DNA of 64,000 nt, from assembly GCA_963678315.1 (NCBI GenBank), contig OY782781.1:2592001-2656000 (forward strand), given 5' to 3'. Below the pieces are notes generated by a model that ran no database searches, was not told the origin of the DNA, and saw only the letters and a program-made list of their open reading frames with translations. Position 1 is the stretch's first letter; the number at the start of each line of letters is the position of its first letter. The stretch comes from Candidatus Cloacimonadales bacterium (GTDB taxonomy: Bacteria > Cloacimonadota > Cloacimonadia > Cloacimonadales > JAFGVF01). This document shows, piece by piece, positions 1 to 64,000 of the stretch. The position numbers and the translations under genes are program-made.

Positions 1-1425
1 GGTAATGACTATTTAGCTCAATTACCTTATATATCTTCATACCTCAACGAAATAGTTTTTGCTATATCTATTATAGCTATCTTGATTTTCTACTTTAAAT
101 CAAGAATATTAGAAAGATATTTAATGAAAGAACTGCTTTCTCCTTTCCTAGTAACCTTATCAACGATAACTTTTGTGCTTCTCCTAGATGAGATAATGGA
201 TTTAATGAAATTAATCATGGAAAAAGATTTGGACTTCTTAACAATAATTAATATCTTCGGCTTAGCCCTGCCATTCCTATTAGCCCTGTCTATTCCAATG
301 GCTGTTTTAATGGCATCCATTCTGACCTTTGGACGTCTTAGCGTTGACAGTGAGATTGTTGCTATTAAATCTGGAGGGGTAAACATCTTCAAAACAGTAA
401 GGCCAATCTATTTCTTAGCATTGTTATTGTCTCTATTCATGGTATATTTTAACAACAAAATACTTCCCGAAACAAATCATAAGTTTAGTAACCTTAGAAC
501 TGAAATTTCAATGCAAACACCGATGAAGATAATAAGTCCAGGTGAGTTTATTCAGTTTGGAGCATATACTGTTTTAGTTCAAGATATCGATGATGAATTT
601 ATGTATGGGATTGTGATCTATGATAGGTCAGATACCAAATTCCCTAAGACTATTGTAGCTAAAAAAGGCAAAATTATCCCAATTGAAAATGGGGTTTCTT
701 TGAAAGCTATCCTTTATAATGGTCAGATGCATGATAGAGATGCTAAAAATGACAAGAAATATTCAATAACTTCCTTTCAAGAATTTATACTTAACATTAC
801 AGGTCTAGAAGAAAAAATAGTTATTGCCGAGAGAACAAATAGATCTGATAGAGAAATGAGTTCTTCGCAACTGGTTTCTGCAATAGAGCTTGAAAAAGAG
901 AAAATAATTCAATATGACCAAAGTGTGGTTAAGCTGGAAGAAGCTATCAATAAATTAGAAAAGGTAGAGTTAGATTCATCTGAAGGTCGAGTAGCCCCCA
1001 TGAAAATAAAGAGTAATATAAATAAGATAAAGCAAAATAAGCAAGAAAAAGAATACTCTCAAGAAAGAATTCGAGCATATACGGTTGAATATCATAAGAA
1101 ATATGCTTTAGCTTTTGCCTGTTTGATATTTGTTATTATGGGCATACCAATTGGAATCATGACAAAAAGCTCAGGCATTGGAGTTGCTTTTTCAGTTTCT
1201 TCTTTAATATTCTTAATCTACTATGTTTCCTTGATTGGAGGAGAAAGACTAGCAGACAAGGGTATTGTTGACCCTGCTTTATCAATGTGGATTTCAAATA
1301 TTTTCTTCGGAGCCTTAGGCATATATCTAACTTATGCTGCAAAGTTTGAGAAGTCTTTCCTAGATTTTAGCAGATTTAGCTTATCGGGATTATTCAAAAG
1401 GAAAAAAAGTAATGAGAACGCTTGA
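1..1425 (+). CDS. lptF: LPS export ABC permease LptF (5' partial)
   Basis: LptF/G-type N-terminus ILERYLMKELLSPF, three plus three TM helices, motif GRLSVDSEIVAIKSGGV, C-terminal SMWISN. Overlaps the lptG start. Frame 1 is open from base 1, so the true start is upstream of the window. Confidence 0.85.
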   Translation, partial: GNDYLAQLPYISSYLNEIVFAISIIAILIFYFKSRILERYLMKELLSPFLVTLSTITFVLLLDEIMDLMKLIMEKDLDFLTIINIFGLALPFLLALSIPMAVLMASILTFGRLSVDSEIVAIKSGGVNIFKTVRPIYFLALLLSLFMVYFNNKILPETNHKFSNLRTEISMQTPMKIISPGEFIQFGAYTVLVQDIDDEFMYGIVIYDRSDTKFPKTIVAKKGKIIPIENGVSLKAILYNGQMHDRDAKNDKKYSITSFQEFILNITGLEEKIVIAERTNRSDREMSSSQLVSAIELEKEKIIQYDQSVVKLEEAINKLEKVELDSSEGRVAPMKIKSNINKIKQNKQEKEYSQERIRAYTVEYHKKYALAFACLIFVIMGIPIGIMTKSSGIGVAFSVSSLIFLIYYVSLIGGERLADKGIVDPALSMWISNIFFGALGIYLTYAAKFEKSFLDFSRFSLSGLFKRKKSNENA

Positions 1426-2500
1426 TAAATACATAATTAAAGAATTTCTAAGGACATTCGTTGTAATATTTCTATCTTCGTCTGTCTTGTTCATTGTGAT
1501 TGATATAATAGACCACCTATCAAAGATGCTAAAATATGGAGCAACATTCAATCAAGCTGTTCTCTATTATACACTCAGGTTACCTTATCTACTAACCCTG
1601 ACTTCCCCAGTAATAATGTTACTGACCGGGCTATTCATGATGAATAATTTATCCAAGTACAATGAGTCTATTGCTGTTAGGGCTGCTGGAATAAGCATTA
1701 AGAGAACACTTTTCCCCTTAATGATAATTGGATTTCTCATGAGTATATTTATTGGTTGGTTTGGTGATTATGTTTTACCAAAAGCAGAAGATAGAAGAAC
1801 TCAGTTATATCAAGTTGAGATAAAGAAAGGCAAATTGAAAGATAAAATGCTTAGGACTAAGATATTCTTTAAAGAGGGCTCAGACACACAGAATTTCGTT
1901 GCTTTCTTCAATGGTCACTCTGAAGAGATGAAAGTTATAGATAAGACTGTAGTTTCAGAAGATTTTAGTGAGATTAAAAGTAAGAGTGTGGCTAGCTCTG
2001 CCAAATGGGCTGAAGATGAATGGAACTATAAGCAACTTTATCAAAGAGAATTTCAGTCTGGTGAAATGGTAAACTACTCATACAAAAATCAATCTAAAGA
2101 AGCTGTAATGAATGTAACTCCTAAAGAGTTTATCAGGACTGCCCAGAAAACTGTTTCAATGAACTATCAAGAGTTGAGTGCATACATTGATAGACTAAAG
2201 AAATTAAATGATGATTATACTATTGAATTAGTTGACCTTTACATGAAGATTTCTTTCCCTTTAGCTAACTTCATTATATTATTTTTCTCTTTTCCAATTA
2301 TTACTTCTTCAACTAGAAGTAAAAACAGAGGATTGATTTTTATGATGGGGCTTGGTGTTTGCTTTGTATTTTTAGTAGCTCTTAGGATATCAAGAAGTCT
2401 TGGTTATTCAGGAGTACTAAGCCCAATGGTGGCTGCCTGGTTGCCGAATGTATTATTTTTTATTGTGGGATTATACTTCTTAAGAAAAGCGGAAGTATAG
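1412..2500 (+). CDS. lptG: LPS export ABC permease LptG
   Basis: MRTLDKYIIKEF start, SKYNESIAVRAAGIS and AAWLPN motifs; paired with the LptF-like gene. Confidence 0.85.
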   Translation: MRTLDKYIIKEFLRTFVVIFLSSSVLFIVIDIIDHLSKMLKYGATFNQAVLYYTLRLPYLLTLTSPVIMLLTGLFMMNNLSKYNESIAVRAAGISIKRTLFPLMIIGFLMSIFIGWFGDYVLPKAEDRRTQLYQVEIKKGKLKDKMLRTKIFFKEGSDTQNFVAFFNGHSEEMKVIDKTVVSEDFSEIKSKSVASSAKWAEDEWNYKQLYQREFQSGEMVNYSYKNQSKEAVMNVTPKEFIRTAQKTVSMNYQELSAYIDRLKKLNDDYTIELVDLYMKISFPLANFIILFFSFPIITSSTRSKNRGLIFMMGLGVCFVFLVALRISRSLGYSGVLSPMVAAWLPNVLFFIVGLYFLRKAEV

Positions 2501-2510
2501 TGAGGAAAAA

Positions 2511-3656
2511 ATGGAAATATATGTAAAAAAGTTTGGTGGAACATCGGTAGGTTCCATTGAGAAAATTGACAATATTGCAAGACGAATAGCCAATGAGTTT
2601 GACTCAAGTAAAAGATATGTAATAGTAGTATCAGCTATGGGGAATACTACTGATGAATTGACAGAAAAAGCCTATTCTATTAGCAGTAAACCATGTAAAC
2701 GTGAACTAGACATGTTGCTTACTGCAGGGGAAAGAATCAGTATGTCTCTTTTGTCGATTGCATTACAGGAATATGGGATAACATCAATATCCTTTACAGG
2801 ATCTCAGTCTGGAATAATTACAGATTCTAATCATGGTAATGCGAGAATTACTGATGTTACAGCTTTTCGTATTAGAGAAGAACTAGAGAAAAACAAAGTT
2901 GTTATTGTAGCAGGATTTCAAGGAGTAAGCCCTGAGAAAGAAGTAACTACACTTGGACGAGGTGGTTCTGATACTTCTGCTGTAGCTCTTGCTTCCTATC
3001 TCAAAGCAAAAACTTGTGAAATATATACAGATGTTGATGGCATCTATTCAGCTGATCCAAGACTTGTGACAGATTACCAAAAGATAGATGTTATTGATTA
3101 TAATACAGTCCTAGAACTTGCTTATGGGGGTGCTAAAGTGATTCACCCTAGAGCTGTTGAATTTGCAAAAAAATATAATATAGAGTTAGAAGTTAAGTCT
3201 TCTTTTACCTTTGCAGCTGGAACAAAGATTAGAAAGGAAACTAATATGGAAGAAAAGAAAATTGTTTCTATAGCTTATAAAAATAACTTGATTCGCAATG
3301 TTTATAATAAAGATTTTAGAAGTGTTCTACAAATACTCAATGAAGAGAAGATTGAAGTTTTTGACTTAAATATTGATGAAGATATTTTAAAACTTGTTGT
3401 GGATTGTAAGAGCTTTAATGAAAGTAAGCTAAAAGACATTAATTGTGATACATCATGTGAGGTGCAGTCAATATCAATTATTGGTAATAGAATAATTAAT
3501 GATATTGAGTTTTTGATGCAACTACATGATTTTCTAGATAATAATGGTGTTGATATTAAAGATATAAAGAAGAACACTGTCGGATTAAATATAATCGTCA
3601 AAACCGACAAACTTGAAGAGATTATAATAAAATTACATAAAGAATATATAAAATAA
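2511..3656 (+). CDS. lysC: Aspartate kinase
   Basis: KFGGTSV, VVSAMG, GFQG, TTLGRGGSDTSA and YTDVDGIYSADP motifs; ACT-like C-terminus. Confidence 0.95.
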   Translation: MEIYVKKFGGTSVGSIEKIDNIARRIANEFDSSKRYVIVVSAMGNTTDELTEKAYSISSKPCKRELDMLLTAGERISMSLLSIALQEYGITSISFTGSQSGIITDSNHGNARITDVTAFRIREELEKNKVVIVAGFQGVSPEKEVTTLGRGGSDTSAVALASYLKAKTCEIYTDVDGIYSADPRLVTDYQKIDVIDYNTVLELAYGGAKVIHPRAVEFAKKYNIELEVKSSFTFAAGTKIRKETNMEEKKIVSIAYKNNLIRNVYNKDFRSVLQILNEEKIEVFDLNIDEDILKLVVDCKSFNESKLKDINCDTSCEVQSISIIGNRIINDIEFLMQLHDFLDNNGVDIKDIKKNTVGLNIIVKTDKLEEIIIKLHKEYIK

Positions 3657-3666
3657 TGGAGACAAG

Positions 3667-5694
3667 ATGAGTAAATATATAATAACTAGTGCTTTACCTT
3701 ATGCTAATGGCAAACTTCATATTGGCCATGTAGCAGGAGCATATTTACCAGCTGATATTTTTAACAGATATCTTAAATTAAAAAAAGAAGATGTAATATA
3801 TATTTGTGGAAGTGATGAGCATGGTGCACCTATTTCAATTAGAGCAGAAAAAGAAGGTGTTAGTCCTCAAGAGATTGTGGATAGATACCATAAATCTTTA
3901 AAAGAAAGCTTTGATGGACTTGGCATTATCTTTGATAACTTCTCAGGAACAGCCAGAAAACCTCACCATGAGCTTTCACAACAGTTCTTCACTGAATTAA
4001 ATAATAATGGTTATATAAAGGCTAAAGAGTCACAACAATTCTATGATGAAAAAGAAAAAAGATTCCTTCCTGATAGATATGTTGAAGGTACATGTCCTCA
4101 CTGTGGAGCAGAAGGTGCAAGAGGAGACCAATGTGATGCTTGTGGTAAGTTAATAGATGCTATCACTTTGATTAATCCTATAAGTAAAGTATCTGGAACC
4201 AAGCCTGTAATAAAAACTACAAAACAATGGTATTTAGACTTACCACAGTTTACTGAAAGATTGAAAGAATGGTTAGCCCAAAAGACTTATTGGAAAGAAA
4301 ATGTTGTTAATTTTATCCAGAATTGGTTAAATGAAGGCTTGATTGAACGTGCGATTACTAGAGATATTAACTGGGGAGTTCCAGTACCTTTAGAAGAAGC
4401 TGAAGGAAAAGTTCTTTATGTTTGGTTCGATGCTCCTATAGGTTACATATCTTCAACTATTGAGTGGGCAAACAAGCTTGGTAAGCCTGAACTATGGAAA
4501 GATTACTGGTTAAACCAAGAAACTAAATTGGTTCATTTCATTGGAAAAGATAACATTCCATTCCATACTATCATGTGGCCAGCTTTTGTGATGGGGCAAA
4601 ACGAGAATTATGTTCTTCCTTATGATGTACCAGCTAATGAATACCTTAACCTCGAGGGTAACAAGATTTCTACAAGTAGAAACTGGGCTATCTGGGTTGA
4701 TGAATACTTAAAGTATTTTGATGGAGAATATCTGAGATATGTTCTCGCTGTTAATGCTCCTGAGAAACAAGATAATGACTTCTTATGGAAAGATTTCCAA
4801 AATAAGATTAATACCGAATTGAATAATGTTCTTGGAAACCTAGGCAACAGAGTATTCTCTTTTACTAAAAAACACTTTGATGGATTGATAACTAAACCAG
4901 AAAATCTAGAAGACTTATCAGTTAAAGCTCTTGAAGAAGTTGATGCTTTAATTAATGATATAGATAAATACTACTCTTCTTACCAAGTTAGAAAAGCTGT
5001 GAAGACTATCATGGATATTGCTAGAATAGGTAATAGATACTTTGATGAAAGACAACCATGGAAAGTAGTAAAAACCGATAAAGCTCCAGTAGCAGAAACA
5101 CTGTATGTGTGTGCTGAAATCATTAGAAAGATTACAGTTGTTATGACTCCTATCTTACCAAACTTCATGAGCAAACTAAGAGCAATCATGCAGATTGATT
5201 CAGTTCCAGTTTGGGAGGAATTAAGTGCCGATGCATATCCAATTCAACTTGGAGATGTTCAACAAGTATTCTATAAAGTAGAAGATAAGCAAATAGAAGA
5301 GCAACTTAAACTTCTACAAGAAAATGCTAAAGCCAATAAAGAAGTTGAAGAAGAAAAGCCTGAAATTAAGCCTGAAATTGATTTTGAAGACTTCATGAAA
5401 CTTGATTTGAGAGTTGCTAAAATTCTATCAGCTGAAAAAGTAAAAAAGACAGATAAACTTCTACATGTAAAAGTTTCCTTAGGTTCAGAAGAAAGAGAAC
5501 TTGTAGCAGGTCTTGCTAAAGCTTATTCTCCAGAAGAATTAGTCGGTAAAAAAGTGGTTATGCTACTAAACCTCAAACCTAGAAAGATTAGAGGAGTCTT
5601 ATCGCAAGGCATGATATTAGCTGCTGCTGATGGAGATACCTTATCCGTATTACATCCAAATAAAGATGTGAAAGAAGGATCTGTTATTTCATAA
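3667..5694 (+). CDS. metG: Methionine--tRNA ligase with C-terminal tRNA-binding OB domain
   Basis: ALPYANGKLHIGH (HIGH), KISTS (KMSKS-like), CPHC...CDAC zinc knuckle, YVWFDA, C-terminal SQGMILAA. Confidence 0.98.
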   Translation: MSKYIITSALPYANGKLHIGHVAGAYLPADIFNRYLKLKKEDVIYICGSDEHGAPISIRAEKEGVSPQEIVDRYHKSLKESFDGLGIIFDNFSGTARKPHHELSQQFFTELNNNGYIKAKESQQFYDEKEKRFLPDRYVEGTCPHCGAEGARGDQCDACGKLIDAITLINPISKVSGTKPVIKTTKQWYLDLPQFTERLKEWLAQKTYWKENVVNFIQNWLNEGLIERAITRDINWGVPVPLEEAEGKVLYVWFDAPIGYISSTIEWANKLGKPELWKDYWLNQETKLVHFIGKDNIPFHTIMWPAFVMGQNENYVLPYDVPANEYLNLEGNKISTSRNWAIWVDEYLKYFDGEYLRYVLAVNAPEKQDNDFLWKDFQNKINTELNNVLGNLGNRVFSFTKKHFDGLITKPENLEDLSVKALEEVDALINDIDKYYSSYQVRKAVKTIMDIARIGNRYFDERQPWKVVKTDKAPVAETLYVCAEIIRKITVVMTPILPNFMSKLRAIMQIDSVPVWEELSADAYPIQLGDVQQVFYKVEDKQIEEQLKLLQENAKANKEVEEEKPEIKPEIDFEDFMKLDLRVAKILSAEKVKKTDKLLHVKVSLGSEERELVAGLAKAYSPEELVGKKVVMLLNLKPRKIRGVLSQGMILAAADGDTLSVLHPNKDVKEGSVIS

Positions 5695-5706
5695 ATAAGC
5701 TATTTT

Positions 5707-5743
5707 AGAGCTGAGTATTAATTAACATATTCAGCTCTTTTTT
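5707..5743 (+). terminator. Rho-independent terminator after metG
   Basis: AGAGCTGAGTAT...ATATTCAGCTCT stem followed by a T-tract. Confidence 0.8.
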
Positions 5744-5797
5744 ATTATTTACTTGCCAAAGAACAAGTATTTCTTAATTATCTGACTAGAGGTAATT

Positions 5798-7051
5798 ATG
5801 TTTAAGAAATTCCTAATGTTACTTATGCTGATATCTTTATCAAGCAATGTTATTGCCTATATGATAAAGAATAATGATGTATTCCTTACTATTCTAATTG
5901 ATAGTGGAAAAAAGGTTGAACTTGATGTCGAAGGTTCTAGCTACTTTAATGGCAAAGAATATACTACACACAAGATAAGTGTTAACTATATACAAGACGA
6001 TAAAGTAAAAGTAACCATTGGCAATAAAGCATTTACAGGGAAGGCTCACCTTATGGAGCTTACAATACCTAGTTCATTTTCTAAGAAAGGTAACAAGAAA
6101 CAATCATTCTCTGGAGATATCCACATTCGTACATACAAGAATAAAATAGTTTTACTCAACATAATGAACTTAGAAAGCTACACACGTTATGTTGTAAGCA
6201 ATGAAATTGGTTCTGGTGCTCCTGAAGAAGCACTAAAAGCTCAAGCAATAATATCTCGGACTTACGCAATATATAATTCAATGAAGAATGTTTCATATCC
6301 CTGGGATTTAAGAGCTGACACCTATTCACAAGTTTTTAATACCAAAAAAGATATTCCACAAAAAGTAATTGATGCTTGTAATGCTACAGAATATTCCATA
6401 ATTACTCATAATGACAAACCTGCTTTTACTCCCTTCAGTGGATATAATGGCGGTTATATAGCTAATGTGGAAGATGTTTGGGGTGGGAAAGGCTTCCCTT
6501 ATCTCTCGGCTAAAGGTGATAATTCTAAAGTAAATACAAAAGACATGACAAAGGATAGTAACCTTAAACGATGGATAAAAACTAGTCCAGAAAAGGCATA
6601 TAAACACTATTCAAAACTTCCTAACTGGCTAAAAGCTAGCTTCCAATGGAAGAAAAAGGTTAACCTTACGACAGTCGCTAACAGAGGTAATTACAGTAAA
6701 GTAAGGTCTTTGTCGGTTGTTTCAAGAGATAAATCAGGTAGGGTTAATAATTTAAGAGTAGTAACCTCCAAAGGCTGGGAGAATGTAACATCTCAGGATA
6801 AGATAAGAAGAATACTAGGGGTAACATCCACAATGTTCTATCTTGAAAAGCATAGCGGTTATGTTATTGTGAAAGGTAAAGGAAATGGTCACGGAGTAGG
6901 ATTCTGCCAAACTGGTGGATATTTAAAAGCTTATGCAGGATGGAATTACAAGAAAATTATTAAGCACTACTATCCTCAAACTGATTTGAACGATAGCTTC
7001 TTCTTTGATAAGTCTACAGAAGATGAATTGGAAAAGTTATTTTCTGACTAA
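5798..7051 (+). CDS. SpoIID/LytB domain protein (peptidoglycan lytic transglycosylase family), signal peptide
   Basis: LESYTRYVVSNE, EALKAQAIISRTY, SQVF and GKGNGHGVGFCQTG...IIKHYY motifs. Confidence 0.9.
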   Translation: MFKKFLMLLMLISLSSNVIAYMIKNNDVFLTILIDSGKKVELDVEGSSYFNGKEYTTHKISVNYIQDDKVKVTIGNKAFTGKAHLMELTIPSSFSKKGNKKQSFSGDIHIRTYKNKIVLLNIMNLESYTRYVVSNEIGSGAPEEALKAQAIISRTYAIYNSMKNVSYPWDLRADTYSQVFNTKKDIPQKVIDACNATEYSIITHNDKPAFTPFSGYNGGYIANVEDVWGGKGFPYLSAKGDNSKVNTKDMTKDSNLKRWIKTSPEKAYKHYSKLPNWLKASFQWKKKVNLTTVANRGNYSKVRSLSVVSRDKSGRVNNLRVVTSKGWENVTSQDKIRRILGVTSTMFYLEKHSGYVIVKGKGNGHGVGFCQTGGYLKAYAGWNYKKIIKHYYPQTDLNDSFFFDKSTEDELEKLFSD

Positions 7052-8142
7052 TTAAGATAATAAGTAAGTAGAACATCATTATCTATTCTTTCTATAGAAT
7101 CCAGTTCTAATTGTATCTTATTTTCTATAGAATCGATACCTATATTACTAAAAACGTTCATATTACCATCAATTATTGAAGGAGCAATAAAATAGTAGAT
7201 CTTATCAATAAGGCCTTGAGCTAAGAAACTAGAACATAATTGAGGTCCTGCCTCTATCATGACTGAATACATATTCTTATTATAAAGATATGCCGTTATC
7301 TCTTGTAAATTAAAAGTATTATTTAGCACATCTAAGAAGACTACTTGAAGGCCTTTACTTTCCAGTAACAAGTGCTTTTTACTATCCCTATATTGAGAAG
7401 AAGTAAAAATCATTGTTGCTATATCTCGAGAGCTAACAACGAGTTTAGATTCAATATTAATCTCAAAATATTTATCCACTACAACACGTGAAGGATTAGA
7501 GATTTCAACATCGTCCAGCCTTACATTCAGCATAGCATCATCTTCATTAACTGTCTTAACGCCTGTAATAATAGCATCAGCTTCATTTCTTAAGTAATGA
7601 ACCTTTCTTCTTGAAGCAGAGGATGTTATCCATTTAGAATTACCATTATCATCAGCAATTTTACTATCTAGAGATACAGCATTCTTCATATAGACAAAAG
7701 GACGTTCTTGCGTAATATAAGTTAAGTAGTATTCTAATTGCTTACGAATAGCATTCTGCATGAAGCCATAGTGAACTTCAACCCCAGCATCTTGGAGCAT
7801 CTGGAAGCCTTTACCATTAACTTTAGGGTTAGGATCTTTAATACCAGCATAAACCACTTTTATCCCAGCTTCAATGATTGCTTTGGCGCAAGGAGGCGTT
7901 TTACCGTAATGAGCGCAAGGTTCCAAGGTAACATACATCTCTGCACCTTTCGCAAGCTCTTTAGCCTCCTTCAAAGCTTGCACTTCGGCATGGTCCTTCC
8001 CCCAAGGCTGAGTTCTACCTTGTCCTACAATAACATCATCTTTTACTATTACACAGCCTACAAAAGGATTTGGAGATGTATAAGCTCTGCCCAATTCTCC
8101 TAGTTCATAGGCCATTTTCATGTAGCTATTTATTCTGCTCAT
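7048..8142 (-). CDS. ribD: Bifunctional riboflavin deaminase/reductase
   Basis: TSPNPFVGCV, HAE, TLEPCAHYGKTPPC zinc motif; reductase SKWITS and IEAGP. Confidence 0.97.
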   Translation of the reverse strand: MSRINSYMKMAYELGELGRAYTSPNPFVGCVIVKDDVIVGQGRTQPWGKDHAEVQALKEAKELAKGAEMYVTLEPCAHYGKTPPCAKAIIEAGIKVVYAGIKDPNPKVNGKGFQMLQDAGVEVHYGFMQNAIRKQLEYYLTYITQERPFVYMKNAVSLDSKIADDNGNSKWITSSASRRKVHYLRNEADAIITGVKTVNEDDAMLNVRLDDVEISNPSRVVVDKYFEINIESKLVVSSRDIATMIFTSSQYRDSKKHLLLESKGLQVVFLDVLNNTFNLQEITAYLYNKNMYSVMIEAGPQLCSSFLAQGLIDKIYYFIAPSIIDGNMNVFSNIGIDSIENKIQLELDSIERIDNDVLLTYYLN

Positions 8143-9346
8143 CTCTTTCAGCTATTTTCTTTTTTATCAACTCTATGTTACGTTTTGCAATATCGTAATC
8201 TGGATTAAGTTTCAGACACTTCTCAAGAATATCAATAGCCTCTTCCCATTCTTCCTTTGCAATATGCATAATAGCAATATTATTTAGAGACTTCACTTCA
8301 TTAGGATTCTTAGATAGAACTTCTTTATAGATAGCTAATGCCTCTTGGTCCTTGCGTTCTACTTGTTTGATAAACCCTAAATTGTAAAGTGGTTCAACAA
8401 AGTCAGGATCAATAATATAGGATATTTGGAAGTGCTTCCTTGCTTCATTCACATTTTCTTGTAATGAATGGAAAAGTCCCCAATAATACTCTATATCAGC
8501 AGAATCTGGATAAATCTTTGAATATCTATTACAGAGATTAAAAACATCTTCTATCTCATTTTTATTAATCAAGCCTGCAATATGCTTGATGGCTGAATCC
8601 TCACCATAATATAATTGTGGATTACCTAAAATCCTTGACTTAAGCTTCCACTCTCCACCAATCTTAACAATATTGAGTGTTATTTCTGCCTTATTATTAA
8701 TATCAAAGTGACACAATGCTTCAGAACCTTCTTTATTTAGAGAAGAGCTAATTAGCTTGTAAGAAGATATTTTTTTGAAAGCTCTAAATGCTTTATTTCT
8801 TTTGATATATCTTTTCTTGTTTTCATCTTTAAGAATCTGTTCATTATTATGATACATTTCAATGAAAGCATCCCAATTCTGTTGACTAATAATCTCCACT
8901 ACCCTTTCAGCATATTCTTCAAAATCATTTGCTTTTTTATATTCGATAGGAGAAAGTTTTAGCTTAGAGCGCATTTCATTTATTGGTAAGGTATTGAGGA
9001 ATTGAGTCTTTGCAAAGTATGATTCAAGAATATCTCTGCCCTCTTGGCTTTCAGAAAGTTCTTTAGGTGATTTGTTATTAAAATCTGAATTAGTCATTAA
9101 AGTCCAAATGTCAAAGAGTCTAAGCACTACATCATTAGTTTCTTTGAGAGAATCTGACTTAAATTTAAAAGCGAGAGAGTTACCTTCATTTTTAGGAATA
9201 TGGTATTCACACTCAGTAGGACATTTATGGTCAAAGCGCATTGAATTACAGCACTCCCAGCCTATCTGTTTATTCTTTCTAAGGCAGTGTCTTACTGCTC
9301 TTTCTTCTTTACAAATCTTACATCTTGTTTTGTTAAATAAGCTCAC
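8126..9346 (-). CDS. TPR-containing protein with Cys-rich N-terminus
   Basis: N-terminal CKIC..HC..WECC..CPTEC; three to four C-terminal TPRs (YNLGFI, LNNIAIM). GTG start overlaps the nadE stop. Confidence 0.8.
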   Translation of the reverse strand: MSLFNKTRCKICKEERAVRHCLRKNKQIGWECCNSMRFDHKCPTECEYHIPKNEGNSLAFKFKSDSLKETNDVVLRLFDIWTLMTNSDFNNKSPKELSESQEGRDILESYFAKTQFLNTLPINEMRSKLKLSPIEYKKANDFEEYAERVVEIISQQNWDAFIEMYHNNEQILKDENKKRYIKRNKAFRAFKKISSYKLISSSLNKEGSEALCHFDINNKAEITLNIVKIGGEWKLKSRILGNPQLYYGEDSAIKHIAGLINKNEIEDVFNLCNRYSKIYPDSADIEYYWGLFHSLQENVNEARKHFQISYIIDPDFVEPLYNLGFIKQVERKDQEALAIYKEVLSKNPNEVKSLNNIAIMHIAKEEWEEAIDILEKCLKLNPDYDIAKRNIELIKKKIAERDEQNK

Positions 9347-10119
9347 TCAATCTCCTCTAAAGTAGGTGGCATCATTCTTTTAAACTTTGATTTATTATAA
9401 AGATTCATAGCAACATCAAGGTGTTCTTGCTTTACAGAATCTTTAACAATTTCTTCATCAGTTAATGTAAGTTCAAATTTTCTATATAAGACTTCATCTA
9501 GCATTTTATAAGTAATACCCATTTCTTGTTCATCAGTTTGGGCATCCCATAAATCAGCTGTAGGCTTTTTGTTGATTACAATATCAGGAACACCTAATAT
9601 TCTTGCCATCTCCCAAACCTCTGTTTTATAGAGATGACCTATTGGTTCAAAAGCACAAGCTGAATCGCCATATTGAGTACAATATCCAGTAAGTAGCTCA
9701 GATTTATTACCTGTTCCTACTACTAAGCCACCATGTTTGGCAGAATAATCATAAAGAACTATCATCCTCATTCTTGCCATGTAGTTACCTTTTCTTAATG
9801 GTGTTACATTCTCATTCTCATAGACTGAGAAGTAGGGATCAACCATTGGGGTAATATCTACTTTTGTATAAGATATATTGAATTTATCTGCTACTTCTTT
9901 AGCATCATTAAAACTTGCTGGAGAAGAACTTGCGTAAGGAAGCATAACTCCAATAACGTTTTCACTACCTACAGCTTTCACAGCCAGAGCTGCAGAAAGA
10001 GCTGAATCGATTCCTCCTGATAAACCAATAATAAACTTCTTGAGACCACTAGCATTTAAAGTGTCTTGCATGAACTTAACAATTCTATCTATTTCATTGT
10101 TGTAATTAATTTTTCGCAT
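9343..10119 (-). CDS. nadE: NH3-dependent NAD+ synthetase
   Basis: GLSGGIDS, GNYMARMRM, GTGNKSE, YCTQYGD, PTADLW..QTDE. Confidence 0.97.
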   Translation of the reverse strand: MRKINYNNEIDRIVKFMQDTLNASGLKKFIIGLSGGIDSALSAALAVKAVGSENVIGVMLPYASSSPASFNDAKEVADKFNISYTKVDITPMVDPYFSVYENENVTPLRKGNYMARMRMIVLYDYSAKHGGLVVGTGNKSELLTGYCTQYGDSACAFEPIGHLYKTEVWEMARILGVPDIVINKKPTADLWDAQTDEQEMGITYKMLDEVLYRKFELTLTDEEIVKDSVKQEHLDVAMNLYNKSKFKRMMPPTLEEIE

Positions 10120-10134
10120 TCTTCCCCCAAAATA

Positions 10135-10176
10135 AAAAGAGATGTCTTGCTAGCTAATATATTAACAAAACATCTC
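10135..10176 (-). terminator. Terminator-like hairpin between nifU and nadE
   Basis: Minus strand GAGATGTTTTGTTA...TAGCAAGACATCTC followed by TTTTT. Confidence 0.5.
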
Positions 10177-10189
10177 AAACTTATTATTT

Positions 10190-10420
10190 TTATTGAACTG
10201 AGATAACTTCTTTTACTTCTGGAATCTCGTCTTTAAGCACTCTTTCGATACCAGCTTTTAAAGTTAAAGTTGCCATTGGGCATGAACCACAAGCACCTTG
10301 TAATCTAACTTCAATTACGTTATCTTCACGAATATTTACTAATTCACAATCTCCACCATCAGCCTGTAATGATGGTCTCACTTTATCAAGAACTTCTTGA
10401 ACTTTTGCTCTATCTAACAT
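10190..10420 (-). CDS. NifU/NfuA C-terminal domain Fe-S carrier
   Basis: [11 protein letters not shown]...LQGACGSCP (CxxC). Start moved to ATG 10420, behind the GGAGG SD. Confidence 0.92.
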
Positions 10421-10547
10421 CAGTTCCTCCATATTTATTTGGTAATATATTAGTCATAACCAATCTTTTTGCAATATTTATTTTGTCAATTTATAAATAA
10501 TATTGCTAATTTTCATATCTTTACAAATGAATTTCACCTATTTCAAG

Positions 10548-13500
10548 CTATCTAACCTTAAATGTTCTTATCTCAAAAGGCTTAAATTCTAGTTCAGTTG
10601 AATCAATAATATCATCTACTTCTTCAATCAGATTACATTCAGCTATTAGATATTCATGGCATCCTGGTATTACATCAGCTAAGTTTATTTTCCCTGCATA
10701 ACCTTGAGATTCATACAATCTAAGAATTAGACCTTTTCTATCTTCTGCAGGCTTAATAGTCTCTAGGACAATATGTTCAGAGTTACATTTAAAGAAGTTT
10801 CCACTGTGATCTTCTGGATAATCTTTAATACTCTCAACAATACTAGGAGAATTCAAAGCATGAGCCTCTTGTCTTACAATCTGATAGTTCTCAAGATGAG
10901 GAACATAGCCATAAGTAAACTTTTGTATTCCCACATCTGCCTTATTATCTGGGTATTGAGGAGCTCTTAACAGATTTAATTCTATGATATTATCATGAAT
11001 ACTGTAACCATATTTTGAATCGTTAATTATTCCTAATCCAAAATCATCTCTTCTAAGGTCAGCCCACCTTTGACCAGCAACCTCAAACTTTGCCATGTCC
11101 CAGGATGTGTTATAGTGAGTAGGACGCTCTAAAGCTCCATATTGAATCTCATAACAAGCTCTTCCTTGGCTTACAGCTGTCTCAGCATGTACTCTTAGCA
11201 TCTTATCTTTCTCTTGCCAATCTACTTCATTTTCTATAAGTATAGTTGGAGAGCCATAAACAAGGCTAATCTTTTGAGTAATTGTAGATTCTGATACCTT
11301 CAAATGTTGAGTAACTTCTATTACATCCTGATTAACATAAGATAGCTCTCTTTTAATCAATCTAGCTTGTTGAGGTTCCGTGTCTCTATAGAAGTGATTT
11401 ATGTCCCATGCCCCCCAGTTATTAGGTCTATCTTCCCAGAGAAGAAGTTTATTAGCTGGACCGTTCAAGAACTCTCTTTCACTTTCAAGCTCTATGATAG
11501 ATGATATTGTACCGTCCTCTGCGAACTCAACTCTAATTATGTCATTTTCTATAGTATTGACATTAGCTTCAGTATCAATGCTTTGAGTATAATCTACTTC
11601 TTCAATAGTAAAGCAATTATAACCAAATGATTTAACTGGAATTATCGTCCTCAAAAGCCCATTTTGAGCATTGATTGACCTCTTATCATGACCAATCTCA
11701 ACAGTGTAGTTATCACCTTTGACAGGAACTTCAACTAAGATATTTCTATCATGTGAAAGGCTATTAAATACAATATACTTATTACTATTTTCTTTAAGTT
11801 CTACGAATTCTGAGAGAATATCTTTTTCGATTAGTTTAAGTTTTTCTAAATTATCGGCAGACATTTTATAGGCATCTTTATAAACCCATGGTATTGAAGA
11901 ACCTGGTAATATATCATGGAACTGGTTAAGCAAAGTATTTTTCCAGATTTCATCCATTTTTTCTTTATCTAGAACCCCAAATATAGCCCCTAAGAATTCT
12001 ACATTACGTAGCTTTTGTTCCAGTTTACGGTTGAACATCTTCATTTTAGCTTGGGAAGTGTAAGTACCTCTATGAAACTCTAGATAAAGCTCTCCAACCC
12101 ATTTAGGTAACTTCTCTTTAGGAATTTCAGCTATCTTCTTAAAGAAATCATCTGCAAAAGCATATTTCACTTTAGGAACACCTTCTAAATTCTGCTGTCT
12201 AAGACCTAATTCAATCTGTTCTCTAGAAGGTCCTCCACCTCCATCACCGATGCCATATAAGTTCAAGAATTCATTTGAAACATCTGATTGAGCATATCTT
12301 TCTTCAGATTCAATAAACTGCTGTGGTAAATTACTTAAATTATAATCATTAGTAGGAAGGAAATGGGTTAATATCTCACTTCCATCAATGCCTTGCCAAT
12401 AGAATGTATGGTGTGGAAACTTGTTTGTTTCTGACCAAGATATCTTTTGCGTCATAAAAACGTCAATTCCACATTTAGTAAGGATTTGTGGTAAGGCTGC
12501 AGAATAACCAAATACATCTGGTAACCATAGATTACGTACATCTTGACCAAACTCCTCTTTAAAGAATCTTTTACCATAAAGACACTGTCTAACCAAAGAT
12601 TCTCCAGACGGGATATTCATATCTGGTTCACACCACATTCCACCTTGAAGTTCCCACCTGCCCTCATTCACTCTATTCTTAATCTCTTTATACAAATCAG
12701 GATAATCATTTTTCACCCATTCATACAATTGTGGTTGAGATGCACCAAACTTATAATCAGGATACTCTTCCATTAATCTCAACACAGTAGAGAAAGTTCT
12801 TCCACCTTTACGTCTGGTTTCCCTAACAGGCCATAACCAGGCTAAATCGATATGAGCATGTCCTATAGAATAGACTGTCATTGCACTTGCATTTGCAGGT
12901 TTTTCTAGAATTGGCTTGAGTAACTTCAGAGATTGCTCTTTTCCTTGACCACCTTGCCATACATCTATTGCTTGATTAACACCATAGATAATTTTCTTTC
13001 TTCTGACAGACTTTTCAGGCAATGCCTTAGCTAAATCTCTTAAGACTCTTGCATCATAATAAAGCTCTATCACCTTTGTATCAACAGTTACTATATCAGC
13101 CTGGATAAACCTATATCCTTCTTGTCCAGCTCCAAATAAGCCATTTGCACCTGTTTCCACCAATAAATCGATATCTTCATTACCATCAGATTTCTCAAAT
13201 AAAGGAACAAAGACTTTACCTGACATTAAATTCCAGTGAATTTTATTGGTTAAGCCAGCGTGAGGACTTCCATTCTTGAATAAGCATGCTTCAGATTCTG
13301 TATCAATCAAAGCCCCAACTTTCTTACCTGCAAACTCTTTAGGTATTTTTCCTTTAAACTTAAACCAAGCAGAACCCCATGGATTTCCCCACTCTTCTTT
13401 GGGTTTGATTGATTTAAATTCCCATTTATCAATTTCTTCAAAAGGAATTGGCTTCTCATCACAAGAAATATATTCAGCAGATAATTCAACATTGTTAGCA

Positions 13501-13568
13501 AAATGTAAGTTATAGAGTTCATCAACCCAACGATCAATTCTCTCTAAATAGATGTGTATGTTTCTCAT
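10548..13568 (-). CDS. GH38 alpha-mannosidase
   Basis: GHAHIDLAWLW, WLPDVFGY, GIGDGGGGP, ELYLEFHRGTYTSQ, LNQFHDILPGS. Confidence 0.96.
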   Translation of the reverse strand: MRNIHIYLERIDRWVDELYNLHFANNVELSAEYISCDEKPIPFEEIDKWEFKSIKPKEEWGNPWGSAWFKFKGKIPKEFAGKKVGALIDTESEACLFKNGSPHAGLTNKIHWNLMSGKVFVPLFEKSDGNEDIDLLVETGANGLFGAGQEGYRFIQADIVTVDTKVIELYYDARVLRDLAKALPEKSVRRKKIIYGVNQAIDVWQGGQGKEQSLKLLKPILEKPANASAMTVYSIGHAHIDLAWLWPVRETRRKGGRTFSTVLRLMEEYPDYKFGASQPQLYEWVKNDYPDLYKEIKNRVNEGRWELQGGMWCEPDMNIPSGESLVRQCLYGKRFFKEEFGQDVRNLWLPDVFGYSAALPQILTKCGIDVFMTQKISWSETNKFPHHTFYWQGIDGSEILTHFLPTNDYNLSNLPQQFIESEERYAQSDVSNEFLNLYGIGDGGGGPSREQIELGLRQQNLEGVPKVKYAFADDFFKKIAEIPKEKLPKWVGELYLEFHRGTYTSQAKMKMFNRKLEQKLRNVEFLGAIFGVLDKEKMDEIWKNTLLNQFHDILPGSSIPWVYKDAYKMSADNLEKLKLIEKDILSEFVELKENSNKYIVFNSLSHDRNILVEVPVKGDNYTVEIGHDKRSINAQNGLLRTIIPVKSFGYNCFTIEEVDYTQSIDTEANVNTIENDIIRVEFAEDGTISSIIELESEREFLNGPANKLLLWEDRPNNWGAWDINHFYRDTEPQQARLIKRELSYVNQDVIEVTQHLKVSESTITQKISLVYGSPTILIENEVDWQEKDKMLRVHAETAVSQGRACYEIQYGALERPTHYNTSWDMAKFEVAGQRWADLRRDDFGLGIINDSKYGYSIHDNIIELNLLRAPQYPDNKADVGIQKFTYGYVPHLENYQIVRQEAHALNSPSIVESIKDYPEDHSGNFFKCNSEHIVLETIKPAEDRKGLILRLYESQGYAGKINLADVIPGCHEYLIAECNLIEEVDDIIDSTELEFKPFEIRTFKVR

Positions 13569-13598
13569 ATTTTATCCTTATTATAATATTTTATATTC

Positions 13599-15461
13599 TT
13601 ATTTTTCTGTAGGAACCACAATTCCTCTTATAATAATGTTTTGGAAGAAGATAAACACAAGAAGTGTTGGTATGGATGCAATTACCAATGCTGCATAGCC
13701 AACCCCTAATGAAGATCTTTGCATTAATTGATAGATATGAACCATCATAGTCCACATATTTCTATCCTGACATACAATAAAGGCAAACATAAAGTTTCTG
13801 TAAGCTGCATTAAAAGCATTTAGAGCTATAACTGCCATGATAGGTTTTGATAACTGCATGGCAATATTCCAGAAAACTCTTACTTCCCCTGCCCCATCAA
13901 TAGTAGCTGATTCAAATAATTCTTTAGGTAATGAATCAAAGAAACCTTTCAAAAGGAATATAAAGTAACCATCAGCCATAGCAGGTAGTATTAGTGCCCA
14001 GAATGTATTCAAAAGACTGAATTTTTTAAGTAACAAGAAATTAGGTATACCCATAACCATTGGAGGGAATGCCATAGTTAACATCAAGAAAAGCAATATT
14101 TTGTAAGTAGCCCTCAGTTTAAATCTACTCATAGCATAGGCTGCTAAAGGATTAACTATCAAAGCTGTTATAATAGCTAAGAGAACATAGAATATTGTAT
14201 TATAGACAGCTCTACCTGATAAGAGCATGGTATCCAAAACTTTTATATAGTTACGTTTTACCATTTCCCAGAATATCTCAGATTTGTTTTGTAAAAAATA
14301 ACCATAGCTTAGGGCTTGATAATTTACAGTAACATCATTAAAAGATTCAAAATTGCTTGCAAACTTATCATTATATTCACCAATATTTTTATACTTAGAA
14401 GCCAAATAATCCCTATATCTCCATTCGACTGTATCTAAATAAAGATAGTTTGAATCAACTATTGTTTCAATAAAGAATTGGTAATCTATCTTTCTTGCTC
14501 CTCTAATATCGTATTTATTAGGAAAGTTTATTTCTTCAAATGAAGCATAAGATGATTTATAGGTTTTGTTTAGTAAATCTATAGAATCAGCATATTTTTC
14601 TTTCAACATTTCTTGATATTTTGGTGTTTGACTTTCATCAATAGCCAACTGAGAGATATTAACCAAGTTTTTACAATAATAATCCCAATATTCTGCCAAT
14701 TTACCTTCTGGTTTTCTTCTAGGTATTACAAATTCATCCAGACTACGATAATCTTTTTCAAGAGCTTCATTAATTTTACTTATATCACTCCCAACTTCTT
14801 GAATTACTGTATTCTGTAAGAAGTGTCCATCTACAGAAGGATAAACTCTCTCCCTATATGCTAAACCTTTCTTGAAATCTTGATACTCATCTGTTAGCTT
14901 GTTGGATTCTATTGTAAAAGATCTCAAAAGAATTTTCTCTTCTCTTAATTGGACTTGCTCCCAGTATATTATCTCAGTATCATACTTTTCGTTTAGAATG
15001 TCTAAATCTGACTTAGATTTCTTTTTCACCAAGCTTCTAAAAGCCCTTTCATTCTTTGGATAAAGACCTCTGGAATATTGTTCAGCGATAAAGTAATCAT
15101 AAGAATTTTCACTACTATTATGAAGGAATTCTTCCCATAAATCCTTGTAGCCAGGTAAATCTTCGGTAACATTAACATCTCTAAATGAGAAATATTCTGA
15201 TTTAAACTGTTCAACTAGTGTTGTAGATTCTTCATTATATTTGCTTGCAATATACTTCTTATATAAGATATTATCATCAAAGAAGAACTTAGGATAAACT
15301 GAGTAGTTATTAGAGTCTACTGAAGAGCTAAAAGATGCGGTTATCATCATCATAAAAGGATAAATCATGGTTATAGCACCTAGAATAAGCACTAAGTGAA
15401 TTGAAGAATTAAGGATTCTTACTTTTGCAGACTTTCTTCCAACTTTTCCTATAATCGGCAT
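13599..15461 (-). CDS. Carbohydrate ABC transporter permease (MalG-like) with a large extracytoplasmic insertion
   Basis: First TM helix IYPFMMMI, then ~350 hydrophilic aa, then AAYAMSRF and EAA-type loop LPKELFESATIDGAGE. Confidence 0.9.
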   Translation of the reverse strand: MPIIGKVGRKSAKVRILNSSIHLVLILGAITMIYPFMMMITASFSSSVDSNNYSVYPKFFFDDNILYKKYIASKYNEESTTLVEQFKSEYFSFRDVNVTEDLPGYKDLWEEFLHNSSENSYDYFIAEQYSRGLYPKNERAFRSLVKKKSKSDLDILNEKYDTEIIYWEQVQLREEKILLRSFTIESNKLTDEYQDFKKGLAYRERVYPSVDGHFLQNTVIQEVGSDISKINEALEKDYRSLDEFVIPRRKPEGKLAEYWDYYCKNLVNISQLAIDESQTPKYQEMLKEKYADSIDLLNKTYKSSYASFEEINFPNKYDIRGARKIDYQFFIETIVDSNYLYLDTVEWRYRDYLASKYKNIGEYNDKFASNFESFNDVTVNYQALSYGYFLQNKSEIFWEMVKRNYIKVLDTMLLSGRAVYNTIFYVLLAIITALIVNPLAAYAMSRFKLRATYKILLFLMLTMAFPPMVMGIPNFLLLKKFSLLNTFWALILPAMADGYFIFLLKGFFDSLPKELFESATIDGAGEVRVFWNIAMQLSKPIMAVIALNAFNAAYRNFMFAFIVCQDRNMWTMMVHIYQLMQRSSLGVGYAALVIASIPTLLVFIFFQNIIIRGIVVPTEK

Positions 15462-15472
15462 AATATTCCTCC

Positions 15473-17938
15473 TTAATTATCCTTCTTAGCTGAATCAGCA
15501 GTTCTAAATTCCATTCGTGATAATCTCCTTAACTGGAAGACTGTGAAGCCCATCATCATGAATCCTAGCATCCATGCCATAGCTGTGGCAACTCCGAAGT
15601 TAAGATATAAATATGCTCTTTCAAAAATCAATAAATCTGCTACTTTAGTAGCTTCATTAGGACCACCAAAAGTCATTACCAAGATAAAACCACTTTGTTG
15701 AGCTGAAGCGATAAAAGCAGCTATAAACTGAATAATTATCAGAGCCTTCATACTCGGAAATACTATATGTCTAATCTTACTAAAGAAGCCTGCTCCATCA
15801 ATATCAGCCGCTTCGTATAAATCATCTGGAATACCTTTCAAGGCTGCTAAATAGATTAGACAACCCGGTCCTACCCCTGCCCAAATCTGCGGTAAGATTA
15901 CTAGTAACATAGCCAAACCTTCATCCTGAAGCCATCTGCTCTTTGGTAAACCTAAGGAGAGCAATATTTGATTTAAAGCCCCAGCATCACTTGGGTCGTA
16001 AAGAAGCTTCCATAAATATACTACAATAACACCACTTACAATGGCTGGTAAATAATAAATAACTCTATAAATTAATTTCCCTTTTGATACTTCTTGTAAG
16101 AGAATAGCAAGTATTATTGGAGGGAAAAAACCTAATGATAATGAAAGAAGCATGTAATATAATGTCTTCCCGATTGCCTTCCACCAAATAGGATCATAGA
16201 GAACATCAGCAAAATTTGAAAGCCCTACCCATTCGGAATTACCCACTAAGGAATAATCTTGGAATGCCATTAATGAACCCATTATCATTGGTATATACTT
16301 CCACATTAAGATAGATAATAGTGCTGGTAAAAGCATTAGCCAAGCAAGCAGATTCCTTCGCTTAGCTGATTTGCTCGAGAAATAAATGTCTTTAGGTGTA
16401 AATATTTGCCAAACCCGATAGAGAATAATTAAGAAAGCAGAAAAAACTATAACTGCTACTACTGCAGCTGTCCTATTTCTTTTTGCTCTTTCATCTGGCG
16501 TTATTTTACCTAACATCTTTTGATTTGTTCTCTTGACAGCATTCTTTAAAATCTGACTTATATTCTCTCTACGCTCAACTTCTGTAGATCCTAAATTTCC
16601 TTCTTCGGCTAATGATATGCATCGATTCAAAGGATAAGTCATATATTCATATACTTTTTGAGTATTTTTACCATAGGGCTCAGGTTTACCATTCTCAAGT
16701 GCTTCTTCAAATGTTTCTATCCAACCCTCAGGAACATATCTTAGATACTCATCATAACCATATCTTTCCAACAAAATTGGATTTAGCATCTTGCCATAAC
16801 CAGCATCTATCATTACTTTAGTTCGTATCTGCCTTGCTTCTTCACTATCATAAAACCAGATATAGTTCCAGGCAGCTTGTCTCACTTTTTCTGGATCTCT
16901 TTCACCCAATGAACCATTATTTGAAATTCCTGCCCCAGAAAAGATACCCATCATCCTACAATTTAATTCAGAACCTCTTATTCCTGTTGGGCCTAATGGT
17001 ACCGGAGCTACTCCGTAAAGGTTTGGATCAAGTGTCTTACCCAGACTCTTGTCATCCATATAGTCGATACGCATACCTATCTTACCATCAGACCACCTAA
17101 AGCCCCAATCTCCAGTATCATCAATGTAGCCAACTTGAGTGTTTCCTTCTACATCTTGCCACTTTTCCGTCTTCAACTTTACAAAGAAATCCATAGCTGT
17201 TACAGCAGCTTCATCATCAAAAGAAGCATACCATTCTCCAGTTTCAGGATTTTGTCTAACTGCTTCTCCACCAGCACTCCATAGATATGTAATCCAATCC
17301 CATGCTGCTTGTGGTCCCCCTGCAACAGTTAATCCAGATGTCCCCTCTTGTGGGTTTGTTATCTTCTTGGCATAGTGATATAATTCATTCCAATCTCTAG
17401 GACCTCTATTAGGGTCTAAGCCAGCTTTCTGAAATAAATCTTTACGATATAACAAAACCCTGACCAATGTTTCGTAAGGCATACACCAATAATGGTCTTC
17501 ATTATCGCCAGTCTTCTTTCTTTTTATTACAGGCATAACAGGAGCAGAAACTCTATAATTCATATTTTGTTCAGATTCTCCTGCTACAAACTCATCTAAA
17601 GGATACAAAAATCCTTTTTCTATATAAGTTGCTGATTGTCTGAAGTTTACATAAATAATATCAGGTGATACTCCACCAGCTATAGCCATAAGAGGACCAG
17701 CATCCAAGTCCATGTTCTCAATCTGAATACCCGAAAATGATTGCAATTCTATATTAGGAAATTTCTTTTTGAATGCTTCAATTACTGCTCGATCAGCTTT
17801 AGCAAATGCATCTGCACTCTTAGGGTCTGGCAAATCAAAGACCTTTAGAATAGTTTTTTCATGCTCTGCATTTAATAATCCTACAATACTTAATATAATT
17901 AACAATAAAAAGATTTTAATTGATTTGTTTAAAGCCAT
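15473..17938 (-). CDS. Fused sugar-binding protein / MalF-like permease
   Basis: Signal peptide; family-1 SBP motifs (PDII, LLYRKDLFQKAGLDP, PRDWNEL); C-terminal permease with IYLAALKGIPDDLYEAADIDGA. Confidence 0.9.
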   Translation of the reverse strand: MALNKSIKIFLLLIILSIVGLLNAEHEKTILKVFDLPDPKSADAFAKADRAVIEAFKKKFPNIELQSFSGIQIENMDLDAGPLMAIAGGVSPDIIYVNFRQSATYIEKGFLYPLDEFVAGESEQNMNYRVSAPVMPVIKRKKTGDNEDHYWCMPYETLVRVLLYRKDLFQKAGLDPNRGPRDWNELYHYAKKITNPQEGTSGLTVAGGPQAAWDWITYLWSAGGEAVRQNPETGEWYASFDDEAAVTAMDFFVKLKTEKWQDVEGNTQVGYIDDTGDWGFRWSDGKIGMRIDYMDDKSLGKTLDPNLYGVAPVPLGPTGIRGSELNCRMMGIFSGAGISNNGSLGERDPEKVRQAAWNYIWFYDSEEARQIRTKVMIDAGYGKMLNPILLERYGYDEYLRYVPEGWIETFEEALENGKPEPYGKNTQKVYEYMTYPLNRCISLAEEGNLGSTEVERRENISQILKNAVKRTNQKMLGKITPDERAKRNRTAAVVAVIVFSAFLIILYRVWQIFTPKDIYFSSKSAKRRNLLAWLMLLPALLSILMWKYIPMIMGSLMAFQDYSLVGNSEWVGLSNFADVLYDPIWWKAIGKTLYYMLLSLSLGFFPPIILAILLQEVSKGKLIYRVIYYLPAIVSGVIVVYLWKLLYDPSDAGALNQILLSLGLPKSRWLQDEGLAMLLVILPQIWAGVGPGCLIYLAALKGIPDDLYEAADIDGAGFFSKIRHIVFPSMKALIIIQFIAAFIASAQQSGFILVMTFGGPNEATKVADLLIFERAYLYLNFGVATAMAWMLGFMMMGFTVFQLRRLSRMEFRTADSAKKDN

Positions 17939-18034
17939 TTAAACCTCATGATGATGTTGATAAATATAAATTATGCAAGATATATACCAGCAAGTAGATT
18001 GTTTGGGATAAGGCAATATTCTTTGTCTTTATTT

Positions 18035-18757
18035 ACACCCCTTCACTCACGATTGAAATCATGGGCTCTGAGGGAGATGTCCTTTTAGGGCAATCCCCTT
18101 GAGACGTTCTGCCGAACGTCTCTACTCTGGGATTGTAGCCATCCCTGGCTACGAAAAAAACACTTTACTTCGCGTAAGCATTAACTATGTTCAAACTATC
18201 GGTGGATGCTTACGTAATATTTATCCCGAAGGGATTGATTATCCAAAGCCTAGGTTTTCAAACCTAGGTTAGATTATAGTAACTTTGTTGCTAGTGCTGA
18301 AAGTACTTATCTTTTTAATGAGTTATCTTTAGAAGTCCCTTCAGGAATATAATCTACTGTTTGATCTTATTACCCATGATTGAAATCATGGGCTTTGAAT
18401 AATTTACCCCTCTGGGGTATTTATGGATGTATAGCCCTAAATAATGTGGTTGTTTTTTCGTGTTATTCGTGCTTTTCGTAGTAATCTTCTCTGTTTGCAG
18501 ATAAAGCTTAGCCTTTATGTCGCCCTTTCAGGGCTTTTTTTATTTTTTAACTATTACATGGAGGGCAAGCCTCCATGCTTAGTATATGCCACCCCTTCGG
18601 GGTTACAAGTTTAATTCTTAATTCTACATTATCAATTCTTTGCCGGCTAGCAGCCGAGCGTTCCCAGTAACTCCCCACTCCTAACTCCTAACTCCTCACT
18701 CCTAGCTTACTGGTCTCCTTGAAAAAAAGCTGATTTTTCAATGAGGCAAGTAAGGGT
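18035..18757. repeat. Cluster of REP-like palindromes and short tandem repeats (cluster 1)
   Basis: CCCATGATTGAAATCATGGG, CCTAGGTTTTCAAACCTAGG, GCCCTTTCAGGGC, CATGGAGGGCAAGCCTCCATG, CCCCTTCGGGG, a GTAG-type REP at 18101-18125 (minus strand), (CTCCTAA)n near 18680-18700. Segment 18436-18604 is an inverted copy of 31470-31639. Confidence 0.85.
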
Positions 18758-18777
18758 GGCCATATCAAGCTTAAACA

Positions 18778-18810
18778 AAACAAGCTTCGATAAAATATCG
18801 AAGCTTGTTT
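18778..18810 (-). terminator. Rho-independent terminator after glnS
   Basis: Perfect 15-bp stem AAACAAGCTTCGATA-AAA-TATCGAAGCTTGTTT, T-rich downstream on the minus strand. Confidence 0.8.
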
Positions 18811-18827
18811 ATTTATATAGTTTTGAG

Positions 18828-20540
18828 TTATTTCTTTTTATTCTTTATTTTCTTCCAAGCATCTTTAAGAGTTACTGTTCTGTTAAACACAGGTTTTTCT
18901 TTTGTAGAGTACTTAGAATCTAGGATAAAGTATCCAATTCTTTCAAATTGATAGTTTACACCAGATTTTGCATTAGCAAGTTCAGGTTCCACAAAGCAAT
19001 TTGTTTTAATTTCAAGAGAATCAGGATTTAAGAAATCAATAAATGTTTTTCCTTCTACTTTCTTGTTAGGGTTTTCTTCTGAGAACAGATTATTTAGCAT
19101 TCTTACTTCAACTTGTTTAGCATGTTGAGCAGAAACCCAGTGCATTGTTGCTTTTACTTTTCTACCATCAGGAGCATTACCACCTTTGGTCTCAGGGTCA
19201 TAAGTACAATGAACTTCAATAATTTCACCATTCTCATCTTTAACAATATCGTGACATTTAATAAAATATGCGTATCTAAGTCTAACTTCACGACCTTGAG
19301 ATAATCTGAAGAATTTACGAGGAGCATCTTCCATAAAGTCATCTCTTTCGATGTATAATTCTTTTGAGAATGGAACTTTTCTTGTACCATCTTCTGGATT
19401 TTCAGGATTATTGACAGCATCAAGCCATTCATCTTGTCCTTCAGGATAATTAGTAATTACCACCTTCAAAGGATTGATTACTCCCATCATTCTGAGAGAG
19501 CTTTTATTTAGTACTTGTCTTACATGGTATTCTAAAAGAGCTAATTCTACAGTAGAATTTCTTTTAGCTAAGCCAACAGCTTCACAAAAGTTTCTAATAG
19601 CCTCTGCTGGATAGCCTTTTCTTCTTAGACCACATAGAGTAGGCATTCTAGGATCATCCCAACCATCAACTAATCCTTTTTCTACTAGTTCTTTTAACTT
19701 ACGTTTACTAGTAACAGTGTGAGTAAGCTCTAACCTAGCAAATTCAATTTGTTGTGGATGATAGATATCTAAAGCATCTAAGAACCAATCATAAAGAGCT
19801 CTATTATTTTGGAATTCTAAAGTACAAAGAGAGTGAGTTATCTTTTCAATAGAATCTTCTAAACAATGAGCAAAATCATACATTGGATAAATATGCCATT
19901 TATCACCAGTTTGATGATGACTAGCATTCTTGATTCTGTATATCAAAGGATCTCTCATTTTCATATTAGAGTGAGCCATGTCAATCTTAGCTCTTAAAGT
20001 GTAAGCACCATCTTCAAATTCACCATTTTTCATTCTTTCAAGAAGGTCTAAACTCTCTTCTATAGGTCTTTCACGATCAGGTGAAGGCTTTCCTGCTTCT
20101 TTAACAGTTCCTCTGTATTCTCTAATATCGTCCAAAGATAAAGAACATACATAGGCAAGCCCTTTCTTAATTAGTTGCTGTGCATATTGGTAGATCTTCT
20201 CAAAATACATGGAAGCATAGTATAAACGATCATCCCAACTGTAACCTAACCACTTGATATCTTCTTGAATAGAATCAACATATTCAATATCTTCAGTAAC
20301 AGGATTAGTATCATCAAATCTAAGATTTGTTAAACCATTATACTCTTTTGCAATACCAAAATCTACACAAATAGCTTTGGCATGCCCAATATGTAAGTAA
20401 CCATTTGGTTCAGGAGGAAATCTTGTATGTACTCTTCCATCATACTTACCAGACTCATTATCTTTGTCTATGATTTGTCTGATAAAATCTCTTGGTTCTG
20501 TTTTAACTTCTTCATCAACTACAAGATTCTTATTTTCCAT
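18828..20540 (-). CDS. glnS: Glutamine--tRNA ligase
   Basis: [41 protein letters not shown]. Confidence 0.98.
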
Positions 20541-20624
20541 GTTTTCCTCATAAAATATTTGTTTTTAACAGTAAATTTTTAGTAATTTATTAGTCAAGCA
20601 GTATTTTGTTTGTGCTTGTAGAAC

Positions 20625-20653
20625 AAAAAAAAGAAGGTCAAAGTTGACCTTCT
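20625..20653 (-). terminator. Rho-independent terminator downstream of clpX
   Basis: AGAAGGTCAA-AG-TTGACCTTCT stem followed by a long T-run on the minus strand. Confidence 0.8.
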
Positions 20654-20888
20654 AATAATCTTGATAAAATCAATACACTTTGTTTTTGCTTTATTTTTTC
20701 AAAAATAAATCGATAATAGGTTAGTTAAATCTTTAGTCGAAGACGTATTGTAATACTTCGAGTGCTAAAGATTTAGCTAAGATATATCGAATCTCATAAA
20801 TTCAAGATATTTATCTTTGACAATAAACAATTCAACAAAAGTCTGAAAGAGTCTAAATTAACCTTTTAAACTCAATATATTGCAGAAA

Positions 20889-22151
20889 CTATTCAGTTTC
20901 TTTCTTCTTTTTCGTTGCAACTTTGCGAATCATTTTATACTGAGGTTTATCAGATTCGCCACGTATATATTCAGCATTAATAGTACATTTTTGCACTCTT
21001 TCTAAATCTGGAATATCATACATGATAGATAACATTCTTTTTTCAAGAATAGCTCTTAAAGACCTTGCACCAGTCTTTTGCTTAATCGCTATTTTAGCAA
21101 TTTCTTCGAGGGCATCTTCAGTGATTTCTAATTCTACACCATCAAGTTTAAGCATTTTAGAGAACTGTCGTACAATTGAGTTCTTAGGTTCAGTTAGAAT
21201 TTTAACTAATGAATCTAGTTCTAACTCTTCTAAGGTGCAATGAACAGGTAATCTACCAATAAGTTCTGGGATTATACCGTATCTCATTAAATCAGAAGAT
21301 ATTAATTTAGATAAAATATCTTTATCATTTGCTGTTACATGAACATCTGATTCGAAGCCAATTGATTTAGTAGAGATTCTTTTTTGGATAATTTTATCAA
21401 GACCAATAAAAGCACCGCCACAAACAAATAGAATGTTTGATGTGTTTACATGGATAAAATCTTGATGTGGGTGTTTACGACCGCCCTTTGGTGGAACATT
21501 AACCATTGAACCTTCGAGAATCTTTAGTAATGCTTGCTGAACACCTTCACCAGAAACATCTCTTGTGATTGATGTAGATTCACTCTTTCTGCCAATCTTA
21601 TCTATTTCATCAATGTAGATAATACCTTTTTCAGCTTTTTCAACATCGAAATCTGCATTTTGAAGTAACTTAGTGATAATATTCTCAACATCTTCACCAA
21701 CATATCCTGCTTCAGTAAGTGTTGTTGCATCAGCTATTGCAAATGGAACCTTAAGCATTTTAGCAAGGGTTTGAGCCATAAGAGTCTTACCTGTACCAGT
21801 AGGACCAATCATTAGTACATTAGACTTTTCAAGTTCAATGTCTTCATCCACTTCATCGCTTCTAAAGATACGTTTATAGTGATTATATACAGCCACAGAA
21901 AGTAGCTTTTTAGCTGAATGTTGACCAATAACATACTGGTCTAAAAAGTCCTTAATCTCACTAGGTGATGGAAGAGTAGGTATATCTTCAGCTTCACCAA
22001 TTGTGATTTCTGTATGTTCATCAAACAAATCAGAACATAATTCATTACAAGAAGAACAAATGTTACCATTCATACCCTTTATAATCATGCCTGCTTCACT
22101 TTCACTTCTACCACAAAATGAACATTTTAATTCATCATTCTTCTTAGGCAT
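20889..22151 (-). CDS. clpX: ATP-dependent Clp protease ATP-binding subunit ClpX
   Basis: CSFC..C..C zinc domain, [30 protein letters not shown] loop. Start placed at ATG 22151, after GAGG. Confidence 0.98.
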
Positions 22152-22155
22152 TATA

Positions 22156-22740
22156 TTAACCTCTATTTTCAATAACTTGGTCGATTAAACCATAATTCTT
22201 AGCTTGTTCAGCAGTCATAAAGTAATTTCTATCAGTATCAACTTCTATTTGTTGAAGTGTTTGTCCTGTATGTTTTTGCATGATATTATTCAAGTGCTTT
22301 TTCAAGAAAAGAATCTCTTTAGCAGCAATCTCAATATCAGAAGCTTGACCTTGTGCTCCTCCAAGAGGTTGATGAATCATGATTCTACTATTAGGTAAAG
22401 AATAGCGTTTACCCTTTGTGCCTGCAGTTAGAAGCAAAGCTCCCATACTAGCAGCTTGACCTATGCATGTTGTGGAAACATCAGGCTTGATAAATTGGAT
22501 TGTATCGTAAATAGCCATACCTGCGGTAATAACACCACCTGGACTATTTATATATATGTTAATATCTTTTGTTGGATCTTCAGCTTCAAGATGAAGGAGT
22601 TGAGCAACAACTAGGTTGGCAACATGGTCATCAATTGGACCACCAATAAAAATAATTCTATCTTTTAACAGTCTGGAATATATATCATAAGCTCTTTCAC
22701 TTCTTCCTACTTGTTCTACAACCATTGGTACGTAAGGCAT
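22156..22740 (-). CDS. clpP: ClpP protease subunit
   Basis: [36 protein letters not shown]. Confidence 0.98.
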
Positions 22741-22843
22741 GAATACTCCTTTTCAATTATGTTCAGTAATGCAAGAAATGAGAAAGTCTGCATGACAATC
22801 TCATTTCAAATATTATAGTTTATATTATTGGGAAAGCTAAATC

Positions 22844-24154
22844 TTATTCTTGTTCTGCTTTCTCAGTCTCTTTCTTTTCTGCTTCTAATTTTGCTTCTTG
22901 CTCTTTTGCAAATTCTTGAGGGTCTACAATTTGAACTTTATCATGAAGATTTAATAACATCTTTTCAACTTTCAATGAATTCTCAAGATACTTTTCGTCA
23001 ATGTCTTCTTTGTGCTCTTCTTTAAATTCATCAGCTGTCATTGATTCTACTTCAGCTAATTGAGCAATATAAGCTTCAACTTCCTCTTCAGTAACTTCTG
23101 TTGGGAACATCTCTTTAAGTTTTTCAACTAAATAGATTTCTTTAATTTGAGGAGTTACCATTTGAGAAAGAATTTGAATCATTTGTTCATTAGGTTCTTG
23201 ACCTTGAGAATACATTTTAGCTTGTCTGTAAGCTTCATTAGCAACAATTACGTTAGGAACTTCGAAATCGTTTTCTCTAACAAGTGCAGTAATGATAGCT
23301 TTATTTAAAGCTTCTTTATTCTTATGTTCAGTTTTTGAAGCAAGTTCTTTAGCTAATTCTTCTTTCATAGCTGCAAGAGTTTCATAGTCACATTCTTTAG
23401 CAAAATCATCATTAAGTTCAGGAAGTGATTTTCTTTGAACTGAGTTAACCATTGCTGTAACTTTAACAGTGTCTTCTTGACCATTGTAGTTTTCTAATTT
23501 GAAAGCAGCTACAGAAGTTTCAAATGTTTCACCAATCTTCTTATCAATAGAATCTTTGCTTAAATCATCTGGTTGGTGAGCTTCATAAACAACTGAATTA
23601 ATTGTTTCTTTAAACACTTCTTCACCATCTTCAGTTGCCACAGTATAACTTACTTCATACTCAACACTATCATTGTATTGAACAGCTTCATCAACTTCAT
23701 TCATTTGAGAGTTTTGTTCACGTAAGTTATCAATATATTTAGCAACTTCATCTTCAATTGTTTCTGCTTTGAAAGGAGCTTTTACACCATCAATGTTCTT
23801 GATTTCTATTTCTGGTTGCACTTCAAATTTAAAAACAGCTACAAAATCTTCGCCTTTTTCCCATTTTATGTCTTGTGGGTAAAATTCGCTTAAAGATTTA
23901 ATGTCGTTTTCTTCTATTGCTAATTTTAAATATTTATCTAAATTATCACGGAATAATTCATCTTTAATATGTTCGCCGTAATGTCTTTCGACTGCTGATA
24001 TTGGTGCTTTACCTTTTCTGAAACCAGCAATAGGAGGAGCAAGTCTACTTACTTTTTTAAGAGCTTTATTATAGTCTTTATTTACAATCTTTGCTTCAAC
24101 TGTAAGGGTGAGTTCTCTTATGACTTGACTTATTTCTTTAATTTCAACCTTCAC
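22844..24154 (-). CDS. tig: Trigger factor
   Basis: GFRKGKAP ribosome-binding signature; tig-clpP-clpX synteny; GTG start after AAGGAG. Confidence 0.95.
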   Translation of the reverse strand: MKVEIKEISQVIRELTLTVEAKIVNKDYNKALKKVSRLAPPIAGFRKGKAPISAVERHYGEHIKDELFRDNLDKYLKLAIEENDIKSLSEFYPQDIKWEKGEDFVAVFKFEVQPEIEIKNIDGVKAPFKAETIEDEVAKYIDNLREQNSQMNEVDEAVQYNDSVEYEVSYTVATEDGEEVFKETINSVVYEAHQPDDLSKDSIDKKIGETFETSVAAFKLENYNGQEDTVKVTAMVNSVQRKSLPELNDDFAKECDYETLAAMKEELAKELASKTEHKNKEALNKAIITALVRENDFEVPNVIVANEAYRQAKMYSQGQEPNEQMIQILSQMVTPQIKEIYLVEKLKEMFPTEVTEEEVEAYIAQLAEVESMTADEFKEEHKEDIDEKYLENSLKVEKMLLNLHDKVQIVDPQEFAKEQEAKLEAEKKETEKAEQE

Positions 24155-24221
24155 AATCTACTCCTTTATTATCTTAAATTATAATTGTTATTCTAAATTA
24201 ACTAGTTTCTATAAATAGAAA

Positions 24222-24308
24222 TGGTGCGAAAGAGGGGACTTGAACCCCTACTGGTTTAACCCAACTGGATTCTAAGTCCAGCGCGTCTGCCAATTCCGCC
24301 ACTTTCGC
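24222..24308 (-). tRNA. tRNA-Leu (anticodon TAG)
   Basis: GCGAAAG acceptor stem, GGCGGAATTGGCAGACGC D-arm, CTGGA-CTTAGAA-TCCAG anticodon arm, long variable arm, GGTTCAAGTCC T-arm, encoded CCA. Confidence 0.97.
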
Positions 24309-24318
24309 ACGTTTGGTC

Positions 24319-24346
24319 ACTTTATAAACGTCTGATTATATGTCAA
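24319..24346 (-). promoter_or_regulatory. sigma70-type promoter for tRNA-Leu/tig
   Basis: TTGACA-16 nt-TAAAGT, about 10 nt upstream of the tRNA. Confidence 0.6.
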
Positions 24347-24481
24347 GAATAAATTAACTTTTTAAAGAACTTTTTATATTTAGAACTAATCTATAAGTTA
24401 AGTAAAATACTAAAAAATAGAATCATAGATTTTAATTATGTCTATGCCTTTTTTATTTAATAAAAACTAATTTTAATTTAC

Positions 24482-25063
24482 TTAATAGTTCTCAGGAAAC
24501 AAATCTCGCTCTACAGATTCAATAATAATGTGCAGAATCATCATGTGCATTTCCTGAATTCTATCAGAAGTCTTGCCCGGAATTATGATTTCATAGTTGC
24601 ACATATTCTTCAGTTCTCCCCCATCCTTTCCTAATAGTGAGAAAGTAGAACAACCTAATTCCTTAGCTTTCTCTAAAGCTTTAATAACATTTGTAGAATT
24701 ACCACTTGTTGATAATCCAACAACCATATCTCCAGCCTTAGCATAAGCCTCTACTCCACGAGAAAAGACATCTTCAAAACCATAATCATTGCCTACACAA
24801 GTAATATGTGAAGGATCAGATAAAGCAATAGCCGGTAATGCTTTTCTATCTTTTCTAAATCTACCTGTAAACTCTTCAGCAAAATGCATAGCATCAGTAG
24901 CCGAACCACCATTACCACAAATAATTACTTTACCACCACTTCTAAAAACATCAGCCATGTGCTTTGCAATAACAGCTGTCTTTAAAAAGTTGCTTTCATC
25001 TTCTACAAATGATGTTAAGATGTTCAGACTTGTAAGATAAGATTCTTTAATACTTTTTAACAT
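24482..25063 (-). CDS. gmhA: D-sedoheptulose-7-phosphate isomerase
   Basis: CGNGGSATDAMHFAEE, NDYGF..VFSR, STSGNS, DRIQEMH. Confidence 0.96.
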   Translation of the reverse strand: MLKSIKESYLTSLNILTSFVEDESNFLKTAVIAKHMADVFRSGGKVIICGNGGSATDAMHFAEEFTGRFRKDRKALPAIALSDPSHITCVGNDYGFEDVFSRGVEAYAKAGDMVVGLSTSGNSTNVIKALEKAKELGCSTFSLLGKDGGELKNMCNYEIIIPGKTSDRIQEMHMMILHIIIESVERDLFPENY

Positions 25064-25067
25064 AAGA

Positions 25068-25349
25068 CTAATCCTCGTATAAGCTCTCTTCTTCCATTTT
25101 ATCTCTGCTAATCAATTGGTAATACTCCATTGCAGACTTCTTAGAAACATTACCTGAAGGTATCTTTTCAACTTTCACAACAGTTTTATACCCGTTTAAA
25201 CTAACAGATATCTCATCATTCTCTTTAACTTTTGAGCTAGCTTTAGCAGGTTGATTATTTATCAAAATCAAGTGCTTATGACAAGCTTTATTCGCTATAT
25301 TTCTGGTCTTTATTATACATATTTTATTTAAGTATTGATCTATTCTCAT
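25068..25349 (-). CDS. S4 RNA-binding domain protein (Hsp15/RqcP-like)
   Basis: MRIDQYL...IIKTRNIA..AC...INNQPAKAS..VK.ND. Confidence 0.85.
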   Translation of the reverse strand: MRIDQYLNKICIIKTRNIANKACHKHLILINNQPAKASSKVKENDEISVSLNGYKTVVKVEKIPSGNVSKKSAMEYYQLISRDKMEEESLYED

Positions 25350-26011
25350 AATATTTCCTTTAAGTAAGATAGTAAATCGCTTGGTCTAGAAAATGTTTCT
25401 TTAGCACCAGCATCAATTAATTCTTCTTTACTTCTAAAGCCCCATTCAGCCCCTAAAGGGTAGAAACCACAGTTTTTGGCTGTTTGCATATCAGTATTGG
25501 TATCTCCTAGATAAAGAACCTCATCTGCATCCACATCAAGAGACTTCAGTATTATCTGACCCCCAACAGGTTCAGGTTTTGCAGGGACTCCCTCTTTAGG
25601 TCCAAGTACTTCTGAAAAACTATATTCTGCAAAATAATGTTCTACTGTAGCCTTTACCAGATAGTCTGGTTTATTTGAAAAAACTGCCATTTTAAGTTTT
25701 TTAGAACTCGCGTAATCAAGAAGTTCAATGATACCATCATAAGGCTTTGTATCAACCATACAGTTTTGGGAATAATCATCCCCCATTTGCTTCAATATAT
25801 ATGAAATATATTCTTCATTCCTTCTGTCTTCTGCTATGGCTTTCCTGCAGAGTTCTCTCATACCTAAACCAACAAAGAAGTTATATTCATAAACAGTATG
25901 AGTAGGTAATTGATTCTTACTTAATACCCTATTCATTGCATTAGCAATATCTTCAATAGTGTTAAGAAGTGTTCCATCCAAATCAAACACTAAAGCTTTG
26001 AATTTCGACAT
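25346..26011 (-). CDS. HAD family hydrolase (phosphoglycolate phosphatase-like)
   Basis: FDLDGTL, SNK, KPEP, GDTNTD. Confidence 0.92.
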   Translation of the reverse strand: MSKFKALVFDLDGTLLNTIEDIANAMNRVLSKNQLPTHTVYEYNFFVGLGMRELCRKAIAEDRRNEEYISYILKQMGDDYSQNCMVDTKPYDGIIELLDYASSKKLKMAVFSNKPDYLVKATVEHYFAEYSFSEVLGPKEGVPAKPEPVGGQIILKSLDVDADEVLYLGDTNTDMQTAKNCGFYPLGAEWGFRSKEELIDAGAKETFSRPSDLLSYLKEIL

Positions 26012-26088
26012 AATTCCTCTTATTAATTCTTTTTTCTCTAAATGTAATCATCTAGCTTATGCGTCAAGTTTAATCAAACAGATTTATC

Positions 26089-26367
26089 TTACTTCTTCTT
26101 TCTGATTAAAGACAATCCACCAAAACCAGCAATAATTGCAGCATAGAATCCTAAATCATATAAGAAACCTGAATTATTAGCTTGATAGATTCTAACATTA
26201 GGATTAAAAATCTCTATAATAAGAGCTAGAGGAGCTATCCAGCCGTGCCAAATACCTCTTAACAAACCTGCAGGAGTATCTTGTAAGCCTGGTCTTTTCG
26301 CAAAACATCCACTCAATACAATAGTCACAAGTAGAATAACAACAATGTAAATATACTTCTTTTTCAT
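26089..26367 (-). CDS. Small membrane lipoprotein, hypothetical
   Basis: MKKK, hydrophobic stretch and LSGC lipobox; GIWHGWIAP..IY...NSG..YDLGF pattern. Start moved to ATG 26367. Confidence 0.7.
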   Translation of the reverse strand: MKKKYIYIVVILLVTIVLSGCFAKRPGLQDTPAGLLRGIWHGWIAPLALIIEIFNPNVRIYQANNSGFLYDLGFYAAIIAGFGGLSLIRKKK

Positions 26368-26381
26368 AATTTCTCTAAACA

Positions 26382-26410
26382 AAAGGGGCTGTAATAAATA
26401 CAACCCCTTT
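26382..26410 (-). terminator. Terminator after iorB
   Basis: Minus strand AAAGGGGTTGTA-TTTAT-TACAGCCCCTTT, then T-rich sequence. Confidence 0.65.
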
Positions 26411-26440
26411 CAAACTCCTTAAGTTATATTTCAATTAAGT

Positions 26441-27022
26441 TCAATTATTATAGATTGAATCAAATAAGTCAATATTCTTATCTAGAAGTGAGCCAGAAAG
26501 CAAATCTTTTATAGAATCAAGGTAGTTGTCCTTTGAGATACCAGGAATCAAATTATGTTTTGCTAAATAAGCCAAAATTACAACATTCTGCATCTTAGAA
26601 TTCTCTAAATCTTCTCTAAAAACTCTATGATAACTCACTCTTCTACGGTCTGCCTCTTTCTCTATAATGCTTGAATCTAGTTCTTTATCCTTTCTTAATC
26701 TGACACCTAGAGGTTGCCACATTGCATCATAATAAACCAAAGTGCCATTGTCTTTTAAGTGAGAATTCATGCCCCGTAAGGCTTCATGTCTTTCTAAAGC
26801 AATAACAATATCGGCTGTGCCTTCTGGAATTAAAGGAGAGAATACATTATCTCCTAGCCTAAGTTGTGAAGTAACTGTACCTCCACGTTGAGCCAATCCA
26901 TGTGTATCAACGCCTTTAGCTGGTATTTTAGCATAATGAGCAGCTCTAATCAAAGCTTCAGATAACAAACCAATTCCTTGACCACCCACACCAATCATAA
27001 ATATATTATATTGTTCTTGCAT
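26441..27022 (-). CDS. iorB: Indolepyruvate:ferredoxin oxidoreductase beta subunit
   Basis: GVGGQG, HGLAQRGGTV, SPLIPEG.AD, LERHEALR. Confidence 0.9.
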   Translation of the reverse strand: MQEQYNIFMIGVGGQGIGLLSEALIRAAHYAKIPAKGVDTHGLAQRGGTVTSQLRLGDNVFSPLIPEGTADIVIALERHEALRGMNSHLKDNGTLVYYDAMWQPLGVRLRKDKELDSSIIEKEADRRRVSYHRVFREDLENSKMQNVVILAYLAKHNLIPGISKDNYLDSIKDLLSGSLLDKNIDLFDSIYNN

Positions 27023-27024
27023 GA

Positions 27025-28902
27025 TTATTTACTCTCCTTTTTGGATTCTATTGCCTGAGATGGGCAAGTTTGCTTACATGATCCATCACCGATACAAAGG
27101 TCTTCTTGAACCCATACAGAGCCGTCTTCATTTATTTGATATGCTGGACAAGCAAACTCTGAGATACACTCATATTGCATATTGCACTTTTCTGTAACAT
27201 TCATCGGAGCTGGTGATTTAAGTCCTTTCTTTCCCAGTTCACGAGTAAATTTAAGCATACATGGATGCTTAGCTATTACTACACTAAAGCCATCTTCTGC
27301 TAATGCTTCTTTAACTGCTTGAGTAAGTTTTGCTTGTTGGTAAGTGTCAACTGATCTTATTGAAGTCACTCCTAATCCTTTAAGCACATTTATTACTGGA
27401 ATCTTTTCAGAAACTTCATTAAAGTTCTTACCTACTGCAGGATGGTCTTGATGACCTGTCATTGCAGTTGTTCCATTTTCCATAATGATTAAAGTATGGT
27501 TATGATTATTAAATATTGCATTGACTATTCCAGGTAAACCTGCATGGAAGAAAGTAGAATCCCCTAAGAAAGAAACAACTTTTCTAGAATCATTAAATAG
27601 GGATAAACCGGCCGCTGTTCCATTAGAGTGTCCCATACAAAGAAGAACTTCTCCTACCTTGTAAGGAGGTAAGAAACCAAGTGAGTGACATCCAATATCG
27701 CCAACAGTTATATCATCATCTTTTAACGCTTTCTTTATAGCATAGAAGGCTGATCTATGACCACAACCAGGACACAATTGTGCTGGTCTTGGACTTAATT
27801 TTGGCTTTTTATCATCAACTTCACGCTTTATTGGGAATAAATCATCATACTCTTTACGCAAGACATCTTCTACTTTATCAGGAGTATATTCATTTTCCCA
27901 ATCTAGTAAATCGCCTTTCCCATCTATTTTAACATCAATCTTATGTTCAAAAGCAAGCATCTTTATATCTCGTTCAACAATATCATCAAGTTCTTCTAGG
28001 ATTTTCACATGCTTGTGTGTCTTCAAGAATTCAATTATTTTCTTTTCAGGAAGAGGATAAACAGTGCCAAGTTTCAAAATATCTGGTTTTATTTTCATTT
28101 TTTGAATAACATCAAGTAAAGAATAATAAGGCAAGCCCATTGTAATTATACCAAAATCGCTATTATTGTGAGAATTTACATAATTGAACTTGGATTTATC
28201 TGCATAGTCAACAAATTCTCTTAATTTCCTCAAGGCTTTCCTTTTAAGAGGGAATACTTCACTTGTAATAGGAACATAAGGTCCATTTTCAGCAGAAAAC
28301 TTCGGAGTCTTATCAAACTTTTCAGGAATCCACTCATCAAATTCAATTTCTTCCTTGTAATGACAAACATGAGTTGTTAGTCTCAGAATAACTGGCATCT
28401 TCTTTTCTATTGATACTTTACATGCCTCTTTAAACATTTGGTATGCATCAGTTGGGGTTGAAGGCTCAAAAACTGGTATATAAGACATCTTAGCAAAATG
28501 CCTATTATCTTGTTCATTTTGTGAAGAGTTTGCCCCAGGATCATCACCTAATACAATAACCATTCCTCCAATAAGTTCCATCAAACCTAACTGAACAAAG
28601 GAATCAGCTGCAACATTTAATCCAACACTTTTGAAGAATACACAAGACAAGTGGCCATTCACAGAAGCACCGAATGCTACCTCGGTTGCTACTTTTTCAT
28701 TTACTGAAAATTCAAAATAGAAAGGTCTCTTTTCTCTAGGAATTTGTGCAATTGCTGTAGCAATCTCAGGAGTTGGAGATCCAGGATATGATGTTACCAC
28801 CCTTACATTAGATTCTATCATTGCTCTTACTAAGCCCCAATTACCCATCATTATTTCACTTGTGGGTTGCTCAGAAAGAAGTACATCTGCTAATTTCTTC
28901 AT
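27025..28902 (-). CDS. iorA: Indolepyruvate:ferredoxin oxidoreductase alpha subunit
   Basis: YPGSPTPE, SVNEKVA, SSQNEQD, CPGCGHR, GDIGCH, GDSTFFH (TPP), C-terminal ferredoxin cysteines. Start at ATG 28902, after AAGGAG. Confidence 0.93.
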   Translation of the reverse strand: MKKLADVLLSEQPTSEIMMGNWGLVRAMIESNVRVVTSYPGSPTPEIATAIAQIPREKRPFYFEFSVNEKVATEVAFGASVNGHLSCVFFKSVGLNVAADSFVQLGLMELIGGMVIVLGDDPGANSSQNEQDNRHFAKMSYIPVFEPSTPTDAYQMFKEACKVSIEKKMPVILRLTTHVCHYKEEIEFDEWIPEKFDKTPKFSAENGPYVPITSEVFPLKRKALRKLREFVDYADKSKFNYVNSHNNSDFGIITMGLPYYSLLDVIQKMKIKPDILKLGTVYPLPEKKIIEFLKTHKHVKILEELDDIVERDIKMLAFEHKIDVKIDGKGDLLDWENEYTPDKVEDVLRKEYDDLFPIKREVDDKKPKLSPRPAQLCPGCGHRSAFYAIKKALKDDDITVGDIGCHSLGFLPPYKVGEVLLCMGHSNGTAAGLSLFNDSRKVVSFLGDSTFFHAGLPGIVNAIFNNHNHTLIIMENGTTAMTGHQDHPAVGKNFNEVSEKIPVINVLKGLGVTSIRSVDTYQQAKLTQAVKEALAEDGFSVVIAKHPCMLKFTRELGKKGLKSPAPMNVTEKCNMQYECISEFACPAYQINEDGSVWVQEDLCIGDGSCKQTCPSQAIESKKESK

Positions 28903-29181
28903 TAAATACTCCTTTGTATAAATTTTAGACATCACCTAGTTTTACTAATTTTGTGACGCTAATCTGTTCTTTTATCATATTCTAATTAATATATTCACAA
29001 TAGCAAGAAAAAATAGTAAAGATACTCCCAAAAGCCTGTTAAACACAGATAATGTATTAGCCTTGACGAAAATACTGCTATTTTTCACTTGATTGTGCTT
29101 TTTTTTAGGATATAAGCATCATAAATATTATACTAGTGTTTCAATAAAAACTCTCTTTGAGAAAAATGTAAACAATAATTC

Positions 29182-29209
29182 TTGACAAATATCAAAATCA
29201 CCCTAACAT
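29182..29209 (+). promoter_or_regulatory. sigma70-type promoter
   Basis: TTGACA-16 nt-TAACAT upstream of the CDS at 29258. Confidence 0.5.
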
Positions 29210-29257
29210 TATCTATGATATGTGTTTTGCAAACATCATCAATCATAAAGGAGTGTT

Positions 29258-29992
29258 ATGAAGAAAGTATTGTTTATGTATTGTTTTGTACTTTTCTTTT
29301 CTATGCTAATAGGTCAAGAGTTAACAAGACAAGAGATTGTTGACATAGAGAGAGAGTTTGAAGAAAAGTTTAAAAATGAATTTAATTTTGAAGGAGAGGT
29401 AAAGTATTCTTATAAAGCTAAAAGGTTGTTCTTTCTTAAAGGCAATTTTAAAAATATTATACCTCCCCAAAAGGGTAACAAGGAAGATATTAAACAAATT
29501 TCTGAACAAATATATAACTTACTAGGAGATTACATTGTTATTGACATTAAAGATCTTGTTATTACTAATATAGTTTGTGGAGATGTATTATCTAGAATAA
29601 CTTATCAACATAAAATAAATGGTTATAATGTTAAAGACAATAAATTTATTGTTTCATACCTATACGGTTTAAATAAGCTTAGGGTTGCTAATCATCTAGT
29701 AATGGTGGACATTGAGTCTACAGTCCCTAAACTTACTCAAGCTGATGTTTTAGAGATGTATTGGGAGAACACACCTGAAAGAAAACCTCCTCTAGATAAA
29801 TCTAAACGTACTTATGAAGATAGCTTCAACACAATGATACCCCCAGGTTGGTATATTGATATCAGGAGAGTTGAAGTTAATGGAAAGAAGGAATATAGGC
29901 TAATTTATAATGGTGGGAGTAAGTATACTTTCCAAGTTGATGCTATTACAGGGGAAATATATAATAATTATCTATCTATAGTATATGACTAA
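29258..29992 (+). CDS. Secreted hypothetical protein with FTP/PepSY propeptide-like features
   Basis: Signal peptide; ITYQHKINGYNV (FTP-like) and FQVDAITGEI (PepSY-like); no HExxH. Confidence 0.65.
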   Translation: MKKVLFMYCFVLFFSMLIGQELTRQEIVDIEREFEEKFKNEFNFEGEVKYSYKAKRLFFLKGNFKNIIPPQKGNKEDIKQISEQIYNLLGDYIVIDIKDLVITNIVCGDVLSRITYQHKINGYNVKDNKFIVSYLYGLNKLRVANHLVMVDIESTVPKLTQADVLEMYWENTPERKPPLDKSKRTYEDSFNTMIPPGWYIDIRRVEVNGKKEYRLIYNGGSKYTFQVDAITGEIYNNYLSIVYD

Positions 29993-30103
29993 AAAATCTA
30001 GTGTGTGTTAATTAGCTTAATACTATGAACTTCAAGATATTATAAATCATCAATCATAAAGGAGTTGTTATGAATAGGATAATTCTACATTTAGAAACAA
30101 TGA

Positions 30104-30131
30104 TTGACATTTAATATAAAACTGATATAAT
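30104..30131 (+). promoter_or_regulatory. Consensus sigma70 promoter
   Basis: TTGACA-16 nt-TATAAT with TGn extended -10; AGGAGG SD downstream. Confidence 0.75.
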
Positions 30132-30161
30132 ATCTTTAAAATAAAATAGCTAGGAGGATTT

Positions 30162-31130
30162 ATGCATCATGAAGTAAGACCTGTTATTATGGTTAGTAAA
30201 TGTATTGAGTTTGAAGCATGTAGATTTAATGGAGGAAGTGTCTCTTCACCTGTCGTTAGGGATTTAAAGAAATATGTTGATTTCATACCTGTTTGTCCTG
30301 AAGTTGAGATAGGTTTACCTATTCCAAGAGAAGCAGTTAAACTTCTTATTAAAGATAATAAGATACTTCTTGTAAATTCCTTATCTGGCCAAGACTATAC
30401 AAATCTAATGGATAAATATTCCATTGAGACTTTAGCTAAATACTCTGCTATTGATGGTTTTATTCTAAAAAGCAGGTCTCCATCCTGTGGGATAAACAAT
30501 GTAAAATTGTACAATAAAATAGGGAAATACTCTGCAATCAACACCAAACAAGTGGGGGTCTTTGCCAAGCATGTTAAAGAAAGATATCCAGAATCAGCTA
30601 TTGAAGATGAAGGTAGACTTACTAATATTCATATTAGAGAACACTTCCTTACGAAGATTTTTACCTTAGCAAGATTTAGAGCCTTGTCCAGAAATATGAA
30701 AAGTCTAGTTAAATTCCATGCTGAACATAAATACTTATTCATGGGCTATAACCAATCTAAGTTAAAGTTAGCTGGACAAGTTGTAGCTAACCACTCAAAG
30801 AAAGAAGTTGAACAAGTATTTCTAGATTATCAGAATGTTTTATCTCAAATTCTTGCTAAAAAGCCTACAATATCAACAAATATAAATGTTCTACTACATA
30901 TTTTTGGCTATTTTTCCAAGAAGCTTACAGCAACAGAAAAAGTCCTTTTCTTAGAACAATTAGAACTTTATAGGGAAAAGAGAATTCCACTGATTGTAGT
31001 TACTACTATCCTTAAATCATGGGTCGTAAGATTTGAAGAGAAATATCTTGAAAACCAATATTATTTTGATGCTTTCCCAAGTGATTTAATGTATATTACT
31101 GATTCTGGTAAAGGTAGGATTGTTAAATAA
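30162..31130 (+). CDS. DUF523 (2-thiouracil desulfurase-like) + DUF1722 (YbgA) protein
   Basis: VSKC...CRFNG, PVCPEVEIGLPIPRE, ILKSRSPSCG, EDEGRL, FHAEHKY, NVLLHIFGYF. Confidence 0.92.
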   Translation: MHHEVRPVIMVSKCIEFEACRFNGGSVSSPVVRDLKKYVDFIPVCPEVEIGLPIPREAVKLLIKDNKILLVNSLSGQDYTNLMDKYSIETLAKYSAIDGFILKSRSPSCGINNVKLYNKIGKYSAINTKQVGVFAKHVKERYPESAIEDEGRLTNIHIREHFLTKIFTLARFRALSRNMKSLVKFHAEHKYLFMGYNQSKLKLAGQVVANHSKKEVEQVFLDYQNVLSQILAKKPTISTNINVLLHIFGYFSKKLTATEKVLFLEQLELYREKRIPLIVVTTILKSWVVRFEEKYLENQYYFDAFPSDLMYITDSGKGRIVK

Positions 31131-31246
31131 GATTTAGTTGAACAATTTGAATCTATTTTAGCCCAGAAAATGACAAAAGATAAATTTCTTAGTTTATCCT
31201 TAAGGATTCCCTGCATTAAATAGTCTTTTAATGCAGGAGACCTTTG

Positions 31247-32004
31247 GAAGTGAGGAATTAGGAGTTAGGAGTTAGGAGTTAGCCACGAATGGCACAAATC
31301 TCACAAATCTCACAGATTAAGAAGAGATATTACCACGAAAGACACAAAAAGACACTAAAGAAAGTCTTAATTGTTTTAGGCCACGGATTACACAGATAAG
31401 CACGGATAAAGGGAAGAAATTAAAAATGAAGAATGATGAATGAAGAATTGAGGAGATGCTATCCATAAAAACCCCGAAGGGGTGGCATATACTAAGCATG
31501 GAGGCTTGCCCTCCATGTAATAGTTAAAAAATAAAAAAAGCCCTGAAAGGGCGACATAAAGGCTAAGCTTTATCTGCAAATAGAGAATTTTACCACGAAA
31601 AGCACGAATAACACGAAAAAAATATTCACATTATTTAGGACTGGACAGATAGCCACGAATGGCACAAATCTCACAGATTAAGAAGAGATATTACCACGAA
31701 AGACACAAAAAGACACGAAAGAAAGTCTTAATTGTTTTAGGCCACGGATTACACAGATAAGCACGGATAAAGGGGAAAAATGAAGAATGATGAATGAAGA
31801 ATGATTGAAGAATTGAGGAGTTGCTATCCATAAAAACCCCGAAGGGGTGGCATATACTAAGCATGGGGTCTTGTACCCCATGTAAATAATAGATAAAAAT
31901 CTAGCCCTGAAAGGGCGACATAAAGGCTAGGTCCTATCTACAAATAGAGAATTTTACCACAAAAAGCACGAAGAACACGAAAAAAATATTCACATTATTT
32001 AGGA
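31247..32004. repeat. Repeat cluster 2: (GGAGTTA)n plus two tandem ~360-bp palindrome-rich units
   Basis: Unit 1 (31281-31640) and unit 2 (31651-32004) both start AGCCACGAATGGCACAAATCTCACA and end CACATTATTTAGGA. Confidence 0.9.
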
Positions 32005-32094
32005 ATATACATCAATCATACCTTGAAAGGATAACTTTTACGTAAGCATGAACAAAGTTCAACTTTCAGTGGTTAGGCTCCAATTTGAAAAGAT

Positions 32095-33510
32095 CTAGCT
32101 TATTGCTTTCATAAGCTTTTTTCGCCAAACTATACTTAGATAAAGTATAATCATTATACTAGATATAACAAAAGCAATAATAGTGTTATGTTGAGCAATT
32201 ATATAATAAATCGTAATAAAGATTAATGTAGGAATAATATAGAATATAATTTTTAGTGTTGACTTTATCTTCTGCATATTCAGGACTTTAAATATTATGT
32301 TTAAAAAGAAAAAATGAAGTAATACTGAGACGCTAGCATAGAGTTTTAGAGCAAAGATAAAACTTGTTTGATAACCTATATACAAGGCTAAACCCTTCAA
32401 TATTATACTAAGAAGAGAATAAACTATTTCATAGTGCGGTTTCTCGAAAACATATGGTATAGAAGAGATTGGATTCATTAACATTGTAGATGCGAACGGA
32501 AAAGCTAATATTGCAACTACAGGCAAAGCTTCAGTCCATTTATCCCCTAAAATATATGGTACAATATTAATTACAGCTATTACAAAGAGAAAGAACATGG
32601 GAAAGGCTGTAAAGGTAACCAACCTGAAAAACTTACTGACTTTCTGAACTATCTCTGATTTACTGAGAAAAGTAAAGGTTGGGAATAAGACTTGATTAAG
32701 AGAATTACAAGAAAGTACAACTATTTGTCCTACAAGTTGATTTGCTAAATAGTATATGCCAATATAGACTGGGTCATAAAGATAGCCTAGAATTATTACA
32801 GGCAAATCACTTCCAATAATATTAACAAAATTATTGATAGAAGAATTTATCAAAAACTTTATGTTACCTGAAATCATTTCAAGCAGATTAAGCCAAGTTC
32901 CAACAAAGAAAACTGCTTTTAGGGATTGCCAAACTAATTTTCTAAAATAGAAAACATAAGATACAAGTTCACTTATATTGCCTATATAAAAGACTATAAC
33001 TAAAGTTCTAATATCTAGTTTATGAAAAAAGAAGAAGACTATTAGAGAAGAATATACTACAACATTGAAGGTTTCTACAATAGCTAAGAATCTAAATTTT
33101 AACCTTTTTTGTGTATAAGCCCTGAACAGAGCTCTGAAAACTTCTATAATAACAAGTGGTGCTAATTGCCTAATTAAATCAGCTAGTACACTGCTATTAT
33201 AATAAAAACCTATGGGATTAGAAGTCAACCAGAGAATAGCAAAAGCCAAAAAACTGCTTATTACTGAAAAGCTAAATAGACTCTTAAAGTTCTTTTCAAT
33301 ATTATCCTTTTTGACAATCAGTATTTCCTTTAATCCCCAGAAGGACAGGTTAGTAAATATCACTAAAACAAGTGAAAACTCCCTAAATATTCCTAATTCA
33401 TCTTTGGTAATTGCCTTTGCTATTAAGAGAAAAACTGAAAACAGAATTGCTTTTCTCAGTATTGCAGAGAAGAAAGACCATTGAAAAGACTTTAAAGTAT
33501 TTCTAACCAT
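32095..33510 (-). CDS. Oligosaccharide flippase (Wzx/PST family)
   Basis: About 12-14 TM helices; FQWSFFS start, GIYYLANQL, QVLFPTF, LGDKWTEA. Confidence 0.85.
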   Translation of the reverse strand: MVRNTLKSFQWSFFSAILRKAILFSVFLLIAKAITKDELGIFREFSLVLVIFTNLSFWGLKEILIVKKDNIEKNFKSLFSFSVISSFLAFAILWLTSNPIGFYYNSSVLADLIRQLAPLVIIEVFRALFRAYTQKRLKFRFLAIVETFNVVVYSSLIVFFFFHKLDIRTLVIVFYIGNISELVSYVFYFRKLVWQSLKAVFFVGTWLNLLEMISGNIKFLINSSINNFVNIIGSDLPVIILGYLYDPVYIGIYYLANQLVGQIVVLSCNSLNQVLFPTFTFLSKSEIVQKVSKFFRLVTFTAFPMFFLFVIAVINIVPYILGDKWTEALPVVAILAFPFASTMLMNPISSIPYVFEKPHYEIVYSLLSIILKGLALYIGYQTSFIFALKLYASVSVLLHFFFLNIIFKVLNMQKIKSTLKIIFYIIPTLIFITIYYIIAQHNTIIAFVISSIMIILYLSIVWRKKLMKAIS

Positions 33511-33515
33511 ACTAA

Positions 33516-34580
33516 TTAATTATGAGCAAACCATTCTTCTACTGATTCTTGAATATATTCTGCATCTGCATCAGTAACATTTGGAGCAACAAAAGAAGTT
33601 TCATTTGCAGGGAGATTAAATAGTTTCCTGTAGAAACAAGCTGAAGCAAGATAAGAACCTTGTGGAGAAGGGTGTGATCCATCTCCAGCATACAAGTTAA
33701 TTTCATAATCATCAACAAAAACTGAATTAAATACTTGTCCGACAGGGACAACTATAGCATCACATTCTTGTCCTGCTTGATTATAGGCAGCCGCCAAGCC
33801 TTCAATTTGGCTTTGGTCATATTCCCTAGCCCAAGTCATAAAGAAACAAGTTTGTGCTCCTGTTAAATCTATTACACTATCAAGTTTAGTAGCATAGGTT
33901 AAGAAATGCTCAGTATCCAAGATTGGCATTTGACTCTGTTCCTGCAATACAACAATATCCCAAGCTTCACTTTGAATTGCATTGATTGTATTCTGTGAAT
34001 TGAAATGATTTTCTAGTGTCATTCCTCCACCAGTAATAGCTAAAGTTTCCAGCTCAATATCTTGTCCTGAGCTGCTTGCATATTCTCTTAACATATTATC
34101 TAAACCATTGTTATAATAGGTGTAAGAATTCCCTATAAATAGTATTCTGCTCGGCAAAGCTTCTACAATTTCCCAATCAACATTAATTGTAACAGAACCA
34201 GTAATATCATTGATAAGCAGAGTTAGATTAACTTCAGATTCTTGCCCAGGCAAAATCTCTACTTGGGCATTTCCTTCAGCTACAAGATATTCATTAGAAT
34301 AAAGTTGAACTAATAAGTCCCATATCCCTGGCTCAAGTCCATCAACTGTTACACTGGCATTTGAATCTTGAATTAGCATAGACCTTTCAACCTCAAGGTC
34401 ACCTTTACTCAATTTAACTATACCTGAAGTAACATCAACATCAAGTTCTTCCAAGGGAGCAAGTGAAAATTCTATTGGTAAAGAACCAGATTCATCACTA
34501 ATTGGGTTTGTTGAATCCTCACATCCCACCATAAAGATAAGTGCAAGAATTACTATCAAAAGATATAAGTATTTCTTCAT
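33516..34580 (-). CDS. Lipoprotein with SGNH/GDSL hydrolase domain
   Basis: MVGC lipobox; RILFIGNSYT, WDIVVLQEQS, DGSHPS (DxxH). Confidence 0.85.
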   Translation of the reverse strand: MKKYLYLLIVILALIFMVGCEDSTNPISDESGSLPIEFSLAPLEELDVDVTSGIVKLSKGDLEVERSMLIQDSNASVTVDGLEPGIWDLLVQLYSNEYLVAEGNAQVEILPGQESEVNLTLLINDITGSVTINVDWEIVEALPSRILFIGNSYTYYNNGLDNMLREYASSSGQDIELETLAITGGGMTLENHFNSQNTINAIQSEAWDIVVLQEQSQMPILDTEHFLTYATKLDSVIDLTGAQTCFFMTWAREYDQSQIEGLAAAYNQAGQECDAIVVPVGQVFNSVFVDDYEINLYAGDGSHPSPQGSYLASACFYRKLFNLPANETSFVAPNVTDADAEYIQESVEEWFAHN

Positions 34581-34590
34581 TGCTGTTTAC

Positions 34591-34950
34591 CTATTTGCTT
34601 GAATGGAGGCCAAGTCTATTTCCTTCAGTATCATGAAAGACAGCATAGAAACCATGGTCTCCTAAGTCTGTCTTTTTAATCTCTATTTTACCACCAGCAG
34701 CTTCAACTCTGCTAAGAATATTATTTAGGTCTTCCCCACCATCAAAATAAGGAAAGAAACCTATTTTAGAAGGTGTTTGTCCTGGTCCAGCTACTAAAGA
34801 ACCAGTAGCTTTTTCTGTTTGAAATATCGCCATTTTATATTCTCCAGCTTCAATCAAAGAGATATCGATTTGAAAAATTGATTCATAGAATAACTTTGCT
34901 CTATCGATATCAATAACTGGAATATCAAACCAGTGTACTTGTCCTATCAT
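34591..34950 (-). CDS. VOC/glyoxalase family protein
   Basis: HWFDIPV.DIDRAK.FY, GG.I...KT, F.DTEGNRLGL. Confidence 0.9.
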   Translation of the reverse strand: MIGQVHWFDIPVIDIDRAKLFYESIFQIDISLIEAGEYKMAIFQTEKATGSLVAGPGQTPSKIGFFPYFDGGEDLNNILSRVEAAGGKIEIKKTDLGDHGFYAVFHDTEGNRLGLHSSK

Positions 34951-34959
34951 ATCTACCAC

Positions 34960-35754
34960 CTATAAATTATAAAGGTCTGTTCTCCTATCAGCAAAGGCAT
35001 CATTGTATTCAGTAACGCTTTTGTTAAGAGCATCTGCTGGATTTATTCTTGTGAAGATAATTGTTTCTTCTACTTTGTTCAATGATTTTAAAACTTCACC
35101 CTTTGTATTAAGTATCTGACTCATACCGGTAAAATATAGCTCTTTTTCACCATTGATTTCAGTACCGATTCTGTTAGATGTAATACTAAAAACTCTATTT
35201 TCTAAAGAGCGAATTGTCATTGCCTTCTGACACCAAGGCAAGACTAAGTTAGCAGGATGAGCAATAATTTGAGCACCATTGAGAGCTAATGATCTTGCTG
35301 ATTCAGGGAACTGCCAATCAAAGCAAATCATCATTCCAACTTTAACTCCCCCCTTAGCAGGGAATACACCAAAACCACTATCTCCAGGTTCAAAGAATAA
35401 TTTTTCTTCAAAAAAAAGATGCGTTTTCCTGTAAGTAAAGATAGTTCCATCAGGATTAAACAAGGAGCAAGAATTATAAATTTTATCACCATCTCTTTCT
35501 ACAAATCCTACTACAAATGAACAATCTCTTTCTTGAGCTAAACGAGTAAAGAGCCTAGCAGTAACTCCATCTATAGCATCCTCTGCAACACTTTCAACTT
35601 CTTCCTTTGTATTAAATACATAACCTGAAGTAGCTAATTCTGGTAATACAACTAAATCAGCTTCAACATCTTCTAACATTGTTCTGAGACTATTTAAATT
35701 CTTTTCGACATTTAACAAACTAGGTTTAAACTGTAAGACTCCAACTTTATACAT
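34960..35754 (-). CDS. Carbon-nitrogen hydrolase (nitrilase superfamily)
   Basis: Catalytic triad in LPEL, YRKTHL and ICFDWQFPE. Confidence 0.93.
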   Translation of the reverse strand: MYKVGVLQFKPSLLNVEKNLNSLRTMLEDVEADLVVLPELATSGYVFNTKEEVESVAEDAIDGVTARLFTRLAQERDCSFVVGFVERDGDKIYNSCSLFNPDGTIFTYRKTHLFFEEKLFFEPGDSGFGVFPAKGGVKVGMMICFDWQFPESARSLALNGAQIIAHPANLVLPWCQKAMTIRSLENRVFSITSNRIGTEINGEKELYFTGMSQILNTKGEVLKSLNKVEETIIFTRINPADALNKSVTEYNDAFADRRTDLYNL

Positions 35755-35767
35755 CAAAACTCTCCTT

Positions 35768-36913
35768 CTAATATTTCCATGGTAATAGAAAATCTTTTAT
35801 TTCTTCATTATAATATCTATCAGTCATTGTTGCTATAAAATCTCTTACATATTGCTCATTTGAGAATTTATTTTTATAAGCATCATTTTTGTGATTTAAG
35901 AAATGAATAAAGATCTTTGAATCCTCATTTCCTGCTTTCAAATCTTCCATATATTTCTCAAAAAGAATTTCCATTGTTCTATTAATAATACTATTAGCAT
36001 GTTTTACATTTTCATCTGTATATATATATTTATAGTTAAACTGTTTAAGTTTTAAAAGATACTTTGAGGTATCTTCGTCAAAAGCTATATGCTCTTTATC
36101 AAAACTATTAACAATAACACTTTTTACCAAGGTATCAATTATTTGACTGTTTGAGGCTCCCAAATAATCAGTACAATCTTTTGGTAACTGCTCAGGCTTT
36201 AATATCTTATATCTAAAAGCATCTTCAATATCTTGACCAATGTAAGCGATTGTATCGGATATTCTAACTACACAACCTTCCATAGTAGCTGGCATCCAGA
36301 GAACATTTTGGTCTTCTGTCTTTTTAGCAATATAGTTCTGAATATGACTTTCTTGTTTTGTTCTATCAGGCCTTAGAACTGTATTATGAACCTCTCCATC
36401 ATGAGAAATAATACCATCTCTTACTTGGAAAGTTAAGTTCATCCCCCTACCTTTTTTGGCTATATGGTCTACAATTTGTAGAGATTCAATATTGTGATGG
36501 AAAGAACCAATCCCATGTGCTCGACATATCTTAGATAATGCACGTTCACCATCATGACCAAATGGACAATGACCTAAATCATGTCCCAAGGCTATAGCTT
36601 CAATCAATTCAAGATTCAACCTCAAGGCTTTACCAATAGTTCTTGATATTTGAGAAACATAAGTTGTATGAAGATTTCTATTAGTCATCTCTTCATCTAT
36701 TAAGTTGGTGAAAGAGAATACTTGCGTCTTACCATGATATCTTCGATAAGAACCACTATACAAGATTCTATCTCTATCTAAAGCAAAATTAGTTCTTATA
36801 TGTTCTTTAGGTTCTGGTAATTTACGAAATGCTTCTGTATCTCTAAAAGCGTAATCAGATAAATTTTCATAGTTATTCTCTGCAATTATCTTAAAAATCT
36901 CTTTCTTATCCAT
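35768..36913 (-). CDS. HD-domain dGTP triphosphohydrolase-like protein
   Basis: DRDRILYS, KTQVF, LGHDLGHCPFGHDGE, VRISDTIAY, DFIATMTD. Confidence 0.9.
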   Translation of the reverse strand: MDKKEIFKIIAENNYENLSDYAFRDTEAFRKLPEPKEHIRTNFALDRDRILYSGSYRRYHGKTQVFSFTNLIDEEMTNRNLHTTYVSQISRTIGKALRLNLELIEAIALGHDLGHCPFGHDGERALSKICRAHGIGSFHHNIESLQIVDHIAKKGRGMNLTFQVRDGIISHDGEVHNTVLRPDRTKQESHIQNYIAKKTEDQNVLWMPATMEGCVVRISDTIAYIGQDIEDAFRYKILKPEQLPKDCTDYLGASNSQIIDTLVKSVIVNSFDKEHIAFDEDTSKYLLKLKQFNYKYIYTDENVKHANSIINRTMEILFEKYMEDLKAGNEDSKIFIHFLNHKNDAYKNKFSNEQYVRDFIATMTDRYYNEEIKDFLLPWKY

Positions 36914-36949
36914 ATTAACCTCTTACTAGATGTTATAATTTCTTTATAC

Positions 36950-37591
36950 TTAGATTTTTCGGTAAAACATGAAGCGAGGAGGAAAACCTTCTGCTTCTTT
37001 TACGTTCTCGAAATATGTTTCTATATGATTAGCCTGTCTTTCAAAAGTAAATCCATTTTCAAACAATGATTCGAATTTATCACTTTCCCCAAAGTGCTCA
37101 ACTATCCACTCAGAATAATCTGGATGATCTGTGGCTATTTCAACATTAGCCCCATGTTTCAACATAAGATTAAGGACTTCTATAAAGTCTTTATTTATCA
37201 ATCTATTTTTATGATGTCTCTTCTTTGGCCATGGGTCAGGATGTTGAATAAAAATCTTAGCTATTGACTCTTTTGGAAAGACATTTATAATATTCTTATC
37301 TACAAACTGATGCATTAATCTAACATTTGTATGAATTTCAAAATCTAATTTTTTCATTATAGAATAAATTCTATTGGGTTTTAACTCTATTCCAATAAAA
37401 TTTATTTCAGGATGTTGTTTTGCTTTCTCTGTTAAAAAATATCCATTCCCAGAACCTATTTCTAGATAAACAGGGTTATCATTCCCGAAAACTTCACTAA
37501 AACTTATTAGCTCATTTTCTTTAGGTTCAAGTAAAAATTTTTCTGCTCTTATATCGTAATCTGCAGGTTTCTTTACTTTTCTTCTACTCAA
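36950..37591 (-). CDS. trmB: tRNA (guanine-N7)-methyltransferase
   Basis: LEIGSGNG, FIGIE, PDPWPKKRHHKNRL, ATD. Confidence 0.96.
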   Translation of the reverse strand: MSRRKVKKPADYDIRAEKFLLEPKENELISFSEVFGNDNPVYLEIGSGNGYFLTEKAKQHPEINFIGIELKPNRIYSIMKKLDFEIHTNVRLMHQFVDKNIINVFPKESIAKIFIQHPDPWPKKRHHKNRLINKDFIEVLNLMLKHGANVEIATDHPDYSEWIVEHFGESDKFESLFENGFTFERQANHIETYFENVKEAEGFPPRFMFYRKI

Positions 37592-38166
37592 CTATTTTCA
37601 CCTCTTGATATTTGATCATGTACTACTAACCCTACTCCAAAACAAAAACCTATGAAGAGATATATGTTAAATCCTTCTGTCAGAATTTGCTTTATTATAG
37701 CCATATCTAGACTCTTTCCTAAAGTCATAAATATGATAATATGCCCTATTGAATAGGCTAATATCCCTCCAATAATAAATATAAAATTCCTAAAGCGTGC
37801 TAGACTCTCTACAAAATATGCTTTTAATATCACTATATCTAGAATCATTAAAATTATTAAATCCATAATTATTCGCGACACATATTCTATGTCCATACTC
37901 TTTATATTCTGATTGACCGATAATGCCAAAATAGGAGCTAATACTAATACAAGAATATGACTAACAAGGGATAAATTCCTGTTATGAAAGATATAAAACA
38001 ATGAAGAAATCACACCGAATGTTATCAGATATCTAGCAGAGCTTACAAACTGTTCAACTTCAAAGTTCTTTATTGAAAATATAAAGTAACTTATCCCATA
38101 TAATGCCAAACTAGAAATCAATACAAGCAAAATATCTGCTAAGACTAACCTAATATTATCTTTCAT
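37588..38166 (-). CDS. Hypothetical integral membrane protein
   Basis: About 6 hydrophobic helices; AGGAG SD; stop overlaps the trmB start. Confidence 0.75.
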   Translation of the reverse strand: MKDNIRLVLADILLVLISSLALYGISYFIFSIKNFEVEQFVSSARYLITFGVISSLFYIFHNRNLSLVSHILVLVLAPILALSVNQNIKSMDIEYVSRIIMDLIILMILDIVILKAYFVESLARFRNFIFIIGGILAYSIGHIIIFMTLGKSLDMAIIKQILTEGFNIYLFIGFCFGVGLVVHDQISRGENS

Positions 38167-38370
38167 TATATCTCCTATTTTATAAATACTAAGTGTTTAA
38201 GTCATTATAGCATGTAAGAGATATTTGGCAAGATTAAAATATTTATTTCATCAGAGGAAAAGTCTTTTTTGAATAGTCTAGGCACCTTTACAGCCTATTA
38301 GCCCAAGGCTGTGCTATGAGAAGTTTTCAAAACATCTCTACCTGGGTATTCAAGCTTCTAGCTTGTATCT

Positions 38371-38466
38371 GAGACGTTCTGCCGAACCTCTCTACAATAC
38401 CATGTTACTCCATCCTTACTGGTCTCCTTGAAAATTTGGCCTTTTTTCAAGGTGGCAAGTAAGGGT
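38371..38466. repeat. Repeat cluster 3: GTAG-type REP plus a ~52-bp palindromic element
   Basis: 38371-38395 matches 18101-18125 with 1 mismatch; 38415-38466 (CTTACTGGTCTCCTTGAAAA...GGCAAGTAAGGGT) matches 18706-18757. Confidence 0.8.
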
Positions 38467-38497
38467 CAACTATGAAAGAATCATTTTAGTAATAAGG

Positions 38498-41400
38498 TTA
38501 AATTCTTATCCCTACAACCGTTATATCATCTCTTTGAGAATGTTGACTATGGCAATCAGAGATTGTCTTAGATAACCCATCTTTAGCAGTAGCAAGACTA
38601 ATATTTCTATGTTGATTGATAAAGTCTATGAGTCCTTTTTGTTTAAATCTTTTTCTAGCACCGTCTTCAATTACAGCCATATCATAGATTCCATCTGTTG
38701 AAAGATATAATTCAATTTGATTATCATAACTCAATTGGAAGGCTTCGAAAGGTATATCTTTTGTATCACCTATACTTCTTTTTGTACCTTTAATAACTTG
38801 TAATTTTTCATTATCTTTCCTGAGAAACATATTGCATCTAGCTCCAATAAACTCAATCTCTTTGATAGTCTTATCGATTAGAACAATGCCAATATCAAGT
38901 CCAGCTTTTAAACCTGTATCTTTATCTCTAACTAAATTCCGGATACGATTATCAATTTCTTCAAGGCATTCATTAATTGAACTAAATTTACTATCCTTGA
39001 GAACATTATTCATAATAGAATTAGCAGCAATTGTCAAAAGTGCTCCAGGAACGCCGTGTCCTGTACAATCAACAACTGCACAGATAGCCCTATCCTTGTC
39101 TATTTGATAGAACCAGATAAAGTCACCACTTACTCTATCTTTTGGAAGATAGATAGAGAAGTATTCTTTTACGAAATTGCACACCTCTTTATCAGAAGGC
39201 AAGATAGATCTCTGCAGGGTCGCTGCATAGGTTATTGAGCTATTAATAAGATTGTTACTTTTCATAACTTCCAGCTTTTCTTCTTCTAATTCCTGGGTTC
39301 GGATAAGGACTAGTTCTTCTAACTTCTCCTTTGATTTGTTTAAATATCTAACCCTATATTTAATTATGAAAATAATTAGCATAGTGACTAAAAGTAGAAC
39401 GATTAATGTGTAAATAATTATCTTAATTATGTTTGGTATAACAACAAAAGGAATTGATTTTTGTTCAATAATATTACCTGAGGGGGATAAAATTCTTAAC
39501 TTTAATGTATATCTACCTAGAGGGAGGATACCATAGTCCTTAAAATTGTTTTTACTAAAGGTAGACCAATCGTCATCATATCCTTCTAGCCAGAAGCTAT
39601 ATTCAACACTTCTAAGATTGTTTAGGGAGTTGTATGAAGCGAATACCTTCACCTTATTCTTATCTGAATACTCAAAAATAACACTTCGATAATCATTGAA
39701 TATACTTTTGTACAAACGCGTATTTAGATTAGAATATAATATTCTTGTTTGTACATTTGATTCAACAATAATACTATAATCTCCATCTGTTGGTTCTTTG
39801 AACTTGTAAACACCTCCATCCGTTACTAAAATGAATGTGTTATTTTTAAGTATTGTACATCTACAAATTTGATCAGGTAAATAGTCATTGGTATCATAAG
39901 TTGTAAACCTATCCAACTCTTCAATATATTTTAGCAAATTATGTTGTTGCACAATCCATAATTTATCATTTTTATCAACTAGTACATCCCAAATATAATC
40001 AATTTTATCTCTTTCAGAACTAGCTATTTCAATAGCTTTATCGTTCTTCAGTTGCCATACCTTGGATAGATTTCTGCAATAACAATAAACAGATTGACCA
40101 GCATGCAGCAGTTTAACTTCTTGTTTTTTTAGCAAAGGCAGGCCAATATTGATTACTTTTGAAAAATCATTATTCATACAGCCTTCTAAAGGCACTTTAC
40201 AAATACTTGTTCCACTACTATCAGGATATGTTACATACAAAGTATCGTTAAAACAATAAATGTTCGCATAGTTATTATCAGGTAGATAGATAAAGTCTTT
40301 GTAGCTTAGCGAAAAGTACTTAATATTTCCATTAGTAAGTTCAAAAGGTATTAAATCACCTTTAGGAACCCTCACAGAACTTATCGTATCGGATTTATTT
40401 ATGAGTTCTTTGACATATAATGTTCCGTTTTCAAGAAGATATACTGTTGTTGCAGAATGATAAAGAAATGTCGACTCATCTAATTTTATCTTACCAGTAA
40501 TTGTTTCAGGTATTTTTAAAGCCACCTGCATAGAATCAACTTGCTTTTCTATTTGTTTAAAATTATCTTTATGAAGACAATTGAACTCATTGATATAATG
40601 TAAATATTTATATTTCATTTCTTTGTTATTAAAATTGATTGGATATAATTTATAGTCTAAAGTATCGATACTGAGTAAACTTAATGAATCTTCAGAAACA
40701 AAATCTGCATGAACTCCATCTACAACCCTATAAAATCCTCGAATTTCATATTCAAACCTTGATTCTCTAGATGATATCATAGCTTTTAAATCTAGTACCC
40801 TAGTCCCTTCTGAGCTAAAAATGAAACATAAATCTTTATTAACATAAACTTCATGAGGGCTATCATTAAATGGATAGTCAATAATTATAAATGAAGAATC
40901 TGACTTAACAATTATTTGACTATTTTTCCTGCTTGTTAATGTTAATGAGTACTCATCTTTTTTATAATAAGACAGTTGTGTAAACCTGTAAGAACTTGCT
41001 AGCTTTTTTTTACTATTAATATCAATTGTTTTATACATAATCTCATTATCATAGTTAGGACCAGGGAAAGTATAAAATGTCTCAATTAAACCATTTTTTA
41101 GTATTTTTAGACTACGAGATATTTTTGAAATAAATATTAACTCATTATCATATTCATATAGTTTATTATTACTAGCAAAATTACGTATACCCCAAAGATA
41201 GTCTTTCCCTTCAAATTGGTTTCTAATTTTATTTATAGCAGCATCCCAATTATTGCTTATGGTAAAATACACATCCTTAGCTGTAACATCTACATCAATA
41301 ATAGTTCTATCTCCTAGTTTTTTAGCCAGATTCCTGTCTATTTTAAAGTTATCTATGTTGTACAAGCTTGTTGCAGGTTTTTTACTCTCACCAAAAATAT

Positions 41401-42331
41401 CAAAAATTACAAGACTTTCATTATTAACTTTTACAACTCTTTGTAAACAGTCATCTGCTTTAATAATAACTTTCTTTTCAATTTCTCCTTTAGATATTTT
41501 CCAAAATACAGTACTTTCCTTCGTCTCATAATACACAACAAAAGAATTGCCTTTACTTTCACATACCTTGATATCATTCGTAGATAATAACCCAAAGTCG
41601 ATTGGATATTCTGCAACCCCATTCTCTCCCCAATATAGATATTTATCTTGCAGTAAGATTAGCATGTTCCCATTACTATTGATTGTGTGTTTAATTATAT
41701 CTTTGCTGTTGGGAATTACAAACCTTGATTCACTTACTGGTAATCCATTATGGTCAATTTCACTATTTTGGTAGAAATCTTCATTATTTTCAATCCTATA
41801 TATATAAGATTCATTTTCTAAATAAATAACTTTGTTGCAATCAGAGTGTATTCTCCTTGATTGTTGTATGTTGTAGCTGCTTATTGATCTATCATTTACT
41901 AATCGTACACTTTGTCCAAAAACTTTTATATAATTATCATTTTCAAAGAAGATAATATCCCTCAATGTATCAATAACAGTCAGATCTTTTTTAATCTCTT
42001 CTTCAAAAATTTGTAGAGGATATTCTTTATAAATATGAGATTGATCAAAGAATTCATAGCCATTGAAAAAATAAAACTTATCAGGATCAGCCCCTTCTCC
42101 TTTCTTTCTAAAAATAGCAAAGTTATCTTTAGTCACTCCCACTAGTTCATCTAGAATAGGATTACCATTTTTGTGAAGAAAAGAAGTGGTGTAAAGAAAT
42201 GGTTTATCTTCTTTTGTTATATGTATAGCATTTTCATATATATCACTATATTCCGAATTTACCTCGTTAAGAGCACATTCCAGGCTAGTAAACATAAGTA
42301 TAATCAAGCAAATTAAGATTATGTGTTTCAT
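38498..42331 (-). CDS. Membrane sensor with SpoIIE/PP2C phosphatase output (SiaA-like, copy 2)
   Basis: Signal peptide, ~900-aa beta-rich ectodomain, Y_Y_Y-like YSFWLEGYDDDW...LPLGRYTLKL, TM helix, coiled coil, PP2C motifs VSGDF, DCTGHGVPGA, STDG, RDDIT. Confidence 0.92.
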   Translation of the reverse strand: MKHIILICLIILMFTSLECALNEVNSEYSDIYENAIHITKEDKPFLYTTSFLHKNGNPILDELVGVTKDNFAIFRKKGEGADPDKFYFFNGYEFFDQSHIYKEYPLQIFEEEIKKDLTVIDTLRDIIFFENDNYIKVFGQSVRLVNDRSISSYNIQQSRRIHSDCNKVIYLENESYIYRIENNEDFYQNSEIDHNGLPVSESRFVIPNSKDIIKHTINSNGNMLILLQDKYLYWGENGVAEYPIDFGLLSTNDIKVCESKGNSFVVYYETKESTVFWKISKGEIEKKVIIKADDCLQRVVKVNNESLVIFDIFGESKKPATSLYNIDNFKIDRNLAKKLGDRTIIDVDVTAKDVYFTISNNWDAAINKIRNQFEGKDYLWGIRNFASNNKLYEYDNELIFISKISRSLKILKNGLIETFYTFPGPNYDNEIMYKTIDINSKKKLASSYRFTQLSYYKKDEYSLTLTSRKNSQIIVKSDSSFIIIDYPFNDSPHEVYVNKDLCFIFSSEGTRVLDLKAMISSRESRFEYEIRGFYRVVDGVHADFVSEDSLSLLSIDTLDYKLYPINFNNKEMKYKYLHYINEFNCLHKDNFKQIEKQVDSMQVALKIPETITGKIKLDESTFLYHSATTVYLLENGTLYVKELINKSDTISSVRVPKGDLIPFELTNGNIKYFSLSYKDFIYLPDNNYANIYCFNDTLYVTYPDSSGTSICKVPLEGCMNNDFSKVINIGLPLLKKQEVKLLHAGQSVYCYCRNLSKVWQLKNDKAIEIASSERDKIDYIWDVLVDKNDKLWIVQQHNLLKYIEELDRFTTYDTNDYLPDQICRCTILKNNTFILVTDGGVYKFKEPTDGDYSIIVESNVQTRILYSNLNTRLYKSIFNDYRSVIFEYSDKNKVKVFASYNSLNNLRSVEYSFWLEGYDDDWSTFSKNNFKDYGILPLGRYTLKLRILSPSGNIIEQKSIPFVVIPNIIKIIIYTLIVLLLVTMLIIFIIKYRVRYLNKSKEKLEELVLIRTQELEEEKLEVMKSNNLINSSITYAATLQRSILPSDKEVCNFVKEYFSIYLPKDRVSGDFIWFYQIDKDRAICAVVDCTGHGVPGALLTIAANSIMNNVLKDSKFSSINECLEEIDNRIRNLVRDKDTGLKAGLDIGIVLIDKTIKEIEFIGARCNMFLRKDNEKLQVIKGTKRSIGDTKDIPFEAFQLSYDNQIELYLSTDGIYDMAVIEDGARKRFKQKGLIDFINQHRNISLATAKDGLSKTISDCHSQHSQRDDITVVGIRI

Positions 42332-45300
42332 ATTCTTATCCCTACAACCGTTATATCATCTCTTTGAGAGTGTTGACTATGGCAATCAGAGATTGTCTTA
42401 GATAACACATCTTTAGCAGTAGCAAGACTAATATTTCTATGTTGATTGATAAAGTCTATGAGTCCTTTTTGTTTAAATCTTTTTCTAGCACCATCTTCAA
42501 TTACAGCCATATCATAGATTCCATCTGTTGAAAGATATAATTCAATTTGATTATCATAACTCAATTGGAAGGCTTCGAAAGGTATATCTTTTGTATCACC
42601 TATACTTCTTTTTGTACCTTTGACAACTTGTAATTCTTCATTATCTTTCCTGACAAACATATTGCACCTAGCTCCTATAAACTCAATCTCTTTGATAGTC
42701 TTATCTATTAGAACAATGCCAAGATCAAGTCCAGCTTTTAAACCTGTATCTTTATCCCTAACTAAATTCCGGATACGATTATCAATTTCTTCAAGACATT
42801 CATTAATTGAACTAAATTTACTATCCTTGAGAACATTATTCATAATAGAATTAGCAGCAATTGTCAAAAGTGCTCCAGGTACCCCGTGTCCTGTACAATC
42901 AACAACTGCACAGATAGCCCTATCCTTGTCTATTTGATAGAACCAGATAAAATCTCCACTTACTCTATCTTTTGGAAGATAGATAGAGAAGTATTCTTTT
43001 ACAAAATTGCACACCTCTTTATCGGAAGGCAAAATCGATTTCTGAAGGGTCGCTGCATAGGTTATTGAGCTATGCAAAGATTTTTGTTTATTAACAATTT
43101 CTAAAGTTTGTTGATCAACTAGACTAGCCAGTCTCTTCTTATCTCTATTTATTTTTTTAACTCTTCTTACAAAAAAAGCTCTAACAATTAATACTATCGC
43201 AGTAAGCAATAAGATTACATATATAACAATAATTACAATTTGTGGACCTAATCTACTAACTCTGAAAGGATAGATATCAGTCTCAATAATCTCACCATTA
43301 TCTAATTTAATTCTAGCTTGGACACTATAACGCCCTGGTTTTAAGATACCAAATTCCCTTTCAGCATTATTATTAAATTTAGGCCAGTCTGTATCATATC
43401 CCTGTAAAAAGATGGAATACTTAATATTTTTATCTGAGTAAAAACTATTACTTTTTATCCTAATTATTGTTTTCTTGTTGGAGACATATACATATCGATC
43501 AATAGTGTTCTCATTTGAAGCCTCCAAGTCCTTAAAAACATTTCCATCTTGAACAAAAGAGAAATTAAGAAATTTGTAATCTTGTTCAGGCTCATCGAAT
43601 AAAAAAAGTCCATTATTAGATGCTATGGCAATTTGCTTGTTATATGAATGAATGGAGGTAATATTGGTTGGAACTCCATAATAGGAATCATATTGTAAAA
43701 ACTCTTTACTTTGGGAGTTATATTTCAAAAGACTATTACTAGTTGAAAACCATAAGTTCCCCTCTGAATCTTTACAAGAACTTAATACTTCACCTTTGAT
43801 TTTAAAGCTTTTAATTTCATCATTCTTAAATCTATAAATGAAATTTTGATTACCATAGATAAAAACATTTTCCCCATCACTAGCAAATGATGGATCAAAG
43901 GATTTTTGCGAGAGTCTGTAGCTTTTAACCTTATCCTTAATCTTATCTAGATATGCTAGACTATCAACAGAAACAACATTTAACCTAAATTCATTGTTAA
44001 ATGTAGTATAGAATACTAAATCATCAAAACTTTCTATATAATTACCACAAAATCCTGATAGCCAAGGCTTAAAACAATATTTATTTTCAATTACATCATA
44101 TATATTTGTAGGTAAATCTGTTTTTTGTACACTAATTACAAAAATTTGTCTATAGTTTAACTTGGAAATAGCAAGTGCCAGTAAATGATTGCTATCTTTA
44201 AAATCTGTAACTAATGAATCTGTATCAGTGTTAATTAAGTAGGTCTGCCTTTTCTCATCAAATTTTAACTCAAAGTTTCCCTTTTCTTCTAGCTCAAATA
44301 CATATTTTGACAACTTTAATAAATTTTCTTTTGCTATCTGTTTAGGATAAATAGAATCTATAGAAAAAGATAATGTATCGACTAATAAAAAAGATTCTTC
44401 ACTTATCTCAATAAATCTTTTGCTTGTTTTGGGGAAAGTTACGTTTATCGAGTCAATGAAATTTTTAAAACTTTCATGTTCTCTAAGGTTTAGCTTTTCA
44501 CAAGGATGAAAAGCGATATAACTGTTATTATCTATAGAAAATAATCCCTTGTCATTTGATAAAATACTCTCAATAACTTTATCATCAAGCATTCTTATTG
44601 TGTTGTTGGAATTCTTTATTTTATAAAATGCTCTGTTAGTAAAACAGAGACTAATCTTACCAAAAGTCTGCATTAATTTGATTTCTTCCTGATGAGGAAA
44701 AATGATTAATTTACTTTCATCAAGATATTTAGTTCCAATATAAGATGTATTCTCCAGCTCTGAAACAAAAGAAAATTCATCAAAGCTTTTATAAGCAAGT
44801 TGTTTAATGACTCCAAGATTCGTGATAAGATAATTGTTCTGAGCAATAAGTAATTCATATGAGCTGTTAATATTACTTCCAATCGAAAGTGATCCTATCT
44901 TCCTTGTTATGTGACTATTAATAACAGCTGTTGTAATTAGTTCTTTTGTTGAGTCTATTTTTGGAAAAGATTTATAAGGAACTTCTTTTATTGCTTTAAG
45001 TTGTCCCTGACAATACTGAAAAATAGTTGGACCAGATGATTCTTTTTCTTTTGCTAAAATGAAGAGACTATTTTCAGCTGTGCAAAAATCATAAATTTGG
45101 TTTACTCCTAAACTTGATAATAGATCATCTTTATTTTTTATCTGCAAGTTATCTTTATCTAATAGCCAATATTTACAATAATAGTTTTCATCGTCAGTTT
45201 CGTAAAGCGTTTTAATCAAAACAATAGTATTATACTCTGGTAAGATGAAGTATTTATCAAAAGAACCATTTGCGCTGTTTTTTTGTGTTATTTTTCCAGA

Positions 45301-46098
45301 TTCTACATTTAATATTTCTAATGAGTCACTTTCACTTCTGTGGGAATAAGTAATTTTATCTTCACTAAAATCAAGTAATTGCAAGTATTTTCCTACTGGA
45401 TGAGTAAGAGAGTATTTTCTGATTTCTTCATCCCAGACAAAATAAGCATCATCTGAGACAGCACAAGCCACACCTAAGCTATCTACTTCAAACTTAATAT
45501 CATTTGGAAAATGTACCTTTTCAACACAGTCATTCAAATTCCGATTAGTAAACTTACTAAAGTCTATTCTACATATATAGTCTTTTTCTCTAAAATACAA
45601 TCGATTATTAATCGTTTTAGAAATTGGAATGGGATGTTCAGCCTTATGAAATCCATATCTTTCATCCGCTTTAATTTCAAATCTATCGTTATAAAACTGC
45701 AGGTAAGAGCTTTCATCGATTTTTGCCACATACTTGAGTGTATCTTGATATTCATAATCAATCTTAGACAAAGTTAACCCTTTAACACTATAATCGCTAA
45801 TTTGAAATGTTACATCTTGAACATGAATACCATCGAATTTATAGTATCTAGCAAAGTTTTCATCATCAGCATCAGGATTCTTTTTAAGCCAAATGTAGCC
45901 TTCATAGTCTTGAAATAGAGCTTTATCAACTTCTGGGAATCCATCTTTTTGAGAATACTTAGTGATATACTGATAAGAATCTTCAACTCTAGATATAAGA
46001 CTACATTCATCCTTAAAAGACTTGAAATTCTCTGTATTAGCAGATAAGACAACAACTGCAAGAAGAGGACAAATTACCAATAACCACCTTATTTTCAT
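42328..46098 (-). CDS. Membrane sensor with SpoIIE/PP2C phosphatase output (SiaA-like, copy 1)
   Basis: Same architecture (DSEGNLWFST propeller blade, YSIFLQGYDTDW...LKPGRYSV, TM helix, intact PP2C motifs). Start is ATG 46098 after GAGG, or 46110. Confidence 0.92.
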   Translation of the reverse strand: MKIRWLLVICPLLAVVVLSANTENFKSFKDECSLISRVEDSYQYITKYSQKDGFPEVDKALFQDYEGYIWLKKNPDADDENFARYYKFDGIHVQDVTFQISDYSVKGLTLSKIDYEYQDTLKYVAKIDESSYLQFYNDRFEIKADERYGFHKAEHPIPISKTINNRLYFREKDYICRIDFSKFTNRNLNDCVEKVHFPNDIKFEVDSLGVACAVSDDAYFVWDEEIRKYSLTHPVGKYLQLLDFSEDKITYSHRSESDSLEILNVESGKITQKNSANGSFDKYFILPEYNTIVLIKTLYETDDENYYCKYWLLDKDNLQIKNKDDLLSSLGVNQIYDFCTAENSLFILAKEKESSGPTIFQYCQGQLKAIKEVPYKSFPKIDSTKELITTAVINSHITRKIGSLSIGSNINSSYELLIAQNNYLITNLGVIKQLAYKSFDEFSFVSELENTSYIGTKYLDESKLIIFPHQEEIKLMQTFGKISLCFTNRAFYKIKNSNNTIRMLDDKVIESILSNDKGLFSIDNNSYIAFHPCEKLNLREHESFKNFIDSINVTFPKTSKRFIEISEESFLLVDTLSFSIDSIYPKQIAKENLLKLSKYVFELEEKGNFELKFDEKRQTYLINTDTDSLVTDFKDSNHLLALAISKLNYRQIFVISVQKTDLPTNIYDVIENKYCFKPWLSGFCGNYIESFDDLVFYTTFNNEFRLNVVSVDSLAYLDKIKDKVKSYRLSQKSFDPSFASDGENVFIYGNQNFIYRFKNDEIKSFKIKGEVLSSCKDSEGNLWFSTSNSLLKYNSQSKEFLQYDSYYGVPTNITSIHSYNKQIAIASNNGLFLFDEPEQDYKFLNFSFVQDGNVFKDLEASNENTIDRYVYVSNKKTIIRIKSNSFYSDKNIKYSIFLQGYDTDWPKFNNNAEREFGILKPGRYSVQARIKLDNGEIIETDIYPFRVSRLGPQIVIIVIYVILLLTAIVLIVRAFFVRRVKKINRDKKRLASLVDQQTLEIVNKQKSLHSSITYAATLQKSILPSDKEVCNFVKEYFSIYLPKDRVSGDFIWFYQIDKDRAICAVVDCTGHGVPGALLTIAANSIMNNVLKDSKFSSINECLEEIDNRIRNLVRDKDTGLKAGLDLGIVLIDKTIKEIEFIGARCNMFVRKDNEELQVVKGTKRSIGDTKDIPFEAFQLSYDNQIELYLSTDGIYDMAVIEDGARKRFKQKGLIDFINQHRNISLATAKDVLSKTISDCHSQHSQRDDITVVGIRI

Positions 46099-46123
46099 AC
46101 CAAACCTCATTTAATATTAAAGA

Positions 46124-47074
46124 CTAGTAAACTTTTTCTAACAACCTTAAAATATTTTCTTTTGTAGCTTTAGATTTATCAATGATCAGCTTATCTCCCT
46201 CAATTCTATAAGCATTTTCAATGTCTTCTTTTTCAGATTTGAAGGTAATCAACTGGTGAGTTATCTTAGGATGGTTAAATCCTTTCAATATTTTTTCATC
46301 TGGAGGATTGCAGTTGATATATTCTTGAGCTATTCCCCATGTAGTATGGCAAATCTGTATTTCATCAACTTCGGCACTCTGTTCAAGTCTGGAAGCTAGA
46401 TTAACGGTTTTACCACTTATTGTATAATCCATCCTTTCAGATGAACCAAAGTTACCCACCATACACCAGCCAGTAGCAATTCCGATTCTTATATGAAATG
46501 GTTGTTCATAGCCCATCAGAAACCACTTTTTACGAATTGTCTTCATCTTCTCTCTCATCTCATAAGACATTTGAAGGCAATTCTTAACATTATCTTCTAT
46601 ACTTGAATTACCTGGAGCTCCAAAAAAAACCATGATAGCATCACCAATATACTTATCTAATGTACCACCATATTTATTAACAATAATGGTCATCTCCTCT
46701 AAGTAGCTATTGAGGAATTCGGAGAGCGTTTCTCCGTCCATCTCTGAGGTAATTGTACTAAAACTCTTTATATCAGAAAAGAAAACTGTTATATTTTTCC
46801 TTACTGTTTGATAGTTTTCTGCAAGCTCTCTTCCTTTGACGATATTTTTATAGAGTTGTTGTGATACATATTTCTTTAGTCTGTGTTCAATTCTTCTGAG
46901 TTTAGCAGACTGCTTATCATTGTGTTTAGTTAGCATTTTAATCTGTTTAAGTAATTTGGAATACTCAAGCATTAATTGACCGAACTTTTCTTTACAAACT
47001 TTATCACTAATTTTATCTACATCTATATCTGACAGATCAGCTATGAATTTTGATTCTTTCTCAAACATACTCAT
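46124..47074 (-). CDS. Soluble class III adenylate cyclase with N-terminal helical stalk
   Basis: FSDIKSFS (metal Asp), LDKYIGDA (Lys and second Asp), RIGI, DYT (Thr), VNLASRL (Asn, Arg). Confidence 0.93.
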   Translation of the reverse strand: MSMFEKESKFIADLSDIDVDKISDKVCKEKFGQLMLEYSKLLKQIKMLTKHNDKQSAKLRRIEHRLKKYVSQQLYKNIVKGRELAENYQTVRKNITVFFSDIKSFSTITSEMDGETLSEFLNSYLEEMTIIVNKYGGTLDKYIGDAIMVFFGAPGNSSIEDNVKNCLQMSYEMREKMKTIRKKWFLMGYEQPFHIRIGIATGWCMVGNFGSSERMDYTISGKTVNLASRLEQSAEVDEIQICHTTWGIAQEYINCNPPDEKILKGFNHPKITHQLITFKSEKEDIENAYRIEGDKLIIDKSKATKENILRLLEKVY

Positions 47075-47077
47075 AAT

Positions 47078-47449
47078 CTAATAGCCAATATAATCAATAT
47101 TTAAATGAGTTTCATCAGTCAAATCTTCACCAGTCTCTTTAAGATCTTCATCATCTTCAGGATATCTCCATTTAATTTTAATTGATTTTCCAGAATCAGC
47201 CATCTCTTGAAAATACTGTATTAAATCGTAGATTGACTTATAAGAACTACTATTAAGATATTCAATATCGAATACAATTTCAGCAGAATCTTTCATTGTG
47301 AAGTATTCAGTTACCCAATTGACAACAGGTTCAAAAAACTCAAGTGTATTTTCAGGATAAGACTCACCTTCAAAAGATAAAACTTCCTTATTATAATCTA
47401 GATCTATTTTTAAGGTTTGTTCTGTTGCTTCTATATTTAAATTGTTCAT
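47078..47449 (-). CDS. siaC: SiaC-family (DUF1987) regulatory phosphoprotein
   Basis: LSFEGESYPEN..EFFEPV..W, YLNSSSYK, I.W.Y...DED..E.GE match the SiaC family pattern. Confidence 0.92.
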   Translation of the reverse strand: MNNLNIEATEQTLKIDLDYNKEVLSFEGESYPENTLEFFEPVVNWVTEYFTMKDSAEIVFDIEYLNSSSYKSIYDLIQYFQEMADSGKSIKIKWRYPEDDEDLKETGEDLTDETHLNIDYIGY

Positions 47450-47991
47450 ATATTCTCCTTATTCATTGTTACTTGGATTTTTAGAAAGTAATAATCCTCA
47501 TTAACTTGCTTGAAATCATAATCAATCTTAGATTTAGATTTTAAGGCAACTTCAACAAGCCCAAACCCAGCACCTTCTCTCTTTCTCTCTTTTTTTAATG
47601 CTTGCTTTTTCATTAGAGTTAGTTCATCTGTAGATTTGCTATTTATCATATCCAAATAAGTAGAGATTGCATCAATTTTATTTTTATGAACTGCATTTCC
47701 TGATTGTACAACGAAACAATTGTTTTCTTCATAAACATGCATAATACCTTCACTTACTATATGTGAGTCATGTTCTGTTCTGTTGGCTGAATAATGTACT
47801 ATATTTTGGGCCATTTCAACAAAAACAGAAAATATCCTTCTACTTAATTTTTTTTCTTTGCCAAATAACTTTGATTTAAGGGATTTAGCTAAATCATTAT
47901 AAATATCTTCTGCAAAATTACCACAAAATATAACTATTGTCTTCTTATTTTCCCGAGTAAACATATTGTAAATATCGAATAAATCTGACAT
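47446..47991 (-). CDS. siaB: SiaB-family protein kinase (DUF6272, GHKL-like)
   Basis: IFSVFVEMAQNIVHYS, QSGN, GAGFGLVEVA..S; ATGA-coupled to siaC. Confidence 0.92.
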   Translation of the reverse strand: MSDLFDIYNMFTRENKKTIVIFCGNFAEDIYNDLAKSLKSKLFGKEKKLSRRIFSVFVEMAQNIVHYSANRTEHDSHIVSEGIMHVYEENNCFVVQSGNAVHKNKIDAISTYLDMINSKSTDELTLMKKQALKKERKREGAGFGLVEVALKSKSKIDYDFKQVNEDYYFLKIQVTMNKENI

Positions 47992-48035
47992 AATATCTCC
48001 TTGGATATTTATTATCTGTTAGCAAACGTTTATTA

Positions 48036-48063
48036 ATTATTAGTTTAGATTATTTTTTGTCAA
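48036..48063 (-). promoter_or_regulatory. Putative promoter of the siaB operon
   Basis: TTGACA-16 nt-AATAAT; AAGGAG SD before siaB. Confidence 0.45.
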
Positions 48064-48121
48064 GTTATTATTGCATCTTCTTTAGCTACTATAATCAGTT
48101 AGTAAACTAAATATTAGTGTA

Positions 48122-51100
48122 TTATTGAACTTTACTTTTCATTCTATCTAGCTGTTGCTGAGTTATAGTTGTAAAGTTTTTATCTTTTGCTTTCAAAAAC
48201 AGTTGATTAGCTAGTGACAGCTTTTCAATACCAGCTTGAATATTCTTAGTAATTTCAAGTGTTATTCCCCAATTAAATAGAGCCTTGCCTTCTCCAATTA
48301 CATCTCCTATCTGGTTAAGAGATGATTGTTGCCTTGAATAGTATTCTACTGCTTTCTCAAAATCCTTTTTCTCTCTATATACATTTGCTAGATTTCCGAT
48401 AGTATGTGCAATTCCCTCAATATCATTCAACTCTTCCTGGATTTTTAAATTCTGCTCATATATATATTTGGCTTTATCAATTTTACCTTGCATAAAAAAA
48501 GCATCTCCCAAGCCATCATTGCAAAAAGTTACTCCAACTCTATCGCCAATCTCTTCAGCTATAAGCTTTGCTTTATTCAAAAAATCACAGGATTGGTTAG
48601 GTTCATTTATTACATTCTTAATATAACCCATATTGTATAAAACTGTATGTTCTTGTTGTCTATCACCAATATATCTAGCGATTTTTAAACATACTTCTAA
48701 ATTTTCTTGGGCTTTTTGATCTTGCCCTTCTGCAAATTGAATCATCGCTAGTTCAGTGAGCACTTTTGAATAACCATTTTTATCACCAATCTCTTCTGCG
48801 ATTTTATAAGCCTTACTGTAATAATCAATCGCTAATTGAGGATTACCTGTCCTTATAGATATTGTCCCTAAAGATGTGTAAGCAATTCTAATGTATAGCT
48901 TTTTATTCTCAGCTATAGCTAAATCAAGAAGCTTAGAATAGTAGTATTTAGCATTTTCATAATTTGCTTTATCGAGATAAAATTGTCCTTGAACTGAATT
49001 TAAAAGAATCTTATTTACTATAGATAAACTTTTTTCTTCTGAATTTAGCATATCACGAGTTTTGATGAATTCGTCATCTAGTGAGCAAGCCCTATAAAAG
49101 TCTAAGGCAGTTAAACGTATACGGTTTAAAATTTCTAAAGATTTTATCTTTTTTAAAGCCTTTGCATAAACTGAAGAAAATCTCTTAAAATCCTTTTTCA
49201 ATTCATAGAAGCGTAAAATATTTTGAAGATATCTATCCTGCTGAAAATCTCTTAATTTATCGAAACGTAATACTTTAAGAATTTCTTTAATTTCACTAAC
49301 ATCCCCTCTGATAAGTAATAACTCTAAATATTCCAACCTTAAACTGTTTTTGATACTTTTATCAAGAGTATTATCTATAGCAATTTTGTAGTAATAACTT
49401 GAGTCAACAAATGCAGAAATTGAATAATTCTTTTCAGCCGCTAATTTACACCAAAATGCAATTTCAGCTTTTATATCAGCTAAAATATAGTGATTAGCAA
49501 TTATTTCATAATATTCATATTGGTTATCTGAGAAATTATTGATATAAAACTCAGCAATCTTAACATGCATAGATTTTTTTTCTTTATGCAGTATAGTTCG
49601 ATAAATTGCCTCCCGCATAGTTTTATTATTGAATAAATACTCAACTTCTGGTAACATTTTCTTTTCAAGTATGTATTTATCTGCTGATAACTTAATCAAA
49701 ACATCTTCAATATGGATATTTATCTGTTTATCCGTTAATTTTTTAATCATACTATTAGAAAAACTTACTCCAATAATCGATGCATATTTAAGAATACTTT
49801 TTGATTCTTGCGACAGTTTTTCAAACTGATTAAGCAGTAAATTTTCATAGCTCTTAGGAATAATATTTTTTTGGATTAATTGGTTCAAATCAGCAAGATT
49901 AAAAATAGCTCTATTGTTATCCCAATTAGATTTTATTATCCTTAATGTATCAACGGTGTATGCTGGATTCCTATCTGTTAGATCAAGTAAATTACTTATT
50001 GCTTGATTCGATATTTTAATCTCAAGACTTTTAGCTAAGCTTCTAGTTATATTCTCTGTGAACTTCTTTGTTCTAAATAAGGCTGGATTACATTTATCTA
50101 AATCTTTTACATCTGACTTATCTCTACTTGTTAAGATAATCTTTATTCCAAGATTTGAAAGTTTTGATACAACTACACTACAAAGGAGTTTAGAAAACTG
50201 ATCTAGCCATTGATAATTATCAATAACAAATACTTTGTAGTCTTTGAGCAGAAACAAGAACATTTCTGAAAATATGTCAATAATAAGCCCTAAGTTGATT
50301 TTATCATCCCTTTTTAACAGATAATCCTCAATTAACTGATAACTAACATGCAAATCATTTTGATCAATGAAATCCTTAATAATTAATCTGTCGTTTATTA
50401 TATTAGTAATATTCAGTTTAATATTGAACAGCTGGTAAACTAAGTTCAAGGGTCTAAGACCATCATGTTCAGAGAGAGAGAATAAAAATACATCATTAGA
50501 AACATAGTTATGCTTAAGATAAGTGTGCGTTAATAATGATTTCCCTGATCCTGATTCCCCATATACAATGTTAATCATGGGTTTGAACAGAGAAGTAATA
50601 TCATCATAACCTAAAAGTTCTACATTTGCATACCTTTTGTTAAAGATATCCCATGTATCAGATATTTCTTTCGTTATATGAAATATCGAGATATCCTCAG
50701 CAATACCTTTGACTTTAACTCTTTTCAATAGTTCTGTTTCAAATCGACCAACCAGATGTTCTAAAATTTCTTTCGAGAAAGTAACCTTGCCATATTCAGA
50801 CTCATTCATAAGTCTTGCTGCGATATTTACAGCATTACCAATTATGCCATATTCAAAGCGATTCTTTGCTCCTAGTATTCCAGCAAATACCTTATTATAT
50901 GTTAATCCTATTTTAGATTTTATAAACATACTAGGAAGTTCAACAATACGTTTTGAACACACGAAAGCTCTTTGAATATCATCTTGATGAGTATTAGGTA
51001 ATCCAAATGAGATTAAAACTACGTATCCTTTATCACTATAGTCAATTTTATTGATTAATCCATCATAATAATATACAATATCTTGCACTTGCTTGTAATA

Positions 51101-51850
51101 AGAATTAAAAGATTCAATTGGAATATCTTCTTTGTCGCCTATATCCTTTAATGACAAGAAAATAGTTACAGAATCTCGCAGTTCTCCCGTAGCAGAATTT
51201 AAAGTAAGCCAATCAGTAACTTTTGGATGGATAAATTTATCGCTACAAGAAGATAAATCATCATTCTTTGCTTTATTAACATCCTTTAAAATGTAATCAT
51301 CTGAAGTCTCGATTTCATAAAGGTCAGATATAGAAAAAGTTCTATCCAGAACCTCTCCTGTGAAATAGTAATCCAAATGATATTTTTGTGAGCCAACAAT
51401 ATGCACATTTAGTTTGCCCCACCCACTACTATGATGGAAATCTATCTCAACAGAATACTTTTCATAAATAGTCTTGTTCAATAAGATTAAGCTTGACTTC
51501 ATTGATTTAAGACATGATTCAATAATTGGAATAACATCCTCTTCCGACCCAGGAAATATAGCCTGCAATGAGTCTCCACCATATTTTACTAAATCACCAT
51601 TATAATGATCAATTATATTGTACATTAAATCAAAGTAACTATTTAAAATATCTATTATAATTTCTACTGAGTAATAACCATTTTTACTAGTAGTTTCAGT
51701 CAGTTTTGTGAAAGACTTCACATCAGTAAATATAACACCTGCATTAATTTCCTTAGTAATTGGTATGTCTATTTTATTCTTACAATCTCTGACTAAATTT
51801 GTTATTATCTTAGGTATTAATCCTCTTAGCTGTTGGATATCATCCTCCAT
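48122..51850 (-). CDS. Twin class III cyclase + STAND-type ATPase + TPR protein (soluble-AC-like)
   Basis: C1 has FTDVKSFT and KYGGDS; C2 has DKG and GNAVNIAARL; Walker A GESGSGKS, Walker B FVIDNYQWLD; multiple C-terminal TPRs with IGD repeats. Confidence 0.92.
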   Translation of the reverse strand: MEDDIQQLRGLIPKIITNLVRDCKNKIDIPITKEINAGVIFTDVKSFTKLTETTSKNGYYSVEIIIDILNSYFDLMYNIIDHYNGDLVKYGGDSLQAIFPGSEEDVIPIIESCLKSMKSSLILLNKTIYEKYSVEIDFHHSSGWGKLNVHIVGSQKYHLDYYFTGEVLDRTFSISDLYEIETSDDYILKDVNKAKNDDLSSCSDKFIHPKVTDWLTLNSATGELRDSVTIFLSLKDIGDKEDIPIESFNSYYKQVQDIVYYYDGLINKIDYSDKGYVVLISFGLPNTHQDDIQRAFVCSKRIVELPSMFIKSKIGLTYNKVFAGILGAKNRFEYGIIGNAVNIAARLMNESEYGKVTFSKEILEHLVGRFETELLKRVKVKGIAEDISIFHITKEISDTWDIFNKRYANVELLGYDDITSLFKPMINIVYGESGSGKSLLTHTYLKHNYVSNDVFLFSLSEHDGLRPLNLVYQLFNIKLNITNIINDRLIIKDFIDQNDLHVSYQLIEDYLLKRDDKINLGLIIDIFSEMFLFLLKDYKVFVIDNYQWLDQFSKLLCSVVVSKLSNLGIKIILTSRDKSDVKDLDKCNPALFRTKKFTENITRSLAKSLEIKISNQAISNLLDLTDRNPAYTVDTLRIIKSNWDNNRAIFNLADLNQLIQKNIIPKSYENLLLNQFEKLSQESKSILKYASIIGVSFSNSMIKKLTDKQINIHIEDVLIKLSADKYILEKKMLPEVEYLFNNKTMREAIYRTILHKEKKSMHVKIAEFYINNFSDNQYEYYEIIANHYILADIKAEIAFWCKLAAEKNYSISAFVDSSYYYKIAIDNTLDKSIKNSLRLEYLELLLIRGDVSEIKEILKVLRFDKLRDFQQDRYLQNILRFYELKKDFKRFSSVYAKALKKIKSLEILNRIRLTALDFYRACSLDDEFIKTRDMLNSEEKSLSIVNKILLNSVQGQFYLDKANYENAKYYYSKLLDLAIAENKKLYIRIAYTSLGTISIRTGNPQLAIDYYSKAYKIAEEIGDKNGYSKVLTELAMIQFAEGQDQKAQENLEVCLKIARYIGDRQQEHTVLYNMGYIKNVINEPNQSCDFLNKAKLIAEEIGDRVGVTFCNDGLGDAFFMQGKIDKAKYIYEQNLKIQEELNDIEGIAHTIGNLANVYREKKDFEKAVEYYSRQQSSLNQIGDVIGEGKALFNWGITLEITKNIQAGIEKLSLANQLFLKAKDKNFTTITQQQLDRMKSKVQ

Positions 51851-51858
51851 TATCTTTA

Positions 51859-52257
51859 CTAAATTGTATTTTTTATCCTATTAACAAGGATTTTATTTAC
51901 TCCTAAAAAAAACTTGTTAGCGATAATACTGTTTTTTACTAATAAATTGCATAATTCAGAGTAATCAATTTTAACTATTTCACAATCCTCAATAGCTTTT
52001 ACAAAGGCTGATCTATGAATTGGAATCGTAAAATTCAATTCCCCTATAAGTGTTCCACTGTTTAATTCTGCAACTTTTATTAGCTTATTTTCATCACATA
52101 TTTCTACAATAGCTTTACCAGATTTAATAAGAAGCAAATTTCTATCTCTTTCGCCACTGCTTATTATATATTCGTCCTTATTGTAATTACTTATTGAAGA
52201 TATATTTAGAATTTGTTTAACCTCTGTATGATCAAAATTAAATACTTTTGGTAACAT
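51859..52257 (-). CDS. Stand-alone cyclic-nucleotide-binding domain protein
   Basis: IKSGKA.V, GELNF...RSAFVKAIEDC phosphate-binding cassette; no HTH. ATG 52257 overlaps the upstream TAA. Confidence 0.88.
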   Translation of the reverse strand: MLPKVFNFDHTEVKQILNISSISNYNKDEYIISSGERDRNLLLIKSGKAIVEICDENKLIKVAELNSGTLIGELNFTIPIHRSAFVKAIEDCEIVKIDYSELCNLLVKNSIIANKFFLGVNKILVNRIKNTI

Positions 52258-52676
52258 TAACATCCTCTTTTTTTGATTTCATTTATTCTAATTAATTTTT
52301 CAACCAAGGAATCATTCAGAGCAGCATTGATTTTACTATTCATTGAATTTGATTCTTCAAGTATTGATAAATTTAAGGAGATTCTTTCTAAATCAACACT
52401 TGTCTCAGAAAAGTATGATAAGAATGTTTCATTTTCAAAAACAGACTCTTCACCAAAAATTTCTCCTTCAGATAAAGTCATTACTTCTTTTTTATCTTCT
52501 TCAAGACTAATTGTTACAAGCCCTTTTTTGATGATATAAACTGAGTCTTTTAATATTTCAATCCTACAATTAGAATTTACTTCAATTCTTTCAATATTGA
52601 AATTTAAGTCTTCAATTTCTTCTTTACTTAAGTATTTAAATAAATCTACACTATTCTTGCGTACATAAATATTCAT
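52257..52676 (-). CDS. Stand-alone (degenerate) cyclic-nucleotide-binding domain protein
   Basis: LFKYLSKEEI, VYIIKKGLV, LSEGEIFGE; no Arg in the cassette. Confidence 0.8.
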   Translation of the reverse strand: MNIYVRKNSVDLFKYLSKEEIEDLNFNIERIEVNSNCRIEILKDSVYIIKKGLVTISLEEDKKEVMTLSEGEIFGEESVFENETFLSYFSETSVDLERISLNLSILEESNSMNSKINAALNDSLVEKLIRINEIKKRGC

Positions 52677-55600
52677 TAAAAATTCCTAATCTTCTTCAAT
52701 GTTATTAAGTTAAAAATAAGACAGAATACTATGATTACAGATTCTGCAAACTTCCTAGTAGAGTATTTATTATTGAAAACAATATAGTTTTTCGAAATGA
52801 AATGATTTTTTGAATCTTTCATAGACTTTACATGAGCAAAATCTACTAACATAGAATTGCTTTTATTAATATAATTATCATGAGGGTATAGTGACAAGAT
52901 TGCATTTTTCTGATCAGTCAGGTTACTTATTAAATCCAAATCACTTTGACCCTTTAGTTTATTATCAAGATCTTTTAGAACTCGAGATCGTTGATTATTG
53001 TTTACCGAATTTAAGGTGATATTTTCGAACAACCACTTAGTGGGTATTACTTCACAGAATTCAGGAACTTCTCTTTTAGAATTAATCTTTAAATTTTTAT
53101 TCATTGAACTAAATGGAATAATTGCTCCGCCAAAGATTATCATCGGAATTAAAGTCAAAGGTAGTACCATAAGTAAGCTCTTTCTCTCTTTTATTGTTGC
53201 TGAAGAAAATAAGCCAATACTAATACCACACAATCCTGAAAGATTCAATGTAGTAAAATATACCCAAAAATGACCCTTTATTTCCAGTATATAGGTTGTT
53301 ATAAATACATACAATAATGTTTGGATAATATTAAAAATCTCCAAAGTTGTTAGTTTTGCTACAAGATAGCTTAATGCAGATAGACCTACTTTTTTTTCTC
53401 TAACAATAATAAGCTTTTCCGGAAGTATTTCATATATAGATCCTGACAAGCCCAAAAAGATAAATATCAAGATTGATATAAAATTGAAATGAGGGATATT
53501 TCCATTATCCCAAAATGAGTAATTAGTCCCTGAACTATTCTTTAGCAGAACTGATGTGAATAGCCCTAATAGAAAAGGAACCACTGACAACATAATTATG
53601 TTTTGTATACTGGATAAACTATTATGTAGATCTCTAAAGAAGCAATACCAAAATTGAATTAACTTATCAACTAAGCTATGATTTTTATTTTTCTTTTCTT
53701 TAGAGAAAACATAAGAATCTTTGTTTTTATCCCCCTTAAATTGTTCCATCAAGACTTTAGATTCTCTCTTCTTTTTCCAATAGTTCCGAGGAAAAAGCCT
53801 TTCTGTATGCTTATCTTTTGAGCTATTTACAGTTTTATATTCTACAATATCAAAGAAATAATCTGGATTTTTTCTCTCTTTTTTTATTGTTAATTCTTTT
53901 TTATTTATAATTATTTGCTTTAATTCTTCATCAAAATAGTCAAATGCTTTTGATACATCACCAAAATAGACTACAACCCCTTGTTTATCTAAGAAAAGAA
54001 GTTTATCAAATTTACTAAACAATAATGAACTTGGTTGATGGATTGTAGTTAATATAATCTTTCCTGTAAACTTTAAATCACTTAGAATTGATAATAATTG
54101 TTCGGAATCTTTGGAAGATAAACCAGATGTTGGTTCATCAAGAATAAATATTGCAGGATCGAATAAAAGTTCAAGGGCAATATTTAATCTTTTTCTTTCC
54201 CCCCCACTTAGAACTTTCTTTTCTTCGTTACCAACAACTAGATTCTTTTTTTCTAGAAGACCCACCTTATTCAGTATAGAATCGATTTTATCAGCTAATA
54301 AAGGACCTTTCATTCTGCCAACAGACCTTATTTTTGCATAAAAAAACATATTTTGAAAGACTGTTAGATTATTAAATAGTAGATCACTTTGAGGAACATA
54401 TCCAATATTTTTAATTATATCTTTATATTTATCAATAAAGTCCATATCATCGACTTGGATATTCACTTCATCTGCAGATAATTCACCATTAAGTACTTTA
54501 AGTAAGGTAGTTTTTCCACTTCCACTTGGCCCCATTATTGCTGCTATTTCACCTTTATTCAATTTAAAAGAAACATCAGTTAAACCTAATATTTTATTAT
54601 TAAAATAATGTTTCACTTGCTTCACATTCAATGTTTCATACACTATCTCATGTTTTACTAGTTCTCCGCTTTTCAAAATTTTGTAGGATACATTCTTCCA
54701 AGTTAAGATATCTATACTGGAATTAATTTCTATCTGACCATTAACTTGTTTGTTGTTTACTAATATATTACTGTTATTTACGATTAAATTATATTTATCT
54801 CTATTTATTTCGAGTATAGCGATACTATTTTCATGTAAGACTTGTGAAGTTATTAATCCATTCATATACTCAACAATATGTAATTCATACTTTAAATTGC
54901 TTGATTGATCAGATTTATATAAATCAATTACAGGATTTTTATTTTTAGCCCCAATATAACCATCTAAATAAAGTTTTCGGATTCTCTTTATCTTATTCCT
55001 ACTTCTTCTTTTGTTAGGTAAGCATAATGTAAAATGGTTTTCCTCTTGAAATATTAGTTCATTTTCACTGTAACTAGATATAAGCTGAGAAGTATCAAGA
55101 ACTTTATTTTGAAACATTTTTGTTAAAAGACTCTTTGTCAAAATGATGTTATTAAGTTCAGGGAAAGCCCTATCTTCAACAAACTTTGCTATGATAATTT
55201 GAGTATTGTTGACCTTTGTAAGAGAAACAATATAATCTTCATATAATTTATGAAAGATTATTTTACAACTTTTAGAGCTTATATCGACATCTCCATTTTC
55301 ATTCGAAAACAAGAGACTACTATTGAAACTAATGTCAAAAACATCATCCCAGAAACCATTATGGTCTAAGATAAAACTTGCTTTCTTACCACAAAAGAAA
55401 TCAATTAAGTCATCAAATAAATTAACATTAATTCTAAGTAAATCTAACACTTTTATCATCTCAATAGAACCAATATTGTAGGTATGAATTTTATATCTAA
55501 CCACAAATTGAAACACTTTAAGCATCAATAGTATCTTATCTGCATTGTTTAAATGGTCGTTTAAAAAGTTTGCTGAATAGCGTGTAGGATATGGTTCTCT

Positions 55601-55777
55601 AGCAAGTTCAGAAATCACTTTAGGGTCGATTGAATTAATCTTTAAATCAACAATTATAGAACTTAAAAACTCAATCTTGTCTATATTATCATCGACATTA
55701 TTACCACTTAAAAAAAAGAGTGATATAATTGATTTTAGAATAGCTTTATCTATCTCCATTGAACCTTTCCAAAACAT
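52676..55777 (-). CDS. ABCG/White-like fused ABC transporter (NBD-TMD) with long N-terminal extension
   Basis: GPSGSGKTT, YVPQ, LSGGERKRL, LDEPTSGL, TIHQPS; C-terminal ABC2-type TM helices; ~380-aa N-terminal region. Confidence 0.92.
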   Translation of the reverse strand: MFWKGSMEIDKAILKSIISLFFLSGNNVDDNIDKIEFLSSIIVDLKINSIDPKVISELAREPYPTRYSANFLNDHLNNADKILLMLKVFQFVVRYKIHTYNIGSIEMIKVLDLLRINVNLFDDLIDFFCGKKASFILDHNGFWDDVFDISFNSSLLFSNENGDVDISSKSCKIIFHKLYEDYIVSLTKVNNTQIIIAKFVEDRAFPELNNIILTKSLLTKMFQNKVLDTSQLISSYSENELIFQEENHFTLCLPNKRRSRNKIKRIRKLYLDGYIGAKNKNPVIDLYKSDQSSNLKYELHIVEYMNGLITSQVLHENSIAILEINRDKYNLIVNNSNILVNNKQVNGQIEINSSIDILTWKNVSYKILKSGELVKHEIVYETLNVKQVKHYFNNKILGLTDVSFKLNKGEIAAIMGPSGSGKTTLLKVLNGELSADEVNIQVDDMDFIDKYKDIIKNIGYVPQSDLLFNNLTVFQNMFFYAKIRSVGRMKGPLLADKIDSILNKVGLLEKKNLVVGNEEKKVLSGGERKRLNIALELLFDPAIFILDEPTSGLSSKDSEQLLSILSDLKFTGKIILTTIHQPSSLLFSKFDKLLFLDKQGVVVYFGDVSKAFDYFDEELKQIIINKKELTIKKERKNPDYFFDIVEYKTVNSSKDKHTERLFPRNYWKKKRESKVLMEQFKGDKNKDSYVFSKEKKNKNHSLVDKLIQFWYCFFRDLHNSLSSIQNIIMLSVVPFLLGLFTSVLLKNSSGTNYSFWDNGNIPHFNFISILIFIFLGLSGSIYEILPEKLIIVREKKVGLSALSYLVAKLTTLEIFNIIQTLLYVFITTYILEIKGHFWVYFTTLNLSGLCGISIGLFSSATIKERKSLLMVLPLTLIPMIIFGGAIIPFSSMNKNLKINSKREVPEFCEVIPTKWLFENITLNSVNNNQRSRVLKDLDNKLKGQSDLDLISNLTDQKNAILSLYPHDNYINKSNSMLVDFAHVKSMKDSKNHFISKNYIVFNNKYSTRKFAESVIIVFCLIFNLITLKKIRNF

Positions 55778-55805
55778 TTCTTAACCTCAAGTTATTATTT
55801 AATCA

Positions 55806-55834
55806 AGAATAGTGAATCAAATGTGTCTAGTCAA
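55806..55834 (-). promoter_or_regulatory. Putative promoter of the ABC-cNMP-cyclase operon
   Basis: TTGACT-17 nt-TATTCT; GAGG SD before ATG 55777. Confidence 0.55.
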
Positions 55835-56302
55835 GAAATAATATTACGGTGCACTAATTTAGCGTGGTGCAGAAATTTCTGGATACTTTAGCAGTCTTCT
55901 ATACTAAAGGATATTAGGAAAATAGTACTTATTACAAGTTTTTCTTCTTTCAACTGTATAAAAAGTCTATCGTCACAATTATAGTAACATCTGGAGGGTG
56001 TTTTTTAAGTCTAGTTTTTGATTCATTTTTGACTTATTTTACTCCTTCAGTCTTTTCTTACCTTTTAACCCATTTGATGCTAAATATTTAGTAAAATCTT
56101 TCTATATATCAATTATAAAGCATGATCTCGGATCATGATATATTCCTACTTTCTCATTATTTGCTAAGGACTTGCTTACTTTAGCCTTTAAGAAATCGCA
56201 ACTTTTCTTATAGGTTATAGTAAGTGACACATAGTAATCCCTTGGGCCTATTGTCAAAACTCCACTTATAGCCCAACATCCTAGGTAACATTCTAAACAA
56301 GC

Positions 56303-56334
56303 AAAAAGAGAGTGAAATAAACTTCACTCTCTTT
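56303..56334 (-). terminator. Terminator after the giant surface-protein gene
   Basis: AAAGAGAGTGAA-6 nt-TTCACTCTCTTT stem ending in a T-tract on the minus strand. Confidence 0.8.
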
Positions 56335-56352
56335 AGATTATTTTCCTGTAAG

Positions 56353-59300
56353 CTATTTTAACTTTTTCTTTACTACTAATCCATTCCTGGTCATGTACCT
56401 ATGAGTTCGGATAAACTCATCTAGAGACTCTCTTGCTCCAGAAGAGAAGGCAATAACAAAGTAGAATCTAGTTTTATCAACATCAAGTGGATTTGAATCA
56501 ATCCAATTGGTAGTTAAAACATTTGCTTTATATTCATAGATTCCTGATGGATCATCACAACAGTAGACAAGATAGTTAGGATTAACTACACTGTCTCCAT
56601 TTATATCTTCACTAACTGGATCCCATGATATTGAAGGATTTCCATTTTCAAATGATATTTGCATATTATTTGGAGCTTCTAGAGGTATAGATTGGTTAAC
56701 AGTGAAACCTTCTCTAAAGAGCACATCGGTAATTAGACCTGTTTCCATAGTTAGTGTAACAGTATAAATACCAACATTATTATATGTGTGATAAGGATTT
56801 CTTTCATGACTGATAGTGCCATCTCCAAAGTCCCATGTTACAGAAGTTTCTTGTAAATCATGACCTTCTGATAAGTTTGTAAATCCAATACTCTCACCAA
56901 CTGTGGTGAACCTTCTATCAGAATTATATTCTGCTAAGTGATGATAATAATTCATACCAATATCAGCGATGGAATCATCATTATCATATGGATTATTTGG
57001 ATTACCCGCATCTATACAAGGAGAATAAACAGTTAACATATAACTATCAGGAATACTAGTATCAAACATTGGATCTGAGTTGATATTTCCTAAACCTTGA
57101 GCAATACCTGATTCCATTGAGATATCATTATATTCAAATGAAGTACTAAGGTTAGTTCCTGAACTTAGGTTATTGTTAGATAACGAAGAGTTCCAGATAA
57201 TGTTCTGACTTAGATTAATAACTGAATCTTCACCATAAACAATATTATTATAACCAAGAATATTGTTATTCATTATATCGATACCACTTATTGCTGTAGT
57301 ATTAAAACATGGTCCATTCATGTTACTTGTATTTTCTATATGGTTATTATGTATTGATGGAGTACATCCTGAAGCAGAAAGAGAGAATGCTGTATAGTTT
57401 CCTATAATTGAGTTATTATAAATATCTGATGTATTAACTGAGTTAACCATTAGACCAGTATTAAATCCTTCAATTGTACAATCTCTAACTAGGGCGTTTA
57501 CTCCTTCTGTTAGATATATACCTGTACCAGTATTTTCTCTTGTATTTGTTGTATGCCTAACTCTTACGTTAGTTAGAACTGGAGCTATTTCTTCATCTGA
57601 ATAGATTTCTATACCGTTTGTTACATCTACAATATCACTATTCTCAATATATAATTTCATTTTTCCATGTAACTCTATACCTACGAAGTTTGACGGGTAA
57701 TCACCTGTTGTTAAAGAGATGTTTGCTTTTCTTAAATAAGATATATACACATCACTAGAGTTAGTGTTTTCATAATAAATACCTTTTTCGCAGTCTTTAA
57801 CATTTAAAGTATCAATAGTCGCTTTGATTTTACCAATCATTTTGACACCATAACTACCATATTGTCTTGTATTAGTAGTATGTCTTACTCTAACATTAGT
57901 TAATACTGGTGCTATTTCTTCATCTGAATAAATGTTTATACCATCATTCATATTAACAACTTCAAGATTACTAACTTCTAAATCCATTTTACCAATAAAC
58001 TTAAATCCTGCTGACTCTTCAAAAACAAGATTGTGATCTTTCTCAATCACCACATTTTTGAAATGTTGTAAAGGTTTAATATTACCTTCACTATTGTCAC
58101 AGAATATACCATATTTATAGTTTTCAACGTGTAGAGAATCAACTATAACCTTTTGGTTTGGACTAAGTTTAACAGCAGTGTTTCCAAGCTCTCTTGTATT
58201 AGTTGTGTGGCGAATTCTTACATTTGTTAAAACAGGAACAACATCATCTTCTGTGCCAAGAATTATTGGATCAGCATAATCATCAACATACAGTCCTGTA
58301 AAATGAGGAGCACTTCTACCTAAGATTTTAACAGCATAGCTGTCTAATGGTCGAGTATTAGTAGTATGACGAACTCTTACATTTGTTAATACTGGTGCTG
58401 AATCTACATCACCTTTTATAATAATTCCTTGATCAAAACCTTCTACCAATAAATCTGAAATATTGATATTAGATTTCTCTAACTTGACAGCAAAAGATTC
58501 TACAGGTCGGGTATTAGTAGTATGACGAACTCTTACATTTGTCATAATAGGAATTTCATCAGATGAGTCACCTCTAATATCCATTGCACTTCCGTAACCA
58601 CTTATATCTATATCATCAATAACAGCTTGAGAATTACCGTAAAGCTTAATTGCAGGTAATAACGAGCCAGATCCTTCAATAGTTATATGTTCTAAGGTTG
58701 GAGAAGAATTTGTTATCTCAAATACTTTTTCTGCATTTTTTATAGTACAATTTGATAAATGAGATTGAGTATCTGAAGAGAGGAATTTAAATCCTTGCCA
58801 TTTTGTAACTTCTCTACTTTCATCATATACATCAAATGTTACACCATCTGCTACCAAAGAACCACTAACTAAGAAATTAGTATCTTCTAAGAAGTTAATC
58901 ACAACTCCAGATTCTATTTCTAGATTATTGGTTATTGAGACCTCTCCGTAAACATTGTAAGGAGAGTTTATTAGTTCCCAAGAACCTGCATATTCAGCTC
59001 CAGGAATACCTGTTCCTTCAACACTAATATAATCATCAATTGTTTCAAAGCCACTATCAACTACGACATCGTTTTCATCAATATATTTAACAGTTAAAGA
59101 TACTGAATAAACACCACTGAAATTATAAATATAAGTAGGATGTTGTTCATAACTATCAATAAAACCATCATTTTCAAAATCCCATTCCCAATAATTATGA
59201 TTACCTACAGTTAGATCAGTAAATTGTATTTCTTGACCACCAAGAATATCTATTAAATCAGCTTCAAATTGGACATTATAGCTATCTATAACTTGGATAT

Positions 59301-62300
59301 CCAGTTCAGTCGATGCAAGCAATCTACCCGTTCCATCACTAACTGAGATAGTGATAGTTTCTCTTCCAACCCAGTCAGACGGAGCTTCTAACTCCGCTTC
59401 CAAACCAGTAATTTGACTACTTATATGTTGATTACCAGCTATAGTTATGGTAAGTAAAGATAATCCTTGTTCAGGATCGTAAACATGATTTGATAGATCA
59501 ATAACACTAGTCGTATTTTGTAACAAGGTTATTTCTTCTGGTAAATCAAAAATAACAGGTGCATCAGAAACTGCGTTTACTGTAACCTGTATTGTATCTT
59601 GTGCAATACCTTGGTGATTATCGTTTGCAATTATTATTAAGTCTGCAATTCCAAACCAGTCTTCGTCAGGAACTATGCGGAGATTTCCGTTATTATTACT
59701 TACACTGAGATTATTGTTGGTATAGAAACTATATGCAAGATTATCTCCATCTTCATCAGTGAACCAATCATTCAGAACTAATGTTTCATTAATAGTATCT
59801 TCATTAAAAGCAATATCTGGCATAGCTGCCACTAGCTCAGGAATACTATTATCAACTGTAACATAGTTTTCTCTGATAAGCTCATGAGAAATGCCATTCT
59901 CATTGATAACTTTTAATCTAATACTATATGTTCCTCTTTGGTTATAAACATGCGTTACATCTTCTTCAAAACTATCCACTTCTCCATCATTTTCGAAATC
60001 CCATTCGTAAGAAATTATTTCCGTACCATCTGATGTTTGAGATAGATTATTGAAGGCAACTTCAAGTCCTGTATAGCCTGTTAATGGGCTTCCACTAAAG
60101 TTAGCAGTCACTAATCTTTCAAGAACTACCATGTTAAGGCTAATAACTTTATTAGAAAGTTCTGGATCGTTAGTTTTAATTACTAGATTATTATTGTATA
60201 TACCCTGGTTAGTATCAAAACTATTTATGTCGAGTGTTATAGTTTGACTATCTCCTGCCTGTATTGTGCTATTATAATTTCCACAACTTAACCAACTTGT
60301 ATCATCAATAGTTATTGATTGAATAATCAAATCACTACCCCCTGTATTTGATACAACAAAACTTGTCTCTGTTGTTTCGAAACGAGGTATAGATATACTG
60401 ATATTTACAGAAGATGTTTCGATTTCAGGAGCAATGGTTGAGATTCCATGTAATGAAACTTCTTTGACTGGAGTTTCTGGATCATTTGTCTCAATTTCTA
60501 ATACCGCATTCAAAATCCCTGCTTCTTGAGGGTTATATGTCAGCATAATTGATTCATTTGCACCATTCAATACTAATTCTGGGTATGAATCAATGCTTAC
60601 ATAATCAGAATTTACTGTAATATTTGTTATTTCTAACGGAGTAAATCCATCATTTGTAAGCTGAATATTTTTACTTCTAGGATAACCAATATATGTGCTA
60701 AAGAAATCTAGACTATTTGCAATTACTATACTTGGAGTATCAGTAAGAATAGAGAAATTAACTGAAGCTTCATCTTGTTTTATTGAAGTTTCAAAATCAT
60801 AGATTTCAGTTAGTACAGTATAATCACCTATAGCTAATGTTTCAGGAATTGGTATTTCATAATTATTAACAAGAGGACTATTCGATGATAACTCATGTAA
60901 GTTACTAATTTGTGAAACTACATTTCCTTCTACATCCATAATTTTTATTGTTTCAGTTACTTCCTGATTATATACTCTACTTGTCAAGCTTGTACTTAAG
61001 CTAATGGTTTCTGATGGATAGTAGCTTGAGCTGTCAAGACTAAGATTACTAATTGCTGCATTGTAAGGTATTTGATTCAATTCAAGTTGTCCCCAATTAA
61101 TCCTTGAAGTACCACTTGAAGTATTATTTACATCTAATTCAATTTGTATATTGTTTGATACATTTTCTCCTAGATTAATAATATCTGAATCAACCATAAA
61201 TTCAGTAATTGTATTTCTATTGGAAGCCCCAATAAGATTACCCACATAATTACCATTTAGGAATACATAATCAACTTCATTACTATCTATATCATAAGCA
61301 CTTATCCTTAATTTTGCATAGTTTACTTCTGATTCATTTGTATAAATAATAAACTCAACAGGAGCATTTACATCATTTGAACTAATATCTTGATTGAGGT
61401 CATTATCAGGGTTTGCTACAAAACCATTTCCAGCATTGTCAGAATCAGTGAAATTCCAATTTGAATGATTCAAGGTTGCATGTATTGTAACAACTTCATT
61501 ATCTGGGTCATTGCTATTTACAACTATATTCTCATACAAACTTCCATAGTCCAATTCTCTTGTGTCAATTGTTACTGTAATTAGTTGACTTTCACCAGGG
61601 CTCACGTTTGCAGTAACAGGATTAAAACTCAACCACGGAATATTAAGTGTTGCTTGACTAAATGAATAAGATAACTCTGCATTACCAGTGTTCTGAACAA
61701 CAAAATCATCATAGTTCAATGTATTATCAAGGATAGACCAATATAAATAACTCTTGTTAACATTTATTATTGGAACATTTAAACCTTGTCCATATAGACT
61801 AATATTCTCACTTGTGCTATTTGTTGCATTACTTGTTATTGCAATATTTGCAGTAATTTCTCCAGCTATTGAAGGCTGATAAGTAACATTAACATTAGCA
61901 TAAGATCCAGGTTGAATATTTAAAGTATGCTCAGGACTTGCATTTGTGCTAGAAACAAAATCTGGATGATCTATTTCAATTCCATTTATTCTGAGAATAC
62001 CAGTTCCTTGATTATATATTTTGAAATCTTTGATTAGGTTATCACCAATATTTACATCTCCAAAATTAAGACTAGTTTCTGATAAAGCTATTTCAGCTTC
62101 AGCAACAATAGCCTGTCCTTCCAGATTCACATTGATTTGACGATTATTAATATCATTACTATTTACCGTTAGAACTCCTTCTTTACTACCACTAGATGTT
62201 GGTGTAAAGGCAATTGAGAATGTTTTTTCATTCCCTGCTTGAATATTACTTGAAGAAGGATAAACAGTAAACTCTTCATTATCTATCATAATGGAAGAAA

Positions 62301-64000
62301 TTTGTAAAACGGAACTACCATTATTGCTAATAGTTAATGTTTCCACACTTGAGTTACCGATTAAAGTAGGACTATACTCGATTGTTCTGTTTTCTATTGA
62401 AATTGCAGGAGAACCAGTTACAATTAATTGAACTGGTATTACTTTTGTAGATTCTAATGAATTGTTATCAATCACTATATTCGCATTATAAGTACCAGCA
62501 TATAATTGTTCAGCTGAAATATTTATGTTTATAGTTTCACTAGTACCACTAGCTAACTCTCCTTCAGTTTGATCAATATTTATCCAAGTACTAGTGTTAA
62601 CATTATTTCTAGCTGTATTCAAGGATTGCCTAATCTCAGAATTAACAGAGATATTGTAATCAAGCATCCTATCACCAACATTTGAAATAGTTAAGTATTT
62701 AATCTCACTCTCACCAAAAGTTAATGATGAAGTTAAATTCTCTTCAGACAAACTAATTATAGGAGGATTATATCCGATTCCAGTTAAAGAAACTTCATAA
62801 TTTCCAGCATTGGTTTGAATATGCATAATAGAATTAAAATCACTATTACTTGATGGTGTAAAGCTAACATCTATGTTGTCAGATGAACTTGAGCTTATTA
62901 CAAGAGATGTTGTAGTTGAAGTAAACTCATCAACATCACCACTAAAGAATACATTTTCAATATTTAATTGGTCATCACCACTATTCTCAACATTAACTTG
63001 GTATTCAACTGTTTCATTAACAGCTACTTCTCCAAAGTTATGATTTTCATCTGAAACTTGAGCAACAGCTTGACCAGTTACATTCATTGAAGCATTGATT
63101 AAAGATATTGGATTTTGAGGATCGTTAGTTAATACTGAAATAGTACCGCTATATTCTCCACCAAATATATTATTGGCATCCATGGTAATATCAACATCGA
63201 CAAAATCTCCAGCTTGAAGAGAAGCTGAAACTACATTAGTTGATAACCAAATGCCATCATCAACCTTAACCAATGGACCATTCAAATCTGATATCCAAAA
63301 ATCTTTACCATCGTTTGTGAATGAATAAATTATTGAAGTATCATAATATTCCTTTTCTTGAATAACCAGTATTGAATGATTGGCTAAACTAAGTTGTACT
63401 ATATTACCACTAGTATAACTAGAGTTTTCAAGAGTGTTTCTGATGCCCCATAGCTCTTTACCTGAATATTGCTCTACCCAAACCAATTGACTTACACAGT
63501 CGCCAATTGCAGCACTGTATGTGTCAATTATAGATCCACTATGGTCTATTCTATAAATAGTTGTATAATAATCATCACTGAAGGATTTAGTTACAATAAA
63601 GTAATTACCATCAAATGTGATCGCTGGAGAATAATTGAATGGGCATGTAAAACTTCCAATTGGAAGATTTGCCTCACTATTTAAACTTTCAATATTATAT
63701 CCAAAAACATTTCCTGATTGACTACCAACCCAGAAATAATCACCATCATAAGCAATACCATAAGGCTGTGTATGAATTGGGTAGCTTTGAACTATTGAAG
63801 AATTTTCAACATCATATTTTATTAAAGTACCAGCCTCAGCGCCATTTGTAACTACAACAAATAAATATCCATTTAACCAATATATTCCAGAATTAAAATT
63901 TGGTATTCCAGTAAATGAATCATTGTAATCACCAATAAACCTACTATTATCATAATCATTAACTAATTCATCAATTGGTAAAGATACATAATTTTGAGAC
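56353..64000 (-). CDS. Giant secreted/surface protein (5' partial): propeller-like region, multiple choice-of-anchor-D/ASH-type Ig domains, PKD domains, cadherin-like domains, right-handed beta-helix
   Basis: Repeated N.G...L.I...TNDP Ig modules; PKD motifs WDFENDG (x2) and WDFGDG; EDT...APV cadherin-like units; SPCIDAGNP. I translated the frame by hand from 63486 to the window end and found no stop. Confidence 0.9.
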   Translation of the reverse strand, partial: SQNYVSLPIDELVNDYDNSRFIGDYNDSFTGIPNFNSGIYWLNGYLFVVVTNGAEAGTLIKYDVENSSIVQSYPIHTQPYGIAYDGDYFWVGSQSGNVFGYNIESLNSEANLPIGSFTCPFNYSPAITFDGNYFIVTKSFSDDYYTTIYRIDHSGSIIDTYSAAIGDCVSQLVWVEQYSGKELWGIRNTLENSSYTSGNIVQLSLANHSILVIQEKEYYDTSIIYSFTNDGKDFWISDLNGPLVKVDDGIWLSTNVVSASLQAGDFVDVDITMDANNIFGGEYSGTISVLTNDPQNPISLINASMNVTGQAVAQVSDENHNFGEVAVNETVEYQVNVENSGDDQLNIENVFFSGDVDEFTSTTTSLVISSSSSDNIDVSFTPSSNSDFNSIMHIQTNAGNYEVSLTGIGYNPPIISLSEENLTSSLTFGESEIKYLTISNVGDRMLDYNISVNSEIRQSLNTARNNVNTSTWINIDQTEGELASGTSETININISAEQLYAGTYNANIVIDNNSLESTKVIPVQLIVTGSPAISIENRTIEYSPTLIGNSSVETLTISNNGSSVLQISSIMIDNEEFTVYPSSSNIQAGNEKTFSIAFTPTSSGSKEGVLTVNSNDINNRQINVNLEGQAIVAEAEIALSETSLNFGDVNIGDNLIKDFKIYNQGTGILRINGIEIDHPDFVSSTNASPEHTLNIQPGSYANVNVTYQPSIAGEITANIAITSNATNSTSENISLYGQGLNVPIINVNKSYLYWSILDNTLNYDDFVVQNTGNAELSYSFSQATLNIPWLSFNPVTANVSPGESQLITVTIDTRELDYGSLYENIVVNSNDPDNEVVTIHATLNHSNWNFTDSDNAGNGFVANPDNDLNQDISSNDVNAPVEFIIYTNESEVNYAKLRISAYDIDSNEVDYVFLNGNYVGNLIGASNRNTITEFMVDSDIINLGENVSNNIQIELDVNNTSSGTSRINWGQLELNQIPYNAAISNLSLDSSSYYPSETISLSTSLTSRVYNQEVTETIKIMDVEGNVVSQISNLHELSSNSPLVNNYEIPIPETLAIGDYTVLTEIYDFETSIKQDEASVNFSILTDTPSIVIANSLDFFSTYIGYPRSKNIQLTNDGFTPLEITNITVNSDYVSIDSYPELVLNGANESIMLTYNPQEAGILNAVLEIETNDPETPVKEVSLHGISTIAPEIETSSVNISISIPRFETTETSFVVSNTGGSDLIIQSITIDDTSWLSCGNYNSTIQAGDSQTITLDINSFDTNQGIYNNNLVIKTNDPELSNKVISLNMVVLERLVTANFSGSPLTGYTGLEVAFNNLSQTSDGTEIISYEWDFENDGEVDSFEEDVTHVYNQRGTYSIRLKVINENGISHELIRENYVTVDNSIPELVAAMPDIAFNEDTINETLVLNDWFTDEDGDNLAYSFYTNNNLSVSNNNGNLRIVPDEDWFGIADLIIIANDNHQGIAQDTIQVTVNAVSDAPVIFDLPEEITLLQNTTSVIDLSNHVYDPEQGLSLLTITIAGNQHISSQITGLEAELEAPSDWVGRETITISVSDGTGRLLASTELDIQVIDSYNVQFEADLIDILGGQEIQFTDLTVGNHNYWEWDFENDGFIDSYEQHPTYIYNFSGVYSVSLTVKYIDENDVVVDSGFETIDDYISVEGTGIPGAEYAGSWELINSPYNVYGEVSITNNLEIESGVVINFLEDTNFLVSGSLVADGVTFDVYDESREVTKWQGFKFLSSDTQSHLSNCTIKNAEKVFEITNSSPTLEHITIEGSGSLLPAIKLYGNSQAVIDDIDISGYGSAMDIRGDSSDEIPIMTNVRVRHTTNTRPVESFAVKLEKSNINISDLLVEGFDQGIIIKGDVDSAPVLTNVRVRHTTNTRPLDSYAVKILGRSAPHFTGLYVDDYADPIILGTEDDVVPVLTNVRIRHTTNTRELGNTAVKLSPNQKVIVDSLHVENYKYGIFCDNSEGNIKPLQHFKNVVIEKDHNLVFEESAGFKFIGKMDLEVSNLEVVNMNDGINIYSDEEIAPVLTNVRVRHTTNTRQYGSYGVKMIGKIKATIDTLNVKDCEKGIYYENTNSSDVYISYLRKANISLTTGDYPSNFVGIELHGKMKLYIENSDIVDVTNGIEIYSDEEIAPVLTNVRVRHTTNTRENTGTGIYLTEGVNALVRDCTIEGFNTGLMVNSVNTSDIYNNSIIGNYTAFSLSASGCTPSIHNNHIENTSNMNGPCFNTTAISGIDIMNNNILGYNNIVYGEDSVINLSQNIIWNSSLSNNNLSSGTNLSTSFEYNDISMESGIAQGLGNINSDPMFDTSIPDSYMLTVYSPCIDAGNPNNPYDNDDSIADIGMNYYHHLAEYNSDRRFTTVGESIGFTNLSEGHDLQETSVTWDFGDGTISHERNPYHTYNNVGIYTVTLTMETGLITDVLFREGFTVNQSIPLEAPNNMQISFENGNPSISWDPVSEDINGDSVVNPNYLVYCCDDPSGIYEYKANVLTTNWIDSNPLDVDKTRFYFVIAFSSGARESLDEFIRTHRYMTRNGLVVKKKLK
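57538..58551 (-). repeat. Five intragenic copies of P(V/I)(L/M)TNVR(V/I)RHTTNTR
   Basis: Copies at 58507-58551, 58351-58395, 58192-58236, 57865-57909 and 57538-57582. Confidence 0.95.

Follow-up and report, generated by a model that had tools for sequence, protein, structure and literature searches.

We identified, on the minus strand, a five-gene array that probably constitutes a SiaABC-type Ser/Thr partner switch in which a class IIIb adenylate cyclase replaces SiaD as the output enzyme. The array encodes SiaB, SiaC, a class III cyclase and two SiaA-type PP2C sensors, and lies in a 64-kb stretch of DNA (the window), which corresponds to 2,592-2,656 kb of a 2.99-Mb genome. The relevant features are as follows, with positions counted from the start of the window.

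47446..47991, minus strand: siaB, SiaB-type Ser/Thr kinase, 181 aa (DUF6272, PF19788, 1.3e-34)
47078..47449, minus strand: siaC, DUF1987 phosphoprotein, 123 aa (PF09345, 1.7e-33)
46124..47074, minus strand: class III (IIIb-type) adenylate cyclase, 316 aa, without a sensor domain of its own (PF00211, 1.1e-28)
46880..47074, minus strand: putative N-terminal SiaC-docking module, cyclase residues 1-65, a short helix followed by the initial portion of the long stalk helix (sequence alignments)
46883..46945, minus strand: core docking motif, cyclase residues 44-64, with invariant L48 and D53 (modelled interface and alignments)
46805..46888, minus strand: cyclase transducer element (CTE) and linker, cyclase residues 63-90 (alignments with 6fht_A and photoactivated cyclases)
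46250..46801, minus strand: catalytic cyclase homology domain, cyclase residues 92-275 (Pfam and PDB matches)
42328..46110, minus strand: PP2C sensor 1, 1260 aa, with signal/anchor, large Reg_prop and Y_Y_Y ectodomain, one transmembrane helix near residue 960 and SiaA-type PP2C domain (Pfam)
38498..42331, minus strand: PP2C sensor 2, 1277 aa, same architecture as sensor 1 with a different ectodomain (Pfam)
42328..43072, minus strand: PP2C-coding segment, copy 1, about 97% DNA identity to 38498-39242
38498..39242, minus strand: PP2C-coding segment, copy 2, near-identical to 42328-43072
48036..48063, minus strand: promoter-like site (TTGACA, 16 nt, AATAAT; 11/12), a consensus match only, in the 130-nt gap before siaB
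48122..51850, minus strand: context, 1242-aa protein with two partial cyclase domains, AAA_16 and TPR repeats, on the same strand as the operon
51859..52676, minus strand: two small cNMP-binding proteins, 134 and 139 aa (PF00027, 2.1e-11 and 5.8e-7)

The gene order and overlaps proposed in the first-pass annotation were borne out by the reading frames and DNA junctions. ATGA overlaps join siaB to siaC and sensor 1 to sensor 2; the siaC stop codon TAG is followed by 3 nt and the ATG of the cyclase, and 13 nt separate the cyclase from sensor 1. All four domain families that had been assigned to these genes, DUF6272, SiaC (DUF1987), Guanylate_cyc and SpoIIE, were matched in Pfam, the last in both sensors (1.8e-17 and 7e-18), where it is preceded by Y_Y_Y/Reg_prop. 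The absence of a GGDEF gene from the window was likewise confirmed; GGDEF was matched just twice in the entire genome, at 448 kb and 166 kb, both sites being more than 2 Mb from the operon, and neither gene is matched by the docking-module profile. The gene occupying the SiaD slot matches PF00211 only, and thus does not provide the GGDEF output of the SiaABCD switch. Promoter-like sites are about as numerous in the region (124) as in shuffled sequences (114 expected).

The switch proteins are all of the SiaA, SiaB or SiaC type, their best PDB matches being components of the SiaABCD system of Pseudomonas aeruginosa (PDB 6k4e, 6kko, 6kkp and 7e6g; PMC8457831, PMC7647112 and PMC12834913). SiaB, the sole DUF6272 protein of the genome, best matches P. 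aeruginosa SiaB (6kko_A, E 2.9e-11); the ATP-binding blocks E..QN..HY and GAG.GL are retained and the N-box and G-box are conserved in the alignment, as expected of a kinase with a GHKL-like ATP site. SiaC, which is also unique in the genome, matches 6kko_C/7e6g (E 2.4e-16). Residues N66-S67-S68 are aligned to N67-T68-S69 of the P. aeruginosa protein, so that Ser67 occupies the position of Thr68. Among 12 SiaC sequences, Y64, N66, S68, S69 and K71 are invariant, and the Thr68-equivalent residue is always phosphorylatable (Ser in 10, Thr in 2).

The sensor PP2C domain has SiaA (6k4e) as its best PDB match (E 6.4e-37). Blocks GDF, DCxGHG, TDG and RDD of the metal site are retained, and both sensors carry the conserved metal-binding Asp and Gly residues listed for SiaA in PMC7647112. 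In line with the claim that the operon is fed by two different extracellular sensors, BLASTP comparison revealed that the ectodomains differ: the two proteins share 59% identity across the last 538 residues and are near-identical from about residue 1020, with only 23% identity over one 200-residue N-terminal stretch. The PP2C-coding copies differ by 25 mismatches in about 745 nt, and the next 60 nt see identity drop to about 30%. These segments also yielded a 300-nt repeat with 98% identity.

Class III cyclases are recognized by two metal-binding Asp residues and a transition-state Asn and Arg, and a Lys/Thr pair at the substrate-defining positions marks the ATP-specific class IIIb enzymes. 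The cyclase features the complete set, as the first-pass annotation had it: D101, D145, N225 and R229, together with K141 and T218, are invariant in 30 family members and fall on the identical six residues in CyaB and CyaC, two adenylate cyclases of solved structure. Over residues 89-277 the protein matches the former, from P. aeruginosa (3r5g), with E 5.8e-55, and the structure model of the cyclase has a pLDDT of 82. The predicted product, as judged computationally from these residues, is cAMP. It is very improbable that the switch controls an enzyme making something else, such as cGMP or another cyclic nucleotide: few substitutions can suffice to change class III specificity, for instance E488K in Cya2 (PMC5995499), but the Lys/Thr pair does not vary in the family and also occurs in the top two PDB matches, CyaB and CyaC.

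In the cyclase model, the N-terminal part forms helices at residues 5-15 and 25-69. Its resemblance to the SiaD stalk, noted in the first-pass annotation, is real but depends on the partner chosen. Against canonical SiaD (locus L082), the hhalign match is weak (E 0.0027, probability 11%), although it is aligned on the SiaC-binding motif proximal to the diguanylate cyclase domain; against the N-terminus of a second type of diguanylate cyclase, linked to siaA-siaB-siaC in locus L083, it is strong (E 3.5e-9, probability 96%). The docking module is homologous to that of this SiaBC-linked diguanylate cyclase, as judged from sequence profiles. In the PDB search, 7e6g_A was matched with E 0.48 at residues 58-100, ranking among designed coiled coils. 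The alignments and the model place a putative SiaC-binding motif on a stalk N-terminal to the catalytic domain. Two motif residues of the window differ from the family consensus at positions that contact SiaC in SiaD, Asn52 replacing Ser and Ser56 replacing Gln (contacts from PMC8457831).

Weak profile matches come easily from coiled coils, and the module might be a generic dimerizing coiled coil, the genes being merely co-transcribed while SiaC acts on another protein or titrates SiaB. The module nevertheless lies at the extreme N-terminus, contains the invariant non-heptad residues E7 and D53, and is matched with E values down to 6e-21 among 1.84 billion proteins; at a cutoff of E<=1e-3, 798 representative clusters were hit. 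It also heads histidine kinases, PP2Cs and one HD-type protein. SiaB, SiaC and the module each occur once in the genome, all inside this operon, and there is no second copy of the module for SiaC to act upon.

Linkage bears on the same question. Among 80 cyclase loci from other genomes, siaB-siaC adjoins the cyclase in 9, being directly upstream on the same strand in 8 and just downstream on the opposite strand in L005. The module-bearing cyclases are those same 9, a correspondence that is partly circular because the profile was built from the positive loci; neither the module nor siaB-siaC was found in any of the other 71, and only this count and the later genome samples are independent of profile building. 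In a sample of 201 genomes of the same phylum, which are kin and not independent observations, the module was found in 29, and specifically in 28 of the 40 SiaC-bearing genomes versus 1 of the 161 lacking SiaC. In the 28 module genomes other than the present one, siaB-siaC is directly upstream in 26, and 23 have full-length cyclases. In 301 alphaproteobacterial genomes, 10 module genes were found in 8 genomes, and 8 of the 10 are located directly behind siaB-siaC. The module thus travels with siaB-siaC across phyla, irrespective of the output domain. Only 12 of 20 extended loci have an adjoining PP2C gene; among these 20, 16 are of the cyclase type, and 8 of those 16 have one. The linkage is conserved in other genomes, and therefore the possibility that it would prove peculiar to this one, which the first-pass annotation had named as a refutation, did not materialize. 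The 12 SiaC-bearing genomes of the phylum sample without a module match indicate that SiaC has other kinds of target, and it could have a second one here. Mere co-transcription nevertheless appears improbable, as the module adjoins siaB-siaC whatever the output.

The SiaC-stalk complex was modelled with a score of 0.82, a mark that 116 of 157 solved complexes attained, as did 2 of 215 mismatched pairs; the best of three controls scored 0.24. A like complex (7E6G) is already solved, and therefore the model may reflect memory and shows likeness, not binding. At least 95% of contacts recur between runs, with a partner pLDDT of at least 92. In the model, a parallel pair of stalk helices carries two SiaC molecules, as in the active complex of SiaD (PMC8457831). 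The modelled interface comprises stalk residues 44, 47-58, 60-61 and 64 and SiaC residues 10, 29, 31, 64, 66-68, 70, 74, 102, 106 and 109; the SiaC positions are the aligned equivalents of the SiaC-SiaD crystal contacts in PMC8457831. In the model, Ser67 contacts L48, T49, H51, N52 and D53, and sits on the invariant Asp53.

The stalk leads into a transducer element that precedes the catalytic core. Residues 60-269 align to the linker-CTE-cyclase part of 6fht_A and residues 64-232 to photoactivated cyclases, CTE alignments starting at residues 60-66; a short helix is modelled at residues 72-79. The family consensus is LGRY, compared with FGRY for the CTE motif in PMC5995499. In 203 of the 206 sequences matching both the motif and CTE patterns, the spacing from the motif Asp (D53) to the CTE Tyr is 16+7n, namely 16, 23, 30 or 37 residues.

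The following mechanism may be proposed. SiaB would phosphorylate SiaC at Ser67, and the two membrane phosphatases, with differing ectodomains and almost identical PP2C domains, would strip the phosphate upon ectodomain stimulation. Unphosphorylated SiaC would dock pairwise on stalk residues 44-64, with Ser67 packed against Asp53, a site with which a phosphate would clash. Docking would stabilize a parallel coiled coil with a fixed heptad phase into the CTE, and the coil would set the two catalytic domains as a productive dimer that makes cAMP. We infer that SiaC activates rather than inhibits the cyclase from the analogy with SiaD and from the dimer requirement of class III enzymes. The sign could be reversed, unphosphorylated SiaC holding the stalk in an unproductive register so that the sensors turn cAMP synthesis off. 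A linker can lock cyclases linked through a coiled coil and CTE in an inactive state (PMC5995499), and a cyclase lacking another sensor domain could be constitutively active on its own. This reversal is unlikely, however: in the only SiaC case studied, SiaC activates SiaD, inactive alone, by promoting the active dimer (PMC8457831), and the modelled geometry is that of the active complex. The likeliest first readers of the cAMP would be the cNMP-binding proteins encoded 4 kb upstream. These candidate readers are two of only four cNMP_binding matches in the genome; an ABC exporter gene lies beside them.

Upstream of the crystallized domains, the regulatory parts of CyaB and CyaC are built differently from the docking module. 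CyaB of P. aeruginosa (3r5g) and CyaC of Spirulina (1wc0) share both metal Asp residues and the Lys/Thr, Asn and Arg residues with the present cyclase, whose N-terminal part, in contrast, is the putative 65-residue module, devoid of a membrane or sensor domain. As in SiaABCD, a membrane PP2C, a DUF6272 kinase, a DUF1987 phosphoprotein and a sensor-less output enzyme are encoded in one operon, SiaC has its putative phosphosite at the corresponding residue, and a docking motif with a Ser/Asn-Asp core is found on the N-terminal helical stalk of the output enzyme. The two systems differ in that a class III adenylate cyclase, with a stalk that feeds a CTE, takes the place of the GGDEF diguanylate cyclase as output enzyme; that there is one docking motif per chain, whereas SiaD has two (PMC8457831); that the phosphosite is Ser rather than Thr; that two phosphatases are encoded, each with a large Reg_prop/Y_Y_Y ectodomain and a single transmembrane helix; and that the gene order is B-C-output-A-A instead of A-B-C-D. 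HsbA-HsbD (P. aeruginosa) and BgrV-BgrR (Sinorhizobium), cited in PMC8457831, are STAS-type switches controlling diguanylate cyclases. In these, as proposed here, a small phosphoprotein of STAS-like fold modulates a second-messenger cyclase through its phosphorylation state, but they feature canonical STAS proteins and GGDEF outputs, none being described there with a class III cyclase. In CTE-coupled cyclases (photoactivated 5m2a and 5x4t, phytochrome fusion 6fht), a dimeric helical linker likewise enters the CTE and its register sets catalytic activity (PMC5995499); here, linker length varies only in 7-residue steps. Their sensor is fused in cis, whereas here a separate protein would clamp the linker in trans. 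A literature search returned no description of a SiaBC switch wired to an adenylate cyclase, in agreement with the first-pass annotation.

Control of cAMP synthesis by SiaABC, the central claim of that annotation, is supported computationally by the identities of the parts, their linkage, the homology of the module and the modelled interface. A switch known only for a c-di-GMP enzyme in Pseudomonas is here joined, by a like docking helix, to a predicted cAMP enzyme, which suggests that switches of the SiaABC type serve bacteria as general plug-in controllers for their signalling enzymes. We regard as evenly balanced the broader proposition that the module of about 65 residues is a universal SiaC receiver, plugging one Ser/Thr phospho-switch in trans into any dimeric signalling enzyme driven by a coiled coil, and that the locus holds a whole pathway. 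If so, the targets would comprise adenylate cyclases, diguanylate cyclases, histidine kinases, PP2C phosphatases and HD-type phosphodiesterases, and the targets of SiaC could be read from sequence alone. The locus itself would then encompass the entire route, from two ectodomain sensors through SiaC, the adenylate cyclase and cAMP to two cNMP-binding proteins.

The five minus-strand genes form a tightly packed unit. Its layout, as described in the first-pass annotation, is borne out by the ORFs and by the DNA: ATGA overlaps occur at the siaB/siaC junction and between the two PP2C sensor genes, and the cyclase gene is flanked by a 3-nt spacer on its 5' side (after siaC) and a 13-nt spacer on its 3' side. 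An HMM scan for DUF6272, DUF1987, Guanylate_cyc and SpoIIE found all four in Pfam.

47991-47446, minus strand: siaB, DUF6272 (Pfam)
47449-47078, minus strand: siaC, SiaC family (Pfam)
47074-46124, minus strand: cyclase, 316 aa, Guanylate_cyc (Pfam)
46110-42328, minus strand: PP2C sensor 1, Reg_prop and Y_Y_Y, then SpoIIE (Pfam)
42331-38498, minus strand: PP2C sensor 2, Y_Y_Y, then SpoIIE (Pfam)

A good sigma-70-like site, a candidate promoter, lies in the 130-nt gap 5' of siaB. The sole terminator-like site within the five-gene unit falls inside the coding sequence of PP2C sensor 1, probably by chance. Downstream of PP2C sensor 2, a 331-nt gap (38167-38497) is higher in G+C than its surroundings and folds somewhat better than shuffled sequences (z -2.4); Rfam gave no match for it, whether the full window was scanned at gathering scores or the gap alone at E<=1. 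The source genome, a single contig of 2.99 Mb, encodes one SiaB and one SiaC, along with four SpoIIE matches above the cut-off and nine cyclase-domain matches that correspond, by place and frame, to approximately seven genes. Both GGDEF matches in the genome lie more than 2 Mb from the operon, in line with the reported lack of a GGDEF gene in the window.

Judged by their closest solved relatives, the PP2C, SiaB and SiaC products are Sia-type proteins. In PDB profile comparisons, P. aeruginosa SiaA (6k4e) is the top match for the PP2C domain, with an E-value of 6.4e-37 against 3e-4 for the next PP2C, and the metal-site blocks of the two align (SiaA metal-site residues are listed in PMC7647112). 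SiaB matches 6kko_A and retains the ATP-binding blocks. SiaC matches 6kko_C and 7e6g, and its N66-S67-S68 aligns with P. aeruginosa N67-T68-S69, so that the predicted phosphosite is a serine; of 12 SiaC sequences aligned, 10 carry serine at this position.

The two PP2C genes are approximately 97% identical over their last ~745 nt (38498-39242 and 42328-43072, 25 mismatches). Beyond this repeat, identity falls to background within ~60 nt, marking a sharp boundary. The near-identical 3' ends look like the product of a recent gene conversion or domain swap, which would tie two different inputs to one phosphatase specificity. The extracellular sensors are indeed different, as had been proposed: their ectodomains share 23% identity across one 200-residue stretch and nothing clear elsewhere.

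Residues 89-277 of the cyclase align best with the P. aeruginosa CyaB catalytic domain (3r5g, E 5.8e-55) and next best with Spirulina CyaC. The Lys/Thr pair is the mark of ATP-specific class IIIb cyclases. Both this pair and the full catalytic set previously read from the sequence were confirmed, as D101, K141, D145, T218, N225 and R229 are invariant among 30 full-length relatives and align with their counterparts in solved CyaB and CyaC. Cloacimonadota, Desulfobacterota (Desulfonema) and Acidobacteriota contain full-length relatives, which share 42-66% identity with the cyclase. The AlphaFold model of the cyclase (pLDDT 82) features a short helix at residues 5-15, a long helix at 25-69 and a short one at 72-79; the catalytic domain comes next, and a small hairpin plus helix closes the chain. 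This C-terminal element corresponds to a ~40-residue tail (46127-46249) conserved in the family. PDB alignments with linker-containing cyclases start at residues 60-66, and the family consensus LGRY resembles FGRY, the motif of the cyclase transducer element (PMC5995499); the predicted docking helix is thus followed by the transducer element and then by the catalytic domain.

The N-terminal residues 1-65 of the cyclase, hereafter the module, are predicted to dock SiaC through a core motif (residues 44-64) containing L48 and D53. Two natural siaA-siaB-siaC-diguanylate cyclase operons were found for comparison, L083, recorded as Pseudomonas oryzihabitans, and L082, of the canonical SiaD type and recorded as Stutzerimonas stutzeri. 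The proposed resemblance to the SiaD stalk holds strongly for the N-terminus of the L083 diguanylate cyclase (hhalign probability 96%, E 3.5e-9, 66 columns), but is weak for the canonical SiaD of L082 (probability 11%, E 0.0027). The L082 match sits on the second of the two repeated SiaD motifs, nearer the GGDEF domain, which is described as a SiaC-binding site (PMC8457831). When the stalk profile was compared with the PDB, the SiaD structure 7e6g_A ranked 18th (E 0.48, residues 58-100); the best matches are designed coiled coils, and the search was not taken as support by itself. A split phmmer match in the stalks of proteobacterial cyclases raised the possibility of two docking motifs, as in SiaD, and was discarded when alignment revealed a 14- or 21-residue coiled-coil insertion.

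Docking was modelled with two copies of cyclase residues 1-100 and two of SiaC, alongside three controls. The median score was 0.82, compared with 0.24 for the best control; the score mark applied is attained by 116 of 157 solved complexes and by 2 of 215 mismatched pairs. Runs shared at least 95% of contacts, with a partner pLDDT of at least 92. The modelled interface involves cyclase residues 1-4, 44, 47-58, 60-61 and 64, and SiaC residues 10-11, 29, 31, 33, 35-36, 64-68, 70-72, 74, 99, 102, 106 and 109-110. By alignment, the SiaC contacts include the equivalents of Q10, D29, Y31, Y65, N67, T68, S69, I71, M75, R103, L107 and E110, all listed at the SiaC-SiaD interface (PMC8457831), and Ser67 contacts cyclase L48, T49, H51, N52 and D53. 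Because 7E6G is a similar, solved complex, the pass denotes likeness to it rather than proof of binding by this copy.

The module is linked to siaB-siaC in other genomes. Among the matches listed, 80 cyclase loci were fetched by catalytic-domain patterns drawn from the full-length alignment; these are mostly unrelated cyclases, the named close relatives (Desulfonema and others) falling outside the set. Both siaB and siaC were found by phmmer in nine of the 80, directly upstream of the cyclase in eight and just downstream on the opposite strand in L005. These nine are exactly the loci whose cyclase bears the module, the profile of which was built from the nine themselves; siaB, siaC and the module are absent from the remaining 71 loci, some of which lie on short contigs. 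A SiaA-like PP2C gene adjoins in six of the nine, and in three of those six (L004, L017 and L064) the genes run PP2C-siaB-siaC-cyclase, as in siaABCD but with another gene in the final place. In a sample of 201 genomes of the same phylum, 29 carry the module, each in one copy. Conservation of the linkage, on which the proposal depended, was found here also: siaB-siaC lie directly upstream in 26 of the 28 other module genomes. Full-length cyclases account for 23 of these 28 module proteins; the remaining five are two 155-residue module-only proteins, two GGDEF proteins and one histidine kinase. The module is present in 28 of 40 SiaC-bearing genomes versus 1 of 161 SiaC-less genomes, all being kin. 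Within the same family, the module occurs in just 2 of 10 further genomes, which marks the operon as accessory. All 20 extended loci contain siaB and siaC, and 12 of them have an adjacent PP2C gene. Two same-family relatives feature the order PP2C-siaB-siaC-cyclase-PP2C; in L118 a second PP2C gene follows, and the contig of the other relative stops at that point.

Stalk length was assessed in 206 stored sequences, many of them close relatives, that match both the docking-motif and the transducer-element patterns. The motif Asp and the transducer Tyr are separated by 16 (n=73), 23 (n=1), 30 (n=38) or 37 residues (n=91), indicating that, in these sequences, the stalk varies by whole heptads only; many sequences being close relatives, the weight rests on three or four length classes and not on 203 proteins. 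Three outlier distances (55, 67 and 68) are probably pattern mis-hits. Whole-heptad steps would be a requirement for a continuous coiled coil that relays a register signal.

Across 1.84 billion proteins, the 65-residue module profile matched 798 representative clusters at E<=1e-3, of which 113 also passed E<=1e-10, almost always within residues 1-70 of the protein.

Outputs of the best 150 of the 798 module clusters, tallied by hand from Pfam results
Cyclase domain: 13/150 (one with GAF, one fused to GGDEF)
GGDEF without cyclase domain: 28/150
Histidine kinase, many hybrid: 33/150
SpoIIE: 4/150
GAF-HD_5: 1/150
GAF only: 2/150
PEPCK fragment: 1/150
Without family, mostly short fragments: 68/150

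Similarly, a sample of 301 alphaproteobacterial genomes yielded 10 module genes in 8 genomes (3 cyclases, 2 GGDEF proteins, 4 histidine kinases and 1 SpoIIE protein). Eight of these genes come right after siaB-siaC, one is ~2 kb away and one is on a contig too short to show its context. In L016, a module-bearing cyclase and, next to it, a module-bearing hybrid kinase come after siaB-siaC, an arrangement in which one switch would drive two outputs. This hybrid kinase (L016:6863-9334 and L146) has the organization HisKA-HATPase_c-REC-Hpt, with the module at residues 99-167. Seven proteins of ~490 residues (P0005, P0011, P0012, P0014, P0020, P0022 and P0046) combine this N-terminal region with a cyclase domain and, after it, GGDEF. 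These fusions are source-named Desulfobacterales and Desulfonema, and the GGDEF signature of P0020 looks near-canonical, those of P0005 and P0012 degenerate. Such a protein may place two second messengers under the control of a single stalk. Two related genomes of the phylum encode, after PP2C-siaB-siaC, a 155-residue module protein (L101, L104, L123:2468-2932 and L126:2468-2932) in which no output domain is recognisable.

Four genes upstream of the operon lie on the same strand and either overlap or are no more than 8 nt apart.

52676-55777, minus strand: ABC exporter (ABC_tran and ABC-2 membrane)
51859-52676, minus strand: two small cNMP-binding proteins
48122-51850, minus strand: 1242-aa protein with two partial cyclase domains, AAA_16 and TPR

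The two cNMP-binding proteins represent half of the genome's four such matches, and the upstream cNMP and cyclase genes, together with the operon, resemble an island for cyclic-nucleotide signalling. No Pfam family matches the N-terminal 400 residues of the ABC exporter, even at E<=1; an Atlas look-up of this N-terminus gave a weak TerB lead (0.84). Further upstream, a 2377-aa protein (56353-63486) carrying many Ig-like, PKD and DUF1573 repeats is probably a surface protein, and a strong, terminator-like hairpin lies behind its gene (56305-56334).

To our knowledge, SiaABC-type partner switches are known from a single organism and with a single output, c-di-GMP synthesis for biofilm formation. 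The first-pass annotation knew of no characterised SiaABC-adenylate cyclase pair, and the openly available full-text literature gave no paper linking SiaB or SiaC with an adenylate cyclase. Apparent partner switch-adenylate cyclase papers proved to concern the bacterial two-hybrid method (PMC9127174) or to make general remarks only (PMC12834913 and bioRxiv 2022.03.11.484041). PMC8457831 proposes, in general terms only, that DUF1987 proteins modulate adjacent proteins.

Sequence comparisons and the modelled complex support control of a class III adenylate cyclase by a SiaABC switch. If true, this would represent the first known case of a bacterial adenylate cyclase regulated in trans via a phosphoprotein clamp on its linker, and would offer a clean natural system for coiled-coil register transmission through the cyclase transducer element. 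Hundreds of 'sensor-less' cyclases of 320-350 residues in Cloacimonadota, Desulfobacterota and Proteobacteria would gain a known input. The module also heads histidine kinases, diguanylate cyclases, PP2Cs and one HD-type protein, and lies behind siaB-siaC where the context is visible. Sharing of this module would make Ser/Thr phosphorylation a general layer above second-messenger and two-component signalling.
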